The notes under the pieces are model-generated. The model saw nothing but the letters and a program-made list of their open reading frames with translations, had not been told where the DNA came from and searched no databases. A stretch of DNA of 64,000 bases, from positions 1,116,001 to 1,180,000 of the forward strand of contig LSRY02000013.1 of NCBI GenBank assembly GCA_001643675.2, given 5' to 3'. A program made the translations under genes and the position numbers. Positions 1-64,000 of this stretch are shown here, piece by piece (within the stretch, counting starts at the first letter, position 1; the number at the start of each line of letters is the position of its first letter). Origin of the DNA: Monocercomonoides exilis PA203 (lineage: Eukaryota; Protista; Preaxostyla).

Positions 1-712
1 AGGCTAAAAGGTGTTTTTTCATTAATACTCATTTATCCACTAAAAAGATTTTTTATCTCGATTTAGCTCAACTGGCACAAGATGAAGAGAATATAAAAAC
101 TCTAAGTAAATTTTCTGGAGCTGTTGGTCCCGGTATTAATCTTTTTAAATATAAATCACATCTTAATGACTTTTCATTTTATTTTTAGATCTAACATTTT
201 TCTTGGACGAAGATAGATTTCATTGAAAAAGATACACAAACAATTTCATAAGAAAAAGTCTTGACAATTGTTCATACAATTGAAAAAAACCCAAAAATAT
301 TCAAAAGTGATTGTGATACAGTAAAACATTCAGAAATACATTATTTTATATAAAGAATTGTCACAACTCTTCTTTTGTTGATTCTAAGTCTTACAGTCTT
401 CACATATGCCCAAAATGCAAATTGTTGTTAATTTTTGTCAAGTCTCACGCTTTGCTCATGTATTTTAATCCATTTTTTTGTTTTCACGCTCTTTGTCATC
501 ATTTAAATTACACATAATCCACGACTTAAAAAAGTGAACAAAATAAAACAACTTGTGAATTTTAAAATTAAAATGTTCTCCAACGTACCAATGCGAGAAT
601 GTGAATAAATACTAATGTTGCTATTATAATTTTAACTGCATTGTCCATTGAAATTTACAGTTAATTTGATCTTTGATCGATGATTCCCAATACCCAGAAA
701 AGAAGAACAAAG

Positions 713-1438
713 ATGAGCAAAGCAGAGGTTAAAGCGGAAGAGATCAAAAAGACAGAGGACGATAGCGAAATCCCCGAGCTTGAGCCCGTTACGGAGGAAA
801 AGAAGGACGGAGAGAAGAAGGAAGCAGCAGCTGCCCACGGACACGAAGGCCACGATCATGCTCACGACCATGCACACGACCACGCTCACGAGCATGGAGA
901 CGAATCGAAGCAGACAAAGGCGGAGCGCAAAGCAAGGAAGGCAGCAAAGAATCTGGGACTGAAGCAGATTGCAGATGTGCGCCAAATGGTTGTGAAGAGC
1001 CAGAAGAGCGTGCTGTTCTCCGTGGACAACCCCGACACATTCCAGGTGCGCGGGTCTGATTCGTTCATTGTGTTTGGCGCTTTGCGCATGGATGATCCGA
1101 CATCACGTGCACAACAGGCAGCAGCTGATCAGTTCAAGGGCGATATCCCATCTTCGATGCTGAGCCCCGAGGCGATGAACGATCTAATTTCGAAGATCAC
1201 AAAGGAGGCAGGCGCAGCAGGCGTGGGTGCAGCCGCTGAAGCTGGGGCAGCAAAGGAAGGAGAGGGCAAGAAAGCAGCAGAGGCAGAAGACGACAAAGAT
1301 GTGGATGTCACAGGGCTGAACGAAGACGAGCTGCAGATTGTGATGCAGCAGGCGAATGTGTCGAAGGCGAAGGCTGTCGAGGCACTTCGTGCAAGCGATG
1401 GAGATTACATCCAAGCAATCATTTCGTTGACGAAGTAA
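713..1438 (+). CDS. NACA: Nascent polypeptide-associated complex subunit alpha
   Basis: The sequence has the SDIPELE-like N-terminal motif (SEIPELE) and KQTKAERKARKAAKNLGLK. A NAC domain (VVKSQKSVLFSVDNPDTF...SDSFIVFG) and a C-terminal UBA (GLNEDELQIVMQQANVSKAKAVEALRASDGDYIQAIISL) follow. The region is GC-rich and intronless. ATG 713 is preferred over ATG 680. Confidence 0.95.
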   Translation: MSKAEVKAEEIKKTEDDSEIPELEPVTEEKKDGEKKEAAAAHGHEGHDHAHDHAHDHAHEHGDESKQTKAERKARKAAKNLGLKQIADVRQMVVKSQKSVLFSVDNPDTFQVRGSDSFIVFGALRMDDPTSRAQQAAADQFKGDIPSSMLSPEAMNDLISKITKEAGAAGVGAAAEAGAAKEGEGKKAAEAEDDKDVDVTGLNEDELQIVMQQANVSKAKAVEALRASDGDYIQAIISLTK

Positions 1439-2392
1439 AGGAAGAAAAGAACATGAAGGCAGCAGTTTGTGGGTGCTTACGCCCGTGGCTGCAAAATCTC
1501 ACTTCCATTCATTTTTTAGTTTTTTTTCTCGAAATGGAAAATATAAAAAAAGTTCATTAAAACGCATTTATAATTCTTTTTTTTTTTTTTGTTGAAGCAA
1601 TTAACAATGATGTGCTTTTGGCATGCTTGTACAATATGGAAGGTTTCAAAACGAAGTTAAGCTGTTTCGTTGTTGAATTTTAAGATTAATTAGCATGAAT
1701 CACGTGAATTATCAGCTGAAATTCATTTTTTAGCTTTTAGAAATAAAAGTAGAAAAAATCGGTTTTAACAGGATTCGCAAAATGTTTCTCTCATTCAAAA
1801 AAATGTTGATTCAAATACGATATGTTGAATTTCTGTTTTGAAGAAAGTGCTTATTTTTAAAGTAAAATTTATTTATTTATATTTTTTTTTCCAAATTACG
1901 TTTCTCCAAATTGTTTCATTACAAATAATTGAACAAAGAAAGAGACAATTAGATTGAATAGAACATCGTTTAGCGATTTATGAAATAAAAATCCAAAATC
2001 ATAAATTAATTTCGCAACTCCATAATAAGAAATCAAAATCAAAATCAAAATAAAAAGTAATAAATGTAATTGTAAAAACATACAAACAAGATAAAAACAG
2101 AAATACTTTTTAAAAAGAACATCGACTTTCACATTACAGAATTAAACAAATGTAATGTCAACACAACATAAAAGTTGTGTACCAGCTCAGCCAGTCAACT
2201 CAAATCAATCTGTAAGCAAGGATCATTTTTTTCATGAAAATCATTCGCAAAGGATGGGAAATTCTCAATATTTTGGATCATTACTGGCCTTGGAAGACGA
2301 GTTTCGTTGAAATGACTTGAACCCCAGATGACAATTCTGCTCAATCTGTCAGTTTTAGGAATAATATAAGACACTTTCCAGAAGTCCTGAAT

Positions 2393-5300
2393 TTACTGTT
2401 TTTGAACACAGGATTCAACAATATCGCGAACTCCAGCTTCTTCCAGTGCATCTTCCAGACTGATCAAAAGATATCTTCCACTTTCGTCATTTCGCTCAAT
2501 CTCTTCTATGTCCTCAGAAAATAGTTCTTCATGCTCAGACTCATCAAGGCTTCTTTTCCAAAAAACTTCGAATTCGGCACATTGCAGGACAGCAAACGCA
2601 CTCTTCAAACGAAACAAACTTCCAATCAGCAACTTTAACTTGTGGAAATACGTTTAAGCGAGATCGTCTGCGAACAACTGCAGGCTTATTCTCCTCCTCC
2701 TCTTCCTCCTCGATCGGATCAGACTGTTCAACCCTGCTGATTCGTGCTGGAAGCATGAAAGCGATGCATCTCTCTCTGATTCTCTGAACAGTCAGAATCA
2801 GCACAAACGGAGAAGCATACTTGAAATCTGCACAAAACTCCAGAAATTCTCGAATTATTCCCGAAGCAAATGCAAATGGAAGCTCTCTCGTTGCATTCAA
2901 CAGCACGAAATATACAACAGCCGCTGCTGTTGCCTGTACACACTCAAATGTTTCTGGACAGTACAAAGGAGAAAGTATTTTGCTTTCATCCATCGGGGCA
3001 CTCAGCGGAAACAGAAAATGCAGCTTTTCCACCAGCATCCTGAAAAAGGGCTGAAGAAGCGTATAATCGCAGGCATCGCAGGTATAAAGGGCATCACACT
3101 CCATACCTTTGTAGTTTGTTACATTCACACATCCCAAAATGCAGGAAAGAAAGGCGTTCAGACGGAGAGCGTAGGAGGATCCGTGGTATCTCAGAATGGA
3201 CAGACTGCACCGGCAGTTTTGAAGATAAGTCTCAAAAGCGTCAGCGCCACTCAGGATTTCTTTTTTTAGTCCACACAACGAAATAGCAGCAACTCGGCTC
3301 CTTGCTTCCTCAAACAGCAGCAGCTTCTCTTCCAACTCGCTGACAGTGAGACAATCTTCGGTCTTTCGCTCCATCGCAAGCAGAAAAGGGTCGATTTCTT
3401 CGAGTCGTATTGATAACCCCCTTTCATACTGTACTTGCACATAATCTGTCTTTTCACTTCCTGATTGTTCAGAAGATTCTCTGTGAACAATTTCCTTCAT
3501 TTCTGCCTCCACTTTACCCAAAGAATCCAAAATTCTCCTTCCACAAAATGCAATCACTTTTCTCTTCAGACTCATTGGAATGAACAAAACCAAGCGATCC
3601 AAGAAGTTTCCGGCCAAATTGCAGAAACGAGCCATCGGAAATCTGTGATTATGAAACATTGCAGCAGCATCTAATCAATTCAAAAAAAAGAAATGAAAGA
3701 AAAAAAGTAAAAAAGTGAAAAAAGAAAAGGAAAAGGAAAAGGAAAAGGAAAAAGAAAAAGAAAAAGAAAAAGAAAAAGAAAAAGAAAAAGAAAAAGAAAA
3801 AGAAAAAGAAAAAGAAAAAGAAAAAGAAAAAGAAAAAGAAAAAGAAATTCGTACAAATATTTGTTGTTTTTCAAAATAAAAAGATGACAAAAGAAAAGAA
3901 GTCACACGATATTAAATGGGAAAGATTTATAATCAGTCTTTCATATAATCTAATTGGAAGCTCCAATCTTATGGAATTATTTCCGTAAGAATCGACAGGA
4001 TGACTAATAACCTCTGAAATCATTAATTAAACAGAAAAAAAAAAGTTTCGAAAATTATGAAAAGATAGATGATAAAAATAAAATAAAATAAAATAAAATA
4101 AAATAAAATAAAATAAAATAAAATAAAATAAAATAAAATAAAATAAAATAAAATAAAATAAAATAAAATAAAATAAAATAAAATAAAATAAAACAAAGAA
4201 AAAAAAAATATGTGTGTGTATAAGTACCTTTTAGTTTGAGAAGAGATTGATTAACAAATAAGCGGCACAAAGCAAGAAGGCTGTCTCTGATCATTGTCAT
4301 TTTTGGCGTCAGATCGCATTCAGTCAGCGGAGCATAAATCTTGTCACAATCCATCGACTCTGCCTCATCTGAATTTTCAGCATCTTGTTCATTTATTTCC
4401 TTAAGTCTCTTTTGCTCATTCTTTTTAGCTTCGATGAACGCTTCTTTGAATCCATCTTCAAGTTCAATGCCTTTTGCGAGCACGGCCACGACTGGATAAA
4501 CTGGGCAAAGACACGTGCAGTCGTAGAAGAACAGAGAAAAAGTTATTGCTGCTTTCAACCGAATGTCAAAGGGAAGAAAAGCGGGGGAGAACTTGAACAA
4601 TTGTTGATCTTTTGAAATAGGTGAGGAAGAAGAAGAAGAAGAAGAAGAAGAAGATGGATGTGAAGAAGAAGATGAAGATAGAGAAAAAAAAGAAAAAGAA
4701 AAAGAAAAAGAAAAAGAAAAAGAGGAAGAGGAAGAGGAAGAAGAAGTCGTATCTCGACAATCATTTTGCTTTCGTTTTATTGAGCTGTCGAAAGGATATT
4801 TTGATTTTGCATCGGTTTTTTCTTTTCTGTTGCCTGAAGAGTTTAATTTGCTGCTCTTGCTATTCGCCTCTGGATTTAAATAACTTTGCACTATTTTTTC
4901 GTTTGGAATGTTATAAAGCTGCCATTCTTGGTGATCGTCATGAATGTTTGGAAGGCTTTGCCTCTTTCTTCGTTTCCAGCAGCAATCTCAAGCACAGACA
5001 GTATAAGCTTATAGTCAGACACGAATTGATTGACCTTTCTTTCTGTGAAACGCGGGAGGTGAATAACTTTGTTTTTGAAAGTTAGCAACAGCGAAAAAGC
5101 ATCCGATAAAATCGATGAATCTTGACACCTATTTAAAATGCTGACAACTCCGTTGATGATCCCTTGGCTTGCTACAAAAATAATTTCGTCTCTTTCGCAC
5201 AACCTTAAAATATGATGCTGCAATTTTAGCAACAACCCAAACACTTCATCGTTATCTGTTGAAAGAATGTGATCAACTGCAGATCGAACCAATTCTTTTT

Positions 5301-6025
5301 CACTTACAATCTTGTGCAGAAATGGAGACTTGCAATAATCTGATTCTCCACTTTTCCTCTTTGGATGCGAGTCTTCTGAAGGCATAGATTCTTTCGTTTT
5401 TTCTTGTCCGACAGGTGGAACATTCTTTTCTTTAATTTTTCTAAACGTTGGCGAATATGACGCAGGATTCATAATAACCTCGAGAATCTTTCCAAAGGTT
5501 AAAACTTCATTGTCATTGCTTGTCGATTTCAGCACATCCGCTCCTTTTTCAACCAGTCCAGTGAAAATTCTAAATGGAACACTCTCCATCATACCAATGC
5601 ATAATTCAACACTTTTTAACATATCTTTCGATCCATTGAAAAAGTCATCTTTCTTCATCTTCTTTGAACTTTCAAAAATGAAAAAACGGTTCATGAACGA
5701 TTGTTTTCAAAAAGCAAACACAAACTTTAACCTTTTTAACAATGAGTCCAATTGTTTAACAGCTAAAAAATATAATATTTCTCAGTAACAGATAAATTAC
5801 ATTATATAGCTTAAATACCATCTGTCTCAACTTCAAAAATTTGTGTGCTTTGTATGAAACACAAATATTTTGCATGTAACCAAGAATTTTAGTGGTTATA
5901 GATTGAATTAAAAAGTTTAAAAATAAAAACAACAATATCACAGAAATTATTCTTAACGATTAAATAATACTTACCGCACTTATTCTGTTGTAAATTCTTT
6001 TCCTTTTCCTCGTCTTTTTCGGCAT
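2393..6025 (-). CDS. Multi-exon hypothetical helical (ARM-like) protein with apparent frameshifts; exact model uncertain
   Basis: Co-oriented ORFs lie at 4891-5694, 4227-4891, 2544-3659 and 2393-2632. A candidate first exon starts at ATG 6025 (MPKKTRKRKR...) with a GTAAGT donor at 5974. There is a GTACTT donor near 4226 and a TAG acceptor near 3671. The introns are filled with microsatellites. Confidence 0.55.
3715..3846 (+). repeat. (GAAAAA/GGAAAA)n microsatellite, intronic
   Basis: Hexamer tandem array seen directly. Confidence 0.95.
4075..4192 (+). repeat. (AAAAT)n microsatellite, intronic
   Basis: Pentamer tandem array seen directly. Confidence 0.95.
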
Positions 6026-6368
6026 GGACAAAGAATTGTTCGATAAAGTTTTTTCTTAAACCCATTTTTTATTCTGAAATAAAAAATGAAAAAAATAATA
6101 ACAAGAAAGTGATACGTATATAATATTTATCATGCAACACACTTTCAAAAATGAAAAGATAACTGCATGATGACATTTTAACTTTATCCTCTTTTTTCCC
6201 CTTTTATTTGACTGTTTCAAATTGAAAAGTTCCAATAAAAAAACGAAAAAATAAAAATGTCAATTCAATTCAAAAAAATTTTTTTTCTAGCAACCTGATG
6301 AGTGAAATGAAACGAAAAGAAGAAAAAGTTCAATTTTTGTGCATCAAAATAAAAAACATCTCACATTC

Positions 6369-7815
6369 TCAGACATTCACAAAATAATCAGAAATATTCA
6401 ACGATAATTCATTGAAACATTCACAACTGAAAATATTAATCATTTCATAAAAGCTTGCGATATCATCTTCGTATCCTTCTTCTTCCATCTTGTCGAATAT
6501 TCTTCTCTTCGTTTTCTTCCATTCTTCGCATTCGTCTCCCACAACCTCATTTTCTCTCACAGCAATTGAAAGCTTCGCAAAGAATATCAAGAATTCACAC
6601 ATCAGGCAATCATCAAATGTTTGATCGTGAATTTCCATCAAAACGAAATCAAAAACTCCGCTTTTCAGCAAATCATTGAAAACAATAAAAGTTGGCTGGT
6701 AAATTATCATTTTCACTAAAATGCCACAACATCGATAGACAACATTGATGTGATTCTCCCTTGCTGCTCTGCACAATCTTGTCATGCAACTGAGCAATTC
6801 AATATGCACTTCGTTACAAATCTCGAAACATTCAAAGAAAATTCCAATTATATCAAGCCATCTGTGCACAATTACAAAATCAATCATTTTCATTCTTCTT
6901 TCTGCATCTTTTTCTTTTCTCTTCCAGTCAACGCATCTTGTCAGCTCTTCCAGTTCTCTTGCTACCTCTCTCACATGACACAATCCATTCTCAACCACAC
7001 CTGTCAAATCGTTGCCCTTAATATATCTATGCATCAAAATGCTCCAAGCAGATTGATATGCAACATGTGTAAGATTGTGATGTTTCTGATGATATTTGAT
7101 AATTCCTTGAATCTTTTTCAAATACTTGTTTTTTTTGATCTCCTATTTAAAAGCAATGAAGGAAAAATCATTAATGTTAAAAAGCAAAGATGCTTGCATA
7201 CATTTCCTTCACACAAGCAACTCAAAGCAAGCAAAGCCATTTCCACTTCTTTTTGCGTTGTCTCGTCTCCCTTTTTCTTCAATGCAACTTTCAGAATGCA
7301 AGGCACACAAATAGAAAGCAATTTCTCGCTCAAGATATAACAACTGTGAAGCATTGCATGGCATTCACAAAGATCAACAAGAAGATTTTCATTATTTTTT
7401 TTATTTTTCTCATTTTTATCAATAATCATTTTCTCAAATCTTCTGCATAACAATGAACTACGAAAGGCAGAATTCCACAAGTTCAAAAGAACTTTGTAAT
7501 ATCCAACATGCTTCAGTAACACAATTGCATTTTCCATTGTAATTATCTTTTCTTCAATCATTTTGTCCACTTTATTGAACAGTTCTGTTGCTGAAATTGA
7601 TTCGAATCCTTTTTCATCCATTCTATCAATCGCTTCATTCATTTCTTCAATAATCTGTTTTTGCTCAATTTCTGTACAACGCTCCAGTTCATCAAGCAAT
7701 TCTTTAAAAGAAAAAGAAAGAAAAGAAAAAAAAATTTTCATTGAAGATTCAAGTTCAATAATGTGCGAAAACCTTGAAATTTTTCTGTGCATGCAACATC
7801 CTTCATGATTTTCAT
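6369..7815 (-). CDS. Lineage-specific helical-repeat (ARM-like) family protein, copy A; exons 7815-7773, 7701-7202, 7142-6369 (438 aa)
   Basis: Removing GT-AG introns 7772-7702 (71 nt) and 7201-7143 (59 nt) joins the ORFs in frame. Family motifs are KEVEMALLAL, HNLTHVAYQSAW and KMEEEGYED...SDYFVNV. It is paralogous to 40907-42318. Confidence 0.8.
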
Positions 7816-10099
7816 AGAGATGCAACAAGAAGATACATCATTTTTGGTATTCACAAAGAATACGGATTGTAACAAATAGATATATTTAGCAAAATATATA
7901 ATTTCAAAACAGTCATAAAAATATCTGTGATCGCACCTCGTTGCTTGACATTGGTGGCTTTGACAAGTATTTAAGGAGTAAAACAACAATAAATAATCTT
8001 GATTATTCTATTATGGGAATTCTGATCAAATTAGAAAACAATAATTTCCAAAATGAAATATCACCAATTGAAATGTTGCAAAAGAATAACATGAATTTCA
8101 TAATGCTGCTTATAATGTTTTCGTTTCAGTTCGTTGATAAGAAAATTTAGCCTGAAGAACAAATTAATAATAAATCAGAAAAGTTAAAGGTGAACAACTG
8201 TACGTTTGTGTCTTTTTCAATAATGAAATAAATTTGGAAGATTATTCTGTCCATTCCTTTTTCCAATTCAAAGAACTGATGAATGAATCAAAAAGGCAAT
8301 TAATTCTTTCCATAGTGAATAAACGCGTAAAGATGAAAAAAGACATATTGCGAATGGCAGGCAGGCAAATGATTAAGGCATTTATGTATTGAAGAATGAA
8401 ATGAATTAAAAGCAAAACAAGAAAGTGGAAGATGAAAATAGAAATGGATTTGAAAAGAACATGAAAAAAGAAGAAGAAAGGAATAAGAGACTGTTGGAAA
8501 GTGACAAAACTGGGAAACAAGACAACAATAATCAAAGATTTGATCAACCTGTCAAAAGTGAAGAAGAATGTTTTGCTGGTTTGATTATAAAAAAGGAAAA
8601 AGGAAAATAAGTATTTTTTTAAATTATGAGGAAGCGACTTTCATTATTAAAAAAAAACCAAAAGGATTGAGTGTGTTTGAAGCATTTGGAAAGATGTGCC
8701 TGAATTATTGATTGTTTCCCTTGCCGATATCTCGATTTCATGTTTGAGCAACACTTTCATCGAAAAAGCATCTTTTGTCAAAAGAAAGTTTGTGAACGAA
8801 AATGGTCAATAAAAATCATTTGAATGAATGAATATTATATTTATAACTCAAAAGCATTATCCAAGCAATCAATCAGGTGAAAGTCTTGTTCAGAATTTTT
8901 TTCTTCTTTTCCCACTCTTGATATTCTCAATAGTTCTTGAATGAGAGCCAGTCATAAAACTTTTCTCATCAACTACTTGTCATCTTGGTGAACACATTCT
9001 TCAAAGGAGAGAAAGAGTGTTTTTGAGTTCTTAAATTGCAGAGCAAAAGCAAATGCATTGAAACTTTCAAAGGTGCTGTTAACTGTTCTTTCTTTGAAAT
9101 TTCACCAATTGAAAAAGACAGTTTCATTCGGAAAGCCGTTATTGTTTGCATTTGTCAATGTGATTTTTTTGTGAGAAACACAACAGTGAAAGGATGTTGA
9201 TAGAAATGTTGATTGTAAAAGTGTCCTTTTTCCTTTTTTTTTTGCTTGTCTGATTTCTGGTCGTTCCACAAATGACACTGCACCAAATGTGCAATTGTTT
9301 TGGTAGACGAACATGGAGGCTTGGTCCCTCTCATGATTTTTGTGTATCAAACATGGACAACAATGAATTTGTGATAACAGGCAAGATAAAACAATTCCAT
9401 GAATGTGATAAGAGAGAAAAAGGAAAACAATCACAATTAGTTTTGTTTGGATTAAAAATGGTGATAAATGATGAAATGATAACATTTGTGGGAAAATGTG
9501 AAAAAAACAGAACAAATCAAACAAAAAGAAAAAGAAAAAGATCATCAGTTCTGAGAGCACACTCAAAATGCAGAAAGAAGACAATGCATCAAACAAAATC
9601 TGTCTCGAATTGTTTGAAATTGGTTTTTATGTTCTATGGGAAAAAAAAGCTTTTCAGCACTTTTGAAAAAATAAATTGTTTAATCAATTTGATTCACAGT
9701 TATCATGTGTCATTATCTTTGACATGCTCATCGTTATTTCTTCTCTTAAAACAGAATCAGTATTTTTTTAAATAAGAACATGTTTTGCCTGTGGATGTTT
9801 GCATTTGGAACCGTTTCTTATTTCTTTCAACAGATATTTATGAAAGAGTTGAAAGTGAAACGTGTCAGATGAGAACAGTTTTTTCATGTTGTCAATCAAC
9901 AAGTATGTTGCTCATATATCTTCACATTGTCATGAAAAATGGAAAATTTGCCTAGATCCCCTTTGAGACATCCTTTGAAATTCCTATTATGTGAGTGAAT
10001 GTGAGTGCAAAAAAATTAAAACAACAATAAAGCACGAGATGAATTGATACAGAAACTCAAAAAGGATTTTTCATTCCTATTTGATCTCATTATTTTCCT

Positions 10100-12110
10100 C
10101 TTCTTCAAAACTTTGTTGCTCAAAAACAGATTCTGATATTTTGAAAATAAAAGGAAGATATGACATCATTTGTTGAATCTGAAAAACAAATGGAATCAGC
10201 TCACTCCTCAACTTTCACAGTCCCTCATTAAAAACAACTGTTGAAGTGCTATTGAACAAGGATTTCAAAATTAACTGTTTTCTCCAACTCCTTTCTTTCA
10301 AACACCTGATGGTCAACTGTTTTTGAAACACAACAATCTGGGATAATTCATTTCTTGCTCTATTATCATGTCATTCGATTATTCACTTTCAAACATTTCA
10401 TCTTCTCCATCCCATAAGAAACAACGTCAAATCAATATTCTCAGTTTGTGTTCATTGAATTAACAATGTGAAATTCAATAAACAGCAACTGAATGTCTCT
10501 TTTCAGTCATGTCCAACAACAGAGTTGTCTTTCTGAGTGATGCTTCTCATGGAGGTGAACAAGAGCTGTTTCACAGATAAGACAAATGATTCACACACAT
10601 AATACACATCTCTTCCGACACAGGCCTTGTTGGCTGAAAACACGATATTGGTGATGGAAAAGGTTGTAGTTGACACTTCTGAATCATCCTTGTGCTCGAT
10701 CATGAGAGCACCGCCTCTTCCTCCAGAACTTGTATCCTCGCTCACACAGCAGCTGGAGAAGATGGTGTTGCTCACCGAAAATGTGTTGGCAGTGGAAGAT
10801 GAGGCGAATGAGATGCACCCGCCATTGGTGGCAGTCTGTTGGTTTTGTGGAGCTGAGTCGATGTTGGTGATGGTGCAGTTGGTGAGGGAGAAGGAGAGGG
10901 CAGGGGAGGTGGCAGAGGAGAGGACACAGCTGGCGGGGGAGGCAGTGGAGGTGATATCGGTGATGTTGGAGGAGTTGAGGGTGAGGGGAGCTGTAAGGGA
11001 GGTGAGGTGGAAGATGCTTTGACTGTTGAGGGTGAGACTGGTGATTGCTGTGTGGTTGAGAGAGAGGGAGACAGCAGTGAGGAAGAAGAGAGGTGTGGTA
11101 ATTGAAGATGAAGATGAGGCTGTTCCGGTGATGGTGGTGGTGTTAAGCTTGAGGGAAGGGGAGTTTTCAGAGAGGTGGAAGAGGATGGGGGTGATGGGAT
11201 TTGATGAGTTGTGGGCGATGGCGAGGGCAGAGACTGCGAGGGAACCCTGAGTCTGTTGGAAGAGGGCAGACGAGGCAGATGGATCTGGTGAAGAAGATGT
11301 TGATGATGATGAGGATGAAAATGAAGAAATTGATGATGCCGATTGTGATGACTGAGAATATGAGTTTTGTGGTTGAGGAATACCACTGGAGGCGATGGTG
11401 GTGGCAGTTGTGCCATTTCCAGTGATTTTAGTGTCAACCGCGCTGAAGGTTAGTATTTGAGTGGGAACAAACGTTGAGGTGAGGAGGGTGAGGGAGACAT
11501 CTTTGTTGATTGGAAAGTTTCCAAATGAATAATCAATTGAATCTCATGGAATCTGATGAAATCTCCCATAAACATTGTAATCACTTCCGCTGTAGAAAAT
11601 GATTCTTTTCTAAAACTTATTTTGTTAACCAGCTGTTGTGTTCAGAAATGTCTGTTCCTCTGTTGTTTTGTTCTCGTTTTGTCAGATTTGATTGCACCGT
11701 TGGAACATATTCATTTCAAAGAAGTTTCATCATCAAAATATTAACTACACTCCCTTCCTCTTTGGAACATAACTCTTCCTTCAAAGCCAAAGCAACATTG
11801 AGAAAAACCAAGAAAGAGAAAGTTGCCATTATTTCATTCTTTTCATCCACGGCTCAAATCACTCATTCAATCGACAAGTGTCCATTTGCAATATCGAAAC
11901 CCCAGTTGCTCAATCAGTTCTTCTATTCATCAGCAATGACGAAGTCTTTTCAAAAAAGCAACAATTGTTGACGAGCTTCCACAAACTCTCCATTCAGCAT
12001 TCACATATTCAGCGATGAAATATGAATTTTCAGACAGCTGAGTTCTCAGCAAAGCATCTGGATCTGTGCTCATGAAGCGCTCGCTCCCTTCAAAAAAAGT
12101 TCTCTTCCTT
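10100..12110 (-). pseudogene. Decayed fragment of the giant beta-helix receptor family
   Basis: Broken frames carry family motifs, e.g. FSSCCVSEDTSSGGRGGALMI...FSANKACVGRDVYYVC, which matches FTSCCVSSSSGRGGALHI...FSSNQACFGRDVFIC in 12621-22082. There are multiple stops and frameshifts, and the boundaries are approximate. Confidence 0.7.
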
Positions 12111-12620
12111 TCTGTTCAAATAAGTTCAAATTCTTTTAAAAATGAAAAATGAAAAAACTTTTCAAAATAATAATAATAATCATATAACACAGTGAAAAAT
12201 AATCGCATCAAGGCAAGAGCAAGAGTGACGCGCAAAGATAACATCAAAAAAACTCTTCCACAAGGAAATACTTATAAAAAACGGAGAAAGATATAAAGAA
12301 GAGTCGAGCGCGTGAAATGCAACAAAGAGCTTGCTCAAAATCATAATTCAAAAACCGAAATAAAACGTATTTATAACAACTTTTTTCTTTTGGGAAAAAA
12401 AATAAACAAATAATCGCACACAAATTTCATTTCAAAAATATTCATTATTTTGATAAAACAAATAATTGCGCCATAACAAGAAAAAAATACTCTTTTGAAA
12501 GAATAAAAAAGGAAAATAAATAAGAAGCATACGCAACAACAACAACAACAATAATAATTATTATTATAATAATAATAACAATAATAAAACATCACTGAAC
12601 ATGCACATAAACCTTTCCAT

Positions 12621-15600
12621 TCATTCTTTCAACAATGCTATCACTTCCGCCAAACTGGGTCTGCCATTTGGCTCATCTCCCCACATCTTCTCGATCACCT
12701 CAATCAGCTCTTCTCCTTCGATTCCTTCTGTCAGCGGTCGCACCCCATCCCTCATCATCTCCTGTGCTTCCTCCGCATTGCATTCACTCAATGGCACTTC
12801 CCCGGTTGTCATCTCATGCAGAATCAGTCCAAGTGTGAAAACAACTGCCTTTTCAATTCCCTCTTCTTCATCTCCCGCTTCAGGTGCCTTCCATCGCTTC
12901 ATTTCCTCTTTCTGTTTTTCATCAATCAGCTCTTTTGTCAATAGGTATATTTCATTTTCGTTTCCTTCTTCAACAAAAATTGTATATGGGCACAATTGTT
13001 TCCCCATCATTTCCACCCTTTCATCTCCAACAGAAATCAAATGCTCAAACAGCTCTGCAACTGCCAAAACCACCTTCTTCCCATCAACAACATCCATCGC
13101 TCTTGTTCCCATGGTGAAATTACCTTGAACGGAATGAATCGCCGAATACAATGTTTTGATGTTCTTTTTCTCCTTCTCTCGAAATGGATTCTTCGCTGAT
13201 ATCACGTTGAATGAATGTGATTGTGGTATTCCAGAAGCAGAAGCATTCTCAGAAAATGGTAATGGAGATTCCAAATCTGGAAGATCATTTTCATTCAAAA
13301 TTCCATCGTTGCTCATCGAAGGAGGATCTGGAAGATCTTCTTCATCGTTGTCAATCAGAAGTGGAATTTGGCTTGTCATCCCTTCCAGCAATGTGGATGG
13401 CATTTCACTCATCTCAAACTCTCTTCTGCTCTCTTCTTTTTGCCTTTCAAGCCTTTCCACAATTTGTGCATATTCCCAGCGCGCCTTCTCAGCTTTCTTT
13501 TCCGCATCTTTCAGCTTCCTTCGCAGAAGAGCCACAATAATCGCAAATGCCACCAAAGCAATAAGCAGAAGAATCATGCAAGCCACAAATGCAGCAATTC
13601 CCCATTCAGACTTTCCCGCTCCTTTGGCAGCATCATCTTCTCCCTTTCGTTCGGGCTCGCTTCTGTTCTTCAGAATGAACGTCTGAGTCGTCGAAGGAGA
13701 ATCAGCATCCCCAAACACAATGCACACCCTCACTTCTGCACTCGCCTCTGCTCCCCTGACCATCTCCAACCCAATTGCACCATGAACCTCCTCTTCGCTC
13801 ACAAATCCTGTGTCTGTCAGCTCACATGCCTCAATCTGTTCAACATCTCCAACAGACAAAACAATCCGAAAAGACAGGTTGCACGGAAGGAGAAGCGTGC
13901 CCCTGAATATCAGATTCAACAAGTTTTCATTCTCCTCTGTTTCCACCGAATGAAGCGTGGGGATAAAAAATGGCGATGCTCGTTCTCCAGCAATCCCCTT
14001 CAGCACGCACCCATCATTCAGGATCCACATCGATGAACTTGGTAAAACTCCATCTCCTCCTTTCAAGCTCACAACATCCAAAACTCCCGAATCGGAACAA
14101 AGCATATTTCTTCGAACAGAATCATATTTATCAATCCCTGGCTTATTGCTTGAAAATTCCCCTTCAGCAAGAGATAAGCTCCCTCCTCTGACAGACAGTG
14201 CACCCTCCGAACTGTTTGAAAACGTTGAATATTTAACATCACTCTTGCATTCTGCAGCTTCAACAAGCGATCCATTCCATTTGCATATTTCTTCAGTCGC
14301 TTTAGAATTAAGAGTACTTCCGCTAATTTCTCTCCATCCATCAAATGTGCAAGCATCAATTATCAGACTTCTGCTGCAAAATACGCTCATATGTTGGCCT
14401 TTTGCGATCTGACACGAGCAACAACCGAGCGTATTGTTGAACAACTGAACAGACTTCTCTGTCAGACAGAATATTGTTCTTCCTTCACTTCCTCCGCAGC
14501 TGATATTTGAGAAGATGCAAAGTGATGCCGAAAATGCCTTTTCGCTTCCCACCTCTCTGTCATTCGTAGCAAGAATCTCGCCTTCATCAACACAAATTGC
14601 GCTTCCTTCTTTCACTTCAATATTCTTCAATTCGCTCTGAAGCAAGCTTAGAGTAGCCTTTTCTGAACATGAGATAACTGCTTCCTGCGCTTTCGCTGAA
14701 CTCACCATTAACTGGGAAGCTGTAACCGTGCTTCCTTGACAGGAAATCAAGTATTTCCCACTTATTCTTTCCAAAACAATACTTTCCATGTTTGCAGTTG
14801 CTCCGCTCTCACAATTGATGATATAATTCTTGACTGCAAAATCGCTGAAAGCAGATTCACTTATTAAAAATGTTCCTCCAGCAACTGTAATCAAGCTTCC
14901 ATCAAATCGAATGCCATTTTCACTGCCAATGAAGCTGCACCCATTCATTCTTAGCTTGCCTTCTAATGCTCCAACCAGCGACGAATGGGCAATCTTTAAT
15001 CTGCTGCCAAACACAAACGCTACGTTGTCTATCTCAACGTCTTCTTCAGTTGAAATGGCCCATTCCCTTTCTGCACTTTTCGCAATTGGGCTGTTCATTG
15101 ACACAGTGCACGATTTATCGAGCGGTTCCACGCTTATTCCGGATAAGTCGACTTCTCCTTCAACATTCGCCAGCAAATCAACAAACATTGTTCGAAACCT
15201 GCCTTCTGACACGTGCTTCACCCCAACCTCAATCGTTCTGCATGGCTTTGCAAAGCTTCCGCATCGCTTTCCATTTTCTCCGTTCGATGAAACGAGCACC
15301 TGCTCTCCTCTGAAGAAAATTACCTCTTCAATCAAATCACGATCGCCTTCTTCTGCATTCATGCCAGAATCTCTCCCGAATATCGCATTCTGCGAATCAA
15401 ACACAGACTCATCAAAGTCAATCAAAAACTGATCTTCCGTCACTTGCGAATCGATGTTCACACACAAAATAAACACATCCCGCCCAGAACTTGCATTGTT
15501 AAAACTAAAGTGAACATTTTTAAACAGAAATCCCAGCGGATTATCGTTTGACAAACGGTCACTCTTGCCATCATCCAAAATATTTTCACAATCCAAATAA

Positions 15601-18600
15601 ACTCCTCCTCCCTTTCCAAAAGTCGTGGAGGCAATGCATTTTCCAAGAGATGTGCTGTTGACGTCAAGCATAATCATGTCGCTGTTTCCTGATCCAAGTG
15701 CAAGCATCATGCTCCCTCCTTTTCTTGAAATGCCGCTTTCGCAGTTCTTCAAAACGCATCCGTTTATCTGATATTTTGCATTGCTCGATATTCCGCAGCT
15801 CAGAAGGCAGCTTCCATCATTCTCTCTGATAATATCGATCATGCGACACGAAACAAGCTCAAGTTCGCAACCGCCACTCATCAGAGAAGAACCAGCGAAT
15901 TGAGGACTCTGGCTTCCTTCTAAAAATGGGGTGCTTCTTTCACTCATTGATAAAAGTGGGTATCGCAAGCGCAATCCTTCAAACAGGCAATCCTCAATTT
16001 TGCCAACAAAGTCTGCAGCCCAAAAACGCAATGGCTTGGAATCAAATGACAAATTTCGCAGAGAAAAATCCTTCATTTCAAACAATCCTGAGCGAACTTC
16101 AACTAAGCAATAAGAAATTGCATCGCTAATATCCGTGCTGATCAAAACGGAGCATTTGTTCACGTAAAACTTTCCGCTTGATGATAAAATCAGGACTGAT
16201 TGTGAAGATGTGAATTCAGCCGGAACGGAGAAAGTGAGGAATGTGAGCTTCAATTCTTTGCTGTTGAAGAAAACGCTGTCTTCTGATCCAGTCGATGATG
16301 AAGATGAAGTCAACGAAGCTGCAACAGAAAATAAGGCAGGAGCATTTTGAGTTGACAAAATCTCGCAATCAGACAGATCAAAACAATTCTCCACATTTGC
16401 CGAATTCTCAATCAGAAGCTGAGAGGTCGGTGGCTCAGATTCGGGTGAGCGTGTTACGTGCTGCATTCCAGTTGAGAAGGAGGAGCACGGGAGAATATCT
16501 CTTCCACAGCAAATAATGTCGGCCCCATAAATAGCAGATACAACAATTTTCTCAGAAAAATAATCAACAAAAAACGTGAGAAGATCAACCGCTTTGTCTG
16601 TGAAATACTTTGTATCCATTCCAGAAAATGCCTTTGCATCTGAAGTCCAGTCTTCGAGCTGTATCAGAACTTGGTTTGATTTCACAGAATTGCAAATGTC
16701 GGTGCATGTTATAAAGACGTTCTTCCCCAAAGACGCCGCATTATCCGAAAAGATTGTCTTCTCAAAGACAAAGTTTGCATCGGCGCCTGTGGAGTCGATG
16801 AAGCAAAATCCTCCTTTCCCAGTCAATTGTGAGCAGCTGCACGAAGAAACAACGCTGAGCTCATTTCTTGAATATCCTTTAACACTCAATGACCCGCCTT
16901 CCCTAAACTTTATTTTCATTCCTCCGCCTTCGTTGCTTTCTAATGCTGTCAATCTCGTGATCGAGCAATTTATCAGCGAGAGAGCCAAAGACAGTGTATT
17001 GGCTTGTATTATTGATTCAGAATTACCTTCTTTTGTGATAATGTCATCGAACGAGCAGTTCGTGAATATGAATTCACAGCTCCCTGCATTCTTCAGCTGC
17101 TTTTGCAGAACAGGCGCCTCAGCAGCAATAAAAAGTGAGGATGTTTGAAGTGTCACAGACAAAAGGCGGCTTTTCTCAAAGGTCGCATTGACCGATTGCG
17201 CAATCACGAAAGGCGACGCGGAAAATAGAAGATTTTCGACGGTGCAGCTGTGAAACAACAATTTTCCATCTGTAACAAATATGAGTGAACACTCAATTGG
17301 AGAAGGAAAGTCGCTTTGCTTTCCAAAATTGCAGGAACTGAGCTTTAACACTCCCTCTGAAGCAGAAGATTTGATGACTGACAATTGCTGCCCAATAAAC
17401 TCAGATGGCAACAAAATTATAACATTGGCAAAGTTGCAACACCCTGTTATGTCAATTACTGTGTCTTTATTGCTTGGAGATAGATCTGAGCAAATGGTTA
17501 TTCCTGCTTCTTTCGAAGTTGAAGATGCCGAAAGAGTCAAATCCAGAAATTCGAAGCACGATTCGACTTCGACCAACGAGCCGAGAATGATCTCCTTGTC
17601 AGAACTGTCGTTCTTCACATTGTTCAGGCCTCTCCAAATTGAATGGCATGGAAAGTCTGCTGAGCCGCATCGAAGGATATCGTAGCCTGTGCTGGACACG
17701 TGAACCTTGTCTGACACGAACTGAACCAAAAAAGCAGCCAAATCCATTGAATCAAAAATGGCGTCTTTGCCAACATACTCTTTGCCTCCTTCGGCAGCTG
17801 GATCTCCAACAGGCAAGAACAGCTTATCGGCAGACACAGACGCGTTCAACGAATCAAAATCAAAAAAGAGATTTTTGCCGATATGAGCTCTGTTGTTTGA
17901 GTATTCTGACTCGGCACTTAAGTCATACTGACCTTCGCTTTGGCGCTTGCTCAAATAGAGGAATCCTCCTTTTCCAGTTGCCTCGTTGCAGAAACACTCT
18001 TCAATTTTGCATCCAGCAATGCTAATTTCCCCTGTGTCTTTTAGCCAAACGTTGATTACTCCGCCCTCTTTGCATTCTGGACTGCCAACATCGCTGAAAT
18101 TGCATTCGTTAATGTTTACTGCTCCTTCTAATTGAGAAGAAATGATCGGGCTCATCGTTGTTAGTGGAGATGCAGAGCATTGAGTAAATGAAGTGTTCGT
18201 CAGAGATAAAATGCCTTGTCCTCCGGTTGTCTCTGTGAAGAATGTCGATGACAATATAATTGCTCCAATGGAAGTTTGGTTGAGCGCAATTGTTGATGAC
18301 CCCGCGTATTTGATGAATGAGCCCTCCAGAAAGAAGCTGTGCTCCCCAATAGAGCAATTATCAAGCAGCACCGTTCCGGCTATGACTTCAATAACAGTCA
18401 AATAAATAGAAGAATCCAATTCTTCGCTTTCAAAGCTTGTGTCATCAGCAATAAGTGAACTATCTGTTGAAATGAGTGCTTTCAGCACGTTTTGCACAGA
18501 AGGCAAATACAGTTCGATCTTGTTAAATGTGAGAGAATCGTGGTTCAAAATAACTGCATCAAAAGCAGCGCTTGCAACGTTAAACAGAAGCCTTGAAGGC

Positions 18601-21600
18601 GAAGAACTTGAAGAAGACAAAATCGTCATCGAAGATAAATCGATTGGCTTGCTGATGACTGCTTGTGTTATGATTGATAATCCTTTGTTTTCGGCAGTTG
18701 AATCAAGAATTTTGTCCATTCCGTATTCAACCGTCAAGCAGGGGTCACTTTCATTGCCGCATCTGAACCAGTCTTTCCCATGTTCAGAGCCCGCATTCTT
18801 CACATTCACAATCGCTTTGTGTCCAACCAAAAGCAAAATAAGATCAACATGCTCATCAACAGAAGACGAATTGCACCCAAACATCATGTTTCCAACATCT
18901 GTTTCTGAAGTGAAAGCAATCCCAAATTTTTCATATGAAACGCAAGCATTCAGATTTGGTGCTTGGATGTATATATCTTTGCCATGCTTCGCCTTATTCG
19001 ACTCGAAGCTGCAGTCAGAAAATCTGTAATCGCTGCTCATCTCTTTCATCAGCAGAAATACGCCTCCTCCTTTTCCTGCTGATTCACTGGCAGTATTCGA
19101 CGATATTTCACATCCATCAATTTCAAATTTTTTATTCGCTCCAATTGCAAATGAAATGGCTCCTCCATCGATGGAGTTTGTGCAAGACGACGAAGAAAAA
19201 ATGCACAATGTAGCATTAAATGAGCCTTTGCAAGCCGAAGAAGAAATGACAACGCATGAGCTCGTTTCTTTGGTTGATGAAATTCGTTCGAAGCTGCAAT
19301 TGAACAGCTCAATTTGTTGCGAAGATGATCCACTCCCAGATTGAGAGATAAGGCCTGCTTTAGCAGAAGTGAATATGAGATTCGCAAAGCTGCAACTGGA
19401 AAAATCGAAATTCCCGTTTTGGATGATGAATGAAGAACGAGAGCATCTCAAATCGCCTGAAGCAGTTAATAATGAATTTTCAAGAACAAGGCTGCCTCCG
19501 CTGATCGAAACAAGTGAAATTGTCAAGGCGTTTGAAGCACTTCCAACAAAAATACAATTTGTAAATGTCTGAACGCCACTTGACCCGCTCAAAAGGATTT
19601 GAATTGAACTTCCTCGAGGAGCTGAGTCGACTGAATAATCAACATTCAAGGATTGAAACACACCTGACGATATCAGAGCAGAATTCGCAGTTCCTGTGAT
19701 TCCATCAAGTGTTATTGTTGCATTTGTTGCAGATTCATTTCTTCGAATGGTAACATTCGACACATCTGTTCCAGAAGAAGACACAGCAACTGTACCATTT
19801 GCTTTGACTGTGGGCGAAGATCCGTTTAGGCGTTGAACAGCCTGCGTAATTGTCCTGCAATGAGCGATAACTGACCCACAATACTTTCCATCCCCTCGCG
19901 ACGCATTCGAAGCATGAATGATGGATGATGTGTATCCAAAGATGAACGGCATCAAGTCAAAATCCCCCTGAAATGTGGCATCATCACTTCCAAACCACGC
20001 ATTCGTTCGATTTGGCACATACGTCGAAGTTGCTGCGGAAGAATAATAAGAGTCAAGATTTGCATTTGGCAATGAAGGAACGCATATAAAAACATCACGT
20101 CCAAAGCACGCTTGATTCGATGAGAATTGGCATCTGCTAATGACAAATTTTGATAGCGATCCATTTGCCGAGATGTGCAATGCTCCTCCTCTTCCGCTGC
20201 TTGAGCTGACACAGCAACTTGTAAATGTGGTATTCGCAAAGCTGATCTGAGGACTATCAGCATCTAAGCACAGCACACCGCCATTCACTCCTGTTGAATT
20301 AAGACTTGATATCGAAGATATTGAACAGTTACTAAGTGCAAGGGATTTTGGAAGATAGCCTGCGCTGAAAATAGCTGAATTATTATTTGAAATGGTGATA
20401 TTCGTAAAATTACATAGCGAGAATGCTGCCTTTGTCACTCCATTTGCCATTTGAAATAAGCAATTGGTTGCTAATCTTATGTTCTTTGTTGTCACACGAC
20501 TGAATGAAAGAGTTCCGTTAACAAAATTAAATAAACTGTAAGATAAGTATGTTGTCCAGCTGCTTGGTGTTGAAATCGTTATGTCAGAAACAGAAAGGTT
20601 GAAATTATAAGAACTACCACTGATTATCCTGCAATAATCTTTGTTCACGTTAATTGTGAATGTGGAAATTGATATGTTAACAGCTCCAGAAATAGAAATC
20701 ATTGAAGATCCTGTGTATTTATTCAAATTAAAAATCACTTTTGTTTGACTTTCTCCGAACGCATCCACTTTCCCTCTTGCTGAATTAATGGTCCAAGAAT
20801 CTGTCTCGTTGTAAGTCCCGTTAAGAAGTTTGATTCTCTTCAAATAATTTGGTCGCCTATTGCTGATGGCTGTGTTGACTGATTTGCACGCTGTGCTTGT
20901 ATTTAATCCACAATTAACTGTTGCATTCCCAGCGGACGCAACAATCTGATATGGATCCATTTTAATAAGCTTTGAATAATTTGCTCCATCCATATGCACT
21001 CTATTTCCATCATTATATGTAAAACTTGATGAAAATGTTATATCAACATCTTTTGTTGTCCAATCGAAATTATGAACATAAAAATCCGGCCCAAGATCAT
21101 ATGTTGCCTTGCAATCATAAAAAACATTGTTTTGTATGGTTCCATATCCGACTTCATTAATGTATATCCCTCCTCCGTAATTTGCTGAGCAATTTTCAAA
21201 TACGCAATCTTGAACCGTCAGATTATAATTAACACCAATTATTTCTCCATCAAAATAGAGGCCTCCACCGTTAGTTCCCGTGCAGTCTTTAAAAATCGTA
21301 GAAGTAATATTTGCATTTTTCCCTGTTATGCTTTGCTTTGCTTGAGAAACATGAAACAATGACGAAGGAGTTGAATGAGAGCAGTCATAAAATTCGCAAA
21401 GATCACAGACAAAATCTTGCGATGGCGAAGTAAAAGAAAGCCCATGAACAATGCCTCCATAAAATGCATCGTGAACATGAATAAATGCAGATAATTTTAT
21501 TGTCGAAGAAAGAACAAAAGAATGATTTTCCTTTGCTGCAGCTTCATTTCCTGTTTTCACCTTGGTAGTGATGTTCATAAAACAACAGTGATAGACGGTT

Positions 21601-22082
21601 TCATAGCTTCCAATCCCTGAGCATAGTAAAGACGAAGATTTACTTGATAAGACCTTGAAATCAGAGAAATGCGAATTAATCAGTTTAATGCCAGATGAAA
21701 CGTCATTTTGCAAATGCACCATAGAAGGCAACTGTCTTTTGTAATTAAAAATGTCTACCGAAATATTAGCAAGGAAAACAGAGCCCGACGAGGCAAACGG
21801 AGTAAATGCTTTCGAAGAATAAATAAATCTTGTGTTTCCACAAAAAAGCGTAGACTCTCCATCGAGAACAGAAATAGAACACTGCGATAAATCAACACAA
21901 AGAATATCATTAATTTTCAACGAAGAGTTTGCCAAAAGAAACAAAGAGTGCTGATTTGCAGAATCGCCGTAAAATGTCTGCTGCAGTCTTGTCGAAATTG
22001 ATTCCTTCTTGCTGGAAAATATCTCATTTTTTCCAACCGCTCCATTTGCAGCTTCAAAAGCTGCGACAATGCAGAAATACAA
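12621..22082 (-). CDS. Giant single-pass membrane protein R1: beta-helix/CGxxxxPC ectodomain modules, TM segment, C-terminal pseudokinase
   Basis: 3153-aa open frame with GG(A/G)(I/L/V) and FxxNxAxxGxD motifs and six CG...C modules. TM is WGIAAFVACMILLLIALVAFAIIVALL. The tail has RWKAPE, VFTLGLILHEMTTGEVP and RPSL. The true start is probably in an upstream exon (AATAG acceptor near 22088). Confidence 0.85.
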   Translation of the reverse strand: MYFCIVAAFEAANGAVGKNEIFSSKKESISTRLQQTFYGDSANQHSLFLLANSSLKINDILCVDLSQCSISVLDGESTLFCGNTRFIYSSKAFTPFASSGSVFLANISVDIFNYKRQLPSMVHLQNDVSSGIKLINSHFSDFKVLSSKSSSLLCSGIGSYETVYHCCFMNITTKVKTGNEAAAKENHSFVLSSTIKLSAFIHVHDAFYGGIVHGLSFTSPSQDFVCDLCEFYDCSHSTPSSLFHVSQAKQSITGKNANITSTIFKDCTGTNGGGLYFDGEIIGVNYNLTVQDCVFENCSANYGGGIYINEVGYGTIQNNVFYDCKATYDLGPDFYVHNFDWTTKDVDITFSSSFTYNDGNRVHMDGANYSKLIKMDPYQIVASAGNATVNCGLNTSTACKSVNTAISNRRPNYLKRIKLLNGTYNETDSWTINSARGKVDAFGESQTKVIFNLNKYTGSSMISISGAVNISISTFTINVNKDYCRIISGSSYNFNLSVSDITISTPSSWTTYLSYSLFNFVNGTLSFSRVTTKNIRLATNCLFQMANGVTKAAFSLCNFTNITISNNNSAIFSAGYLPKSLALSNCSISSISSLNSTGVNGGVLCLDADSPQISFANTTFTSCCVSSSSGRGGALHISANGSLSKFVISRCQFSSNQACFGRDVFICVPSLPNANLDSYYSSAATSTYVPNRTNAWFGSDDATFQGDFDLMPFIFGYTSSIIHASNASRGDGKYCGSVIAHCRTITQAVQRLNGSSPTVKANGTVAVSSSGTDVSNVTIRRNESATNATITLDGITGTANSALISSGVFQSLNVDYSVDSAPRGSSIQILLSGSSGVQTFTNCIFVGSASNALTISLVSISGGSLVLENSLLTASGDLRCSRSSFIIQNGNFDFSSCSFANLIFTSAKAGLISQSGSGSSSQQIELFNCSFERISSTKETSSCVVISSSACKGSFNATLCIFSSSSCTNSIDGGAISFAIGANKKFEIDGCEISSNTASESAGKGGGVFLLMKEMSSDYRFSDCSFESNKAKHGKDIYIQAPNLNACVSYEKFGIAFTSETDVGNMMFGCNSSSVDEHVDLILLLVGHKAIVNVKNAGSEHGKDWFRCGNESDPCLTVEYGMDKILDSTAENKGLSIITQAVISKPIDLSSMTILSSSSSSPSRLLFNVASAAFDAVILNHDSLTFNKIELYLPSVQNVLKALISTDSSLIADDTSFESEELDSSIYLTVIEVIAGTVLLDNCSIGEHSFFLEGSFIKYAGSSTIALNQTSIGAIILSSTFFTETTGGQGILSLTNTSFTQCSASPLTTMSPIISSQLEGAVNINECNFSDVGSPECKEGGVINVWLKDTGEISIAGCKIEECFCNEATGKGGFLYLSKRQSEGQYDLSAESEYSNNRAHIGKNLFFDFDSLNASVSADKLFLPVGDPAAEGGKEYVGKDAIFDSMDLAAFLVQFVSDKVHVSSTGYDILRCGSADFPCHSIWRGLNNVKNDSSDKEIILGSLVEVESCFEFLDLTLSASSTSKEAGITICSDLSPSNKDTVIDITGCCNFANVIILLPSEFIGQQLSVIKSSASEGVLKLSSCNFGKQSDFPSPIECSLIFVTDGKLLFHSCTVENLLFSASPFVIAQSVNATFEKSRLLSVTLQTSSLFIAAEAPVLQKQLKNAGSCEFIFTNCSFDDIITKEGNSESIIQANTLSLALSLINCSITRLTALESNEGGGMKIKFREGGSLSVKGYSRNELSVVSSCSCSQLTGKGGFCFIDSTGADANFVFEKTIFSDNAASLGKNVFITCTDICNSVKSNQVLIQLEDWTSDAKAFSGMDTKYFTDKAVDLLTFFVDYFSEKIVVSAIYGADIICCGRDILPCSSFSTGMQHVTRSPESEPPTSQLLIENSANVENCFDLSDCEILSTQNAPALFSVAASLTSSSSSTGSEDSVFFNSKELKLTFLTFSVPAEFTSSQSVLILSSSGKFYVNKCSVLISTDISDAISYCLVEVRSGLFEMKDFSLRNLSFDSKPLRFWAADFVGKIEDCLFEGLRLRYPLLSMSERSTPFLEGSQSPQFAGSSLMSGGCELELVSCRMIDIIRENDGSCLLSCGISSNAKYQINGCVLKNCESGISRKGGSMMLALGSGNSDMIMLDVNSTSLGKCIASTTFGKGGGVYLDCENILDDGKSDRLSNDNPLGFLFKNVHFSFNNASSGRDVFILCVNIDSQVTEDQFLIDFDESVFDSQNAIFGRDSGMNAEEGDRDLIEEVIFFRGEQVLVSSNGENGKRCGSFAKPCRTIEVGVKHVSEGRFRTMFVDLLANVEGEVDLSGISVEPLDKSCTVSMNSPIAKSAEREWAISTEEDVEIDNVAFVFGSRLKIAHSSLVGALEGKLRMNGCSFIGSENGIRFDGSLITVAGGTFLISESAFSDFAVKNYIINCESGATANMESIVLERISGKYLISCQGSTVTASQLMVSSAKAQEAVISCSEKATLSLLQSELKNIEVKEGSAICVDEGEILATNDREVGSEKAFSASLCIFSNISCGGSEGRTIFCLTEKSVQLFNNTLGCCSCQIAKGQHMSVFCSRSLIIDACTFDGWREISGSTLNSKATEEICKWNGSLVEAAECKSDVKYSTFSNSSEGALSVRGGSLSLAEGEFSSNKPGIDKYDSVRRNMLCSDSGVLDVVSLKGGDGVLPSSSMWILNDGCVLKGIAGERASPFFIPTLHSVETEENENLLNLIFRGTLLLPCNLSFRIVLSVGDVEQIEACELTDTGFVSEEEVHGAIGLEMVRGAEASAEVRVCIVFGDADSPSTTQTFILKNRSEPERKGEDDAAKGAGKSEWGIAAFVACMILLLIALVAFAIIVALLRRKLKDAEKKAEKARWEYAQIVERLERQKEESRREFEMSEMPSTLLEGMTSQIPLLIDNDEEDLPDPPSMSNDGILNENDLPDLESPLPFSENASASGIPQSHSFNVISAKNPFREKEKKNIKTLYSAIHSVQGNFTMGTRAMDVVDGKKVVLAVAELFEHLISVGDERVEMMGKQLCPYTIFVEEGNENEIYLLTKELIDEKQKEEMKRWKAPEAGDEEEGIEKAVVFTLGLILHEMTTGEVPLSECNAEEAQEMMRDGVRPLTEGIEGEELIEVIEKMWGDEPNGRPSLAEVIALLKE

Positions 22083-22759
22083 AAATCCTATTTTTGTAAA
22101 ATTTTGTGATCAAATGAAGTTATTATATGTCATTGATCAAAGAATGAATCTTTCAAAAATGACAATCTGTCGAAGTTTGCTTCTGTTATATAAAAATAAT
22201 TATCGGTTTAATGCAGAAAGTTTATGGATGAAGAAAGGACGGATGAATCATTGATTATTTGCAAATAATCCTTTTCTCAGAAAATAGTGACTGAAAGTGA
22301 TATTGAGCAAAATGGAAAGCAAGCAAATTAATTATAGTTTCAAAAAAGCTTTCTTGAATGTGCGTACCGGGATCAGAAGAAATTATCGAATATTGTTTCC
22401 CCATGTTGAATTCTGATTTAAAAGATGAAAAGCTTCATTCTTTTTGCCTTGTGCACTCTGTTGTTCAAAAACAAGTCTTGTCCAACTGCCTCCAAATGGA
22501 TGCACCGTAAATGTAATTTATTCCTTTATATCTCCACACTTCCATTGATGGCCTGCACATGACTCATCATTTTCCCCTTCTTTGTTTTTCATTAATTCAA
22601 TCTGGAGCTGATGTGGTGACTTCCATGAACATATCTTGATCGCAAAAGAAAACTGAACGATACACTTTCAGAGTGAAACAATATTCGACTTGCATTTATG
22701 GTTTTCAAGTTCAGTCTGACATGAAAGGATCATCATCTCAACAAGCTCCATTTGATATT

Positions 22760-23515
22760 TGAAAACCAGTTGAACAAGAAACATATTTTGGGCATGTTGT
22801 GGAAAACATCAAACATTACCAAGAGCATGAAAATTTGACACGATATGCATGCCACTCTGTCAGGGTGTTTCATTTTAACCGATTTCAAGAAGGAAGATAT
22901 TTGGAATACTCAATAATGGATGAATTGCGGTGTGCGAGAGATGTGGTGTAAAAGATAGACCTGCTGAAGAAATGTGCGGACTGGAGGAGAATGAAGAGCG
23001 GAGAAAATCGAACGAATTAAGGAAAGCAGCGATGTGGATTCAAACAATTCTCGATTTCATAACGAAATCCAAGGTTCATGACGAAAAATTTGCTGATTTG
23101 ACTGGTTGCATGACAAGATTGTGCAGAGCAGCAAGGGAGAATCACATCAATGTTGTCTATCGATGTTGTGGCATTTTTGTGAAAATGATTATTTTCCAGC
23201 CAACTTTTATTGTTTTCAATGATTTGCTGAAAAGCGGAGTTTTTGATTTCGTTTTGATGGAAATTCACGATCAAACATTTGATGATTGCCTGATGTGTGA
23301 ATTCTTGATATTCTTTGCGAAGCTTTCAATTGCTGTGAGAGAAAATGAGGTTGTGGGAGACGAAACGGAGGAAGTGAAAAGAATCCTGTTTGATAAGATG
23401 GAAGAAGAAGGATTTGAGGATGTTATCGCAAGCTTTCATGAAATGTTTGATTTTCTCAGTAGTGAATATTTCTATGGATTATTGTTGAATAATACTGATT
23501 GAAATGTGAATGTTT
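22760..23515 (+). pseudogene. Degenerate copy of the helical-repeat family (3' half)
   Basis: Homologous to 6369-7142. The upstream part is frameshifted and there is a premature stop before the family's C-terminal VNV. Confidence 0.75.
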
Positions 23516-24181
23516 CAGAAAATCAAAAGCATTTCATTTTGAAACTCAACTTTTTTGAGTTTTTCTTTGCTCACTGTTTCACAATTAAGCAAACAAACGT
23601 TGAACTTTTTTATATCGTTAATTGCTCTTTTCAGATAGGAAGAAAACCAGCCAAAAAAGAATGAAATTTCAGATGTTATCATCGATTAACGATTATTTAT
23701 TTCGGGAATCTTACTCAGAAGAATTATCGCTTTTCATCTCTTGCATTGTTTTTGCAATAACAAGTTTGTTCATTTTTCGCTTTCTTTTTTTTTTTCATGA
23801 AAAAGAATTTGAATTATTTTCAATGATCGAATAGCTTTTATTTATCTTTTAGATTTCATTAAAGTTAAAGATTTATGAAACCATAATTAAAAAAAAACTT
23901 TTGGTGCCAAAGCAATAATAAAACTTATTTTGCTTCTCTGGATACGCATTTTTCAATTGGTCCATATGATAAAAAAAAAAAAAAATAAAATAAAATAAAA
24001 TAAACTTACTTTTAATCATTAATATAATTTGAAATATCTTTAAAAACATGCACTTGTTATCATTGAAGTTGTTATTTTTCGTTTTTTATTTTATCGATGT
24101 TGGGATAAACAATGAATTATTTCTTTATCTTCTTCTTTCTTGTTCAATGAGTGTCTGCCCGTTCATGCCATCCAGTCCATC

Positions 24182-26161
24182 CTATTTAGCAGACGACAAA
24201 GCAGGAAAAGACAAAGCCTCTGCATGTGCATCGAAGCATGCATCAGCAGCACCACTTTGCGCTGCCTCCCCCAAAGACACCCCATTCGCCACACTCCTCT
24301 TCCCCATCCGCCTCAAACTCCCAACTGCCCCAAACGCTTCTGCCTGCCCCTGCCGCGCTGCAATCGACTCGTCGTATGCTGACGCTGCAAGGTCCCTCCA
24401 CCTTATCGCCTGCACCTGCGACTCAGCAAGCTGCCGCCTCCACTTCCCTTGCTCCTTCATCCACCGTATCTGCTCTTCCGCCTCAAATATCAAGCTCTCC
24501 TGCAGCGCAATCACCCGATCCTGCTCCATAACCCTTGCTTCAAGCTCTCTTTCTCTCCTTCGCTTTCCCTCCTCTTCCTCCTCCTCTTCCTCCTCTGCTT
24601 TCCCACGCCCATCTATTAGCCACTCTGCCTCTGCCATGCCGCAACATTCGCTGTGTGGATGCAGCCAATTTTGCATCACCTCTTCCTCAAACTGCATCCT
24701 GCAACCATCACCTTGCACAATTTTCTTTGCTGCAACATCTTTCGCCATCAATGTGCTTCCAGGCATCATCCCCTTTGCTGCTCCGCCTCGTTGCTTTTCT
24801 CCCATCTCTGCCTGCACATCTTGAGTGCTTCGCTGTTGCTCTGCAGAAAAAGAGTGTGAATGCAATGGCAATGAAGCTGTAAAGTCGCTTTTGCCCAATC
24901 TGTCTGATGCAAAAAGTATTGCATCGCTGTCTGTCACGTGAGAAGCAGCCGGCTCAGAAGCCTCTTTTGAGTGTGAATTCGCAGAAGGGAAGGATGGCTG
25001 GGATGGCACAAATGATGTCAATGGCTCTTTGAAGTGGCTCTTCTGCCGAGGTTGTGCTGCCGAGCCTGATGAGCCACAATGCAACGTGGATGTCATCCCA
25101 CTTTGTGTTCCTTGCTTCTCTCCTGATGTCTGTCTGCCTCTCTCTTCACTCTCCATTCTGCTGCCTGCAACACCCTCTCCTTGCTTCCGCTTTCCCGCGC
25201 TGCCTCCTTGCCCACCGGCCACACTGACTGAACATTGCTTCGTTTGAAAAAACCCTCCCTTTAATGAAAGTGTCGAAGATCCACAAGCTTTTCTCGCATT
25301 TTGAGAACTGTCGCACGAAGGCCCCACGCTTGGCAAGCAGCCTCTCATCAAATCAGGATTGTGAAAATACTTTGTGTCTTTGGCTGCCTTTGCATCAGAC
25401 AAAGGATCCCATGTGCACTCCATCGCTTTTTCTTCTGATGATTTCAGAGTGGCACAACTCTCCGCATCGCAAAGCGGCAACCCCAACCTTTCAACCGAAT
25501 CAAAGTTCTTGTTTGTTGGAATCTCTTTGATGACCGAAATCTGAAGCCTAACTCCTCCAAAACTGAATGCACTGCAAACAGAAAAAATATCTGGAGCATC
25601 AGAAAAAGAAGAAGAAAATGAAAAATACAAATTTCTGGCTGAATAGACACTCTGAAAGGCACAAACTGTACATCCAATGCTCGTCTGTGGGAACAGCATG
25701 CTTTGATGAAACAAAAAGATTCTGCGCAAACAAACAATCCAAAAGAAAGAAGAAGAAAAAGAAAAAAAGTAATTAAACAACAAAAAACCAATAACTTGAC
25801 AAGGAAAATACCGCTGCCTCGCGCCCAAGGATGTTTCGATCCAAACAGAAATACATTAGTTTTTGCGTTGCATTCAAAAAGTGCGCTGGGGAGCCATTTC
25901 TTCATCAAAACAAATAAGCAAACAAACAAAAAAGCTCTGAAAATGGAACAAAATCCGACAGCATCAATACCCTGCTGATTCCCCTTCAAGCGTCATGGCA
26001 ATGTGTGCGATTAAGACATCGCCCATTTGAACTCCAAGCCCTTCAAGAATATTTGCATTTTCAGGAAAAGCCCCGCAAAACGCATTCTGCAGCATTTTAA
26101 TTACCTCACCCATCAAACTATGCAAACTACATCCATCTTTCTGCTGTTCAATTGAGCTCAT
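24182..26161 (-). CDS. Hypothetical multi-exon protein with a C-terminal coiled coil
   Basis: A GC-richer open frame spans 24182 to about 25560 and includes a coiled-coil-like RRRERELEARVMEQDRVIALQE segment. The candidate exon 1 (26161-25971) ends at a GTATTG donor, with T-rich intron-like segments between. Confidence 0.55.
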
Positions 26162-26772
26162 ATATGTTCATAAATCGCTCAAAAACACATAAATGTCCGA
26201 ACTCAAATTATTCTCTTTCTCTTGTTATGGGGACAATGATCAAATGCTATAATTGTTCAATTGCTTTTCCAATTGCAATTTTCGATTAAGCATTCTATTC
26301 TCGAAATAAATATTTTTTCGAAAAAATCTTTTTCGAGAAATGTAACTTTTATCAAAAAAATAATGATTAAAACAATTTTTTTTTGATACGAAAACAGGAA
26401 TTCGTGAATTCGTTCAAAAAATAATTAACAAGATTTCATAAAACGGAAAATGATTTTTTTCAGTTTTTTTATTCATATTCTTTTTTGTCCTAAACAACTG
26501 GTGCAAAATATTTTGCTTCAAGCATTTTCATCGAAAAATCATGCACTTTTCATTGTATTTTTGAGAACTGAAAACACAACAAAAATGTGTCCATTTTTTG
26601 ACATTAGTGAAATGCTGGAAAACCATATGTTTTGATTTCAATGATGACTGTGTGCCGATATGAAAATCAAATTTATTTCAAAATCTGAGAAAGTGAAATA
26701 TCGTTATGAGTGAAGCAGTTTTTTGGTGCTTTGTGCTTAAAAAGCTGGAAAGTTCGTATTTTCCCACATATA

Positions 26773-27131
26773 CAGATATCGCTTAAAATGCCGGACAAGA
26801 TCGATTTCGCAATAACCTTCAGAAGAAATATTCTGACAATTATCCTCAAAAGATATCTAAACAATACAAACTCATTTGGCATACAAGACTTTCTGGACAG
26901 CTTCATTTGCACTTGCAAAAATATTATTTTAAAAATCTCGGAGAAACTTAAAATCCAATTTCTCCGAGGTTTCGATATTTATTTTTTCTGAGCTCAAGCG
27001 AAGCTGTCCAGAAAGTCTTGTATGCCAAATGAGTTTGTATTGTTTTGATATCTTTTGATGATAATTGTCAGAATATTTCTTCTGAAGGTTATTGTGAAAT
27101 CGATCTTGTCCGGCATTTTGTGCGATATCTG
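26773..27131. mobile_element. 359-bp MITE, Tc1/mariner-like (CAG...CTG ends, TA flanks)
   Basis: About 130-bp terminal inverted repeats (CAGATATCGC...GGACAGCTTC / GAAGCTGTCC...GCGATATCTG) with a few mismatches. TA is present at 26771-72 and 27132-33. No credible ORF. Confidence 0.85.
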
Positions 27132-29898
27132 TACAAAATAATTTAATTAGAAATTGTTTGTTTTATGATATAAAATATATTCACAGCAAAATATCAGGAA
27201 GAAACCCTTCAAAAAAGAGATATTGCAGGGCCGCTGCCAAAAGAATAAATAATCAAGTGCATCACCTAATTTTCATGCTGTTTGCAAAATTTTTTGTTGG
27301 CAATTTGAATTTGATGGATATTTTTAATATAATTGCATTTTGGAAAGCTGTATGCCAAGTTCGAATTCAATGAACACCCACGCTTTTTTCCATATTTTTA
27401 AACGTCTGATGATATTTCGGCTAATCTTTCTGCTTCATTGAATCTCGATGGGGTCTGCAATTCAGTGAAAATTTCTGATAAGGTTACTGGTTATAATCCA
27501 CAGATTTTTGTGTGATTGATTTGGATAACGAATGAGAGTTATGCTTTGTTTCATCAATCGTCTGTGAAGAAAACATTTTTTCTCAGGATACGTTTTCACA
27601 GTTGATAAAAGGAGAAATGGTTGTTATTTATTCAGAGAAAGAAAACAATTCAATTTTTTCACTTGGCAAATGCTCAGAACACAGTCTCAAGGTTAACAAT
27701 GAAATATATTAATTTTCAACACAACAATTTCCAAGGAAAAGATAAAAATGCTGCTATCACAGTATTTGAGTGAGTTTTGAAATGAAAGGATTTATTTCAT
27801 AAAAGATTTGGCCTTGACAATAATTTGTTTTCACTAATTGATAACTTGATAACTGAACGGGAAATTTTGTGTCAATGGTTCATTATACTTTTTTGTCGAA
27901 AAAATGCAAATATGAATTGATTTTTCAATTGTCGTTTTAATGGTTGGGATGTTTATGCACTACACTTTGTTGATTTGAATATTCTATCCAACAGGATTAT
28001 CTCGTTGGGAGTGAAGAGAGAATAATAATCACAAGTGTTTGTGGAATCATTAACAGACTCGATGAAGAAGTGAGTGAGTCAGAAAGAGAAACCTTGGAAG
28101 AGGAAAAGGAGTGGACAAGGATTTTGCAGAGAAAAGAAAAAAAAGAAAGAAAAGATTGACAAAGAAGAGAAAATGAAGAGAGAAGGAAATTGGGAGAAGG
28201 GGATGAGAAAAGGATGCAAAGGAAGGAATGGAGTGTGGCGCTTTAAAGGTGATGAGAAAGAGAGAGAAATAAGTGAATGAATGAATAGGATTCTTATTTG
28301 AATGACAATAAAAATAGATCATTAATTTGTTCAAAGAGAACGATTGAAAGTTTCAATTGTGTAAACAATTGTTCAATTTTTGGATAAAGACCGAAAAGAA
28401 ACAAGCTTGAACGAAAATGCGATTTGGATGATAAAGTTGACTTTGATGAAATCGAAGAAGGGAGCAAAAAATGATATGATTGTTAAAGAGAGATTGATAT
28501 TGTTGAAAAATGAAAAATGATTTCGAGCTATTCAATTTGTTTCTTTGAATAAACAACTGTTGTCGAGGAGGACACATTAAAGTGACAATTGATTCTTAAC
28601 GCATATGGGATTTATTTTTTCTTTAATTCCACTTCTCTCACCAAAGGAAGAAATGAAATGAAATCATGGATTACAAGCATATGACAAAAACGATAAAATC
28701 AAAAGAATTGCTTTGAAAGATGATCATTATCACACTGTCTTTGGTGAGTTGCATTCTCATATATGATATTGAACATTTTTTTTGAAAGAAGTTTGGGTTG
28801 ATAAAATTGAAAATAACAATGTGGTCTTCGCTCATTGAAGACGAAGGAGCTGAAAGATTTTTCTCTTTCTTTTTTTTTCCATTCTGTGATGAACTGTTAT
28901 TCTTGCTGAAGAAATGAAGTCTTAGTCTCAACACTTTCAAAGAAAGAAAGAAATATTTGAAGTGAATGAAACAAAAACTGTTCAAAAAAACATGTTCAAA
29001 CTTATTCACAACCAGATGCCAATGAATGAGTTTTTTCTTCAACTCAAAATATCATTTTGATCGATATTATTGGCTATAAATTTTTGAGAGTTTATCCCAC
29101 CAATTCAATTTTCTTTTGAGGAAAAAATAAAAGAATAACAAAGTTCTCATCATTTTCAACATTAAATTATCTCTTATAATACTTCATCTTTTAAATTTTT
29201 TAATCCTTTTCTTAATGAAAGTTTTGGTCTTTTAATGCTTCAATGAATCAAAAGTTTTGAATCAGAATATTTCTCAATAAGAATGAAGTTTTTCCCTTTC
29301 TTCTCCTGTACATGAAAAACACAGAAAAATAAAATTCATATGTGTTGAAATCTTCACTGAAATAATTATAACTTAATATTGTCAAACGAAAAAACAAATT
29401 GAAGTGATTTCAGATGAATCAAAAAGGTGTTTGATTGAATTTTGTGATGTTTGAGTTACATGAATACAAAAGTTGTGAATATACAGAAGAGGAGTTACAA
29501 GTTAATTGACAACTTATGGCTGCCGGAAAAAAAGTTGAGAAAAAGAAGGGGAAAAGATCTTTTTCAAGTTATCTCAAATGCAATTGAAAAACAAAATAAA
29601 AGTCTCATGGAATAATTGTCAAAAAAACAAAGATTGATTTTTGGATTATGTTTTGGATGATTATCCAAATCAGGTTTTCAATGAAGCAATAATCCAATTG
29701 CAAATTCACTTCATGAAGAGCTAAAAAAAAACAAGATTGAAGAGGAATTTCTGCTTCCTTTTCAATCTGGGTTTCACTTTTAATACTTGGTTGAACATTC
29801 CTTTTTTTTCCAACAGAAAATGGTTTGCTTGATTATTCGTCGGTTTTAACTTCAACTTTGATATTGGACATTACTCGTCTCATTCAGTTGGGAGTGTT

Positions 29899-32800
29899 TT
29901 AGCTGTTGATAAACATTATTTCTGAAGAATCCAAAGATTCAGATTGCTCCTCTTTTGATTTTTCTCGAGATCCTTCTTGGTGGGTGACTGCATCAGACAC
30001 TGTGAGAATCACAGCTCCAGCTGGGAATTTCTGGATGAATTCTCGTTTCAGATCGCTCAGTGTTGGCCTTGCACTCTGTTTCTCACTCACCATCAACTTT
30101 ATTAACTCACAAAAAGAAGAGCCACCAACTGCGGCCATATCTGTCCTCTCACCATTCACTATCTTCTGCCCAGCCACCTCCGCTTCATAATCTCCGAACG
30201 GGATCTGGAGTGTCAGACACTCCCACAGCATCATCCCGATCGAGAATGACACTGACTCTTTTGATGCTTCCATGTTCTTGTTGATCAACAGTTCCGGTGC
30301 CTTCCACCTCAAGCACTCTTTTTTGAAAATTCCCTCATCCTCAAAGGCAGAAGAAGGCAGAGAGTCATCGTCATCATCATCATCACTGAAAGATGTCACA
30401 ATAGTTGATGATGAGATCGATGATGAATCAGAGTCATCTGACAATAAATCAGAATGCATCACGATGCAGATGACCATGTGCTCCGAGAATAATACAATGT
30501 GAGGGCTCAGATTGGCAAGAGATTGAAGAGGGCTTTCCATTTCATCAAAGGAATGGAGTGCTAAATTAGCCACCCAGAACAAGATTTGAGCAGCTGTCTG
30601 TTCCCTTTCCTGCAAAGTGCCAATCGCCATCTCCTTTGTTTTGTTCCTTCCATGCAACAACATGAAAAGCGAATCTCTCAAATCCACAATCAGCTTCTCA
30701 TGGGGAGATGAACAGGCCATCGCATCCACCAGATTCGACATTGATGAGGTGGTCGGGCACAGATCTTCCCTTCGAACAAAAGTGGACTCTGTGTCTGAAG
30801 TGTCTGTGGATGAAGTGGATGAGATGGATGGAGAAGGTGTTTTCTTTCTTATCTCTTCTTCCTCCTTTTCATCAACTTTCTCAAGCATCCATTCGGGAAT
30901 TTTTTCTGAATCTCTTCCCAAAATATATTCTGTCGAACCACTCTCAGATAGAAGATGCTCCGATGACTCTGAATGCTGTAGGCTTTTCTCATATACTCTT
31001 TTCTTTATCCTCTCCTCATTCTTTTTCTCTGCCTCTCTTTCTGCTCTTCTCCACTGCTCCTCTGGAGACATCTCCATTGTTGTCATTTCAATCAGCTTTG
31101 GATCTTTTCTCACTGTATCATTCACAATCTCTCTCAGCTCTTTGTTCTCATTCTTTGCATTTCTCCATCTAATTGTAGAAATAACCGCAATAATTAAAAT
31201 GAGGAGAAGCACAAAAGCCATTATAATCACAATTAGCAACCAAAAAGATTTCCTTTCTTTCACTCCTTCAACAATCCTTTCATCTCCATTCACCTTGGAT
31301 TCACTTCTGTTCTTCAGTATCTGCGGAGAAGTTGCAGCCAATTGTTTTCCAAACAAAATCATCACAGAAACCTCTGTTTCTTCTCCAATCTTTGAAATAT
31401 TTTCTGATGAGATTGTCCCAAGCACTTCCGTTTCTGATACAAAATCATCATCCTCAAACTGATATGTCTCAACCAACTCCACATCCCCTGTTTTATACAC
31501 CAGTCTGAATGATAAATCACAAGGAAGAAGAAGTGCTCCCTTGAGTTTTATTGAAACATTGTTTCCATTTTCAATGAGAGATGCCTCTTCGAGCTTTGGG
31601 ATGAAGAAAGGAGATGGCCTTTCTCCTGCTATTCCACCAAGGGTGCATCCATCATTCAAAATCCAAAGTGAAGAATTTGGCATCACTCCATCTCCTCCTT
31701 TCAAACTGGAAATAGTCAATGAGGCAGAATCAGAGCAAATGATGTTTCGACGAAGAGAGGGATATTTCTGAACAAAAGGATTATTGCTTGAGAAATTCCC
31801 GGCTTCAATTATAAAATTTCCTCCACTCATTGTTATTCCACCTTCTGCTGAATTCGAGAATATTATGTCTTTCATAAACACAGAACTCTTCACAATATCC
31901 ACAAGAGATCCTTCCCATCTGCATATCTCTTCTTCAATATTCAAATTCTTCTCGTTTCTTTCCTTTGTCATTCCATCAAATATGCAATTGTCCATTTTCA
32001 CATCTGTGCAATTCTCCACTTTTATCAATTTTCCTTTTGTGATCTTTGAACTGACTCCGCACATTGTGCAATTTGTCAACTGTATCGTCTTTTTCGGAGA
32101 CAGGCAAGATATCAATGATTCTTCATTTCCTTCAACTGTGATATTTTCTGTTTTGAAATCCTTGATTGTTAATTGTCCACATTCATTAATATCTATCAGA
32201 GATGTTTTTATCGTTGAATTGCTGATCTCAAACAAATAAATAACTGATGAAAGTGGTGATGAAAGATATAATGCCAATTCATGAAGCACAAGATTTGATA
32301 TTGCGCATCCATCAAGTTGAAATTCTCCTTTTTCCATACTTAAAAGCTGAAATGGAATGATTGCAAATTCTATATTTCCATCTTCATCAGATTGTTTTGA
32401 GTCAAATGAACAATTCATCATTTCAAGAATCCCTCCCTCTGGTGATATTAATGATTCATGTGAAGAGATGAAATTTGAATCAAACACAAATTTCACTCTC
32501 ACCAATGAGACTGTTCCGGTTGTTGTAACCAATGCATCCTTTGTTTTTTCAATGCTTGATTTCACTTCAATCTTGCAATTTTCTCTGCTCTTCGAGCTTA
32601 AACTCATTTCTTTCAGATTTATTTCTCTTCCAATCACACTCTCTTCAACAACGAGTATTTGACTTATCAGCTCTGAAGTCAAGTGAATCAGGCCATGCTC
32701 GATTGAAGCACAAGGATGTGTGTTTGTTCCACATTGTCTGTCATTCGATCCATTCACACTGCTCACAACAATTGTGTCACTCTGATGAATCGTCACAAAA

Positions 32801-35800
32801 TCAATCAGATTTGTATCTTCTTTGTGTTCACAACTATCAAATCCATATATAGCATTTATTCGTGAATAATGATTCTCTCGAAGATCAAACTGGAATTGGC
32901 TTTCATTGATCTGAGATGTGATGTTGAAACATTCAATAAAAATATCATTTCCCACTCTAGCTGTGTTTGAACTGAATTTCATTCCCACAAATGAAAAATT
33001 CAATTCTCCTCTTTCCTTTGTTGCCAAATACACCCCTCCTCCTTTCCCATTGGTGCAGCTGCTTTGACTGGTTGTAGAGTCAATCATCTTCATTGATCCT
33101 GATGCACCCAATGTGAAAAATATCGCCCCTCCTTTTTCACTTGTTTCTGCTTTGCCTTCTGTGATGTTGCTCGCATTAACCACCAAACAAATCTTTTTCT
33201 CGCTCATTGATTGCAGAATGCTGGGTCCATTGTAACTTCTCTTCACTCCTGAAAATGATGATTTATCAATTTGAAGGTTTATCCCTCCTTTACTTCCTTC
33301 ATTTATCTTCAATCCTGGATCAGATTTCTTGATTGAAAAAATGCATCCTTTGCTTTCATTCAACGAATCCACTCGAACATTCACAAAATGGCAAGAAACT
33401 CCAGCATCGTGAATGACAAATATGTTGTTTCCAACATTGCATGATTCCATCGACAAATCATTCACTTCCACACTGCCTCCAATCACATCCACAAACACAC
33501 AATCAAATCCATTGTTCATTCCTGCTTCTGAATGGAAGGAACATCCAGTTATCGCCAATTCTCCATTTTTGTTTGAAATAATAGTTTTAGCTGAATTGTC
33601 AAATCCAGATGCCAGTTGAAGTCGGATATTTGTCAATTCAAGATGACCATCATTTTCCATGAAATATTCCAGTTGACTTCCGACTGCCTTTTCAAAATTC
33701 AAAGTTGCTTTTGTATCTTCTTCTCCCATCTTTACACCCTTTTTGATTAAATAATTGGATGCATTGAATGAATCTCGAATGAAAGTTGATCCTTCAATCT
33801 GAATTGTTTTCTTTCCTTCTCCATCGTTCATGTTTTCCATTCCTTTCCACATCGTGAAGCATGGCTCTTCTTCACTTCCACAACGCGCCACATCAAATCC
33901 TCCCGATGAGATAAATATCTCAGATGAGCTGAATGGAATCAGAAACATGAACAGATCTTTATTTGAATGAAAGTTATCACTTCCCATAAACAGAGTTTTA
34001 TCACTGATCATTGAGGAATAATCGAAGTTGAATGAGTCACTTGTCACACTTTCGTTCAAATCAGTTGTTGAAATGAACATGTTCTTTCCATATTCTGCTT
34101 TATTCTGATCAAATATCAAATTTCGTGATAAATTAAACTTTGCTTCTGCATATGCGAGAGAAAGGAATATCCCTCCTCCTTTCCCTTCACTTCCACTCGT
34201 TGAGGGTGCACAGCACTTTTCAAATCTTGTTGATGAGACACGCAATTCGGAAGGATTCTCCAACGAAACTGACAATCCTCCCCCTCTTTTCCCATTCCCA
34301 TTCACCTCACATATTAGGAATGTGCAATTCTCAACCCTAATTGTGTTCGTTCTGTCATCATTAGGACTCATCCAAAGGCATCCACCGTCTCCTGCTCCTC
34401 TCGTGATGTTCTCAAATGAGGTGTTCTTCAATGTGATAGATGAACACTTCTCAACATGAATCACTCCACAATTTGGCAGATCACAATTTGTGATCGAGCA
34501 ATTCTGTATTGTGACTGAGCTACTTGTAGCAATCTCAATCAATCCATTCACTCCATCTGTGTCTATTTGACTCGAAATCACCTCATCCATCATCCATTCA
34601 CAACTCCCATTCACAACAATCATGCACCCTCCAAATCTCACTTTTCCCACACTCCCTCCACAACTCATCCGAATAATCTCCACTTTCCCTCCACTCCCAC
34701 TCACAAACACATAATTCGCAGAATCCACTCCATTTCCCATCTTTATCCCACAATCAGCAAATCTCAATGTGCCACTCGAAGAATAAATAAATGATGATCG
34801 TTCCCCAATCGATCCTCCCAATTCAAACAATATCCCTGTCAATGTTGATGAAACACTGTTCATCACCAATGCTTCTTGTGTTTTTGTTCCTGTTCCTCCA
34901 ATTTTCAATCCAACATCTTTGTTGCTCGAATCAATCTCATATGATTGTTCATCCAACTGAACTTCTTCATCAAATGAAAATGTGCTTGTCAGTCTGATCA
35001 TTCTCTTTGAACTCGGAAACTGAACTTCTCCAACATTCCCAATTCCTCTGCATGGGTAATCTTCATATCCACACAATCTGAATTCACTTCCATTTCCTCT
35101 TCCACTCACATATGCTGGAGATGGAAATGTCCGAAGAAACACAACAAGTGGAACAACCAGCTCTGGATTGTTTCTTTCTCTTCCACAAAGTTCATTCAAG
35201 TCTGCAACATTTATTCCGATTTCTGGATTGAATCCAAATGAAGCGCTGTTGATAGCATCTGACAAATCCTGTGCTTCCACAAACAGATTCTTCCCTCCCA
35301 ATGTTGCAGCGCAATCATCAAAACTCACTGTTGTTATTGAAAAGTCATTTGAATTGTCAGCCAAACTCATCATCACCCCTCCTCCAAATCCACTGCAATT
35401 GCATCTGTTGAATTTTGTTGCTTCGCTTGTCGTGGATGATGCTCCAATTCGAGCTTTGCTTGTGGGCGATGATAAATCAATCTTGATCCCTCCGCTACTG
35501 CCATTCACACACTCGCAACCCTCGATTGTCACATTCTGAACCACAAATGTCTCTCCTGCCTTCACACTCTTTGCAACAACCACCCCATCTCCTCTCGTCA
35601 ACCTCACATTCTGAACCGTCACATTCGCAAGCACGCTATCTCCAGATGCAGTAGTTGTCATAAACAGTCCGGACGAGGAGGATGAAGAAGAAGATAGAAC
35701 CGGCTCAGAGAACAATGATTTTGAGACATTCATATTTATGATCTCCACATCAACCATCGACAGCTGTGACAGCGCCACCACAAACACCGACGACGACATC

Positions 35801-38076
35801 ACATAGTTTCCTGAAGAAACACTCGTGGTGATCACAACATCCTCCAACGAGAGTGACCCACTTCCATCAGACACCACAACCACACTCGGTGAACTTTCTG
35901 CTGTTGAGTTGCAGTCAACCTTCATGTGAAATAAACTAAGATGGCCTGTTGTTACACTGAACAGCACTCCAGTTGATGAAAGACATTTTGTTCCAATCGA
36001 ACTCTTATCTTTGCCTGTTCCAATGACTGAAATCTTCTGTGCTCCAATATCAATTGTTGACGTCTCGTTTTGATGATTCCCTTCCATCAGCGTGATTGAC
36101 AAGCTTATCTGCACCTCACACATCTCAAACGCCTTCTTCACTGTCAGACACGGATTTGATTCATTCATCCCACACAACTCAATATTATCATCTCCACCAA
36201 CAGAAACATAAATCGTCTTATCCTTCAGCCAATCCCTTTTTGATGTTTGGTCATATATCCAGGTACCTGATGGATTATACGCATAGCACATTCTCTTATC
36301 ATCTGTATTTGTCGTGTAGCATTCATAGAACGGGTTAATTGATGATAAATACAAATTATATGCATCTACAAAATAGGCATCATGCCCATATGGAGTGGAG
36401 GTTGTTCTGCATTTGCATTCATGGAAGAACAAATAATAACAATAAATTTTATCATTTGGTGCTGTTGCTCCATTTGGATGAAAATATAATCCTCCTCCAT
36501 ACCTCATTGCTGAACATGAGATAAACTGAATGCTCCTCATTTTTAACTGACTTGGAACAGTCACACAACTCATGCCTCCACCCCAATTGTTCGTTAGTGA
36601 ACATGAAATGAAGCTGCAGTCAAACACACGAGCACTTTCTCCTCCACTATTTTCAGTTGGAACGCATCCTGATCCAATCACTTGAATAGTATCTAATCGA
36701 AAGCCTCCTCCTGCATTATTTGCTTTGCAATTCTGGAATTCACATCCACTGATCCGAACACACGCAGAAATCGAAAAAACACACAGCCCCCCTCCAATCC
36801 ATGTTTCAGAGGAACAGGCACTGAATGAGTTGTTCTCAATCTCAACCAATTTGATATTTGCGCACATGACTCCTCCTCCAGCATAAAATGCCGCACATCC
36901 ATTAAAAGAACAGTGAGCGACCGATATTGTTCCATCCCCTTTGCTGTACATATAAATTGCTCCACCATTCGAAGAGCCATCGGCGTATGAGTCACTTTCT
37001 CCTGTTGTCCTCGATCCGTTCCACTCGCACCAAATAAATGAATTTGCTCCATTCTCTGTTGTATTCTGTCTCCCTGGAGTTAGCTTATGATCTGCATTTC
37101 CTTCACATTTAACATTTCTTGTTCGACAACATCCAATGAATGAAGTGTTTGAAGCTGTCAGAGAGGCATAGGGGTTGTTGAGAGAGGGAACAATTCCTCC
37201 ATCATATGCATCGCAAACAGAAGAAAATGAGCAGCTGCTCATTAAACAAGTGGTTTGGGTTGACATTGTGGTTGAAGACAAACATGCCTCATTTGCTGTT
37301 GAGATGTTGAAAAAAGTGAGTCTGGAGAGTGAAATAAGAGGGATAAATGATGATAAAAGGAATGGGGTAGAAGACACACAAAAAGATGAGAAATGAGAGG
37401 AACAAACTGAAACATGACATTTTTCAAAAAGATCTCCCTTGAATGATTTTGAAGAGAAGAGAGATAAGCTTTTCTGCAAGTGAGAATCCAAAGAGAATCG
37501 GAGAGATATGTTGGTGAACAGCCCATAACTTCCACTCAAACAAAATGGAGGCATTTTTCCTCCAATTTCTATAATACATCCACTCAGTTCAACGAAACAT
37601 CCTTTCACAACATCCAAGACACTTTGGCCATCATTTGGCACCAATCCCAGTGAGTGGAGTTTTATTGAAGAATTGCCAATCATCAAACACCCTTCAATCC
37701 AACTTTCTCCCTCAAATCTTTGTTTTTTCCAGATTTTTCGTTCATCATGCAGGTTTGTTCCTTTCATCATTTCATTGGGACTGATTTCTTGAACTTTTTG
37801 TTTTTCTTTATTTCCTTCTTTTCCTTCTCCATTCATCGCCTTTTTCAATTTCTCAGTTTTCATCGTTCCACCTTCTCTTCCATCACCGCTTGCTTCAAAT
37901 GTGATTTTATTGGAATATATGACTTCTTGAAAAGTGTCCAACCAAGCTCTTTCGAGTTTGTTAAGAATTCCATCTTTCTTCAATTCCTTCGTCAGATATG
38001 CTTCATCGTTTGTTGCTCCATTGCACATGCGTTGCACACATATTATCCAAACAAAGCAGCATATTCCTGACAACAT
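29899..38076 (-). CDS. Giant single-pass membrane protein R2: signal peptide, beta-helix/CGxxxxPC ectodomain, TM segment, C-terminal pseudokinase
   Basis: Open frame of about 2725 aa from ATG 38076 (MLSGICCFVWIICV) with four CG...PC modules. TM is FWLLIVIIMAFVLLLILIIAVISTI. The tail has LSPHIVLF, RWKAPELL, SFSIGMMLWECLTLQIPF and RPTL. Confidence 0.88.
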   Translation of the reverse strand: MLSGICCFVWIICVQRMCNGATNDEAYLTKELKKDGILNKLERAWLDTFQEVIYSNKITFEASGDGREGGTMKTEKLKKAMNGEGKEGNKEKQKVQEISPNEMMKGTNLHDERKIWKKQRFEGESWIEGCLMIGNSSIKLHSLGLVPNDGQSVLDVVKGCFVELSGCIIEIGGKMPPFCLSGSYGLFTNISLRFSLDSHLQKSLSLFSSKSFKGDLFEKCHVSVCSSHFSSFCVSSTPFLLSSFIPLISLSRLTFFNISTANEACLSSTTMSTQTTCLMSSCSFSSVCDAYDGGIVPSLNNPYASLTASNTSFIGCCRTRNVKCEGNADHKLTPGRQNTTENGANSFIWCEWNGSRTTGESDSYADGSSNGGAIYMYSKGDGTISVAHCSFNGCAAFYAGGGVMCANIKLVEIENNSFSACSSETWIGGGLCVFSISACVRISGCEFQNCKANNAGGGFRLDTIQVIGSGCVPTENSGGESARVFDCSFISCSLTNNWGGGMSCVTVPSQLKMRSIQFISCSAMRYGGGLYFHPNGATAPNDKIYCYYLFFHECKCRTTSTPYGHDAYFVDAYNLYLSSINPFYECYTTNTDDKRMCYAYNPSGTWIYDQTSKRDWLKDKTIYVSVGGDDNIELCGMNESNPCLTVKKAFEMCEVQISLSITLMEGNHQNETSTIDIGAQKISVIGTGKDKSSIGTKCLSSTGVLFSVTTGHLSLFHMKVDCNSTAESSPSVVVVSDGSGSLSLEDVVITTSVSSGNYVMSSSVFVVALSQLSMVDVEIINMNVSKSLFSEPVLSSSSSSSSGLFMTTTASGDSVLANVTVQNVRLTRGDGVVVAKSVKAGETFVVQNVTIEGCECVNGSSGGIKIDLSSPTSKARIGASSTTSEATKFNRCNCSGFGGGVMMSLADNSNDFSITTVSFDDCAATLGGKNLFVEAQDLSDAINSASFGFNPEIGINVADLNELCGRERNNPELVVPLVVFLRTFPSPAYVSGRGNGSEFRLCGYEDYPCRGIGNVGEVQFPSSKRMIRLTSTFSFDEEVQLDEQSYEIDSSNKDVGLKIGGTGTKTQEALVMNSVSSTLTGILFELGGSIGERSSFIYSSSGTLRFADCGIKMGNGVDSANYVFVSGSGGKVEIIRMSCGGSVGKVRFGGCMIVVNGSCEWMMDEVISSQIDTDGVNGLIEIATSSSVTIQNCSITNCDLPNCGVIHVEKCSSITLKNTSFENITRGAGDGGCLWMSPNDDRTNTIRVENCTFLICEVNGNGKRGGGLSVSLENPSELRVSSTRFEKCCAPSTSGSEGKGGGIFLSLAYAEAKFNLSRNLIFDQNKAEYGKNMFISTTDLNESVTSDSFNFDYSSMISDKTLFMGSDNFHSNKDLFMFLIPFSSSEIFISSGGFDVARCGSEEEPCFTMWKGMENMNDGEGKKTIQIEGSTFIRDSFNASNYLIKKGVKMGEEDTKATLNFEKAVGSQLEYFMENDGHLELTNIRLQLASGFDNSAKTIISNKNGELAITGCSFHSEAGMNNGFDCVFVDVIGGSVEVNDLSMESCNVGNNIFVIHDAGVSCHFVNVRVDSLNESKGCIFSIKKSDPGLKINEGSKGGINLQIDKSSFSGVKRSYNGPSILQSMSEKKICLVVNASNITEGKAETSEKGGAIFFTLGASGSMKMIDSTTSQSSCTNGKGGGVYLATKERGELNFSFVGMKFSSNTARVGNDIFIECFNITSQINESQFQFDLRENHYSRINAIYGFDSCEHKEDTNLIDFVTIHQSDTIVVSSVNGSNDRQCGTNTHPCASIEHGLIHLTSELISQILVVEESVIGREINLKEMSLSSKSRENCKIEVKSSIEKTKDALVTTTGTVSLVRVKFVFDSNFISSHESLISPEGGILEMMNCSFDSKQSDEDGNIEFAIIPFQLLSMEKGEFQLDGCAISNLVLHELALYLSSPLSSVIYLFEISNSTIKTSLIDINECGQLTIKDFKTENITVEGNEESLISCLSPKKTIQLTNCTMCGVSSKITKGKLIKVENCTDVKMDNCIFDGMTKERNEKNLNIEEEICRWEGSLVDIVKSSVFMKDIIFSNSAEGGITMSGGNFIIEAGNFSSNNPFVQKYPSLRRNIICSDSASLTISSLKGGDGVMPNSSLWILNDGCTLGGIAGERPSPFFIPKLEEASLIENGNNVSIKLKGALLLPCDLSFRLVYKTGDVELVETYQFEDDDFVSETEVLGTISSENISKIGEETEVSVMILFGKQLAATSPQILKNRSESKVNGDERIVEGVKERKSFWLLIVIIMAFVLLLILIIAVISTIRWRNAKNENKELREIVNDTVRKDPKLIEMTTMEMSPEEQWRRAEREAEKKNEERIKKRVYEKSLQHSESSEHLLSESGSTEYILGRDSEKIPEWMLEKVDEKEEEEIRKKTPSPSISSTSSTDTSDTESTFVRREDLCPTTSSMSNLVDAMACSSPHEKLIVDLRDSLFMLLHGRNKTKEMAIGTLQEREQTAAQILFWVANLALHSFDEMESPLQSLANLSPHIVLFSEHMVICIVMHSDLLSDDSDSSSISSSTIVTSFSDDDDDDDSLPSSAFEDEGIFKKECLRWKAPELLINKNMEASKESVSFSIGMMLWECLTLQIPFGDYEAEVAGQKIVNGERTDMAAVGGSSFCELIKLMVSEKQSARPTLSDLKREFIQKFPAGAVILTVSDAVTHQEGSREKSKEEQSESLDSSEIMFINS

Positions 38077-38899
38077 TGTCACCAGAACACACGAGAAATA
38101 TCCTTTTCAAATTTTCCAGAATTAATTTATTAATAATGGGGAGAATGATTTGAAAAAAGTAATTTTTTTTATTTCAATTAACAATGAGCATTTGCATATT
38201 AATGAGTTTTGAACAGTTTCAAAAAACATCAAAATTAGATCAAAAGCATAATGCCAAACTATTAATCCAATATATTTGATGCCTTGATATTTAAGTAATC
38301 ACAGGATGTTCAATGCTTGAACTCGGTTCAATTGTTGACGCAATTTTATTTGAAGCTTTTGAAGGAGTTATTGTATTTGAATCATGTGCATCAACTTAGA
38401 GAGAGAAGTTATTCGAAACATTCTTTTATCAAAGGAAATAATAAAGTTTGAATATCGAAAACTTTTGTGCTGCTTCAACGATAATATTTCATTTATGCTT
38501 GCCTGTATCGCATTTGTTTATTTATTCACAAAAATCAGAAGCTGTGGAGATATTTTGAAAGCGATGTAATTTTCTTTTGCCTCAGCCAAAATGAACATTC
38601 ATGAGCAAAGGAACGAACTGCATCGAAGAAGCTTATAGGAGTCTTCATCACTGTTTTTTAATATGAAATATTGAAATCCTTTGTGTGTTTTGGGGAATAT
38701 GAAATCCATTTTCATTCAAAGGAAAGTTTGTTTTTGCAAAACGTGCCTAGAATATAACTTTATCAAGGAGACGGTAAAATTGTCAAAGGGAAGAAACTGC
38801 AACATGTTTGTGATAAATTCTGCCTGAATTGAATGTTTTAAAGAAAAATTGAATTATTTGTTTTTGAGCCTTTTTTTTTTTTGAATTTTCGTATCTGTT

Positions 38900-39085
38900 T
38901 TTGTCTTTGTGTTCTCAAGGAAAATGGCCTTCACCATCTACAGCTTCCTTTTATCAATCATTTTGTGTGTTTTGTTGGACAGTTTTTAGAGAAAACTTTC
39001 CATTATTTCTTCTTCATTCAATTATTCACTTGATTTTCTAATTTCATCGATTTTCTTCCTTTGTTCAATTTTTGCTTGCAATTCA
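38900..39085 (-). pseudogene. Small decayed relic of the helical-repeat family N-terminus
   Basis: Nucleotide similarity, judged by eye, to 7525-7690 (e.g. tcaatcattttg...ttg(a/g)acagtt), with stops. Confidence 0.45.
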
Positions 39086-39679
39086 TAATCAGTTCGTAGC
39101 ACTTCAAGAATCATGTGAATTCAAATATTTCTGATTTGTCAAGCTCGAAAACAAAAAACTTGATGACTTCTTAATGGGAGCATCTCTTGACTACCAAATC
39201 TCTTCCATTTATCTCAACTTGTTTTCATTGTCTGTGAAACAAAAAAATTGTTTGCTTGTCTGAAAAGTTTGTCAAATTGAAAATTACACAAAAACGTTAA
39301 AAATTGTTGACAATTTCAATTAGGAAAACAGTAACATAATAATTGCTTATTTTCTAAAGCTTTACAATAATCAGAGTTCAAAAAACCATTATGAATACTA
39401 AAGATTAACTGAATAACATCTGAAATGATAATCTTTTGTGTGACTTGAACGAACCATCAATTAAGCAAATTGAGTTAATTTTAGACAAGTTCTCTTGAAT
39501 CTTTCACAAATTTGTATTTTTATTCAATGTTGAAATAGAGTCAGATTGAAGGAAAAAGAAAGACAAGAAAACAAAACTTATAAAATTAAAATATGTCTCA
39601 TCTTTCGAAAAGATGATTCAAGAAAAAAAATGAAAGAAGTGAAAAAAGATGAATTTTTTTATTATTCATTTTTCCCCAT

Positions 39680-40305
39680 CAAATATGATTTTCCTGATAT
39701 TGTCTTCTTATTTGCTCAAAACATGCAAATTCTTCTCTGAAGCAGATGCCTGTCTCCTTCTCCACTTCGACTGTCCAAACACAAAGAGAAGACAGAAGAT
39801 GAGTTTTCAGAGGATGAACAGTCTTCATCATCATTTTCATCAGCAACTGCGATTGATTCTTTTGAAGCATCTGCACCAATCACATCCCAAACTTCTGTTG
39901 TTGCATTGCACAACATCGAGAGCTGTCTGTTGGTTGAAGTGCTTGAAACAAGTTGCTTCCATGCTCTGCACTGATTTCCATATCTGCTGCTGCTGCTTCT
40001 GTCTCTTCGCGCACTGCTGAAGCTGAAGGGTTGTGTTGTTGTCACTCGATGTGCTGTTCTGTGAACAATGTGGTGCTTTCAGCCATTCTTTCGGTTCCTC
40101 TGGCAGAGCTGCTTCCTTCGCTTGCTTCATCGGCTGGCACAAAATCGATCAGAAAAAAAAAACAAGCAGATCTTGACAGTGGCTGATGTGAGTGTGTTCC
40201 CATCTGCCAATCATCTGTTTGGTCTGTCTCATTCGCCATCACCATCCATTCAACTGAAGTGGCAGCTGCAGCAGTCGAGGCGTGCGTAGTGATGAAGCAA
40301 TTCAA
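39680..40305 (-). pseudogene. Fragmented coding-like remnant, unknown product
   Basis: GC-richer stretch with short ORFs in shifting frames and an in-frame stop at 40042. Confidence 0.35.
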
Positions 40306-40429
40306 AAAGGAGATAAAAATATTTTGTTTTGCGAAATGTTGGGAATGTTGTGGAGGATGAGCTGAGCGAGATGGGGAGAAGGATCAACGAAGAGGTTCCA
40401 TCACAGAAGCGATTAAACTTGTTGTGTTG

Positions 40430-40532
40430 GATAAAAGAAGAAGAAGAAAAGGAAAAAGAAGAAGATGATGAAGACTATATATTTGAGGAAAAAAAATACG
40501 AAAATGAAGGAAAAGGATGAGGATGAGAGAGA

Positions 40533-40575
<43 letters not shown>

Positions 40576-40835
40576 AGAAGAAGAAGAAAATGATGAAGAA
40601 AAAGGTGTAGAAGAAGAAGAAGAGGAAGAAGAGGGAGAAGGAGAAGGAAAAGGAGAAGGAGAAAAAAGAGAAGGAGAAGAAGAAGAGGAAGAGGAAGAAG
40701 AAGAAGGAGATGAAAAAGGTGTAGAAGAACGAATGAACTGTAATTGACATTTTTGATGAAAAAGATTCTTTTCGGCTATCTATAAATTTCCTCCTCTCTT
40801 CTTCTTCTTCTTCTTCTTCTTCTTCTTCTTCTTCT
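40430..40835. repeat. Low-complexity (GAA/GAG)n tract followed by (TTC)n
   Basis: Seen directly; contains an internal duplication of AAAAAGGTGTAGAAGAA. Confidence 0.9.
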
Positions 40836-40906
40836 GTTTCCTTTCTTTTTCTGGCTGAACAAATCCAATTTCAGAAAAGTTTGAAATTGAAAAAGCGCTT
40901 TTTGTT

Positions 40907-42318
40907 TCAAACGAATACAAAATAATCAGAAATATTCACTGATAAAACATCATTATTATATTTTTCACAAAGAAAATCAAATCTTTCATAAAAGCTTGTG
41001 ATAATTTCTTCGTATCCTTCTTCTTCCATCTTTTCAAATATCTTCCTTTTTGTTTCCTTTCTTTTTGCTTCTTCCCTTTCATCCTCCTCCTCTTCTTTCA
41101 GTCTTCTTGAAATATTCAAAAAGAAGAGAAAGCTTTCAAATGCCACACCTTCGTTCAACGTTGATTGATTCATTTCCTCCAAAACAGCATCAATAGCCCC
41201 TCCTTTGAGCAATTCTTCAACATACACATTTTTGCCTTCTGCTGCATTTCTCAAGAAAATAATGCACTTGTGACTAATTTCTCTGTGATTATTCTTCGCT
41301 GCTCCAAATATCTGAACAATACTGCTGATAATTCCAGCAAGTTCTTCGTTCCGCAATGTGTTTGAGTACAAGAACATATTAATTGCATCGAACCATCTCC
41401 CGATTATCAGCACTTCTTTCACTTTTTCTATTTTCTCTTCTTTTTTCTTCCAATCCAGACATCTTGTAAGCTCTTCCAGTTCTCTTGCTGCCTCTCTCAC
41501 AAAATGAAGCTCATTCACAATCACTTCTTCCAAACTTTCATCTCTGTGCAATCGGTTTATCAGAAACCTCCAATCATACTGATAGGCAAGATGAGTGAGA
41601 TTGCGATGTTCTTGATGATATTTGATGATTTCTATAATCTTATTCAAATACAGCTCTTTTTTGACAAACTGATTAGAAATAAGAAAACGTATCAATAATA
41701 TCAAAAGGGAAATTGAAAAGCTCATACAATTAATCCTGTATTATTCAGAGCCAGCAATGCCATTTCCACTTCTTTTTGTGTTTTTTCATCTTCCTCTTTC
41801 TTTGACGCAGCTTTAATAAGGCAAGACACACATACAAACATCAACTCCCAATTGAACCGGTTGCCAACCAAAAGGTAGCATTCGCACAGATCAGCAAGAA
41901 GCTTTTCGTTCTTTTCTTCTTTTTTCTCGTTTTCATCAATTATCGTCTTCTCAATTCTCTTGCTCAATGACGAATCATCTAAATAATAAAATGAAATCTT
42001 TTTCAACATTTTACAATATCCAACATGCTTCAACAGTATTATGACATTTTCCACAGATATTTTCTTTTCTTCAATCATTTTGTCCATTTTGTCGTACAAA
42101 TCTTTTGTGAAAGTTAAATAAAAATCCATCACATCCATAGAGTCCAATAGCGTGTTCATTTCTTCTATTTTCTGCTTTTGATCTTCCTCTCTGCAATGCT
42201 CCAGTTCAAAAAGCAATTCTGTGATGAGAAAAATAAAGAAAAATTTACGTCATCAAAAATTCAAATGCAGCTGCAATTGAAGACCTGTGAACTTTTTTGT
42301 GTTGTTCTTCTCCTGCAT
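40907..42318 (-). CDS. Helical-repeat (ARM-like) family protein, copy B; exons 42318-42285, 42218-41728, 41668-40907 (428 aa)
   Basis: GT-AG introns 42284-42219 (66 nt) and 41727-41669 (59 nt) sit at the same positions and phases as in copy A, and the spliced frame is open. Motifs KEVEMALLAL, LTHLAYQ and KMEEEGYE are shared. Confidence 0.82.
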
Positions 42319-43603
42319 TTTTAAAAATCCATTACATTCAAAAAACAATACCATTTTTCCATTCACGTTGAAAGTTCACACGTTTGGATTGAAGAAATTG
42401 GAGAACAGTTCAAACTCAACAAGAATCATAAAAAGTATCCGCTTTCACACCATCGGTTTTTGCATTTCCATTGGCAAATATTTACAGAAAACGTGATGTT
42501 TTGTCTTTTTTCTTTATGAGTTATGGATGAAATGATCAAATTATTATCTTTGAACTGGAATATCAACATTCAAAATGAGTGAACAGTTAATTAATTTGTC
42601 ATTCAAAATGAGATATGTTCTATCTGATGTTTGCACGAATCACTGAAAAAACAATTTTGGAAATCAACAAGATGTTTTTGGAGATTGGATAATCAATAGA
42701 AAAACAACAATTACATGATTTGATGAAAAAAATCTGCATGTGTGTATTTTTCACTGTCCCATTGACTTTTGCGATATTTCTATCTGTAACCTGTTTGAAC
42801 CCCAGGACTCAAATTTTTTTCTAAAAATCATCAATCTTTTCCTTTCAGAAAAATGAAATGAGAATGGGGATGCAATGAATTTCAATTTTGGAAAACAGAT
42901 TTTCATGAACATGGGCTGTGAAACAACTCAATTTTCTTTTGAGTATGAGATAAAAACAAATTCAACTGATGTTTAATTTACTGAAGATGAAAAGAGGACA
43001 GAATTCTGAGAAAAAGAAAGTTTGAACAAAAAAGACTGAATTGTGAGACACAAAGGAGAAGAACAGTTTGGAACGCTTTTGGACAAGTAAAGTGACGTGA
43101 AATGTGGAAAGCAGAATATTCACAGTGAAATAAGACAAAGAAATGAATGCAAAGCAATGTGATTGGACTTTGGTTCAAGTGTTGTTACTCCAGCCATCTT
43201 CTGCTTTGGCAGTCAATAAGATGTGCCTGTGGTTTTTGAAATATGTTTTCAGCGAAGCACAGTCGTTTTTTCATCATGCTGTTGGGACAGGGGAAATGAA
43301 GGCCAACAGATTCTGCTCCAGCTCATGCCTTTGAAAGGGCAATAAGACTTGAGAGGACTGCCTCAATCACCATCCATCTGGTGCCTTTATTGGATTTGAT
43401 AAACGAGCAGAGAGAACCCTTGGAACTTCAGCAGCAGACACAAAGTTGCAGACAGAACTCGAAGAAGTCAGAGGTTGAGCAGAAATTGAATGCGCAGAAT
43501 CAGAGGAGGGAGCGTGCACATGCAAAGCAGCAGTTCCAGATAAGGGTGGATGGAGGCTGTTTCCAGACTCTATCTTGATGCTTTGAAGCAGAAAATATAA
43601 CAT

Positions 43604-46600
43604 TCACAGGAACTCCAACTTCACTGCCAACGAATCAGACTCGTCTTCAAACACACAATACAAAACACCAAACACCCCAATCATCCCTTTCCTGTGGTAC
43701 ACTTGTCGGATTGCATTCGTCGCATCCCACAGAGCTATAGAAAGCACACTTTCCTGCAGCACAACCTCCCCTATCGCAACAAACTCGTCCATCGTCTCTC
43801 TCTGTCTGTCTTTATTAAAATGAAACAACGCCAAATCCTTTGCCAAACACACACTCCCACCCCCTTCTCTTCTCTTCTCTTCTCTTCTCTCTTCTCCTCC
43901 CAAACATCCTTCCCCAACAAACGTGATGAATCATCGTCTGGTCCGACTGTATCATCCCTTCCACAACTGGCTTCCCCACCATTCACTCCTGCTATGCACA
44001 CAGCTCCACAGCCTCATCCAACACCTTCTTCATCACCAGATAGTCACTTCAGCTCTCATACTTTCTCTTATCGATCAGCCTCTAAAACCTCAAATGCAGT
44101 CATCCCTCATTCAGAATCTGCTCTTCCTATTTTTCTCCAAATCAATAGAGCTGCCCTCTTCCCCTTGTTCCTCATTTATCGCCAAGCCTTTCTTCGACAT
44201 TTCCACCTGTTCCTAACACTTCCTTCACTTTTATCTGAAGTAACACAAGACACATCTGCTGCTTCTTTTTCTGTTCTTGAAATCTCCTGTTGAATGGAAT
44301 AGTCTGATGAAGAACAGCACAATTTAGTCTCTATTGAATGCTGTTTGTCTGAATCCGCCTCAGCCCCCGCCTTCACAAACCTCAGCCGACTCAGCCCAAG
44401 CGCCTCCACAACCAGCAGTGCCATTGCTTCTTCCAGCTTCCCCAAGTTCTCTTTCATTCTCTCCACAAATTCTCTGTGCGCTGTCAGATAGCCGCCATTC
44501 GTCTCATTCCCTTCACCTTCCTCTTTGTCTCCCCTTTCTCAAAAATCTCCACCACTTCATGCACTGCAACCCCTCGCTCCATCACTTCATCATTCAGAAT
44601 CATCACCACACGCCTCGACTGTTGTGATCGAAATAAATGCATTGAAGAGTTAAATAGATCATAGACCGACGGGAACGCATTCACATCTGCAGCCGCAAAG
44701 ATCCACTTGCCCTTCAACTTCGTGCTCACAGACTCTGCAAGAGTGTGAACTGTCACCACTCTCAAAACTGAAAGCATCGCAGAAAGCGCCACGGGGTACA
44801 CACACAACACCCCCATTCAACAACACCCTCCACGCTTCAGTATAACCTTGCGGAGCTTGTAGAATCCTCAGCAACGATTTCTTTTTCACTGCATTCACTT
44901 CATCTGATTTTTCCACAACAATCCGCAGCCTCCTCTCGATGTTGTTAATCTCCGCTTCCGACGTATTTGACTCCGCTGCGTCAGAGGCATCCGAAGGGTC
45001 AATTTCTGGCTCTGATGACAATGATGAAATCTGTTCATCCACTGTCGCCTTCTTCTCTTCGCTTCTCCGCCTCAGCAATGGAGAAGCTGACGAAGAATAC
45101 CTAAGGCGCTTAGCGAAGAGAAGAATTCTGTGCCATTTCTGCCACAAGAAGCTTTCTCGTGAATCCAACAATTTTTGCTTGAAGCTCCTCAAGTTACACA
45201 ATCACAATTTCCTCATTTCCTTGCAAAGGTCAATCAGTCACAAACGCTCTCATTTTTTAAGTGGTGGGAAAAGAAAGAATTGGGTTTCTTAAGGTGAGGA
45301 GTTGAAATGAGAAGATGAAGAAGAAGAAATGCTGACGATGAAAGAATTGTCGTTCTGAACCAAAATCAGAAGAATTAAATGAGGGGCATGTGAAAAGATC
45401 AATTCAGAAACAGAGAATGCTGCAGTTGCTATTATCTGTTCAATCTGTTGGATTAAGGTAAAAATCTCACAGAAGCCATGAGGCATCAGAAAGATTCCAC
45501 AAAATGTGTCCCACTTCGATCTCAAAATCTGAATTCTGTCAAGCTCTTGATCATGATGAACAACATCTTCTCTTGTTTGGGGCGTGTTTTCTTGCCTGTC
45601 TTCATTTCCCTTTCGAAAAATACTGTATTTTCAATTTCTGTACAAAATATCCTTCCTTAAGCAAGTTTCTTCGTTTCCATTTCATTTTTCTCTTTATCTC
45701 TGATGCTGATGCAATTGATGAAGAATTCACAACAGATGAAGTGGGTGACGATAAAGAAGGAGAAGCTGAGTGACATGATGTCGATTCATTTGAAGCAGAA
45801 GAAGATGATGATGAAAGAATAGAATGGGGCGATTGAAACTTGAGAAGATGAGATCCAATAAATATCAACGGAAAAATTCGATGAAATTCTCTTCTTCAGG
45901 CGTCTGTCTTTTTCTGGCAAACAATATTCCTCGAATTCGTAACAATCTCAACATGACCGTTTCTCTCTTTTGAACAAATAATTGGAAAGATTGAGCAGTC
46001 CCTTTTCCATTCTGTCTCTTCCATTTTCGCTTCCCCTTTTTCACAAAAAATCATCTTTCCTCAAAAACTTATTCTTCGCCAAATGTAAATGCCAGGCATT
46101 CTCGAAATATCTCGCATTTCATATGTCCGTCTGTATTTTTCCTTCCTTGCTTTTCTTTTTCTTTTTCAAAGCCATATAATCCTTCGCTCTTTCAGCATTC
46201 TTAAAACAAAATAATAATCACTTCTAAAAAAATAATAGCAAACCTTCAGAAACTTGTGAAAGCTGTAATCCATGATTTAATTCCATTGACAAAGATTTTC
46301 TTTTGAAATATCGTTATTCCTTCTCTTTTCAAGTGTTTCCTCATCTGATTCGCAAATCATCCTTTCTATCAGTCGTTTCTCCATCAAGTACATCTATTTT
46401 ATGCTCTTCTGAATAATGTGAAATTTATGTATTTTGCTCAATTCTACCCTCATCATTGAAAAACCTTTTTTTCTTCGAAAAATATCATCTCCAATTTCCT
46501 TCCAAATCCCATCACTCTGGGCACTTTCCATATGAATTCGCTGTCTGAACTTGATAACCACTCTGCATAACGAGAAATCCCGCTTTCAATAATTTTCGTG

Positions 46601-46625
46601 ATTTCTGCTTCTGCTCTGCTTCCAA
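43604..46625 (-). pseudogene. Fragmented large hypothetical gene
   Basis: A chain of co-oriented coding-like ORFs (44659-45201, 44484-44816, 44176-44466, 43604-43903, and a segment near 46450-46620) broken by stops and frameshifts. No recognisable family. Confidence 0.45.
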
Positions 46626-47227
46626 ATATATCAAAGTGAAAATATATTGATTAATCAAAAACCAAATTCAAAATAAAACATTTTCTTCATCATTCCACTA
46701 TCGTCTCCTATTTCATTAACACTCAGAAATATTTTTCAAAACATAAGTGCGCACGTGATGTATTCCTTGAATCCCGTCAGATAAAACACAAATAGCTGTA
46801 CTGATTATGTAATGGAAATAAAACCACAAAAGCCGATAAAATGAAAAATATTCATTCAGAATAAAAAGTAATTCAATTTCAATATTGGTTGACCAGTCAA
46901 AATAATGCATTCAAATACATAATAAAACCCAAATAGTTTTCTGGACTGCTTTCAGGGTTCTATGGTGAATCATGATAAGTGTGAAAATGAACCTTTCCGC
47001 ATTAAAAATGAAAACTTGCAAATGCATTTCAATTCGATTTGAAATACATCGTCTCATTTTCATTCATCAAATATAGATTCTTCAATTACATGATGGATTT
47101 CAAAAACAATTTTCTAAAGAATCACTTCAATTTTATTATTGAACGATCATTCTGATCGTTTATATAATATTTATTGTTTTCATTGAATTTCTATTGCCGT
47201 TTATATTTTCCATTCTTACAGGGTGAA

Positions 47228-49380
47228 ATGAGCTGCAAAACTGAAGCAATAAGCGAAATAATTGAAAGCAACACTGACTCGCAAAACGAGAATAGTGATC
47301 TCTCTTTTAAGGACGAGGAAGGAAGAACAAAAGCAATGAGATGGATTTTTGAAAAAAAGACTGAACCACCAATAGAAATAAGACACGATATAACACTTGT
47401 CGATAGAGATGGAAAAACAATGGCCATGCATTGGATTCAATTTGTTCAAACAGACCTACCAGAATGGATGAGGCATGATATAAAACTAACAAATAATAAC
47501 GGATGGACAATGGCTATGATATGGATTTATCATGTCAAGACAGAACCACCCAAGTGGATGAGACACAACAATGAAGTTGCAGACAAAGAAGGACAGACAA
47601 TGGCCATGCATTGGATAGATAAAATAAAAACAGAACCACCAGAATGGATGAGACATGATATCACACTTGCCAATAGGAATGAATGGACAATGGGTATGAT
47701 GTGGATTGTGAATGTTAAAATAGAACCTCCGGAATGGATGAGGCATGAAATTACGTTAAAAGATAATTATGGAAGAACAATGGCAATGCTGTGGATAAGT
47801 CATGTGAAGACAGAACCACTAGAATGGATGAGACATGATATTACACTAAATGATAACTCGGGATGGACATTGGCCATGATGTGGATTTATTACTTAAGAA
47901 CTGAACCGCCTGAATGGATGAGGCATGATGTTACACTTTCTCAGAAGGATGGCTGGACTATGGCCATTCTGTGGGGCTTTTATTTAAAGGCAGAACCGCC
48001 TGAATGGATGAGGAATGACATAACACTTGCTGATGAGGATGGAAGGACAATGGCTATGAAGTGGATTGCATACTTAAAGACAGAACCTCCAAAGTGGATA
48101 CGACACGAAATAACACTTGGCTATAAAAAAGGGAAAACAATGGCAATGATATGGATTGCTTATATCAAGACAGAACCGCCAATGTGGACGAGGCATGAAA
48201 AAATTCTTAAAGATAAAAATGGCTGGACGATGGCCGTGTATTGGATTATTTTCAAGAGAACAGTTCCTCCGGAATGGATGAAGCATGACAACACACTTGT
48301 CGATAATAATGGAAGGACAATGGCGATGTTCTGGATTTATTTTATCAAGACAGAACCGCACTTTACCTGAGGCACGACTCTGCATTTTCGAATAAGGATG
48401 GTTATACAATGGCAATGATATGGATATTAGTTGTTAGAAGAGAACCCCCAGAATGGATGAGGCATGATGCTTCATTAGCTGACAAGAAAGGATGGACAAT
48501 GGCCATGAATTGGATTTATGAAGTCAAAACAGAGCCTCAGGAATGGATGAGGCATGACATAACACTAGGAAAAGGAGAAAGTGGAACAATGGCTATGATA
48601 TGGATTGATAGAGTGAAAACTGAACCACCGGAGTGGATGAGACACGATGCTCAGCTGGGTAACAAGGATGGAAGTACAATGGCCATGCTGTGGATTGTGG
48701 ATGTTGAAAAGGAGCCGCCAGAGTGGATGAGGCACGATATTAAACTTGCTGATAAAAAAGGAAACACAATGGCAATGATATGGATTGCTTATATCAAGAC
48801 AGAACCACCAGAATGGATGAGACATGACATCACACTTCGAAATTATTATGGATCAACAATGGCCATGCTGTGGATTCAAGAAATCCAAACAGACCCACCA
48901 AAATGGATGAGACATGATATCACACTTACCGATAAAGACGAAGACACAATGGCGATGTGGTGGATTCAGTTTGTCAAGAAAAATCCACCAGAATGGATGA
49001 GGCATGAAATCACACTTGGCGATAAGGAAGGGAAAACAATGGCAATGCTTTGGATTGCTTATATCAAGACAGAACCGCCAATGTGGATGAGGCACGACAT
49101 TACGCTTGGTGATAAGCATGGATGGACAATGGCCATGCATTGGATCGAAAAAGTGAAAACAGAACCACCAACTTGGATGAGACATGACATAACGCTTGCA
49201 AGCGGAAACGGATTGACCATGGCGATGTTCTGGATTGGAAACGTTGAAACAGAACCGCCTGAGTGGATGAGACACGACATTGAACTTAGAGATAAACATG
49301 GATTTGCAATGGCAATGTACTGGATTATATTCCATAAATGCCAACCACCGGAGTGGATGAAAATTGATTGGACAAAATAA
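47228..49380 (+). CDS. Tandem 30-aa repeat protein (23 repeats, ankyrin-like), with a single 1-nt frameshift near 48359; 717 aa if repaired
   Basis: Consensus DxxGxTMAMxWIxxVKTEPPEWMRHDITLx repeats every 90 nt from 47312. Adding one C in GAACCG[C]CA restores EPPLYLRHDSAFSNKDGYTMAM and fuses ORFs 47174-48370 and 48409-49380. A TTACAG acceptor at 47221 suggests an upstream intron. Confidence 0.85.
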
Positions 49381-50434
49381 TTGTGAGTAGCAAATTTTCC
49401 CAAATATTGAGAATTTTCTATTTTTAAAATGTATTTGCTTTTCAGTGTGTGTTGAAATTAAAGACTTTAACACGAGTTTACTGAAATGCATAGTGTTGAT
49501 TGATTTGGATAATTTTTTTTTCCTTTCTTTCTTTCTTGTTCTTTTCTTTTCTTTTCTTTTCTTTTTTCTTTTTCTTTTTTTTCTTTTTCTTTTTTCTTTT
49601 TTTTTTTTTTTTTTTTTTTTTTGGGAAAACTTTTATTATTTCGATTGAAATTTGAATATCTTTCAAAAAAAAACAGACATAAATGTTCCTCCGACGTTAT
49701 TTATTTGTTTATTTTGATGTTTTCTGAAAGAATTGTGTGAAATCAATCTATTGTTGATCTTTTTATTCGCGGAATCATTGGATGAGTCTGTTTTCTTTTT
49801 TATTGATAATTCCACAGGTATGAAATTGAGAGGTTCTTTTGAAGGATAATGTTAATTCGTTCATTTCCATTTTAATTTCCATTTCGCATCATTCTCTGGA
49901 ATTTCCTGATTTGGATTTTCTGACTTTTTAACTGTCTTTTATCAAAACTAATTTTCCTTGACAAATGTTTAATTTTATCTCTTTTTTCTTTCTCTTTTGT
50001 GAAAAAGTTTTTTTCCCTCTGAAATTGCTAAATGGTTTCCAACAGATTACAATAAGAAAATGGAAATAAATAAGATTTGAGGAAGAAAACGTTGTTGGAT
50101 TTCGAGAACAATATGGATACTCAAATGTCCAAAAATGAGTTTTGCTTGAGAATATGGTTTCAAACATGTAATGAGTTGGTTGTTTCGATTTTCATCAAAA
50201 AACAACTCTAGCGAAAAAATTGTTACTGAGATAAAATATTCATAATTATAGTTAACTGCTATTTTGTTTTGATGTGTGTTGCGTAAATGACTTTTCTCTT
50301 TTAATTTTTATTTAATTCAATTTTATTTAATTTTTCATTTCTGTCAATTGACAGAAAAATATTGCAAAATTAAAAAATAGCAAAAACCAAAAGAATTTTA
50401 GATGATGTCAATAGAGACAACTCAAAAGAGATGC

Positions 50435-50875
50435 AGAGAAGAAGAAGAAGAAGTAGAAGAAGAAGAAGAAGAAGAAATATCTTTCTCCATTCCAGAACGA
50501 ATATCGCTTGTTGTCTTGTTCACCTCGTTCTTGATCCATACATCTTCTTCCATCTTGTTCTCTTCTCCTTCTTTCATTCCACTCTCCATCTTCTTCTTCT
50601 TCTTCTTCTTCTTCTTCTTCTTCTTCTTCTTCTTCTTCTTCTTCTTCTTCTTCTTCTTCTTCTTCTTCTTCTTCTTCTCCCTCTTCTCCCTCTTCTTCTC
50701 CTTCTCCTCCTCCTCCTCCTCTTCTTCTTCTTCTTCTTCTTCTTCTCTTTTATCTTCCTCCAAAATCTTCTCTTCTCCAACCAAATTGTCTTTTCTTCAT
50801 TTTTCTCCTCTTTCTTCTTCCTCTTCTTCATCCTCCTCCTCCTCTTTCTCTAATTCTTCTTCTTATTCTTCTTTT
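50435..50875. repeat. (GAA)n/(TTC)n low-complexity tract, including a long pure (TTC)n run at about 50590-50676
   Basis: Seen directly. Confidence 0.9.
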
Positions 50876-51300
50876 AAATCATCAAATCCCTCGTTCTTTC
50901 GAATGCATAATAATAAAATTAAAAATAAAAATAAAAATAAAAAATAATAACAAACGTTCAAAACCTGTTTTCAAAGCCATTTTTTATAATTTTCCTCTCA
51001 TCATCAATGTTCGTTTTCTGCATTTAAATTCATCATTCCTTCCATTTTCTCTGTTTTGCAAGTAAATTTTCCAACTTTGTATTCCTTTCGTTGCACAATT
51101 TCCAAATGTGTCGATTTTTGCCACAAATAAATGAAACGAGTTTATATTCTCTTTCCAATTCCATCCAGATTACTAAAAATCAACCATTCAATGTCTGTTC
51201 TATCTTTTCATTCAATGCATTATCCAAAACAGCTCGAAGCCCAAACTCCATATTCGTTCCACATATGAAAATTCACTGTTTATTCATTTTTCAAGGTATA

Positions 51301-53274
51301 GGGTCAGTAATTTATCATAGGGTCAACTTTTTAATGGGACTTTTTCCCTTGTTGGCACTTTTTTTGTTTTTGACTGCCAACTTTCAACAAACGTTGATTG
51401 GCTTTCAGTACTTCAAAAAACCTTTTTTACAAGTTTAACACAATTTATTTACAGTTTGTTTTTTAATTTTTGCTTATTACACATTGAGAAATTACGTTTT
51501 TTTGTTAAATTTGAAAGGACTTTTACCAGCCAACTAGGCAACGTCCAAGAAATTGGATACTTGTTTTATATTGCATTTGCTTCGAACTATTAATCTTTAA
51601 ATTCTTTTTTTTCATAAACACTTTTTTCTTGTTTTTTTCACATTTCATTTTTTTAACAACATTCTAACATAAAACCGATTATTTCTTTGTTCATATAATG
51701 AAATGATAAAAATAAAAATTTGATATGAAAAACAAATAGTCTAATAATAAAGTGTTGAAAAAATAAAACATTCTCATTTTCTATTTGTCTCTAACTAAAC
51801 TTCGTAACAAAAGTTTGATCGAAGATCATTTTTTGTTTGCGCCATTTGTCCGTTTAAGTTAAATAGAAAAAATTAATGTTTTATTTTTTCAACACTTTAT
51901 TATCAGACTATTTGTTTTTCATATCAAATTTTTATTTTTATCATTTCATTATATGAACAAAGAAATAATCGGTTTTATGTTAGAATGTTGTTAAAAAAAT
52001 GAAATGTGAAAAAAACAAGAAAAAAGTGTTTATGAAAAAAAAGAATTTAAAGATTAATAGTTCGAAGCAAATGCAATATAAAACAAGTATCCAATTTCTT
52101 GGACGTTGCCTAGTTGGCTGGTAAAAGTCCTTTCAAATTTAACAAAAAAACGTAATTTCTCAATGTGTAATAAGCAAAAATTAAAAAACAAACTGTAAAT
52201 AAATTGTGTTAAACTTGTAAAAAAGGTTTTTTGAAGTACTGAAAGCCAATCAACGTTTGTTGAAAGTTGGCAGTCAAAAACAAAAAAAGTGCCAACAAGG
52301 GAAAAAGTCCCATTAAAAAGTTGACCCTATCCCCTTTTTTTTATCGGGACCTAAATTTTCTGGCTCACTGGAGCACTTTCAGAAAAAAATAAATAATAGG
52401 AAACCTTTTTTAAACTTTTATATACTATTCCAGAAAATATTTTTAATTATTTTTATTTCTGTAAATAGATCTGGAATTTTTTGTTTTATTTTTCTGATCA
52501 AAGACTTGCTCATATTTTCACGAGCTTTTTGTTTTGAGTGTTTTGAGTTATATCATTGTTTATAAACTTGACTTTTTAATGTTTTTGGTTATTTTTTGAT
52601 ATTAAACACTTCGTTTTTTTATTATTTTTTCCATTTCACTATATTTCGATAAATAGAAGATTTTATTGGAACAAAGGAGATTTTTTGTCTTGTTAAAAGT
52701 CAAAATATGAAAATTATCTAAAAACAAAGGTATTCAAAAGGATGAAAATCTTTAATTTTTTATGATCGAGATTATTATTTCAAAAAACTTGTTTTTGTGT
52801 ATTTTTGAGTTTTAAACTTCAAATTACATTCTTTAATTTCAAAAATTTTGCGTTTCGCGTAACAATTTGTTTTAAAACTATTATTCAACAAATAAAAACA
52901 TGGCAACAAAAATTTCAAATGCATTCTTTATTTTATCGAAATAATGTGAAATGGAAAAAATAATAAAAAAACGAAGTGTTTAATATCAAAAAATAACCAA
53001 AAACATTAAAAAGTCAAGTTTATAAACAATGATATAACTCAAAACACTCAAAACAAAAAGCTCGTGAAAATATGAGCAAGTCTTTGATCAGAAAAATAAA
53101 ACAAAAAATTCCAGATCTATTTACAGAAATAAAAATAATTAAAAATATTTTCTGGAATAGTATATAAAAGTTTAAAAAAGGTTTCCTATTATTTATTTTT
53201 TTCTGAAAGTGCTCCAGTGAGCCAGAAAATTTAGGTCCCGATAAAAAAAAGGGGATATGATAAATTTCTGACCC
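51301..53274. mobile_element. Outer foldback/MITE (964 bp without insert; about 340-bp TIRs; GGGTCA ends; TA flanks)
   Basis: Left arm 51301-51319 plus 52330 to about 52653 is the reverse complement of about 52933-53274. TA is present at 51299-300 and 53275-76. Confidence 0.9.
51320..52327. mobile_element. Inner foldback/MITE (1008 bp; 453-bp near-perfect TIRs; GGGTCA ends; TA target duplication) nested in the outer element's left TIR
   Basis: 51320-51772 is the reverse complement of 51875-52327, with a 102-bp spacer. TA is present at 51318-19 and 52328-29. The outer element's right arm preserves the empty site. Confidence 0.92.
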
Positions 53275-54208
53275 TATGTTCTTTGACCAAGCAATAATAG
53301 TAATAAATTCAAAAGCATGAACATTCGCTTTTTCGGCCCCAAAGAATTTCAAAAAGGTCCCTCAAAATAAATAATATTCAATGGTTGTTTATCCAGCACT
53401 GAATCAAATAGGGGCTAAATGGATAAATGATTATAAATAATTATTCCACAAAACAGAAAAGAAAAATATATTTTTTAGCATTTTTGTTGTCTCTTCTTCT
53501 TTAAATACTTTTTTCTGTAGCCTACTGAAAGCAAAATCCATTTTCTTTATATTTGTTCGCAAAGCTCCATTGATAAAGTCTCATGGAAATTGCTTTCTGT
53601 CTCACTTCAAAATCCTTGAATATTGTTTCTCAACATAAGATATAATTATTTGACTCCTCATAAACTTCAATCATTTGTTCACAAGTTTTTCTCTTCAATT
53701 CATTCATTAAAAATTCGTATGGGTTAAAAAAGAATGTTTTCTTTGATGTTTAACACAAAAGATAATTAATTCATTGTAATTAGAAAAATCCATAAATGTT
53801 CTAATTTTACACACTTTTGAAGACCATGCATTTGAACGTTGTTTCAGACTTATCAAATAGATAGCAAAAATTTAATGCACAAAAATAATATGACAACAAT
53901 AAAATCAATAATTGTGTTCTTGAAAATGAATGAACAAAGTGCTGTATTTTGTCAATTTTTTCCATCATTTTCTGTAATACAGTTTATTTTCTACGAATTA
54001 AATTATTGATAATAATAACAAAACAAATGACTAAAAAATAACTGAATTTTATCTTTAATTTTTGTCGAAAACATATTAAATATAACTTATTTTTTCATAA
54101 AAATTTATTCAGTTTTCATTCATGTTTGTTTTTTCAAATGTATTTTATCATGATCATTTATATAATATGATGTTTGATAATCAAAATTGATTTTAATTCC
54201 GCTTGAGA

Positions 54209-57200
54209 ATGCTTTTGTTCATTTTTGCATGCTTGATTCTTGGAAAGACATTTGAAGCACAATATGTCTCTGGAAGTGCCACATTTCAAAGCAAAGGTAT
54301 TCTTTCGAATTGTAATTTTTTCAATAATTCTCTTTATTTGTGTTCAGGTTATTCAAATGATGCACAATATCTGTCAGAGACTGATGCCAATTACTTATCT
54401 GAGCGGAATGCATTGTTGGAAGTGAAAAGATTACAGTCAGGACTTTCTACAGTGAAAAACACATTTTTGGGATTGCACAATTCTACAGTTGGACTGAAAA
54501 ATGTGGCAATTGAACATTCTTCTTCAGCATGTGTGCTAATAACAGACAAGTCGAATTTGATGTTGGATTCCTGCATTTCCCACCGAAAATCGGAATCACC
54601 GTTTCTTTTGCAAAGCGGGGCAATCTGTTTCACAAATATGAGTTTGATCCCCCAAAAGAATTTAAACCCTTCCAGCCTCATATTTTCATCTGATGATTCA
54701 AATATTGCTGTTTTGAGAAATTCCATCGTTGCAGATCTGACCGTTTCATCATCAGACTATTTCCTGCTGTCTGGAAAGAGCAAAATGGAACAGATTCATG
54801 ATTGTGTCTTCAAGAACATGTCAGTGAAATTAGACAATAACAGTGATTATCAAATGGCGCATTCATGTTTGTTGAGTTTAATGGAGAACTGCCTCATTTA
54901 TTCTTCTGTTAATGTATTTGAAGGAGGGATTTCAAGTGGATCATATTCTTCAGCGGAATTTAACTGCAAAAACACAACAATACGCAACGGAAAAAGAGAA
55001 GCAAATACTTTGAAGAAAAAAGTGCATATTGATTCAACAGCAAATAAATCCTTTTCTTTATGTGAATGGATTGATTGCATAGCCGAACAAGGAGGTGCAC
55101 TTTATGTTCATGACAATGAAAAAGCCATCCTTCGAGTTGAAAATTCGTCATTTACAAGATGTAATGCTTCATCCACAAGAGGAGGAGGAATTTATGCTTT
55201 GAAAATCGCTGAATGCATTGTGCTTCATTCATCATTTTCTCAATGCACATGTGCTTCATTAAAAGGAGATGGTGGAGGAGGAGGAATTAGGGTGGAGAAT
55301 GTGTATGTGCAATCAATGGTCGACGATTGCACCTTTCGAAATTGCTCATCCGGCAACGATGGAGGGGCAATGGATATTCGTCCCACAAATACAAAAAGGC
55401 AGAAAGAATGCATCATCAATTCATTGTTTGATAATTGTCGAAGCAATCACTCAACTAACGGGATCGGAGGCGCGATAGAACATTTTTTCGCAACAGATAA
55501 AGTTGTTTTTTCAAATTGCAAATTCTGTAACTGTTATTCAATGAATGGAGCTGGTGCTGTATATCAACAAATTAATTCAAATAATAATGGAACATTGTTT
55601 TATTTCTGCTTTTTTCACAATAATTCATGTATGAAAGGAGGTCATGATATTGTCCTTCAAGATTCAACATCAAACAACATTGATTCGACCTGCTATTCAA
55701 CAAGGAATACAACAAATAGAGTTAGCACAGATACATATGCAGTGATTGATAAAAGTGAATGGCTTCGAAACGATTTTGGAATAATGAGATTTGTTTCTTC
55801 GACTGAAACACAACCTTATGCAACTGACACATATGCGTGTGGACTGAATGAAATTCATCCTTGTGGAACTCTCAGGCATTGCTTGACTCAGCTTATTCCT
55901 GATATTGCCACAGATATTGAGATACTCACAGGAACGATAACAGAAACCAAGAAAGTGGATTGTGGAATTAACACTTTCACAATATATGGCCAAAGTGATT
56001 TGAGTTCAACAGTTCAAATAGAATTTGAAGCATCTGGGTTGTCTCTTTTTTCTGTATCAGCGGGAACATTGACTGCCAGGGACTTTGTTCTTGTGCATGA
56101 CTCGGTTCATCTGAATAACCGTGGGTCAAGGCTGTTTGAGATTACAGGAGCAGGAGAGATGCATATAAGTGGACTGAACATATCTTTTGGGAGCGGACAA
56201 TCTTCAGAAACAGCGTTCACCACTGAGCTGATAAATGTTCAGAGTGGGATGTTGAAGATGGAAAATGTGAACTGTGCAAAGACTATCTCCACTGTTTCGT
56301 TGTTTTCGCTTTCTTCAACAAATGAGATCTCATTGACACTTTCAGAGTGCACTTTTATTGGGATTGAAAGAACAACCAGCGGAGCAGCTGTGATTTCGTT
56401 TTCCAACGATAAGGCAAATATTGATCTGAATTCGAGCACTTTTGAAGGATGTGGATGCAGAACATCAACTGATGGAGGATCGATAATGCTGTGTGTTGGG
56501 AATGGAAATGAAGTTAAAGTGAAAGGTGGATCTTTTGATGGGTGCTATTGCTCTGCAACATATGGATTTGGGGGAGGAATCCTTCTTCGATTATTGAATG
56601 AAAATCCCGATTTCCTGATTTCCTCTTCATTCGGAACAAACACAGCCAAGTGGGGAAGCGATATCTTCGTCTTATCACAAAATCTGGAAGTGATCGTAAA
56701 TCCTCAAAAGATCTCTTGTGTTTCAGCCTCTTTGGACTCTGTTGACAAAGTGAGAGGATATGACAATGGAAATACGAGTGTAGCAATCCCACTGTGCATC
56801 TATCTCCTTCCCACCCCAGAAGAAATATATGTGAGCAATTCTGAGGCATCTGACCATTCTCATTGTGGAATAGTCCAATTTCCCTGTTTGACAATGAAGC
56901 ACTCCCTCACAAGGCAAACAGGAACAAAGAAAGTTGTTGTGAATGGAATGGTTGCGATGAGTGATGAATTGGACTTTATTGATCAAAAGCATGAAATCAA
57001 AGGAAATGATGATCAGAGTGGTTGGACAGTCTCTGATTCAAGTTCAACATCCAATTCATCTATGATTTCAGCAAATGTTGAAACAGTCTTATCAACACTT
57101 ATCTTTTCTCTTCCTTCTTCTTTTTCATCACACTCCATTTTCATTTCTTCTTCTTCACAACTGTCTTTATCTCATTGTTCTTTGATTCTTCAAAATTCTT

Positions 57201-60200
57201 TATCAGAATTGACATTTCTGTTTTTATCCGTTGAGTCTGAAACCTTGTATATTGATTCGTTTTCTGCTTCATCGATTGATTTGAGTGGAAGTCCATTGAT
57301 CTCGTTGTCTGGAAGTGGAACAAGTACAGAGTCAATGAGTACCAAATGGTTGAACATGACGAACAGCATTTTTTCAGAAATTGAAAGAGCAGCTGGAAGT
57401 GGAGGCTGTGTAAGCATTGATAATAGCAACGATGAAAATAGGAACACACAAATAAATATTGAAAAATGCGATTTTGATGGATGCTCTGTGCTGAATGATG
57501 AAAGCAGAGGAGGGGCAATCAATGCTCAGCTGAAAGGGAATACTCAATTGAACATTATTTCATGCACATTCACAGAATGCACAGCACCAACTGGAGAAGA
57601 AGAAAAGACGGGCTTTGGTGGAGGGATGGCACTGAAGTTGATTGATGACTATTCTTCATTTATGATCTCATCACCCATTTTTGAGGCAGACAAGCCAAAT
57701 GTTGCGAGATATGGAAATGATCTTTTCGTTGAAGCATTGAACTTGACAAAGAGTATCACAAACACCTCACTTCCATTTGTATCAGAGAATCTGTCTGATA
57801 TTTCATTAAATTCCATGAGAGGCTTTGATGGGATTGACACAACGAATGCCATCCCGCTGGTGTATTTCTGGCGAACATTTGGCTCAGAGATATTTATTGA
57901 AAGAGATGGAAAAGACGTGTGCATTTGTGGACTTTCAGATTATCCTTGTCTTTCAATTGATTATTCTTTAAATCGATTGCCTGAAGGAAATGAAAGGAAA
58001 ATAACCATCATTGGAAAAGGAATTCTTCAGAAATGTGTTGATCTCAGTGGAATCTCAATAAGCTCAAATAATATAGATATGTGCTCTTTGGAATGTTATT
58101 CATCACTTGGAGGAACAGATGAAGCTGTAATGAAGATTTCTGGGACCACAAATTTCGAACTAATTGACTTTGCGATCCCAACATCATTCGAAAATCGTAT
58201 GAACGTTTTGATGCATGTTGGCTCAAGCGAGGGATTGTTGACTGTGAAGGACTGTTCATTCACTAAAATGGAAGAAAGTGTGAAAGACATTATTAATTAT
58301 GGGCTGATCAAAGCAGATGGAGGAACTGTTCAATTGGAGTTTGCGACAATGCAATCATTCAGTTTTGCAAAAGATGTTATTTGTGTTTTGCCAACAACGA
58401 TTCTATATGTGAAAAATCTGACAATGAAGAATGTTTATCTGAATGGAGCAAGCGGATTGAGGATATCAAAGAGTTCAGGGAGAGAGAAAAATGAAGAAGA
58501 ACAAGATGTTCTTATTGAGTGGAGTTCATTCGAAGAAGTCACCCAGAACACGACAGATGATATTCCCATCATTCGAAATACCAATGATGAGCCTTTGAAA
58601 ATGGTGATTCGAAACACAACGATGAAAAGATGTGGAGGGTTGAAGTGTGGCAAGGGAGGAGGGATGTTTTGTGGGTTGAATGAGGGAGGAAGCTTCGACT
58701 GCTCATTTTGCACGATTTCTGAGAGCTTCTGCTCTACCACAGGAAGAGGCGTGTGGATGTTTCTGGAGTGTTCCTCAGTGGCTGAGAAGCCTCTGAACTT
58801 TGTGTTGTCAAATATCACATTCAGAGACAACTCTGCGTTCAGAGGGGGAGATGTGTATATGAGATGCCACTCAATCGAAACACAAATAGTTGAAGAACAG
58901 TTCTTGCTGGATTTCAGAGCACCTTTTGTGAAGGAGCTTGCAATGTGGGGCTGCACAACAGATTCGTTTATTGGGGAAGAAGATCTATTGCTGAGGGTTA
59001 TGAGATACCAGAGCGAGACAATATTCGTGTCTTCTGTTGCAGACAATCACACAGATAGCAAGCAATGTGGAGAGTTCAATGCCCCATGTCAGTCAATGGA
59101 TGTTGGGGTGCAACACATCATTCCTTCATCTTATTCTCAACTGCTAATCGCAAAGGGGACGATCGTCAATGGAGAATGCAGTGCACATAATGTCAGCATA
59201 CACTCGCTGGAATCTCCCTCAGCTGCTTCAGTTCATCTGAACTCAACAATAACAGGCGAGGGAAGTCTTATCACAACTTCAGAGAAAGTTCGGATCGAAA
59301 GTGTTAAGTTTTTCTTTGGCAAGTCGTTTTCATATTCTGGAAGTTCTATTATCCATGAAGCAAGTGGTCAGCTTTCTCTTTCAATTGTTGATTTTTCTTC
59401 TGTTGTGGAGTCAAACAGCATTCCATCTGTTGCTCTCAACTCGTCATTATTGAGCATTGCAAATGGAATTCTTCATGTTGACAACTGCTCACTATCACTC
59501 CTTTCATTCAAGGAGCCTTCGCTTCTGTGCAATGGAGATGAGATCAATATCACAAATTTCAAACTAGAACAAATTGAATCAATAACAGATATATTTGTGA
59601 TTGGGCAGTGCAAAGAAGTTGCATTTAATTGGGTTGTGGCTGATGAAGTGGAGCTGTCTGAAGGCTGCATCATTGCGATTCATGGTTCAAATTCAGGAAC
59701 AACTTCGATTGGAATCTCCTCATTCAACAACTGCTCAAGGAATTCAGGAGGTCCTTCTGTTCTCTCTGTTTCTTCAACTTCTGCTCAAAAAACACTTTCA
59801 AACTGCACTTGCACGAATTGTGTTTCATTGTCTGAAAAAGGAAGTGTTGTGGAGGTGAGCAATGCAACGAATGTTTTGATGGATTTATGTCGATTTATTG
59901 GAGTTCTTGAGAAAGAAAAGGAAAGTGACAGAATTAATTCTTTTGAAGAAATATGCAAATGGAATGGATCACTTGTTCACTTAGCGAATTCTTCATTGGT
60001 GCTGAAGGATGTGACAATATCGAATTCTTCATCAGGTGGAATAACAATTAGCGGAGGAAATTTTATAATTGAAGCCGGGAATTTCTCAAGCAATAATCCT
60101 TTTGTTCAGAAATATCCCTCTCTTCGTAGAAATATCATTTGCTCAGATTCTGCTTCACTGACCATTTCCAGTTTGAAAGGAGGAGATGGAGTGAAAGATA

Positions 60201-61633
60201 ACTCATCGCTTTGGATTCTGAATGATGAATGCACCCTGGGTGGAATATCAGGAGAAAGGCAATCTCCTTTCTTCATTCCAAAGCTCGAAGAGGCATCTCT
60301 CATTGAAAACGGAAACAATGTTTCAATAAAACTCAAGGGAGCACTTCTTCTTCCTTGTGATTTGTCATTCATGCTGATGTATAAAACAGGAGATGTGGAG
60401 TTGGTTGAGGCACATCAGTTTGAAGAAGATGGTTTTGTTTCAGAAACGGAAGTGCTTGGGACAATCTCATCAGAAAATATTTCAAAGATTGGAGAAGAAA
60501 CAGAGGTTTCTGTGATGATTCTGTTTGGAAAACAATTGGAATCCACTTCTCCACAGATACTGAAGAACAGAAGTGATTCCAAGGTGAATGGAGATGAAAG
60601 GATTTCTGAGGGAGGAAAAGAAGAGAAATCAACATGGAATTTGATTGTGATTGTTGTGATGGGTGTGCTGTTTGTGATATTCATGTTTATATTTGCTGCA
60701 GTTGTTGTGCTTTTGCGAAAGAAACTGAAGGAAATGGAAAAGAAAGTTGAGAAAGAGAGATTGGAAAATGAGGAGATAATGGGGAAGCTTGAGAGGAGAA
60801 GAAGGGAAAACAATGGAGGGAGCTTTGAGATGAGTGACATGCCATCAACATTGCTGGAAGGGATGACGAGTCAAATACCTCTGTTGATCGACAACGACGA
60901 AGAAGATGGGATGGAAGCAGGAGGAATGAGAGATGAGGAGCCGAATGAAAATGATGTTTCATATTCAGAATCTCCATTACCATTTTCTGAGAATGCTTCT
61001 GCTTCTGGAATACCACAATCACATTCATTCAACGTGATATCAGCGAAGAATCCATTTCGAGAGAAGGAGAAAAAGAACATCAAAACATTGTATTCGGCGA
61101 TTCATTCCGTTCAAGGTAATTTCACCATGGGAACAAGAGCGATGGATGTTGTTGATGGGAAGAAGGTGGTTTTGGCAGTTGCAGAGCTGTTTGAGCATTT
61201 GATTTCAGTTGGAGACGAAAGGGTGGAAATGATGGCAAGACAGCTGTGCCCATATGCAATCTTTGTTGAGGAAGGAAATGAAAATGAAATCTACCTATTG
61301 TCAGAGGAATTAGAGGAAGAGAAACAGAAAGAGGAAATGAAGCGATGGAAGGCACCTGAAGCGGGAGATGAAGAAGAGGGAATTGAAAAGGCAGTTGTTT
61401 TCACACTTGGACTGATTCTGCATGAGATGACAACCGGGGAAGTGCCTTTGAGTGAATGCAATGCAGAAGAAGCGCAGGAGATGATGAGGGATGGGGTGCG
61501 ACCGCTGACAGAAGGAATCGAAGGAACAGAAATGGTTGAGGTGATGGAGAAGATGTGGACAGATGAGCCAAATGACAGACCCAGTTTGGTGGAAGTGATA
61601 AGTTCATTTGACGGAACTATTGAGGTACTTTGA
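54209..61633 (+). CDS. Giant single-pass membrane protein R3: signal peptide, beta-helix/CGxxxxPC ectodomain, TM segment, C-terminal pseudokinase
   Basis: Open frame of about 2474 aa from ATG 54209 (MLLFIFACLILG) with four CG...PC modules. TM is LIVIVVMGVLFVIFMFIFAAVVVLL. The RWKAPE tail is nearly identical to that of R1. Confidence 0.88.
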   Translation: MLLFIFACLILGKTFEAQYVSGSATFQSKGILSNCNFFNNSLYLCSGYSNDAQYLSETDANYLSERNALLEVKRLQSGLSTVKNTFLGLHNSTVGLKNVAIEHSSSACVLITDKSNLMLDSCISHRKSESPFLLQSGAICFTNMSLIPQKNLNPSSLIFSSDDSNIAVLRNSIVADLTVSSSDYFLLSGKSKMEQIHDCVFKNMSVKLDNNSDYQMAHSCLLSLMENCLIYSSVNVFEGGISSGSYSSAEFNCKNTTIRNGKREANTLKKKVHIDSTANKSFSLCEWIDCIAEQGGALYVHDNEKAILRVENSSFTRCNASSTRGGGIYALKIAECIVLHSSFSQCTCASLKGDGGGGGIRVENVYVQSMVDDCTFRNCSSGNDGGAMDIRPTNTKRQKECIINSLFDNCRSNHSTNGIGGAIEHFFATDKVVFSNCKFCNCYSMNGAGAVYQQINSNNNGTLFYFCFFHNNSCMKGGHDIVLQDSTSNNIDSTCYSTRNTTNRVSTDTYAVIDKSEWLRNDFGIMRFVSSTETQPYATDTYACGLNEIHPCGTLRHCLTQLIPDIATDIEILTGTITETKKVDCGINTFTIYGQSDLSSTVQIEFEASGLSLFSVSAGTLTARDFVLVHDSVHLNNRGSRLFEITGAGEMHISGLNISFGSGQSSETAFTTELINVQSGMLKMENVNCAKTISTVSLFSLSSTNEISLTLSECTFIGIERTTSGAAVISFSNDKANIDLNSSTFEGCGCRTSTDGGSIMLCVGNGNEVKVKGGSFDGCYCSATYGFGGGILLRLLNENPDFLISSSFGTNTAKWGSDIFVLSQNLEVIVNPQKISCVSASLDSVDKVRGYDNGNTSVAIPLCIYLLPTPEEIYVSNSEASDHSHCGIVQFPCLTMKHSLTRQTGTKKVVVNGMVAMSDELDFIDQKHEIKGNDDQSGWTVSDSSSTSNSSMISANVETVLSTLIFSLPSSFSSHSIFISSSSQLSLSHCSLILQNSLSELTFLFLSVESETLYIDSFSASSIDLSGSPLISLSGSGTSTESMSTKWLNMTNSIFSEIERAAGSGGCVSIDNSNDENRNTQINIEKCDFDGCSVLNDESRGGAINAQLKGNTQLNIISCTFTECTAPTGEEEKTGFGGGMALKLIDDYSSFMISSPIFEADKPNVARYGNDLFVEALNLTKSITNTSLPFVSENLSDISLNSMRGFDGIDTTNAIPLVYFWRTFGSEIFIERDGKDVCICGLSDYPCLSIDYSLNRLPEGNERKITIIGKGILQKCVDLSGISISSNNIDMCSLECYSSLGGTDEAVMKISGTTNFELIDFAIPTSFENRMNVLMHVGSSEGLLTVKDCSFTKMEESVKDIINYGLIKADGGTVQLEFATMQSFSFAKDVICVLPTTILYVKNLTMKNVYLNGASGLRISKSSGREKNEEEQDVLIEWSSFEEVTQNTTDDIPIIRNTNDEPLKMVIRNTTMKRCGGLKCGKGGGMFCGLNEGGSFDCSFCTISESFCSTTGRGVWMFLECSSVAEKPLNFVLSNITFRDNSAFRGGDVYMRCHSIETQIVEEQFLLDFRAPFVKELAMWGCTTDSFIGEEDLLLRVMRYQSETIFVSSVADNHTDSKQCGEFNAPCQSMDVGVQHIIPSSYSQLLIAKGTIVNGECSAHNVSIHSLESPSAASVHLNSTITGEGSLITTSEKVRIESVKFFFGKSFSYSGSSIIHEASGQLSLSIVDFSSVVESNSIPSVALNSSLLSIANGILHVDNCSLSLLSFKEPSLLCNGDEINITNFKLEQIESITDIFVIGQCKEVAFNWVVADEVELSEGCIIAIHGSNSGTTSIGISSFNNCSRNSGGPSVLSVSSTSAQKTLSNCTCTNCVSLSEKGSVVEVSNATNVLMDLCRFIGVLEKEKESDRINSFEEICKWNGSLVHLANSSLVLKDVTISNSSSGGITISGGNFIIEAGNFSSNNPFVQKYPSLRRNIICSDSASLTISSLKGGDGVKDNSSLWILNDECTLGGISGERQSPFFIPKLEEASLIENGNNVSIKLKGALLLPCDLSFMLMYKTGDVELVEAHQFEEDGFVSETEVLGTISSENISKIGEETEVSVMILFGKQLESTSPQILKNRSDSKVNGDERISEGGKEEKSTWNLIVIVVMGVLFVIFMFIFAAVVVLLRKKLKEMEKKVEKERLENEEIMGKLERRRRENNGGSFEMSDMPSTLLEGMTSQIPLLIDNDEEDGMEAGGMRDEEPNENDVSYSESPLPFSENASASGIPQSHSFNVISAKNPFREKEKKNIKTLYSAIHSVQGNFTMGTRAMDVVDGKKVVLAVAELFEHLISVGDERVEMMARQLCPYAIFVEEGNENEIYLLSEELEEEKQKEEMKRWKAPEAGDEEEGIEKAVVFTLGLILHEMTTGEVPLSECNAEEAQEMMRDGVRPLTEGIEGTEMVEVMEKMWTDEPNDRPSLVEVISSFDGTIEVL

Positions 61634-62153
61634 TCCTGATTAGATTTAATTCTTTATTTCTTGTCTGAGTGATTGAAGAATTGAGCAGAACGTTGGAAAT
61701 GATGGTTTATAAAAATATTGCAGACCTTGTGATTTGTTTTAAATACAACCTTATTGAACTTCCTAGCCGTGCAGAAAATTTTATGGAATGATAATTCAAA
61801 TTTATGTAACTGTACAATCAATTTCACAATTTTTTAATGTGTATATCCTTTCGTTTTGAGGTTCCATATCTCTAAAATAAGCTCACTAAATTTGTTTTAT
61901 TAAAGTGAATGTGGTTATTTTTTTATCAGTATTTTTTTTGTGTTTTTTGATTGAAATTTTTTATCTGTATTCATTTTTTGTTTTATGTATCTTTAATATA
62001 AATGAATTTTCAGTGAATTCACTTGAATTCTGGATGGAAATTCTCGCGTGGTGCTTCCATAAATTGTTGCATTTTTCTTTGATTTAATTCTCTTCTACAG
62101 AATAATTTCTCCTTTTGTTTTATCAAACGTTTTTCTGATTCATCAAAAATAAT

Positions 62154-62200
<47 letters not shown>

Positions 62201-62468
62201 TAGTTTTAACAAAGCAATGATAAAAACTCTTCGCAAGACAATAAAAGTGGAAAAGATTGAAAACGAAAAAAGTAGAAAGAATGTGTGGATATATTTTTTT
62301 CATTTTTGATAAAAACTTTTTCTTAATCCAAACTTCTTCTCCATTATTATCGAAATGAATCTAACATTATGATCCAAAATTATAAAAAATTGAAAAATTA
62401 TTGAATGATAAATTAAATTCAAAAATGAAGAATAGAAAAAATTTTGAAGCAAAAAAAAAGCATATTTA

Positions 62469-62780
62469 TGGTTATAATTTTTTTACGGGACTATTTGACA
62501 AATTGGAATTTTTTTGTTTTTGCTTTCCTTCTGCTGAAAAGCATTGTTTGGAATTCAATAATTTGAAAAACATTTTTGAAAGATTCACACAATTTATTTT
62601 TAGTTTGTTTTTTTAAAATTGCTTATTTCACACTGAAAATTTTCGTTTTTCTGTTAAATAAAAAAGGACTATTTCCAACCAACCAGGCATAGCAAAAGAA
62701 ATATATGACTTGTTTTTATTATCATGAACTATTATTTAGACTTTTTGGTTCTTTTTTTCAATAAGCAATTTCAATGAAAT
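62469..62780 (+). mobile_element. Degenerate left TIR related to the inner GGGTCA foldback
   Basis: Colinear similarity to 51320-51620: TTTTACGGGACTATTT vs TTTAATGGGACTTTTT, and CGTTTTTCTGTTAAATAAAAAAGGACTATTTCCAACCAACCAGGCA vs CGTTTTTTTGTTAAATTTGAAAGGACTTTTACCAGCCAACTAGGCA. Confidence 0.65.
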
Positions 62781-63624
62781 ATTTTTTCGTTTATATTTTC
62801 GAATAGCACGCAAGAACAAAATTGATTGTTTCTATGCAAATGTGTGATAATATTTGAAATTATGACTATTAAAGGTGTGTTGACTATTTTGAAAATTTCA
62901 AGAAATAGAAAATATAATTTTCATTGGAATGTTTTGTTCGTCACAATTATTTTTTATGAAAAAGTTAGATGTGAAGGAAATACAAAGATGTTTTAAATCG
63001 GAGTTTTCACTTTTCTGTGTTCATCAACTGGCATTTGAAGTGAATATTCAAATCGAACTTTTAATTAATATAATTATGATATCAAAAAAAATCACCCATT
63101 TTTTTGAAAAGTTCCTTTTGTCAGATTTTAAAATAAAATAAAAAATTTTGATTTTAATCAAATTTCTGTTTCAGCTCACAAATCATCTCAAGAATGTTTG
63201 AAATAGCATTATCAAGTAACAGTTTCCATTTTTGTGAAGTTTGATATTAGTAAAAAAAAACATATTTAGCAAAATATGAAATTTTTGATTTATTCAAAAT
63301 TAAACATTTGAGACTTTTCAAAAAGAATCACGCATATATATATGAATTCAATTGATAAAAATAAACACATTTTGAAACAAACCAGATTTCGCATGGGGGA
63401 AGAGATGGGGGGGTTTAGCCCATTCGTTGAACTTCTGTGTGGAATTGGAGGGTAACATGGGGCATAAAACCTTCAGTTTGTTAAAAATATAATTTTTCGA
63501 TTTTTTTTCATTTCATTTCAATAAAAAAAATAAAAAATTTTTATGATCTTAAAAATATGATTAAAAAATGAAAATATCAACAGAAATAAAATTAAAAGAA
63601 GGTAAGAAAAAACTGCAGCGCGCA

Positions 63625-64000
63625 ATGTCTTCGCGTAAGTACAGGAAGAATCACAGTCGGCTGGAGTGAATGGCTCACAACGTTGTCGATGGAGTTGTTC
63701 ACATGACGGATGCAATTAATTCCAAGGAATTCAGCCGCACAGGTGTCAAAAATGCTGTGAGAGCTCTCAGAAAAGGAAGGCTGGCGGGAAAAGTTGGCAG
63801 ACCAGCAACAGTTGTTGGAGAAAAGGAACAAAGAGTTCTAGACATTATTCACATTGAAGCAAAGTCTGGAACACGTTAAACTCTAAAAAAAAAACAAGAG
63901 AATTGGTTTGTTTAATATTTATAAATATGTTTTTCCCATTTGTTTTTCAGATTGAAAATGTGAAAAACGACAACGATGATGAAGACGCACCATTTACTGA
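63625..64000 (+). pseudogene. Possible pogo/Tc1-type transposase N-terminus (HTH + GRP linker), degenerate, runs off the window
   Basis: Translation is MSSRKYRKNHSRLE*MAHNVVDG...FSRTGVKNAVRALRKGRLAGKVGRPATVVGEKEQRVLDII. The helix, GRP and E-E-x-x-V/L pattern is typical of pogo-family DNA-binding domains. In-frame stops occur at 63667 and 63877, with an intron-like GTTTG...TTTCAG at about 63906-63950. Confidence 0.5.

Follow-up and report, generated by a model that had tools for sequence, protein, structure and literature searches.

A frameshifted member of a large Monocercomonoides exilis gene family encoding a probable ankyrin-type repeat of 30 residues

In this study, we examined a repeat gene in a window of 64,000 nucleotides from the genome of Monocercomonoides exilis PA203 (contig LSRY02000013.1, positions 1,116,001-1,180,000), and we consider it probable that this locus belongs to a divergent ankyrin-type repeat family with a unit of 30 residues that has undergone a large lineage expansion, that the intact members of the family most likely act as cytosolic protein-binding scaffolds or adaptors, and that the copy in the window is broken. 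Below we describe the repeat array and the lesion that interrupts it, the family to which it belongs, the grounds for placing this family among the ankyrin-type repeats, and the functions that its intact members could have.

Using Tandem Repeats Finder, a 90-nt period with 21.1 copies was found at 47417-49317 (score 627), and in-frame parsing divides the span 47312-49380 into 23 units of 90 nt (30 aa) each, with the exception of unit 12, which has 89 nt; the last unit, unit 23, consists of 29 aa followed by the stop codon TAA at 49378-49380. This confirms the array of 23 units of 30 aa and the consensus that had been listed in an earlier note on this DNA, and upon re-parsing all 23 residue pairs at positions 13-14 were identical to those listed there. 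It had also been noted that a near-invariant scaffold alternates with variable positions 2, 3, 5, 10, 13, 14 and 30, and position entropy in the window gene does indeed give two classes, with values below 1 bit for the scaffold positions T6, M7, A8, M9, W11, I12, P19, P20, W22, M23, R24 and H25 and of 2.0-3.3 bits for the seven variable positions, hereafter called slots. Ranked by entropy in the order 5, 13, 14, 30, 10, 3 and 2, the slots are also the top seven positions across 930 units from 32 paralogous ORFs. The units of the window gene share 67% identity at the DNA level, and their protein identity is 87% in the scaffold and 14% in the slots; the DNA value set against that of the scaffold protein indicates conservation at the protein level rather than recent amplification. 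Tyr, Trp, Arg and Lys are abundant in the slots, the proteins contain 7-8% Trp and 8-10% Met, and the net charge is negative (about -5 and -8). The description of a protein that is nearly all repeat and has neither a signal peptide nor a transmembrane segment was likewise borne out, as a hydrophobic segment is absent from the window gene, where the highest Kyte-Doolittle 19-residue mean is 1.04.

The array had been taken for a single intact protein of 23 units, and this view is not borne out owing to a 1-nt deletion in unit 12, which the earlier note had not noticed. All parts of the gene lie on the forward strand, and the whole span from the first Met codon to the final stop (47228-49380) measures 2153 nt, which is no multiple of 3. 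ORF A (47228-48370, 380 aa) runs from Met 47228 to a TGA at 48368-48370 and encodes a leader, an N-cap unit, units 2-11, the first 19 codons of unit 12 and then four out-of-frame codons. The leader (47228-47311) is a hydrophilic stretch of 28 aa without a signal peptide. Because an acceptor-like pyrimidine tract followed by CAG ends at 47221, upstream of Met 47228, position 47228 may be the true start or an upstream exon, joined at this putative acceptor, may be present. Unit 1 (47312-47401) is of the N-cap type of the family (GRT.AMRWI..KKTEPP) and has an atypical IEIRHD end, and it is followed by units 2-11 (47402-48301), ten intact units of 90 nt. In unit 12 (48302-48390, 89 nt) one base has been lost at about 48359, after codon 19, which ends at 48358; this leaves an orphan CA at 48359-48360 and, in the downstream frame, L-Y-L in place of the usual E-W-M, and frame A stops shortly afterwards at the TGA. 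The second frame is open from 48361 and continues through units 13-22 (48391-49290), again ten intact units, into unit 23 (49291-49380), which is of the C-cap type of the family and ends with PPEWMK.D. Its first Met, M7 of unit 13, is the start of ORF B (48409-49380, 323 aa), which ends in the C-cap, and the exact product of this ORF is recorded in the ESM Atlas.

A frameshift of this kind could be an assembly or polishing error in a gene that is in fact intact, and it speaks for this idea that the M. exilis PA203 assembly is Nanopore-based (PMC8767320) and that the downstream frame is open over its whole length and shows good conservation. However, two Logan contigs, one from a 2022 DNA run (X1, 48159-48597) and one from a 2016 DNA run of the same sample (X3, 48210-48403), as well as a contig from an RNA library (X5, 48312-48597), span position 48359 without a difference. 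In addition, the lesion lies outside any homopolymer, and six substitutions occur along with it within nine bases. That contigs of both DNA runs and of the RNA library share the identical lesion indicates that it is real in the strain, and we regard an error of assembly or polishing as highly improbable. An intron that would restore the frame was considered and rejected, as no GT..AG pair of plausible size is present and the RNA-library contig is colinear with the genome. No template for the odd 11-mer at the lesion was found in the window or in the fetched loci. Mismatch-free RNA-library contigs also cover 47888-48166 and 48577-48773, with no RNA depth in the flanks, and this suggests that the window gene is transcribed at a low level, contaminating DNA being the alternative source of these contigs.

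Taken together, the window copy is best read as a recent pseudogene or a split gene. It can at most give rise to a 380-aa N-terminal product without a C-cap and, if translation restarts at Met 48409, to a 323-aa product without an N-cap. A functional two-ORF arrangement may nevertheless exist at this locus, because the downstream frame is fully open and is conserved as well as the upstream part. The copy is isolated, being located between two giant kinase-tailed ORFs, and no close paralogue of it is present among 31 fetched loci, the best of which shows 73% DNA identity.

A search with the second half of the window gene gave at least 211 matching places in the genome from which it derives. When the assembly (82,301,135 bases in 101 contigs) was searched with a DNA pattern for PPEWMRHD, 758 occurrences were obtained as compared to 0 for the reversed control, and with the exact motif present in 32% of 930 sampled units, these occurrences extrapolate to a family of about 2,400 units and about 214 kb, corresponding to about 0.26% of the genome and roughly 80 all-repeat genes. 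Distinct open frames numbered at least 65. The 32 open frames examined (305-1661 aa) are without exception all-repeat and no other domain was found in them; frames captured with their ends begin with a short hydrophilic leader and a distinct N-cap unit and finish with a distinct C-cap unit, both of which unit types are also present in the window gene, and some paralogous frames add an unassigned tail of about 50 aa. Many of the loci are located near contig ends, and a dense cluster of at least 26 members occupies the first 1.05 Mb of contig C80. The family is mentioned neither in the two M. exilis genome papers searched nor in the full-text literature retrieved with the genus name and 'ankyrin'. 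It is thus a large and previously undescribed family that has been missed by standard domain models.

The Pfam ankyrin models (Ank and Ank_2 to Ank_5), to which the earlier note had pointed as a check, detect neither window ORF at E up to 1, nor do they detect an intact 1660-aa paralogue with 55 units at E up to 0.1, and across all Pfam families the two window ORFs and this paralogue gave sub-threshold noise alone. Sequence searches of the PDB with the protein and with the family profile returned no ankyrin, only a designed TPR (E 0.09) and titin (E 0.3-0.5), and a language-model search for look-alikes gave a weak ankyrin lead at 0.76. The ankyrin relationship emerges from the predicted structure and from the alignment of profiles. 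An AlphaFold2 model of units 13-23, made with an alignment of 17 paralogous segments, reached a pLDDT of 93.8 and a pTM of 0.85; it points to a stacked, curved solenoid of the ankyrin topology, and in every unit one helix is predicted to span positions 7-15 and a 3-residue turn positions 21-23. The leading PDB matches of this model in Foldseek are all ankyrin proteins or DARPins (4rlv at E 5e-10), the shape search of the ESM Atlas returned ankyrin clusters exclusively (TM 0.64-0.80), and the best viral structure match is the mimivirus ankyrin protein L93 (E 8e-16). With VIA-align, 317 of 329 residues of the model could be aligned to 356 residues of the 24-repeat ankyrin-B structure 4rlv (Z 19.8), one unit per repeat.

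At the sequence level, the family alignment matched the canonical ankyrin protein P0090 in hhalign with a probability of 97.8% (E 1.3e-12), in a register in which family positions 1-23 correspond to ankyrin positions 1-23 and family positions 24-30 to ankyrin positions 27-33; each unit shows one 3-residue gap in the outer-helix region, which in most units falls after M23. P0090 was found by the family profile at E 8e-19. A relative, P0007, comes from a eukaryote-like contig; it has an E of 6.5e-58 to the family profile and passes Pfam Ank_2 with 29.8 bits (cut-off 27.3). The canonical 33-residue unit with TPLH and a full outer helix was not found in the family, whose unit has 30 residues and T-M-A-M in place of TPLH. 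The view that the family is a divergent, shortened ankyrin-type repeat, whose outer helix would be reduced to a Pro-Pro-x-Trp-Met turn, is well supported by the structural prediction and the profile alignment. Both the shortened ankyrin-derived solenoid and the replacement of the outer helix by a short segment had been proposed in the earlier note; the former agrees with the top matches in the PDB, the ESM Atlas and the viral structure library, all of which are ankyrin proteins, and with the hhalign result, and the latter with the gap in the outer-helix region and the turn predicted at 21-23.

Based on the model, each unit would consist of a loop (positions 26-30 and 1-5), an inner helix (7-15) and a single Pro-Pro-x-Trp-Met turn, which may be viewed as a remnant of the ankyrin outer helix shortened by three residues. 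The units are predicted to stack one on one into an ankyrin-like solenoid that would be closed by the family-specific N-cap and C-cap, and the near-invariant Thr, Met, Ala, Trp, Ile, Pro, Arg and His residues presumably form its core. By homology, the seven free slots may line a ligand-binding groove. In the hhalign register they correspond to ankyrin positions 2, 3, 5, 10, 13, 14 and 33, and slots 10, 13 and 14 are expected on one face of the helix, away from M7, W11 and V15, a placement derived from this register and from helix periodicity. DARPin libraries in their original design randomise positions 2, 3, 5, 13, 14 and 33. The ankyrin surface to which the slots would correspond in this register forms the paratope in DARPins (PMC8683736). 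The proposal that the slots are equivalent to those of DARPins therefore holds in as far as the register includes all six randomised positions; however, variable positions at the ligand face are what any ankyrin family shows, and hence no special DARPin-like property follows from them. Intact paralogues would serve in the cytosol as scaffolds or adaptors that bind proteins and offer a wide range of different surfaces, and, by homology with ankyrin proteins, cytosolic protein binding or scaffolding is their most likely function.

It had further been suggested that the slots are diversified by selection, and an excess of non-synonymous change per position had been set in advance as the test of this idea. 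No such excess was seen. In a first sample of 266 units, pN/pS, which here stands for coarse Nei-Gojobori counts on paralogous units and not for a site model on orthologues, was 0.12 in the scaffold (pS 0.57) and 0.78 in the slots. Among 930 units, 157 independent close pairs gave pN/pS values of 0.07 in the scaffold and 0.68 in the slots (bootstrap 0.57-0.82), and in the 47 closest pairs (at least 93% identity) the slot value was 0.55. Slot values thus remain below 1, scaffold values range from 0.07 to 0.12, and pS among units is 0.57-0.73. The scaffold is under strong purifying selection, and the slots are weakly constrained, without an excess of amino-acid change. With regard to array dynamics, a four-unit block recurs in at least eight near-identical copies in one member, which is also split over two frames, and some arrays consist of near-identical four-unit blocks without diversification of the slots. 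Two inverted duplicates are identical over 2.5 kb save for ten differences, which are clustered in a stretch of 23 nt that spans codons 8-16 of one unit. They resemble the outcome of a short patch of gene conversion, of which this is the one case observed. We propose that tandem duplication of unit blocks and, it appears, short conversion patches underlie the growth and change of the arrays.

Relatives were also found outside the M. exilis genome. When 1.84 billion representatives were searched exhaustively with the family profile, 245 matches were obtained at E up to 0.001, 145 of them at E up to 1e-10; a word-indexed protein search, owing to its length window, gave two metagenomic relatives alone. 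Many of the metagenomic relatives carry a C-terminal RING finger, and these are encoded on compact, co-oriented contigs on which the neighbouring genes have no Pfam match; other relatives are located on eukaryote-like contigs. Relatives of the family probably occur in uncultured eukaryotes, and they are also found on contigs resembling those of large DNA viruses.

These findings bear on several other functions that could be envisaged for the family. The proteins might be those components of a ubiquitin-ligase system that recognise its substrates, and they may have been exchanged with large DNA viruses; both the RING fingers at the ends of many metagenomic relatives and the compact contigs that encode them fit this idea, as does the presence of RING and U-box proteins of Klosneuvirus-group viruses among the viral fold matches. 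However, the viral origin of the metagenomic contigs has candidate status, no fusion of the repeat to a RING finger was found in the M. exilis genome, and RING and U-box domains are absent from the window gene and from all 32 paralogous open frames examined; five RING matches in the genome are ordinary RING proteins, and the four ORFs examined among them are without family repeats. A ubiquitin-ligase function is therefore in our view distinctly improbable. The earlier note had also compared the residues at positions 13-14 to a TALE-like code, according to which the proteins would read nucleic acids with each di-residue specifying a base. There is a formal resemblance, namely a variable di-residue in a fixed repeat, and positions 13 and 14 co-vary, for which shared ancestry of unit types is another explanation. 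The 266 units contain 85 types of pairs, the five commonest of which account for about a third (34%), which is no small code, all fold matches are to ankyrins and none to TALE or PPR proteins, and the net charge is negative, so that we give this idea practically no credence.

A further idea is that of a hypervariable intracellular repertoire for recognition or defence, a natural library of binders whose slots are kept diverse by selection. The slots would, according to the homology register, lie at the ankyrin ligand face, their richness in Tyr, Trp, Arg and Lys is consistent with such a role, the family is large, C80 carries a dense cluster of its members and many loci are located near the ends of contigs, and in the one conversion-like patch it is precisely the variable helix face that has been exchanged between two copies identical elsewhere. 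Against this, pN/pS in the slots never exceeds 1 and is lower in the closest pairs than in the 157 close pairs, some arrays are built from near-identical blocks with undiversified slots, and no signalling or effector domain was found in the 32 paralogous open frames examined. We consider a selected repertoire improbable, and nothing in our analysis bears on the defence or 'programmable' role put forward in the earlier note. A structural or cytoskeletal role, in which solenoids of up to 55 units would serve as spacers, springs or scaffolds and the slots would vary since they are exposed and unconstrained, accords with the weak constraint indicated by a slot pN/pS of about 0.7, with the great and variable length of the arrays, and with long ankyrin arrays (ankyrin-B and NOMPC) being the best structural matches. 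In the metamonad Giardia, the ankyrin-repeat '21.1' proteins are associated with the cytoskeleton. However, about 80 paralogues with differing surfaces exceed a purely structural need, and we think such a role unlikely. Cytosolic protein binding or scaffolding by the intact paralogues remains the function that we prefer. As a long shot, the roughly 80 genes could form an intracellular repertoire of binders in which ligand faces are reshuffled by short gene-conversion patches between units while arrays grow by block duplication. This would amount to a natural cassette-exchange library of binders whose targets would be viruses, symbionts or the bacteria on which the protist preys, and it would have relatives in the RING-linked versions in giant-virus-like genomes.

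The window copy is broken and of little interest on its own, and the family is of moderate interest because of its size, its possible viral relatives and the failure of standard domain models to detect it. Its members make up a divergent subfamily of ankyrins with a 30-residue unit, a predicted single full helix plus a Pro-Pro-Trp turn, and a presumed core rich in Met and Trp. For annotation, this means that dozens of 'hypothetical' all-repeat genes gain a named fold; for protein design, it provides a natural consensus from which a thinner scaffold of the ankyrin type could be built; and for protist biology, it represents a fast-changing gene family in a model amitochondriate eukaryote.

Among known systems, the closest is the ankyrin repeat itself as seen in 4rlv, with which the family shares the predicted one-to-one stacking of units and inner helix, a unit that opens with Asp-x-x-Gly-x-Thr, a loop rich in Asp and Asn, and the variable positions 2, 3, 5, 10, 13, 14 and 33. 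The family differs from it in having 30 rather than 33 residues per unit and a predicted Pro-Pro-x-Trp-Met turn where ankyrin has its outer helix, as well as T-M-A-M for TPLH and Trp-Ile for Ala-Ala. Like DARPins, the proteins combine a near-identical framework and distinct N-cap and C-cap units with a variability that, in the homology register, would fall on the surface forming the paratope in DARPins (PMC8683736), but they are natural and far longer, with up to 55 units, their unit is shortened, and their slot variation shows no sign of selection for diversity. The ankyrin multigene families of giant viruses and poxviruses, of which mimivirus L93 is an example, are also large and paralogous, and some of their members are fused to RING or U-box domains, just as many metagenomic relatives of the family described here carry a RING finger; however, sequence identity to them is just 10-18%, and the M. 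exilis members are chromosomal protist genes without a RING finger. TALE repeats likewise present a variable di-residue in a fixed repeat, but they have another fold, a unit of 33-35 aa and a small residue code, none of which was found in the family.

The repeat arrays of the family are fluid in the M. exilis assembly (G000). Two family genes on contig C80, L010 (about 100.5-104.3 kb) and L012 (about 90.0-93.8 kb), are inverted duplicates of each other, and over more than 2.5 kb they are identical apart from 10 differences, all of which fall inside 23 nt. In this one duplicate pair, the patch of differences spans codons 8-16 of a single unit, and it looks like a short gene conversion that exchanged the variable helix face. 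A further locus, L029 (G000:C13:943000-952000), carries a family array on the minus strand at 3008-7538 of the locus, in which a four-unit block of 360 nt is present in at least eight near-identical copies; this array shows block amplification. It is divided between two overlapping frames and therefore represents a second broken member of the family.

At the genomic level, a cluster of at least 26 family ORFs occupies C80 between 12 kb and 1.05 Mb, in the first half of that contig. Outside this cluster, and considering contigs whose length is known, a hand count put about one-third of the loci no more than 100 kb from an end of their contig, the contigs concerned being C10, C18, C30, C48, C1, C7 and C2.

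The window gene itself is flanked by two very long ORFs, one of 2727 aa on the minus strand (window 29899-38082) and one of 2476 aa on the plus strand (54203-61633), each with a partial tyrosine-kinase-like domain at its end; these ORFs are members of a family described in the genome paper as the largest in M. exilis. Two tracts lie directly downstream of the window gene, a long one rich in T and another rich in TCT (49513-49622 and 50543-50746), and the long 'ORFs' on both strands at these tracts were rejected as low-complexity artefacts. Several minus-strand ORFs of 67-212 aa within the array (47191-49491), for example that at 48853-49491, were likewise set aside as by-products of the repeat periodicity and not genes.

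Outside the repeats, several paralogues (L019, L002, L031, L026, L028, L029 and L032) start with Met-Gly-Asn/Ser, a sequence that resembles a myristoylation motif. Following the C-cap, a subset (L008, L027, L030, L033, L035 and L038) ends in a conserved tail of about 50 aa, acidic and then basic, for which a Pfam search gave no matches.

Relatives of the repeat were also found in metagenomes. P0015, a 3932-aa protein with ten stretches matched by the family profile, was placed at 10001-21799 of L039, a 76 kb ENA contig with fragmentary eukaryote-like genes around it. The locus was reported as not translating exactly to the P0015 query. In the JGI and ENA contigs L013-L016, the relatives are frequently fused to a C-terminal RING domain. 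These contigs are compact, with all genes on one strand and almost none of them matched by Pfam, a picture reminiscent of large DNA viruses. RING and U-box proteins of the Klosneuvirus group were among the viral fold matches.

Follow-up and report, generated by a model that had tools for sequence, protein, structure and literature searches.

A mosaic gene for a predicted giant receptor-like protein in Monocercomonoides exilis and probable segmental recombination within its family

The window, i.e., the whole stretch of 64,000 nucleotides analysed here from Monocercomonoides exilis PA203, contains three paralogous genes, referred to as R1, R2 and R3. They are distributed as follows, with the stalk and tail classes A and B described further below.

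12621-22082, reverse strand: R1, an open reading frame (ORF) of 3153 codons with class-A stalk and tail
29899-38082, reverse strand: R2, an ORF of 2727 codons, with an ectodomain type different from that of R3 and a class-B tail
31247-31857, reverse strand: R2 stalk, of the contig-7 type common to R3
54203-61633, forward strand: R3, whole gene, an intronless ORF of 2476 codons
54203-60630, forward strand: R3 ectodomain and stalk, matched over their full length by paralogues on the same contig (contig 7, C7)
59945-59977, forward strand: a 33-nt island at the ectodomain/stalk border of R3, encoding EEICKWNGSLV
60020-60630, forward strand: R3 stalk of the contig-7 "B" type, 204 aa
60638-60715, forward strand: R3 transmembrane (TM) helix, with the B-to-A crossover in its first codons (about 60638-60650)
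60716-61630, forward strand: R3 class-A cytoplasmic tail, with a coiled-coil-like segment, then an acidic linker, then a kinase-like region

R3 starts with an ATG at 54209, after which comes a hydrophobic stretch resembling a signal peptide. The predicted product is a giant type-I receptor-like protein. The family to which it belongs has well over a hundred genes, most of them intact ORFs of full length and not cassettes, and its members are predicted to follow one plan: a multi-module ectodomain, then a stalk of 204 aa that is conserved, a single TM helix and a tail with a kinase C-lobe.

The R3 ectodomain consists of four modules, each with a CG..PC motif. Its distal part is collinear with those of R1 and R2, but amino acid identity among the three is only 26-35%. 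A Pfam search with four pieces of the R3 ectodomain yielded no match at E <= 1. Its feature neighbours in the ESM-Atlas carry DUF1565, Chlam_PMP or Beta_helix, with scores of 0.95, which serve as a lead only, and one homologue carries PF13229. The ectodomains of the family are probably beta-helical, and a right-handed parallel beta-helix of the Pmp, DUF1565 or pectin-lyase-like kind is a candidate fold. The model of the R3 stalk (pLDDT 72) is all-beta, and Foldseek returned weak matches for it (TM 0.2-0.3), one part resembling an insulin-receptor L-domain or a tailspike-like fold and the other an FnIII or Ig-like fold; a beta-solenoid end plus an Ig-like sandwich would fit this model and is retained as a lead only.

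When the whole gene is compared with its relatives, nucleotides 1-6428 of R3 (ectodomain and stalk) present 84-88% nucleotide identity to seven C7 paralogues, and all seven matches end at gene nucleotides 6426-6460, which is the stalk/TM border. By these alignments R3 is not an orphan: it belongs as an ordinary member to a contig-7 clade and has acquired a foreign TM helix and tail. The R3 stalk (60020-60630) aligns without gaps to R2 31857-31247 with 91.5% nucleotide identity over 611 nt and 90% amino acid identity. The first-pass annotation had called the two stalks nearly identical; the closeness stands, the wording was overstated, and the R2 coordinates it gave were 3 nt out of register (182 of 571 positions are identical there). 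Its description of the R1 stalk as only distantly similar agrees with the 48% amino acid identity found. The stalk is also about 87% identical in amino acids to the gene at C7:1494318, and its type is common to at least 13 contig-7 genes of differing ectodomain types; the stalk described earlier as R2-like is this common stalk rather than a specific acquisition from R2. Across the family, stalks group by chromosome and not by ectodomain type.

Beyond the stalk/TM border, R3 presents a class-A (R1-like) tail in place of the expected class-B (R2-like) one. The switch had been placed after the TM segment; it actually lies at the start of the helix, at about 60638-60650, and because it sits in the first TM codons, the TM helix of R3 is already of the R1-type class. 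The crossover patch, W-x-LIVI, shares about 15 of 20 nt in an alignment read by eye, and the remainder of the helix is 97% identical to an A-class gene at C7:1282251 (L002). R3 shares the exact position of the B/A crossover with L003 and L039, two further contig-7 genes whose ectodomains differ, and divergence around the junction is 2-10% across the three loci. Among the 84 loci whose A tail is full-length, 6 have a B-type stalk.

Alignment sorts the tails of the family into two or more classes. Classes A and B are non-alignable apart from about 95 aa of the kinase C-lobe, where identity is only about 29%; the R2 tail is different from those of R3 and R1, as had been noticed. The R3 tail is 87% identical to that of R1 overall, yet in amino acids it is nearer to three other contig-7/contig-5 genes (83-86%) than to R1 (79%). 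Kinase-profile matches in it are limited to the C-lobe (61307-61606): Pfam PF07714 and PF00069 match profile positions about 157-258 only (APE onwards), and PDB profile matches are mostly to the C-lobe alone. No HRD and no DFG could be recognised by inspection upstream of RWKAPE in the family consensus, and the R3 tail does not present a complete catalytic kinase domain, from N-lobe through C-lobe. Given the unrecognisable HRD and DFG, the R3 tail is read as a putative pseudokinase, and the tails of the family are apparently catalytically dead kinases. The AlphaFold model of the A tail (mean pLDDT 38) is too poor for judging a kinase fold and was excluded from the fold search.

Within the tails, which lie 43 kb apart and in inverted orientation, R3 and R1 share three identical tracts.

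60968-61206, forward strand: tract 1, identical to R1 13033-13271 on the opposite strand (239/239 nt)
61322-61446, forward strand: tract 2, 125 nt, identical to R1 12793-12917
61475-61525, forward strand: tract 3, 51 nt, identical to R1 12714-12764

The first of these had been reported from the letters alone as matching the reverse complement of R1, and the match is exact. Genome-wide, the 239-nt tract is 100% identical at two places (R1 and R3), the next best being 93%, and its zero differences are set against a background identity of 87-93%. In a permutation test on polymorphic sites, the longest concordant R1-R3 run covers 70 of 458 sites, a length reached in none of 20,000 shuffles. R1 and its closest paralogue, L019, are about 92% identical in this tract (roughly 18 differences), the close relatives of R1 being only 89-92% identical there, and the identity between R1 and L019 drops from about 98% to about 90% across the distal tail. 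There are hints in these comparisons that R1 may have been the recipient of the R1-R3 conversion, but either L019 or R1 has been overwritten elsewhere too. The distal tail of R1 (12621-13390), a gene with a full-length paralogue of 96% identity at C7:974077, is a patchwork of tracts closest to R3 and to the gene at C7:1297440. Among the tails of R3, R1 and L019, the nearest neighbour shifts from segment to segment.

The family-wide view was obtained from about 58-60 loci of about 4 kb together with identity tables, rather than from a formal GARD/RDP scan. Separate trees for stalk and tail are incongruent: on the stalk tree, tail class requires five changes, and the AU test rejects monophyly of the A-tail genes with p = 1.4e-6. 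A clade of the three junction-sharing hybrids is also rejected (p = 0.014), for a trio chosen after tree inspection. Synonymous divergence is discontinuous along the genes, with dS between R3 and R2 of 0.22 in the stalk vs 2.7 upstream, and between R3 and L003 of 0.49 vs 2.2, so that jumps of more than 10-fold occur between adjacent segments. The paralogue matches of R1, R2 and R3 end at module borders, and another type of junction is seen in L018 and L029, which break at the ectodomain/stalk border. Several family breakpoints are located in the 33-nt island at that border (59945-59977), which is about 85% conserved in tail classes A and B alike and at whose two edges RNA contigs branch. The AU test, the dS jumps, the border-ending matches and the L018/L029 breaks bear out the earlier proposal that ectodomains, stalks and tails are exchanged within this family by segmental recombination or by gene conversion.

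We therefore consider it probable, at about 0.8, that the R3 mosaic was produced by ectopic homologous recombination and short-tract gene conversion among paralogues, mostly of the same chromosome. Three layers may be distinguished. In the short shared patch where the TM helix starts, a crossover (unequal or ectopic) or else a long conversion would have joined a B-type ectodomain and stalk to an A-type TM helix and tail, an arrangement now present in R3 and two other contig-7 genes. Concerted evolution would keep the stalk similar in the at least 13 contig-7 genes with different ectodomain types. Very recent short-tract conversions between the R3 and R1 tails would account for the tracts of 239, 125 and 51 nt. 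The repair pathway may be double-strand break repair by homologous recombination with paralogues as templates, which is plausible because PMC6759080 reports M. exilis to lack non-homologous end joining (NHEJ) and to have complete homologous recombination.

The same module exchange might have been kept by selection, if new combinations, especially the A/B tail switch, re-wire the signalling of a sensor. This is unlikely. Most of this very large family is intact, with open frames of at least 2000 aa at 115 of the 150 scored stalk loci, and breakpoints recur at module borders, so the products are in frame and intact; yet homology-dependent recombination would yield breaks at conserved borders anyway, and the B-stalk hybrids are few among the A-tail loci (6/84). 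Purifying selection acts on the hybrids, and R3 appears to be transcribed, which would suit such a repertoire. However, dN/dS ranges over 0.07-0.41 across the compared pairs and regions, and the averages of 0.2-0.35 in the ectodomain flank and stalk indicate purifying rather than diversifying selection. No diversifying selection was seen in the membrane-proximal 1.5 kb of the ectodomain, where the region-average dN/dS of R3 against its near paralogues is 0.21-0.28, and no silent-cassette or expression-site arrangement was seen. These values and this layout do not favour the first-pass suggestion of a combinatorial diversification system akin to antigenic variation or innate receptor families, and we infer, arguing from lack of evidence, that a programmed function is absent. 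A further proposal, in which the exchange of whole modules, chiefly a switch between the non-homologous A and B pseudokinase tails behind one ectodomain and stalk, constitutes a selected combinatorial sensor repertoire and the border islands (EEICKW and W-x-LIVI) are kept as recombination joints, is likewise a long shot. If it were true, a mitochondrion-less gut flagellate would be building a repertoire of hundreds of giant receptors by module exchange.

An assembly or polishing artefact, with R3 a chimeric join of paralogues or the identical tracts made by short-read polishing of the Nanopore assembly, is very improbable. The family is highly repetitive and overlaps the "unclassified repeats" of the published assembly (PMC8767320), and the Logan contigs are about 100-375 nt long, so that none spans the whole of R3 and its long-range contiguity lies beyond their reach. 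However, the B/A junction is present at three separate, mutually diverged loci and holds no long identical stretch able to mislead an assembler. The hybrid junction is crossed by an RNA contig with the L003 states at 60624 and 60649, both of which the 2016 DNA run shows as well. At the left edge of the 239-nt tract, independent short-read DNA contigs of the 2016 and 2022 runs read through with no mismatch, polishing would have needed to erase the roughly 18 differences between R1 and L019, and the R3 ORF runs unbroken for 7.4 kb. RNA contigs along R3 reach 61772 and stop there, while DNA contigs continue. At 61211, RNA contigs have loose ends that do not match the continuation of R1.

Divergence of ordinary duplicates at different rates, the mosaic reflecting slowly evolving stalk and tail modules, is hardly credible: although no other parts of the family are as conserved as stalk and tail (mean column identity 69% and 83%), it has to face the more than 10-fold changes of dS at the borders, non-alignable A and B tails behind 90%-identical stalks, strongly supported conflict between the segment trees, and a 239-nt tract of zero differences amid 87-93% identity.

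Recombination among paralogues, the preferred reading, is a mechanism of known type: ordinary recombination within a large family, which reveals no new mechanism. It does illustrate, in a worked case, how homology can drive the exchange of modules in a eukaryote in which NHEJ is reportedly absent. Because the family evolves reticulately, its gene trees are specific to segments.

According to Karnkowska et al. 2019 (PMC6759080) and Treitli et al. 2021 (PMC8767320), the largest gene family of M. exilis comprises 332 predicted kinases, 320 of them TKL, and overlaps 28.9 Mb of "unclassified repeats"; in the text searched, it is classified by kinase homology alone. The R3 family is very probably this reported "protein tyrosine kinase / TKL" family; its homologues in the databases are listed as "uncharacterized protein MONOS_...", and many of these entries have precomputed PF07714 matches. 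In the text searched, the two papers mention neither the giant ectodomain and the stalk nor the two classes of tail, and they say nothing of the mosaicism or of the lack of catalytic motifs. Part of what was published as "unclassified repeats" and "tyrosine kinases" is explained by these genes, which are intact, about 7.5-12 kb long and subject to purifying selection. They encode receptor-like proteins with apparently dead kinase tails, for which an annotation based on kinase homology is misleading.

By description, rather than by sequence homology, the R3 family can be likened to DGF-1 of Trypanosoma cruzi, which has 565 genes and 136 pseudogenes with uninterrupted ORFs of about 10 kb, a pectin-lyase or tailspike-like extracellular part, and a proposed reticulate evolution via recombination or gene conversion (PMC9967923). 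Both have many copies and long uninterrupted ORFs, and reticulate evolution is proposed for both. DGF-1 differs in its 8-9 TM helices at the C-terminus, in lacking a kinase-like tail and in a partly subtelomeric location.

The EhTMK proteins of Entamoeba histolytica are presented in PMC2880585 as a large family of single-pass receptor kinases, with many truncated copies and differential expression. On that description, they resemble the R3 family as a large single-pass protist family of receptor kinase type, and the evidence for homology between the two reaches no further than the kinase fold. The ectodomains of Entamoeba TMKs are much shorter and are built of cysteine-rich repeats, and full-length members have a complete kinase domain.

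In plant RLK/RLP and NLR clusters, ectopic recombination or conversion between neighbouring paralogues gives rise to chimeric receptors. As in the R3 family, the recognition and signalling parts have different histories. The folds differ, and several of these plant families have a recognition surface with demonstrated diversifying selection, whereas the region-average dN/dS of R3 against its near paralogues indicates purifying selection.

The three giant receptor-like genes, R1, R2 and R3, lie in positions 1,116,001-1,180,000 of contig 7 in a genome assembly of 82.3 Mb and 101 contigs. Bare coordinates count within the window, and the prefixes C7, C8, C19, C47 and C52 denote contigs. The features first needed are:

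12621-22082, minus strand: R1, uninterrupted open reading frame of 3153 codons
29899-38082, minus strand: R2, uninterrupted open reading frame of 2727 codons
54203-61633, plus strand: R3, uninterrupted open reading frame of 2476 codons
59945-59977: 33-nt island at the ectodomain/stalk border, encoding EEICKWNGSLV, about 85% conserved across both tail classes

The N-termini of R2 and R3 are hydrophobic, signal-peptide-like segments. Although such a stretch also opens the R1 frame (21720-22300, minus strand), its first 120 codons contain no methionine, and a pyrimidine/A-rich run with AG at its end lies directly upstream. This suggests the start codon may sit in a short upstream exon, in which case R1 would not be strictly intronless. 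Between R1 and R2, a 548-codon open reading frame (24182-25828, minus strand) occupies a GC-rich patch (0.465 vs about 0.31 either side).

In protein comparisons the three ectodomains are collinear and only 26-35% identical, as divergent as the first-pass annotation held, and each contains three to four modules marked by a CG..PC motif. A Pfam search of the R3 ectodomain recognised no family; its ESM-Atlas feature neighbours, a lead only, are the right-handed beta-helix families DUF1565, Chlam_PMP and Beta_helix (score 0.95). A conserved 204-aa stalk, one transmembrane (TM) helix and a cytoplasmic tail follow. The stalk is modelled as all-beta (pLDDT 72) with weak fold matches only, and every database homologue of stalk plus tail is a Monocercomonoides exilis entry titled "uncharacterized protein MONOS_...". 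The kinase-profile match is confined to the last ~100 tail residues (profile positions ~157-258, APE to end), and among solved structures the best matches are C-lobes, those of TAK1, EphA2, RET and the pseudokinase MLKL. Given that inspection of the family consensus found neither HRD nor DFG recognisable upstream of RWKAPE, the tail is read as a probable pseudokinase; its AlphaFold model (pLDDT 38) is too poor to inform. The R2 tail is indeed different, with ~29% identity to the R1-like class A over just ~95 residues, and forms a separate class, B.

In a whole-genome DNA search, R3 nt 1-6428 (ectodomain and stalk) matches seven paralogues end to end at 84-88% identity, each of them a contig-7 gene, vs 78-80% for copies elsewhere, and all matches end at nt 6426-6460, the stalk/TM border. 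R3 thus belongs as a regular member to a contig-7 clade, and while its relatives there all have B tails, it carries a class A TM and tail. Within its ectodomain, the best match among these paralogues varies from one segment to the next. The R3 stalk had been called nearly identical to that of R2. The match is real (60020-60630 vs 31857-31247, 91.5% over 611 nt, gapless; 90% in protein), yet that wording is too strong, and the R2 coordinates first assigned were 3 nt out of register. Its similarity to the R1 stalk is distant, as claimed (48% identical). With the R2 stalk as query, the best 13 of the 40 matches listed are all on contig 7 (83-92%); genes with R3-type ectodomains (92% and 91%) outrank R2's own full-length paralogue (89%), and none of R2's ectodomain relatives on other contigs is among the 40 matches listed. 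The stalk thus groups by chromosome, not by ectodomain type, and the "R2-like" stalk is that of contig-7 genes in general.

R3 does switch to an R1-like tail, yet not after the TM, as first described: nucleotide alignment places the B-to-A crossover at ~60638-60650, in the first TM codons, within a W-x-LIVI-coding patch in which ~15 of 20 nt are common to both classes (manual count on the alignment). The R3 TM shares 97% identity with the TM of a regular class A gene (C7:1282251). Two more contig-7 genes, 90-98% identical around the crossover, share the junction:

C7:1297440-1305000: L003, 2551 aa, R3-type junction, ectodomain half R2-like (84%)
C7:1380113: L039, truncated gene, R3-type junction

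Upstream of ~60530 R3 is nearer to R2 and to another paralogue, L033, and downstream it is nearer to L003 and L039. Together with the common junction, this shift indicates that a cassette of stalk end, TM and A tail has moved between genes of differing ectodomains.

An assembly artefact could also yield a mosaic R3, and its long-range contiguity is beyond the reach of the independent short-read (Logan) contigs, which span ~100-375 nt. However, contigs from 2016 and 2022 DNA runs pass without mismatch over the left edge (60859-61009) of a 239-nt tract identical in R1 and R3, the junction exists at three loci, and it offers no long identical stretch to mislead an assembler. Moreover, an RNA contig over 60578-60680 differs from R3 at exactly 60624 and 60649, both L003 states, and the 2016 DNA run carries the same two states; the hybrid junction is thus independently seen, at least in its L003 version. 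RNA contigs reach 61772, ~140 nt past the R3 stop, and none goes further, while DNA contigs go on, which argues for transcription of R3. In the AT-rich 3' flank (61918-62436), single-base indels separate the assembly from the 2022 DNA contigs, likely homopolymer errors or heterogeneity.

Rate heterogeneity is a poor account of the mosaic, since synonymous divergence shifts sharply between adjacent segments, which points to recombination. Between R3 and R2, dS is 0.22 in the stalk and 2.7 (saturated) just upstream; between R3 and L003 it is 0.49 in the stalk, 0.38 in the tail and 2.2 upstream; the R3-L033 pair has 0.33 upstream against 0.25 in the stalk, the tail being non-alignable. With dN/dS of 0.07-0.33 for the tails and 0.21-0.41 for the ectodomain flank and the stalk, R3 and the compared genes are functional and under purifying selection. 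The proposed reading of the family as a diversification system is not shown: regional dN/dS gives no signal of diversifying selection in ectodomain flank, stalk or tails.

As reported, R3 60968-61206 agrees with the reverse-complemented R1 13033-13271 at every position (239/239 nt). Genome-wide, the tract is 100% identical at only these two places; the next-best copies reach at most 93%, and the other loci compared 83-93%. Further identical runs lie at R3 61322-61446 and 61475-61525, and the longest concordant run, 70 of 458 polymorphic sites, was reached in 0 of 20,000 shuffles (Sawyer-type permutation). The R1 segment matching R3 60851-60967 is 99.2% identical to L003, vs 95.8% to R1's own 96% paralogue, L019 (C7:974077). 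Across the R3, R1 and L019 tails the nearest neighbour differs between segments, and the R1 distal tail (12621-13390) is a patchwork too. Identity between R1 and L019 falls from ~98% to ~90% across that stretch.

Genome searches found the full A tail at 84 loci and the stalk at at least 150, the number scored from 1456 first-look candidates; 115 of these 150 sit in open frames no shorter than 2000 aa. Cross-referencing both searches gives a B-type stalk at six A-tail loci (R3, L003, L039, C8:1181969, C52:519146 and C52:386215). In a maximum-likelihood tree of 55 stalks, tail class requires five changes, four forced by strongly supported branches; R3 and R2 are sisters (support 95/96), and the remaining hybrids are nested at separate places among genes with B tails. 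A topology with one A-tail clade is rejected by the AU test (p = 1.4e-6), and so is one that unites the three hybrids sharing the junction (p = 0.014), a trio named only after the tree was seen. The A-tail tree is star-like, with strong support on 6 of 26 inner branches. The conflict of tail class with the stalk tree, the first AU result and the dS jumps support the first-pass proposal that segmental recombination or gene conversion swaps modules.

Other breakpoints occur. Up to the stalk start, L018 and L029 (contig 19) are R2-like in their ectodomain (80-93%), and from there on their stalk and tail are A-type. In four genes the match to R1 stops at nt 7589-7836, for three of them inside the 33-nt island, and one matches solely the R1 stalk and tail (94%). 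Match ends of several paralogues coincide with this island, and RNA contigs branch at both its edges, sharing only the island with R3 and diverging either side. An inverted gene pair (C47:293921-297891 and C47:324005-327976) matches R2 nt 3979-6485 and 6800-7950 and not between, which points to a replacement confined to the distal stalk.

The published genome papers treat what is very probably this family simply as the largest gene family of M. exilis, "protein tyrosine kinases" (332 genes, 320 TKL), overlapping 28.9 Mb of "unclassified repeats", and report NHEJ missing and homologous-recombination repair complete (PMC6759080; PMC8767320). Our literature search yielded no publication dealing with how this receptor-like family is built or with its mosaicism. 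Double-strand breaks in family genes may be repaired from paralogous templates, which would leave behind short tracts of conversion, now and then a crossover at a conserved island, and homogenisation chromosome by chromosome. The result helps annotate the M. exilis genome. Trypanosoma cruzi DGF-1 comprises 565 genes of ~10 kb, with a pectin-lyase-like ectodomain, reticulate evolution and function unknown (PMC9967923). Although it differs in having 8-9 TM helices and in lacking a kinase-like tail, DGF-1 is the closest analogue in kind.
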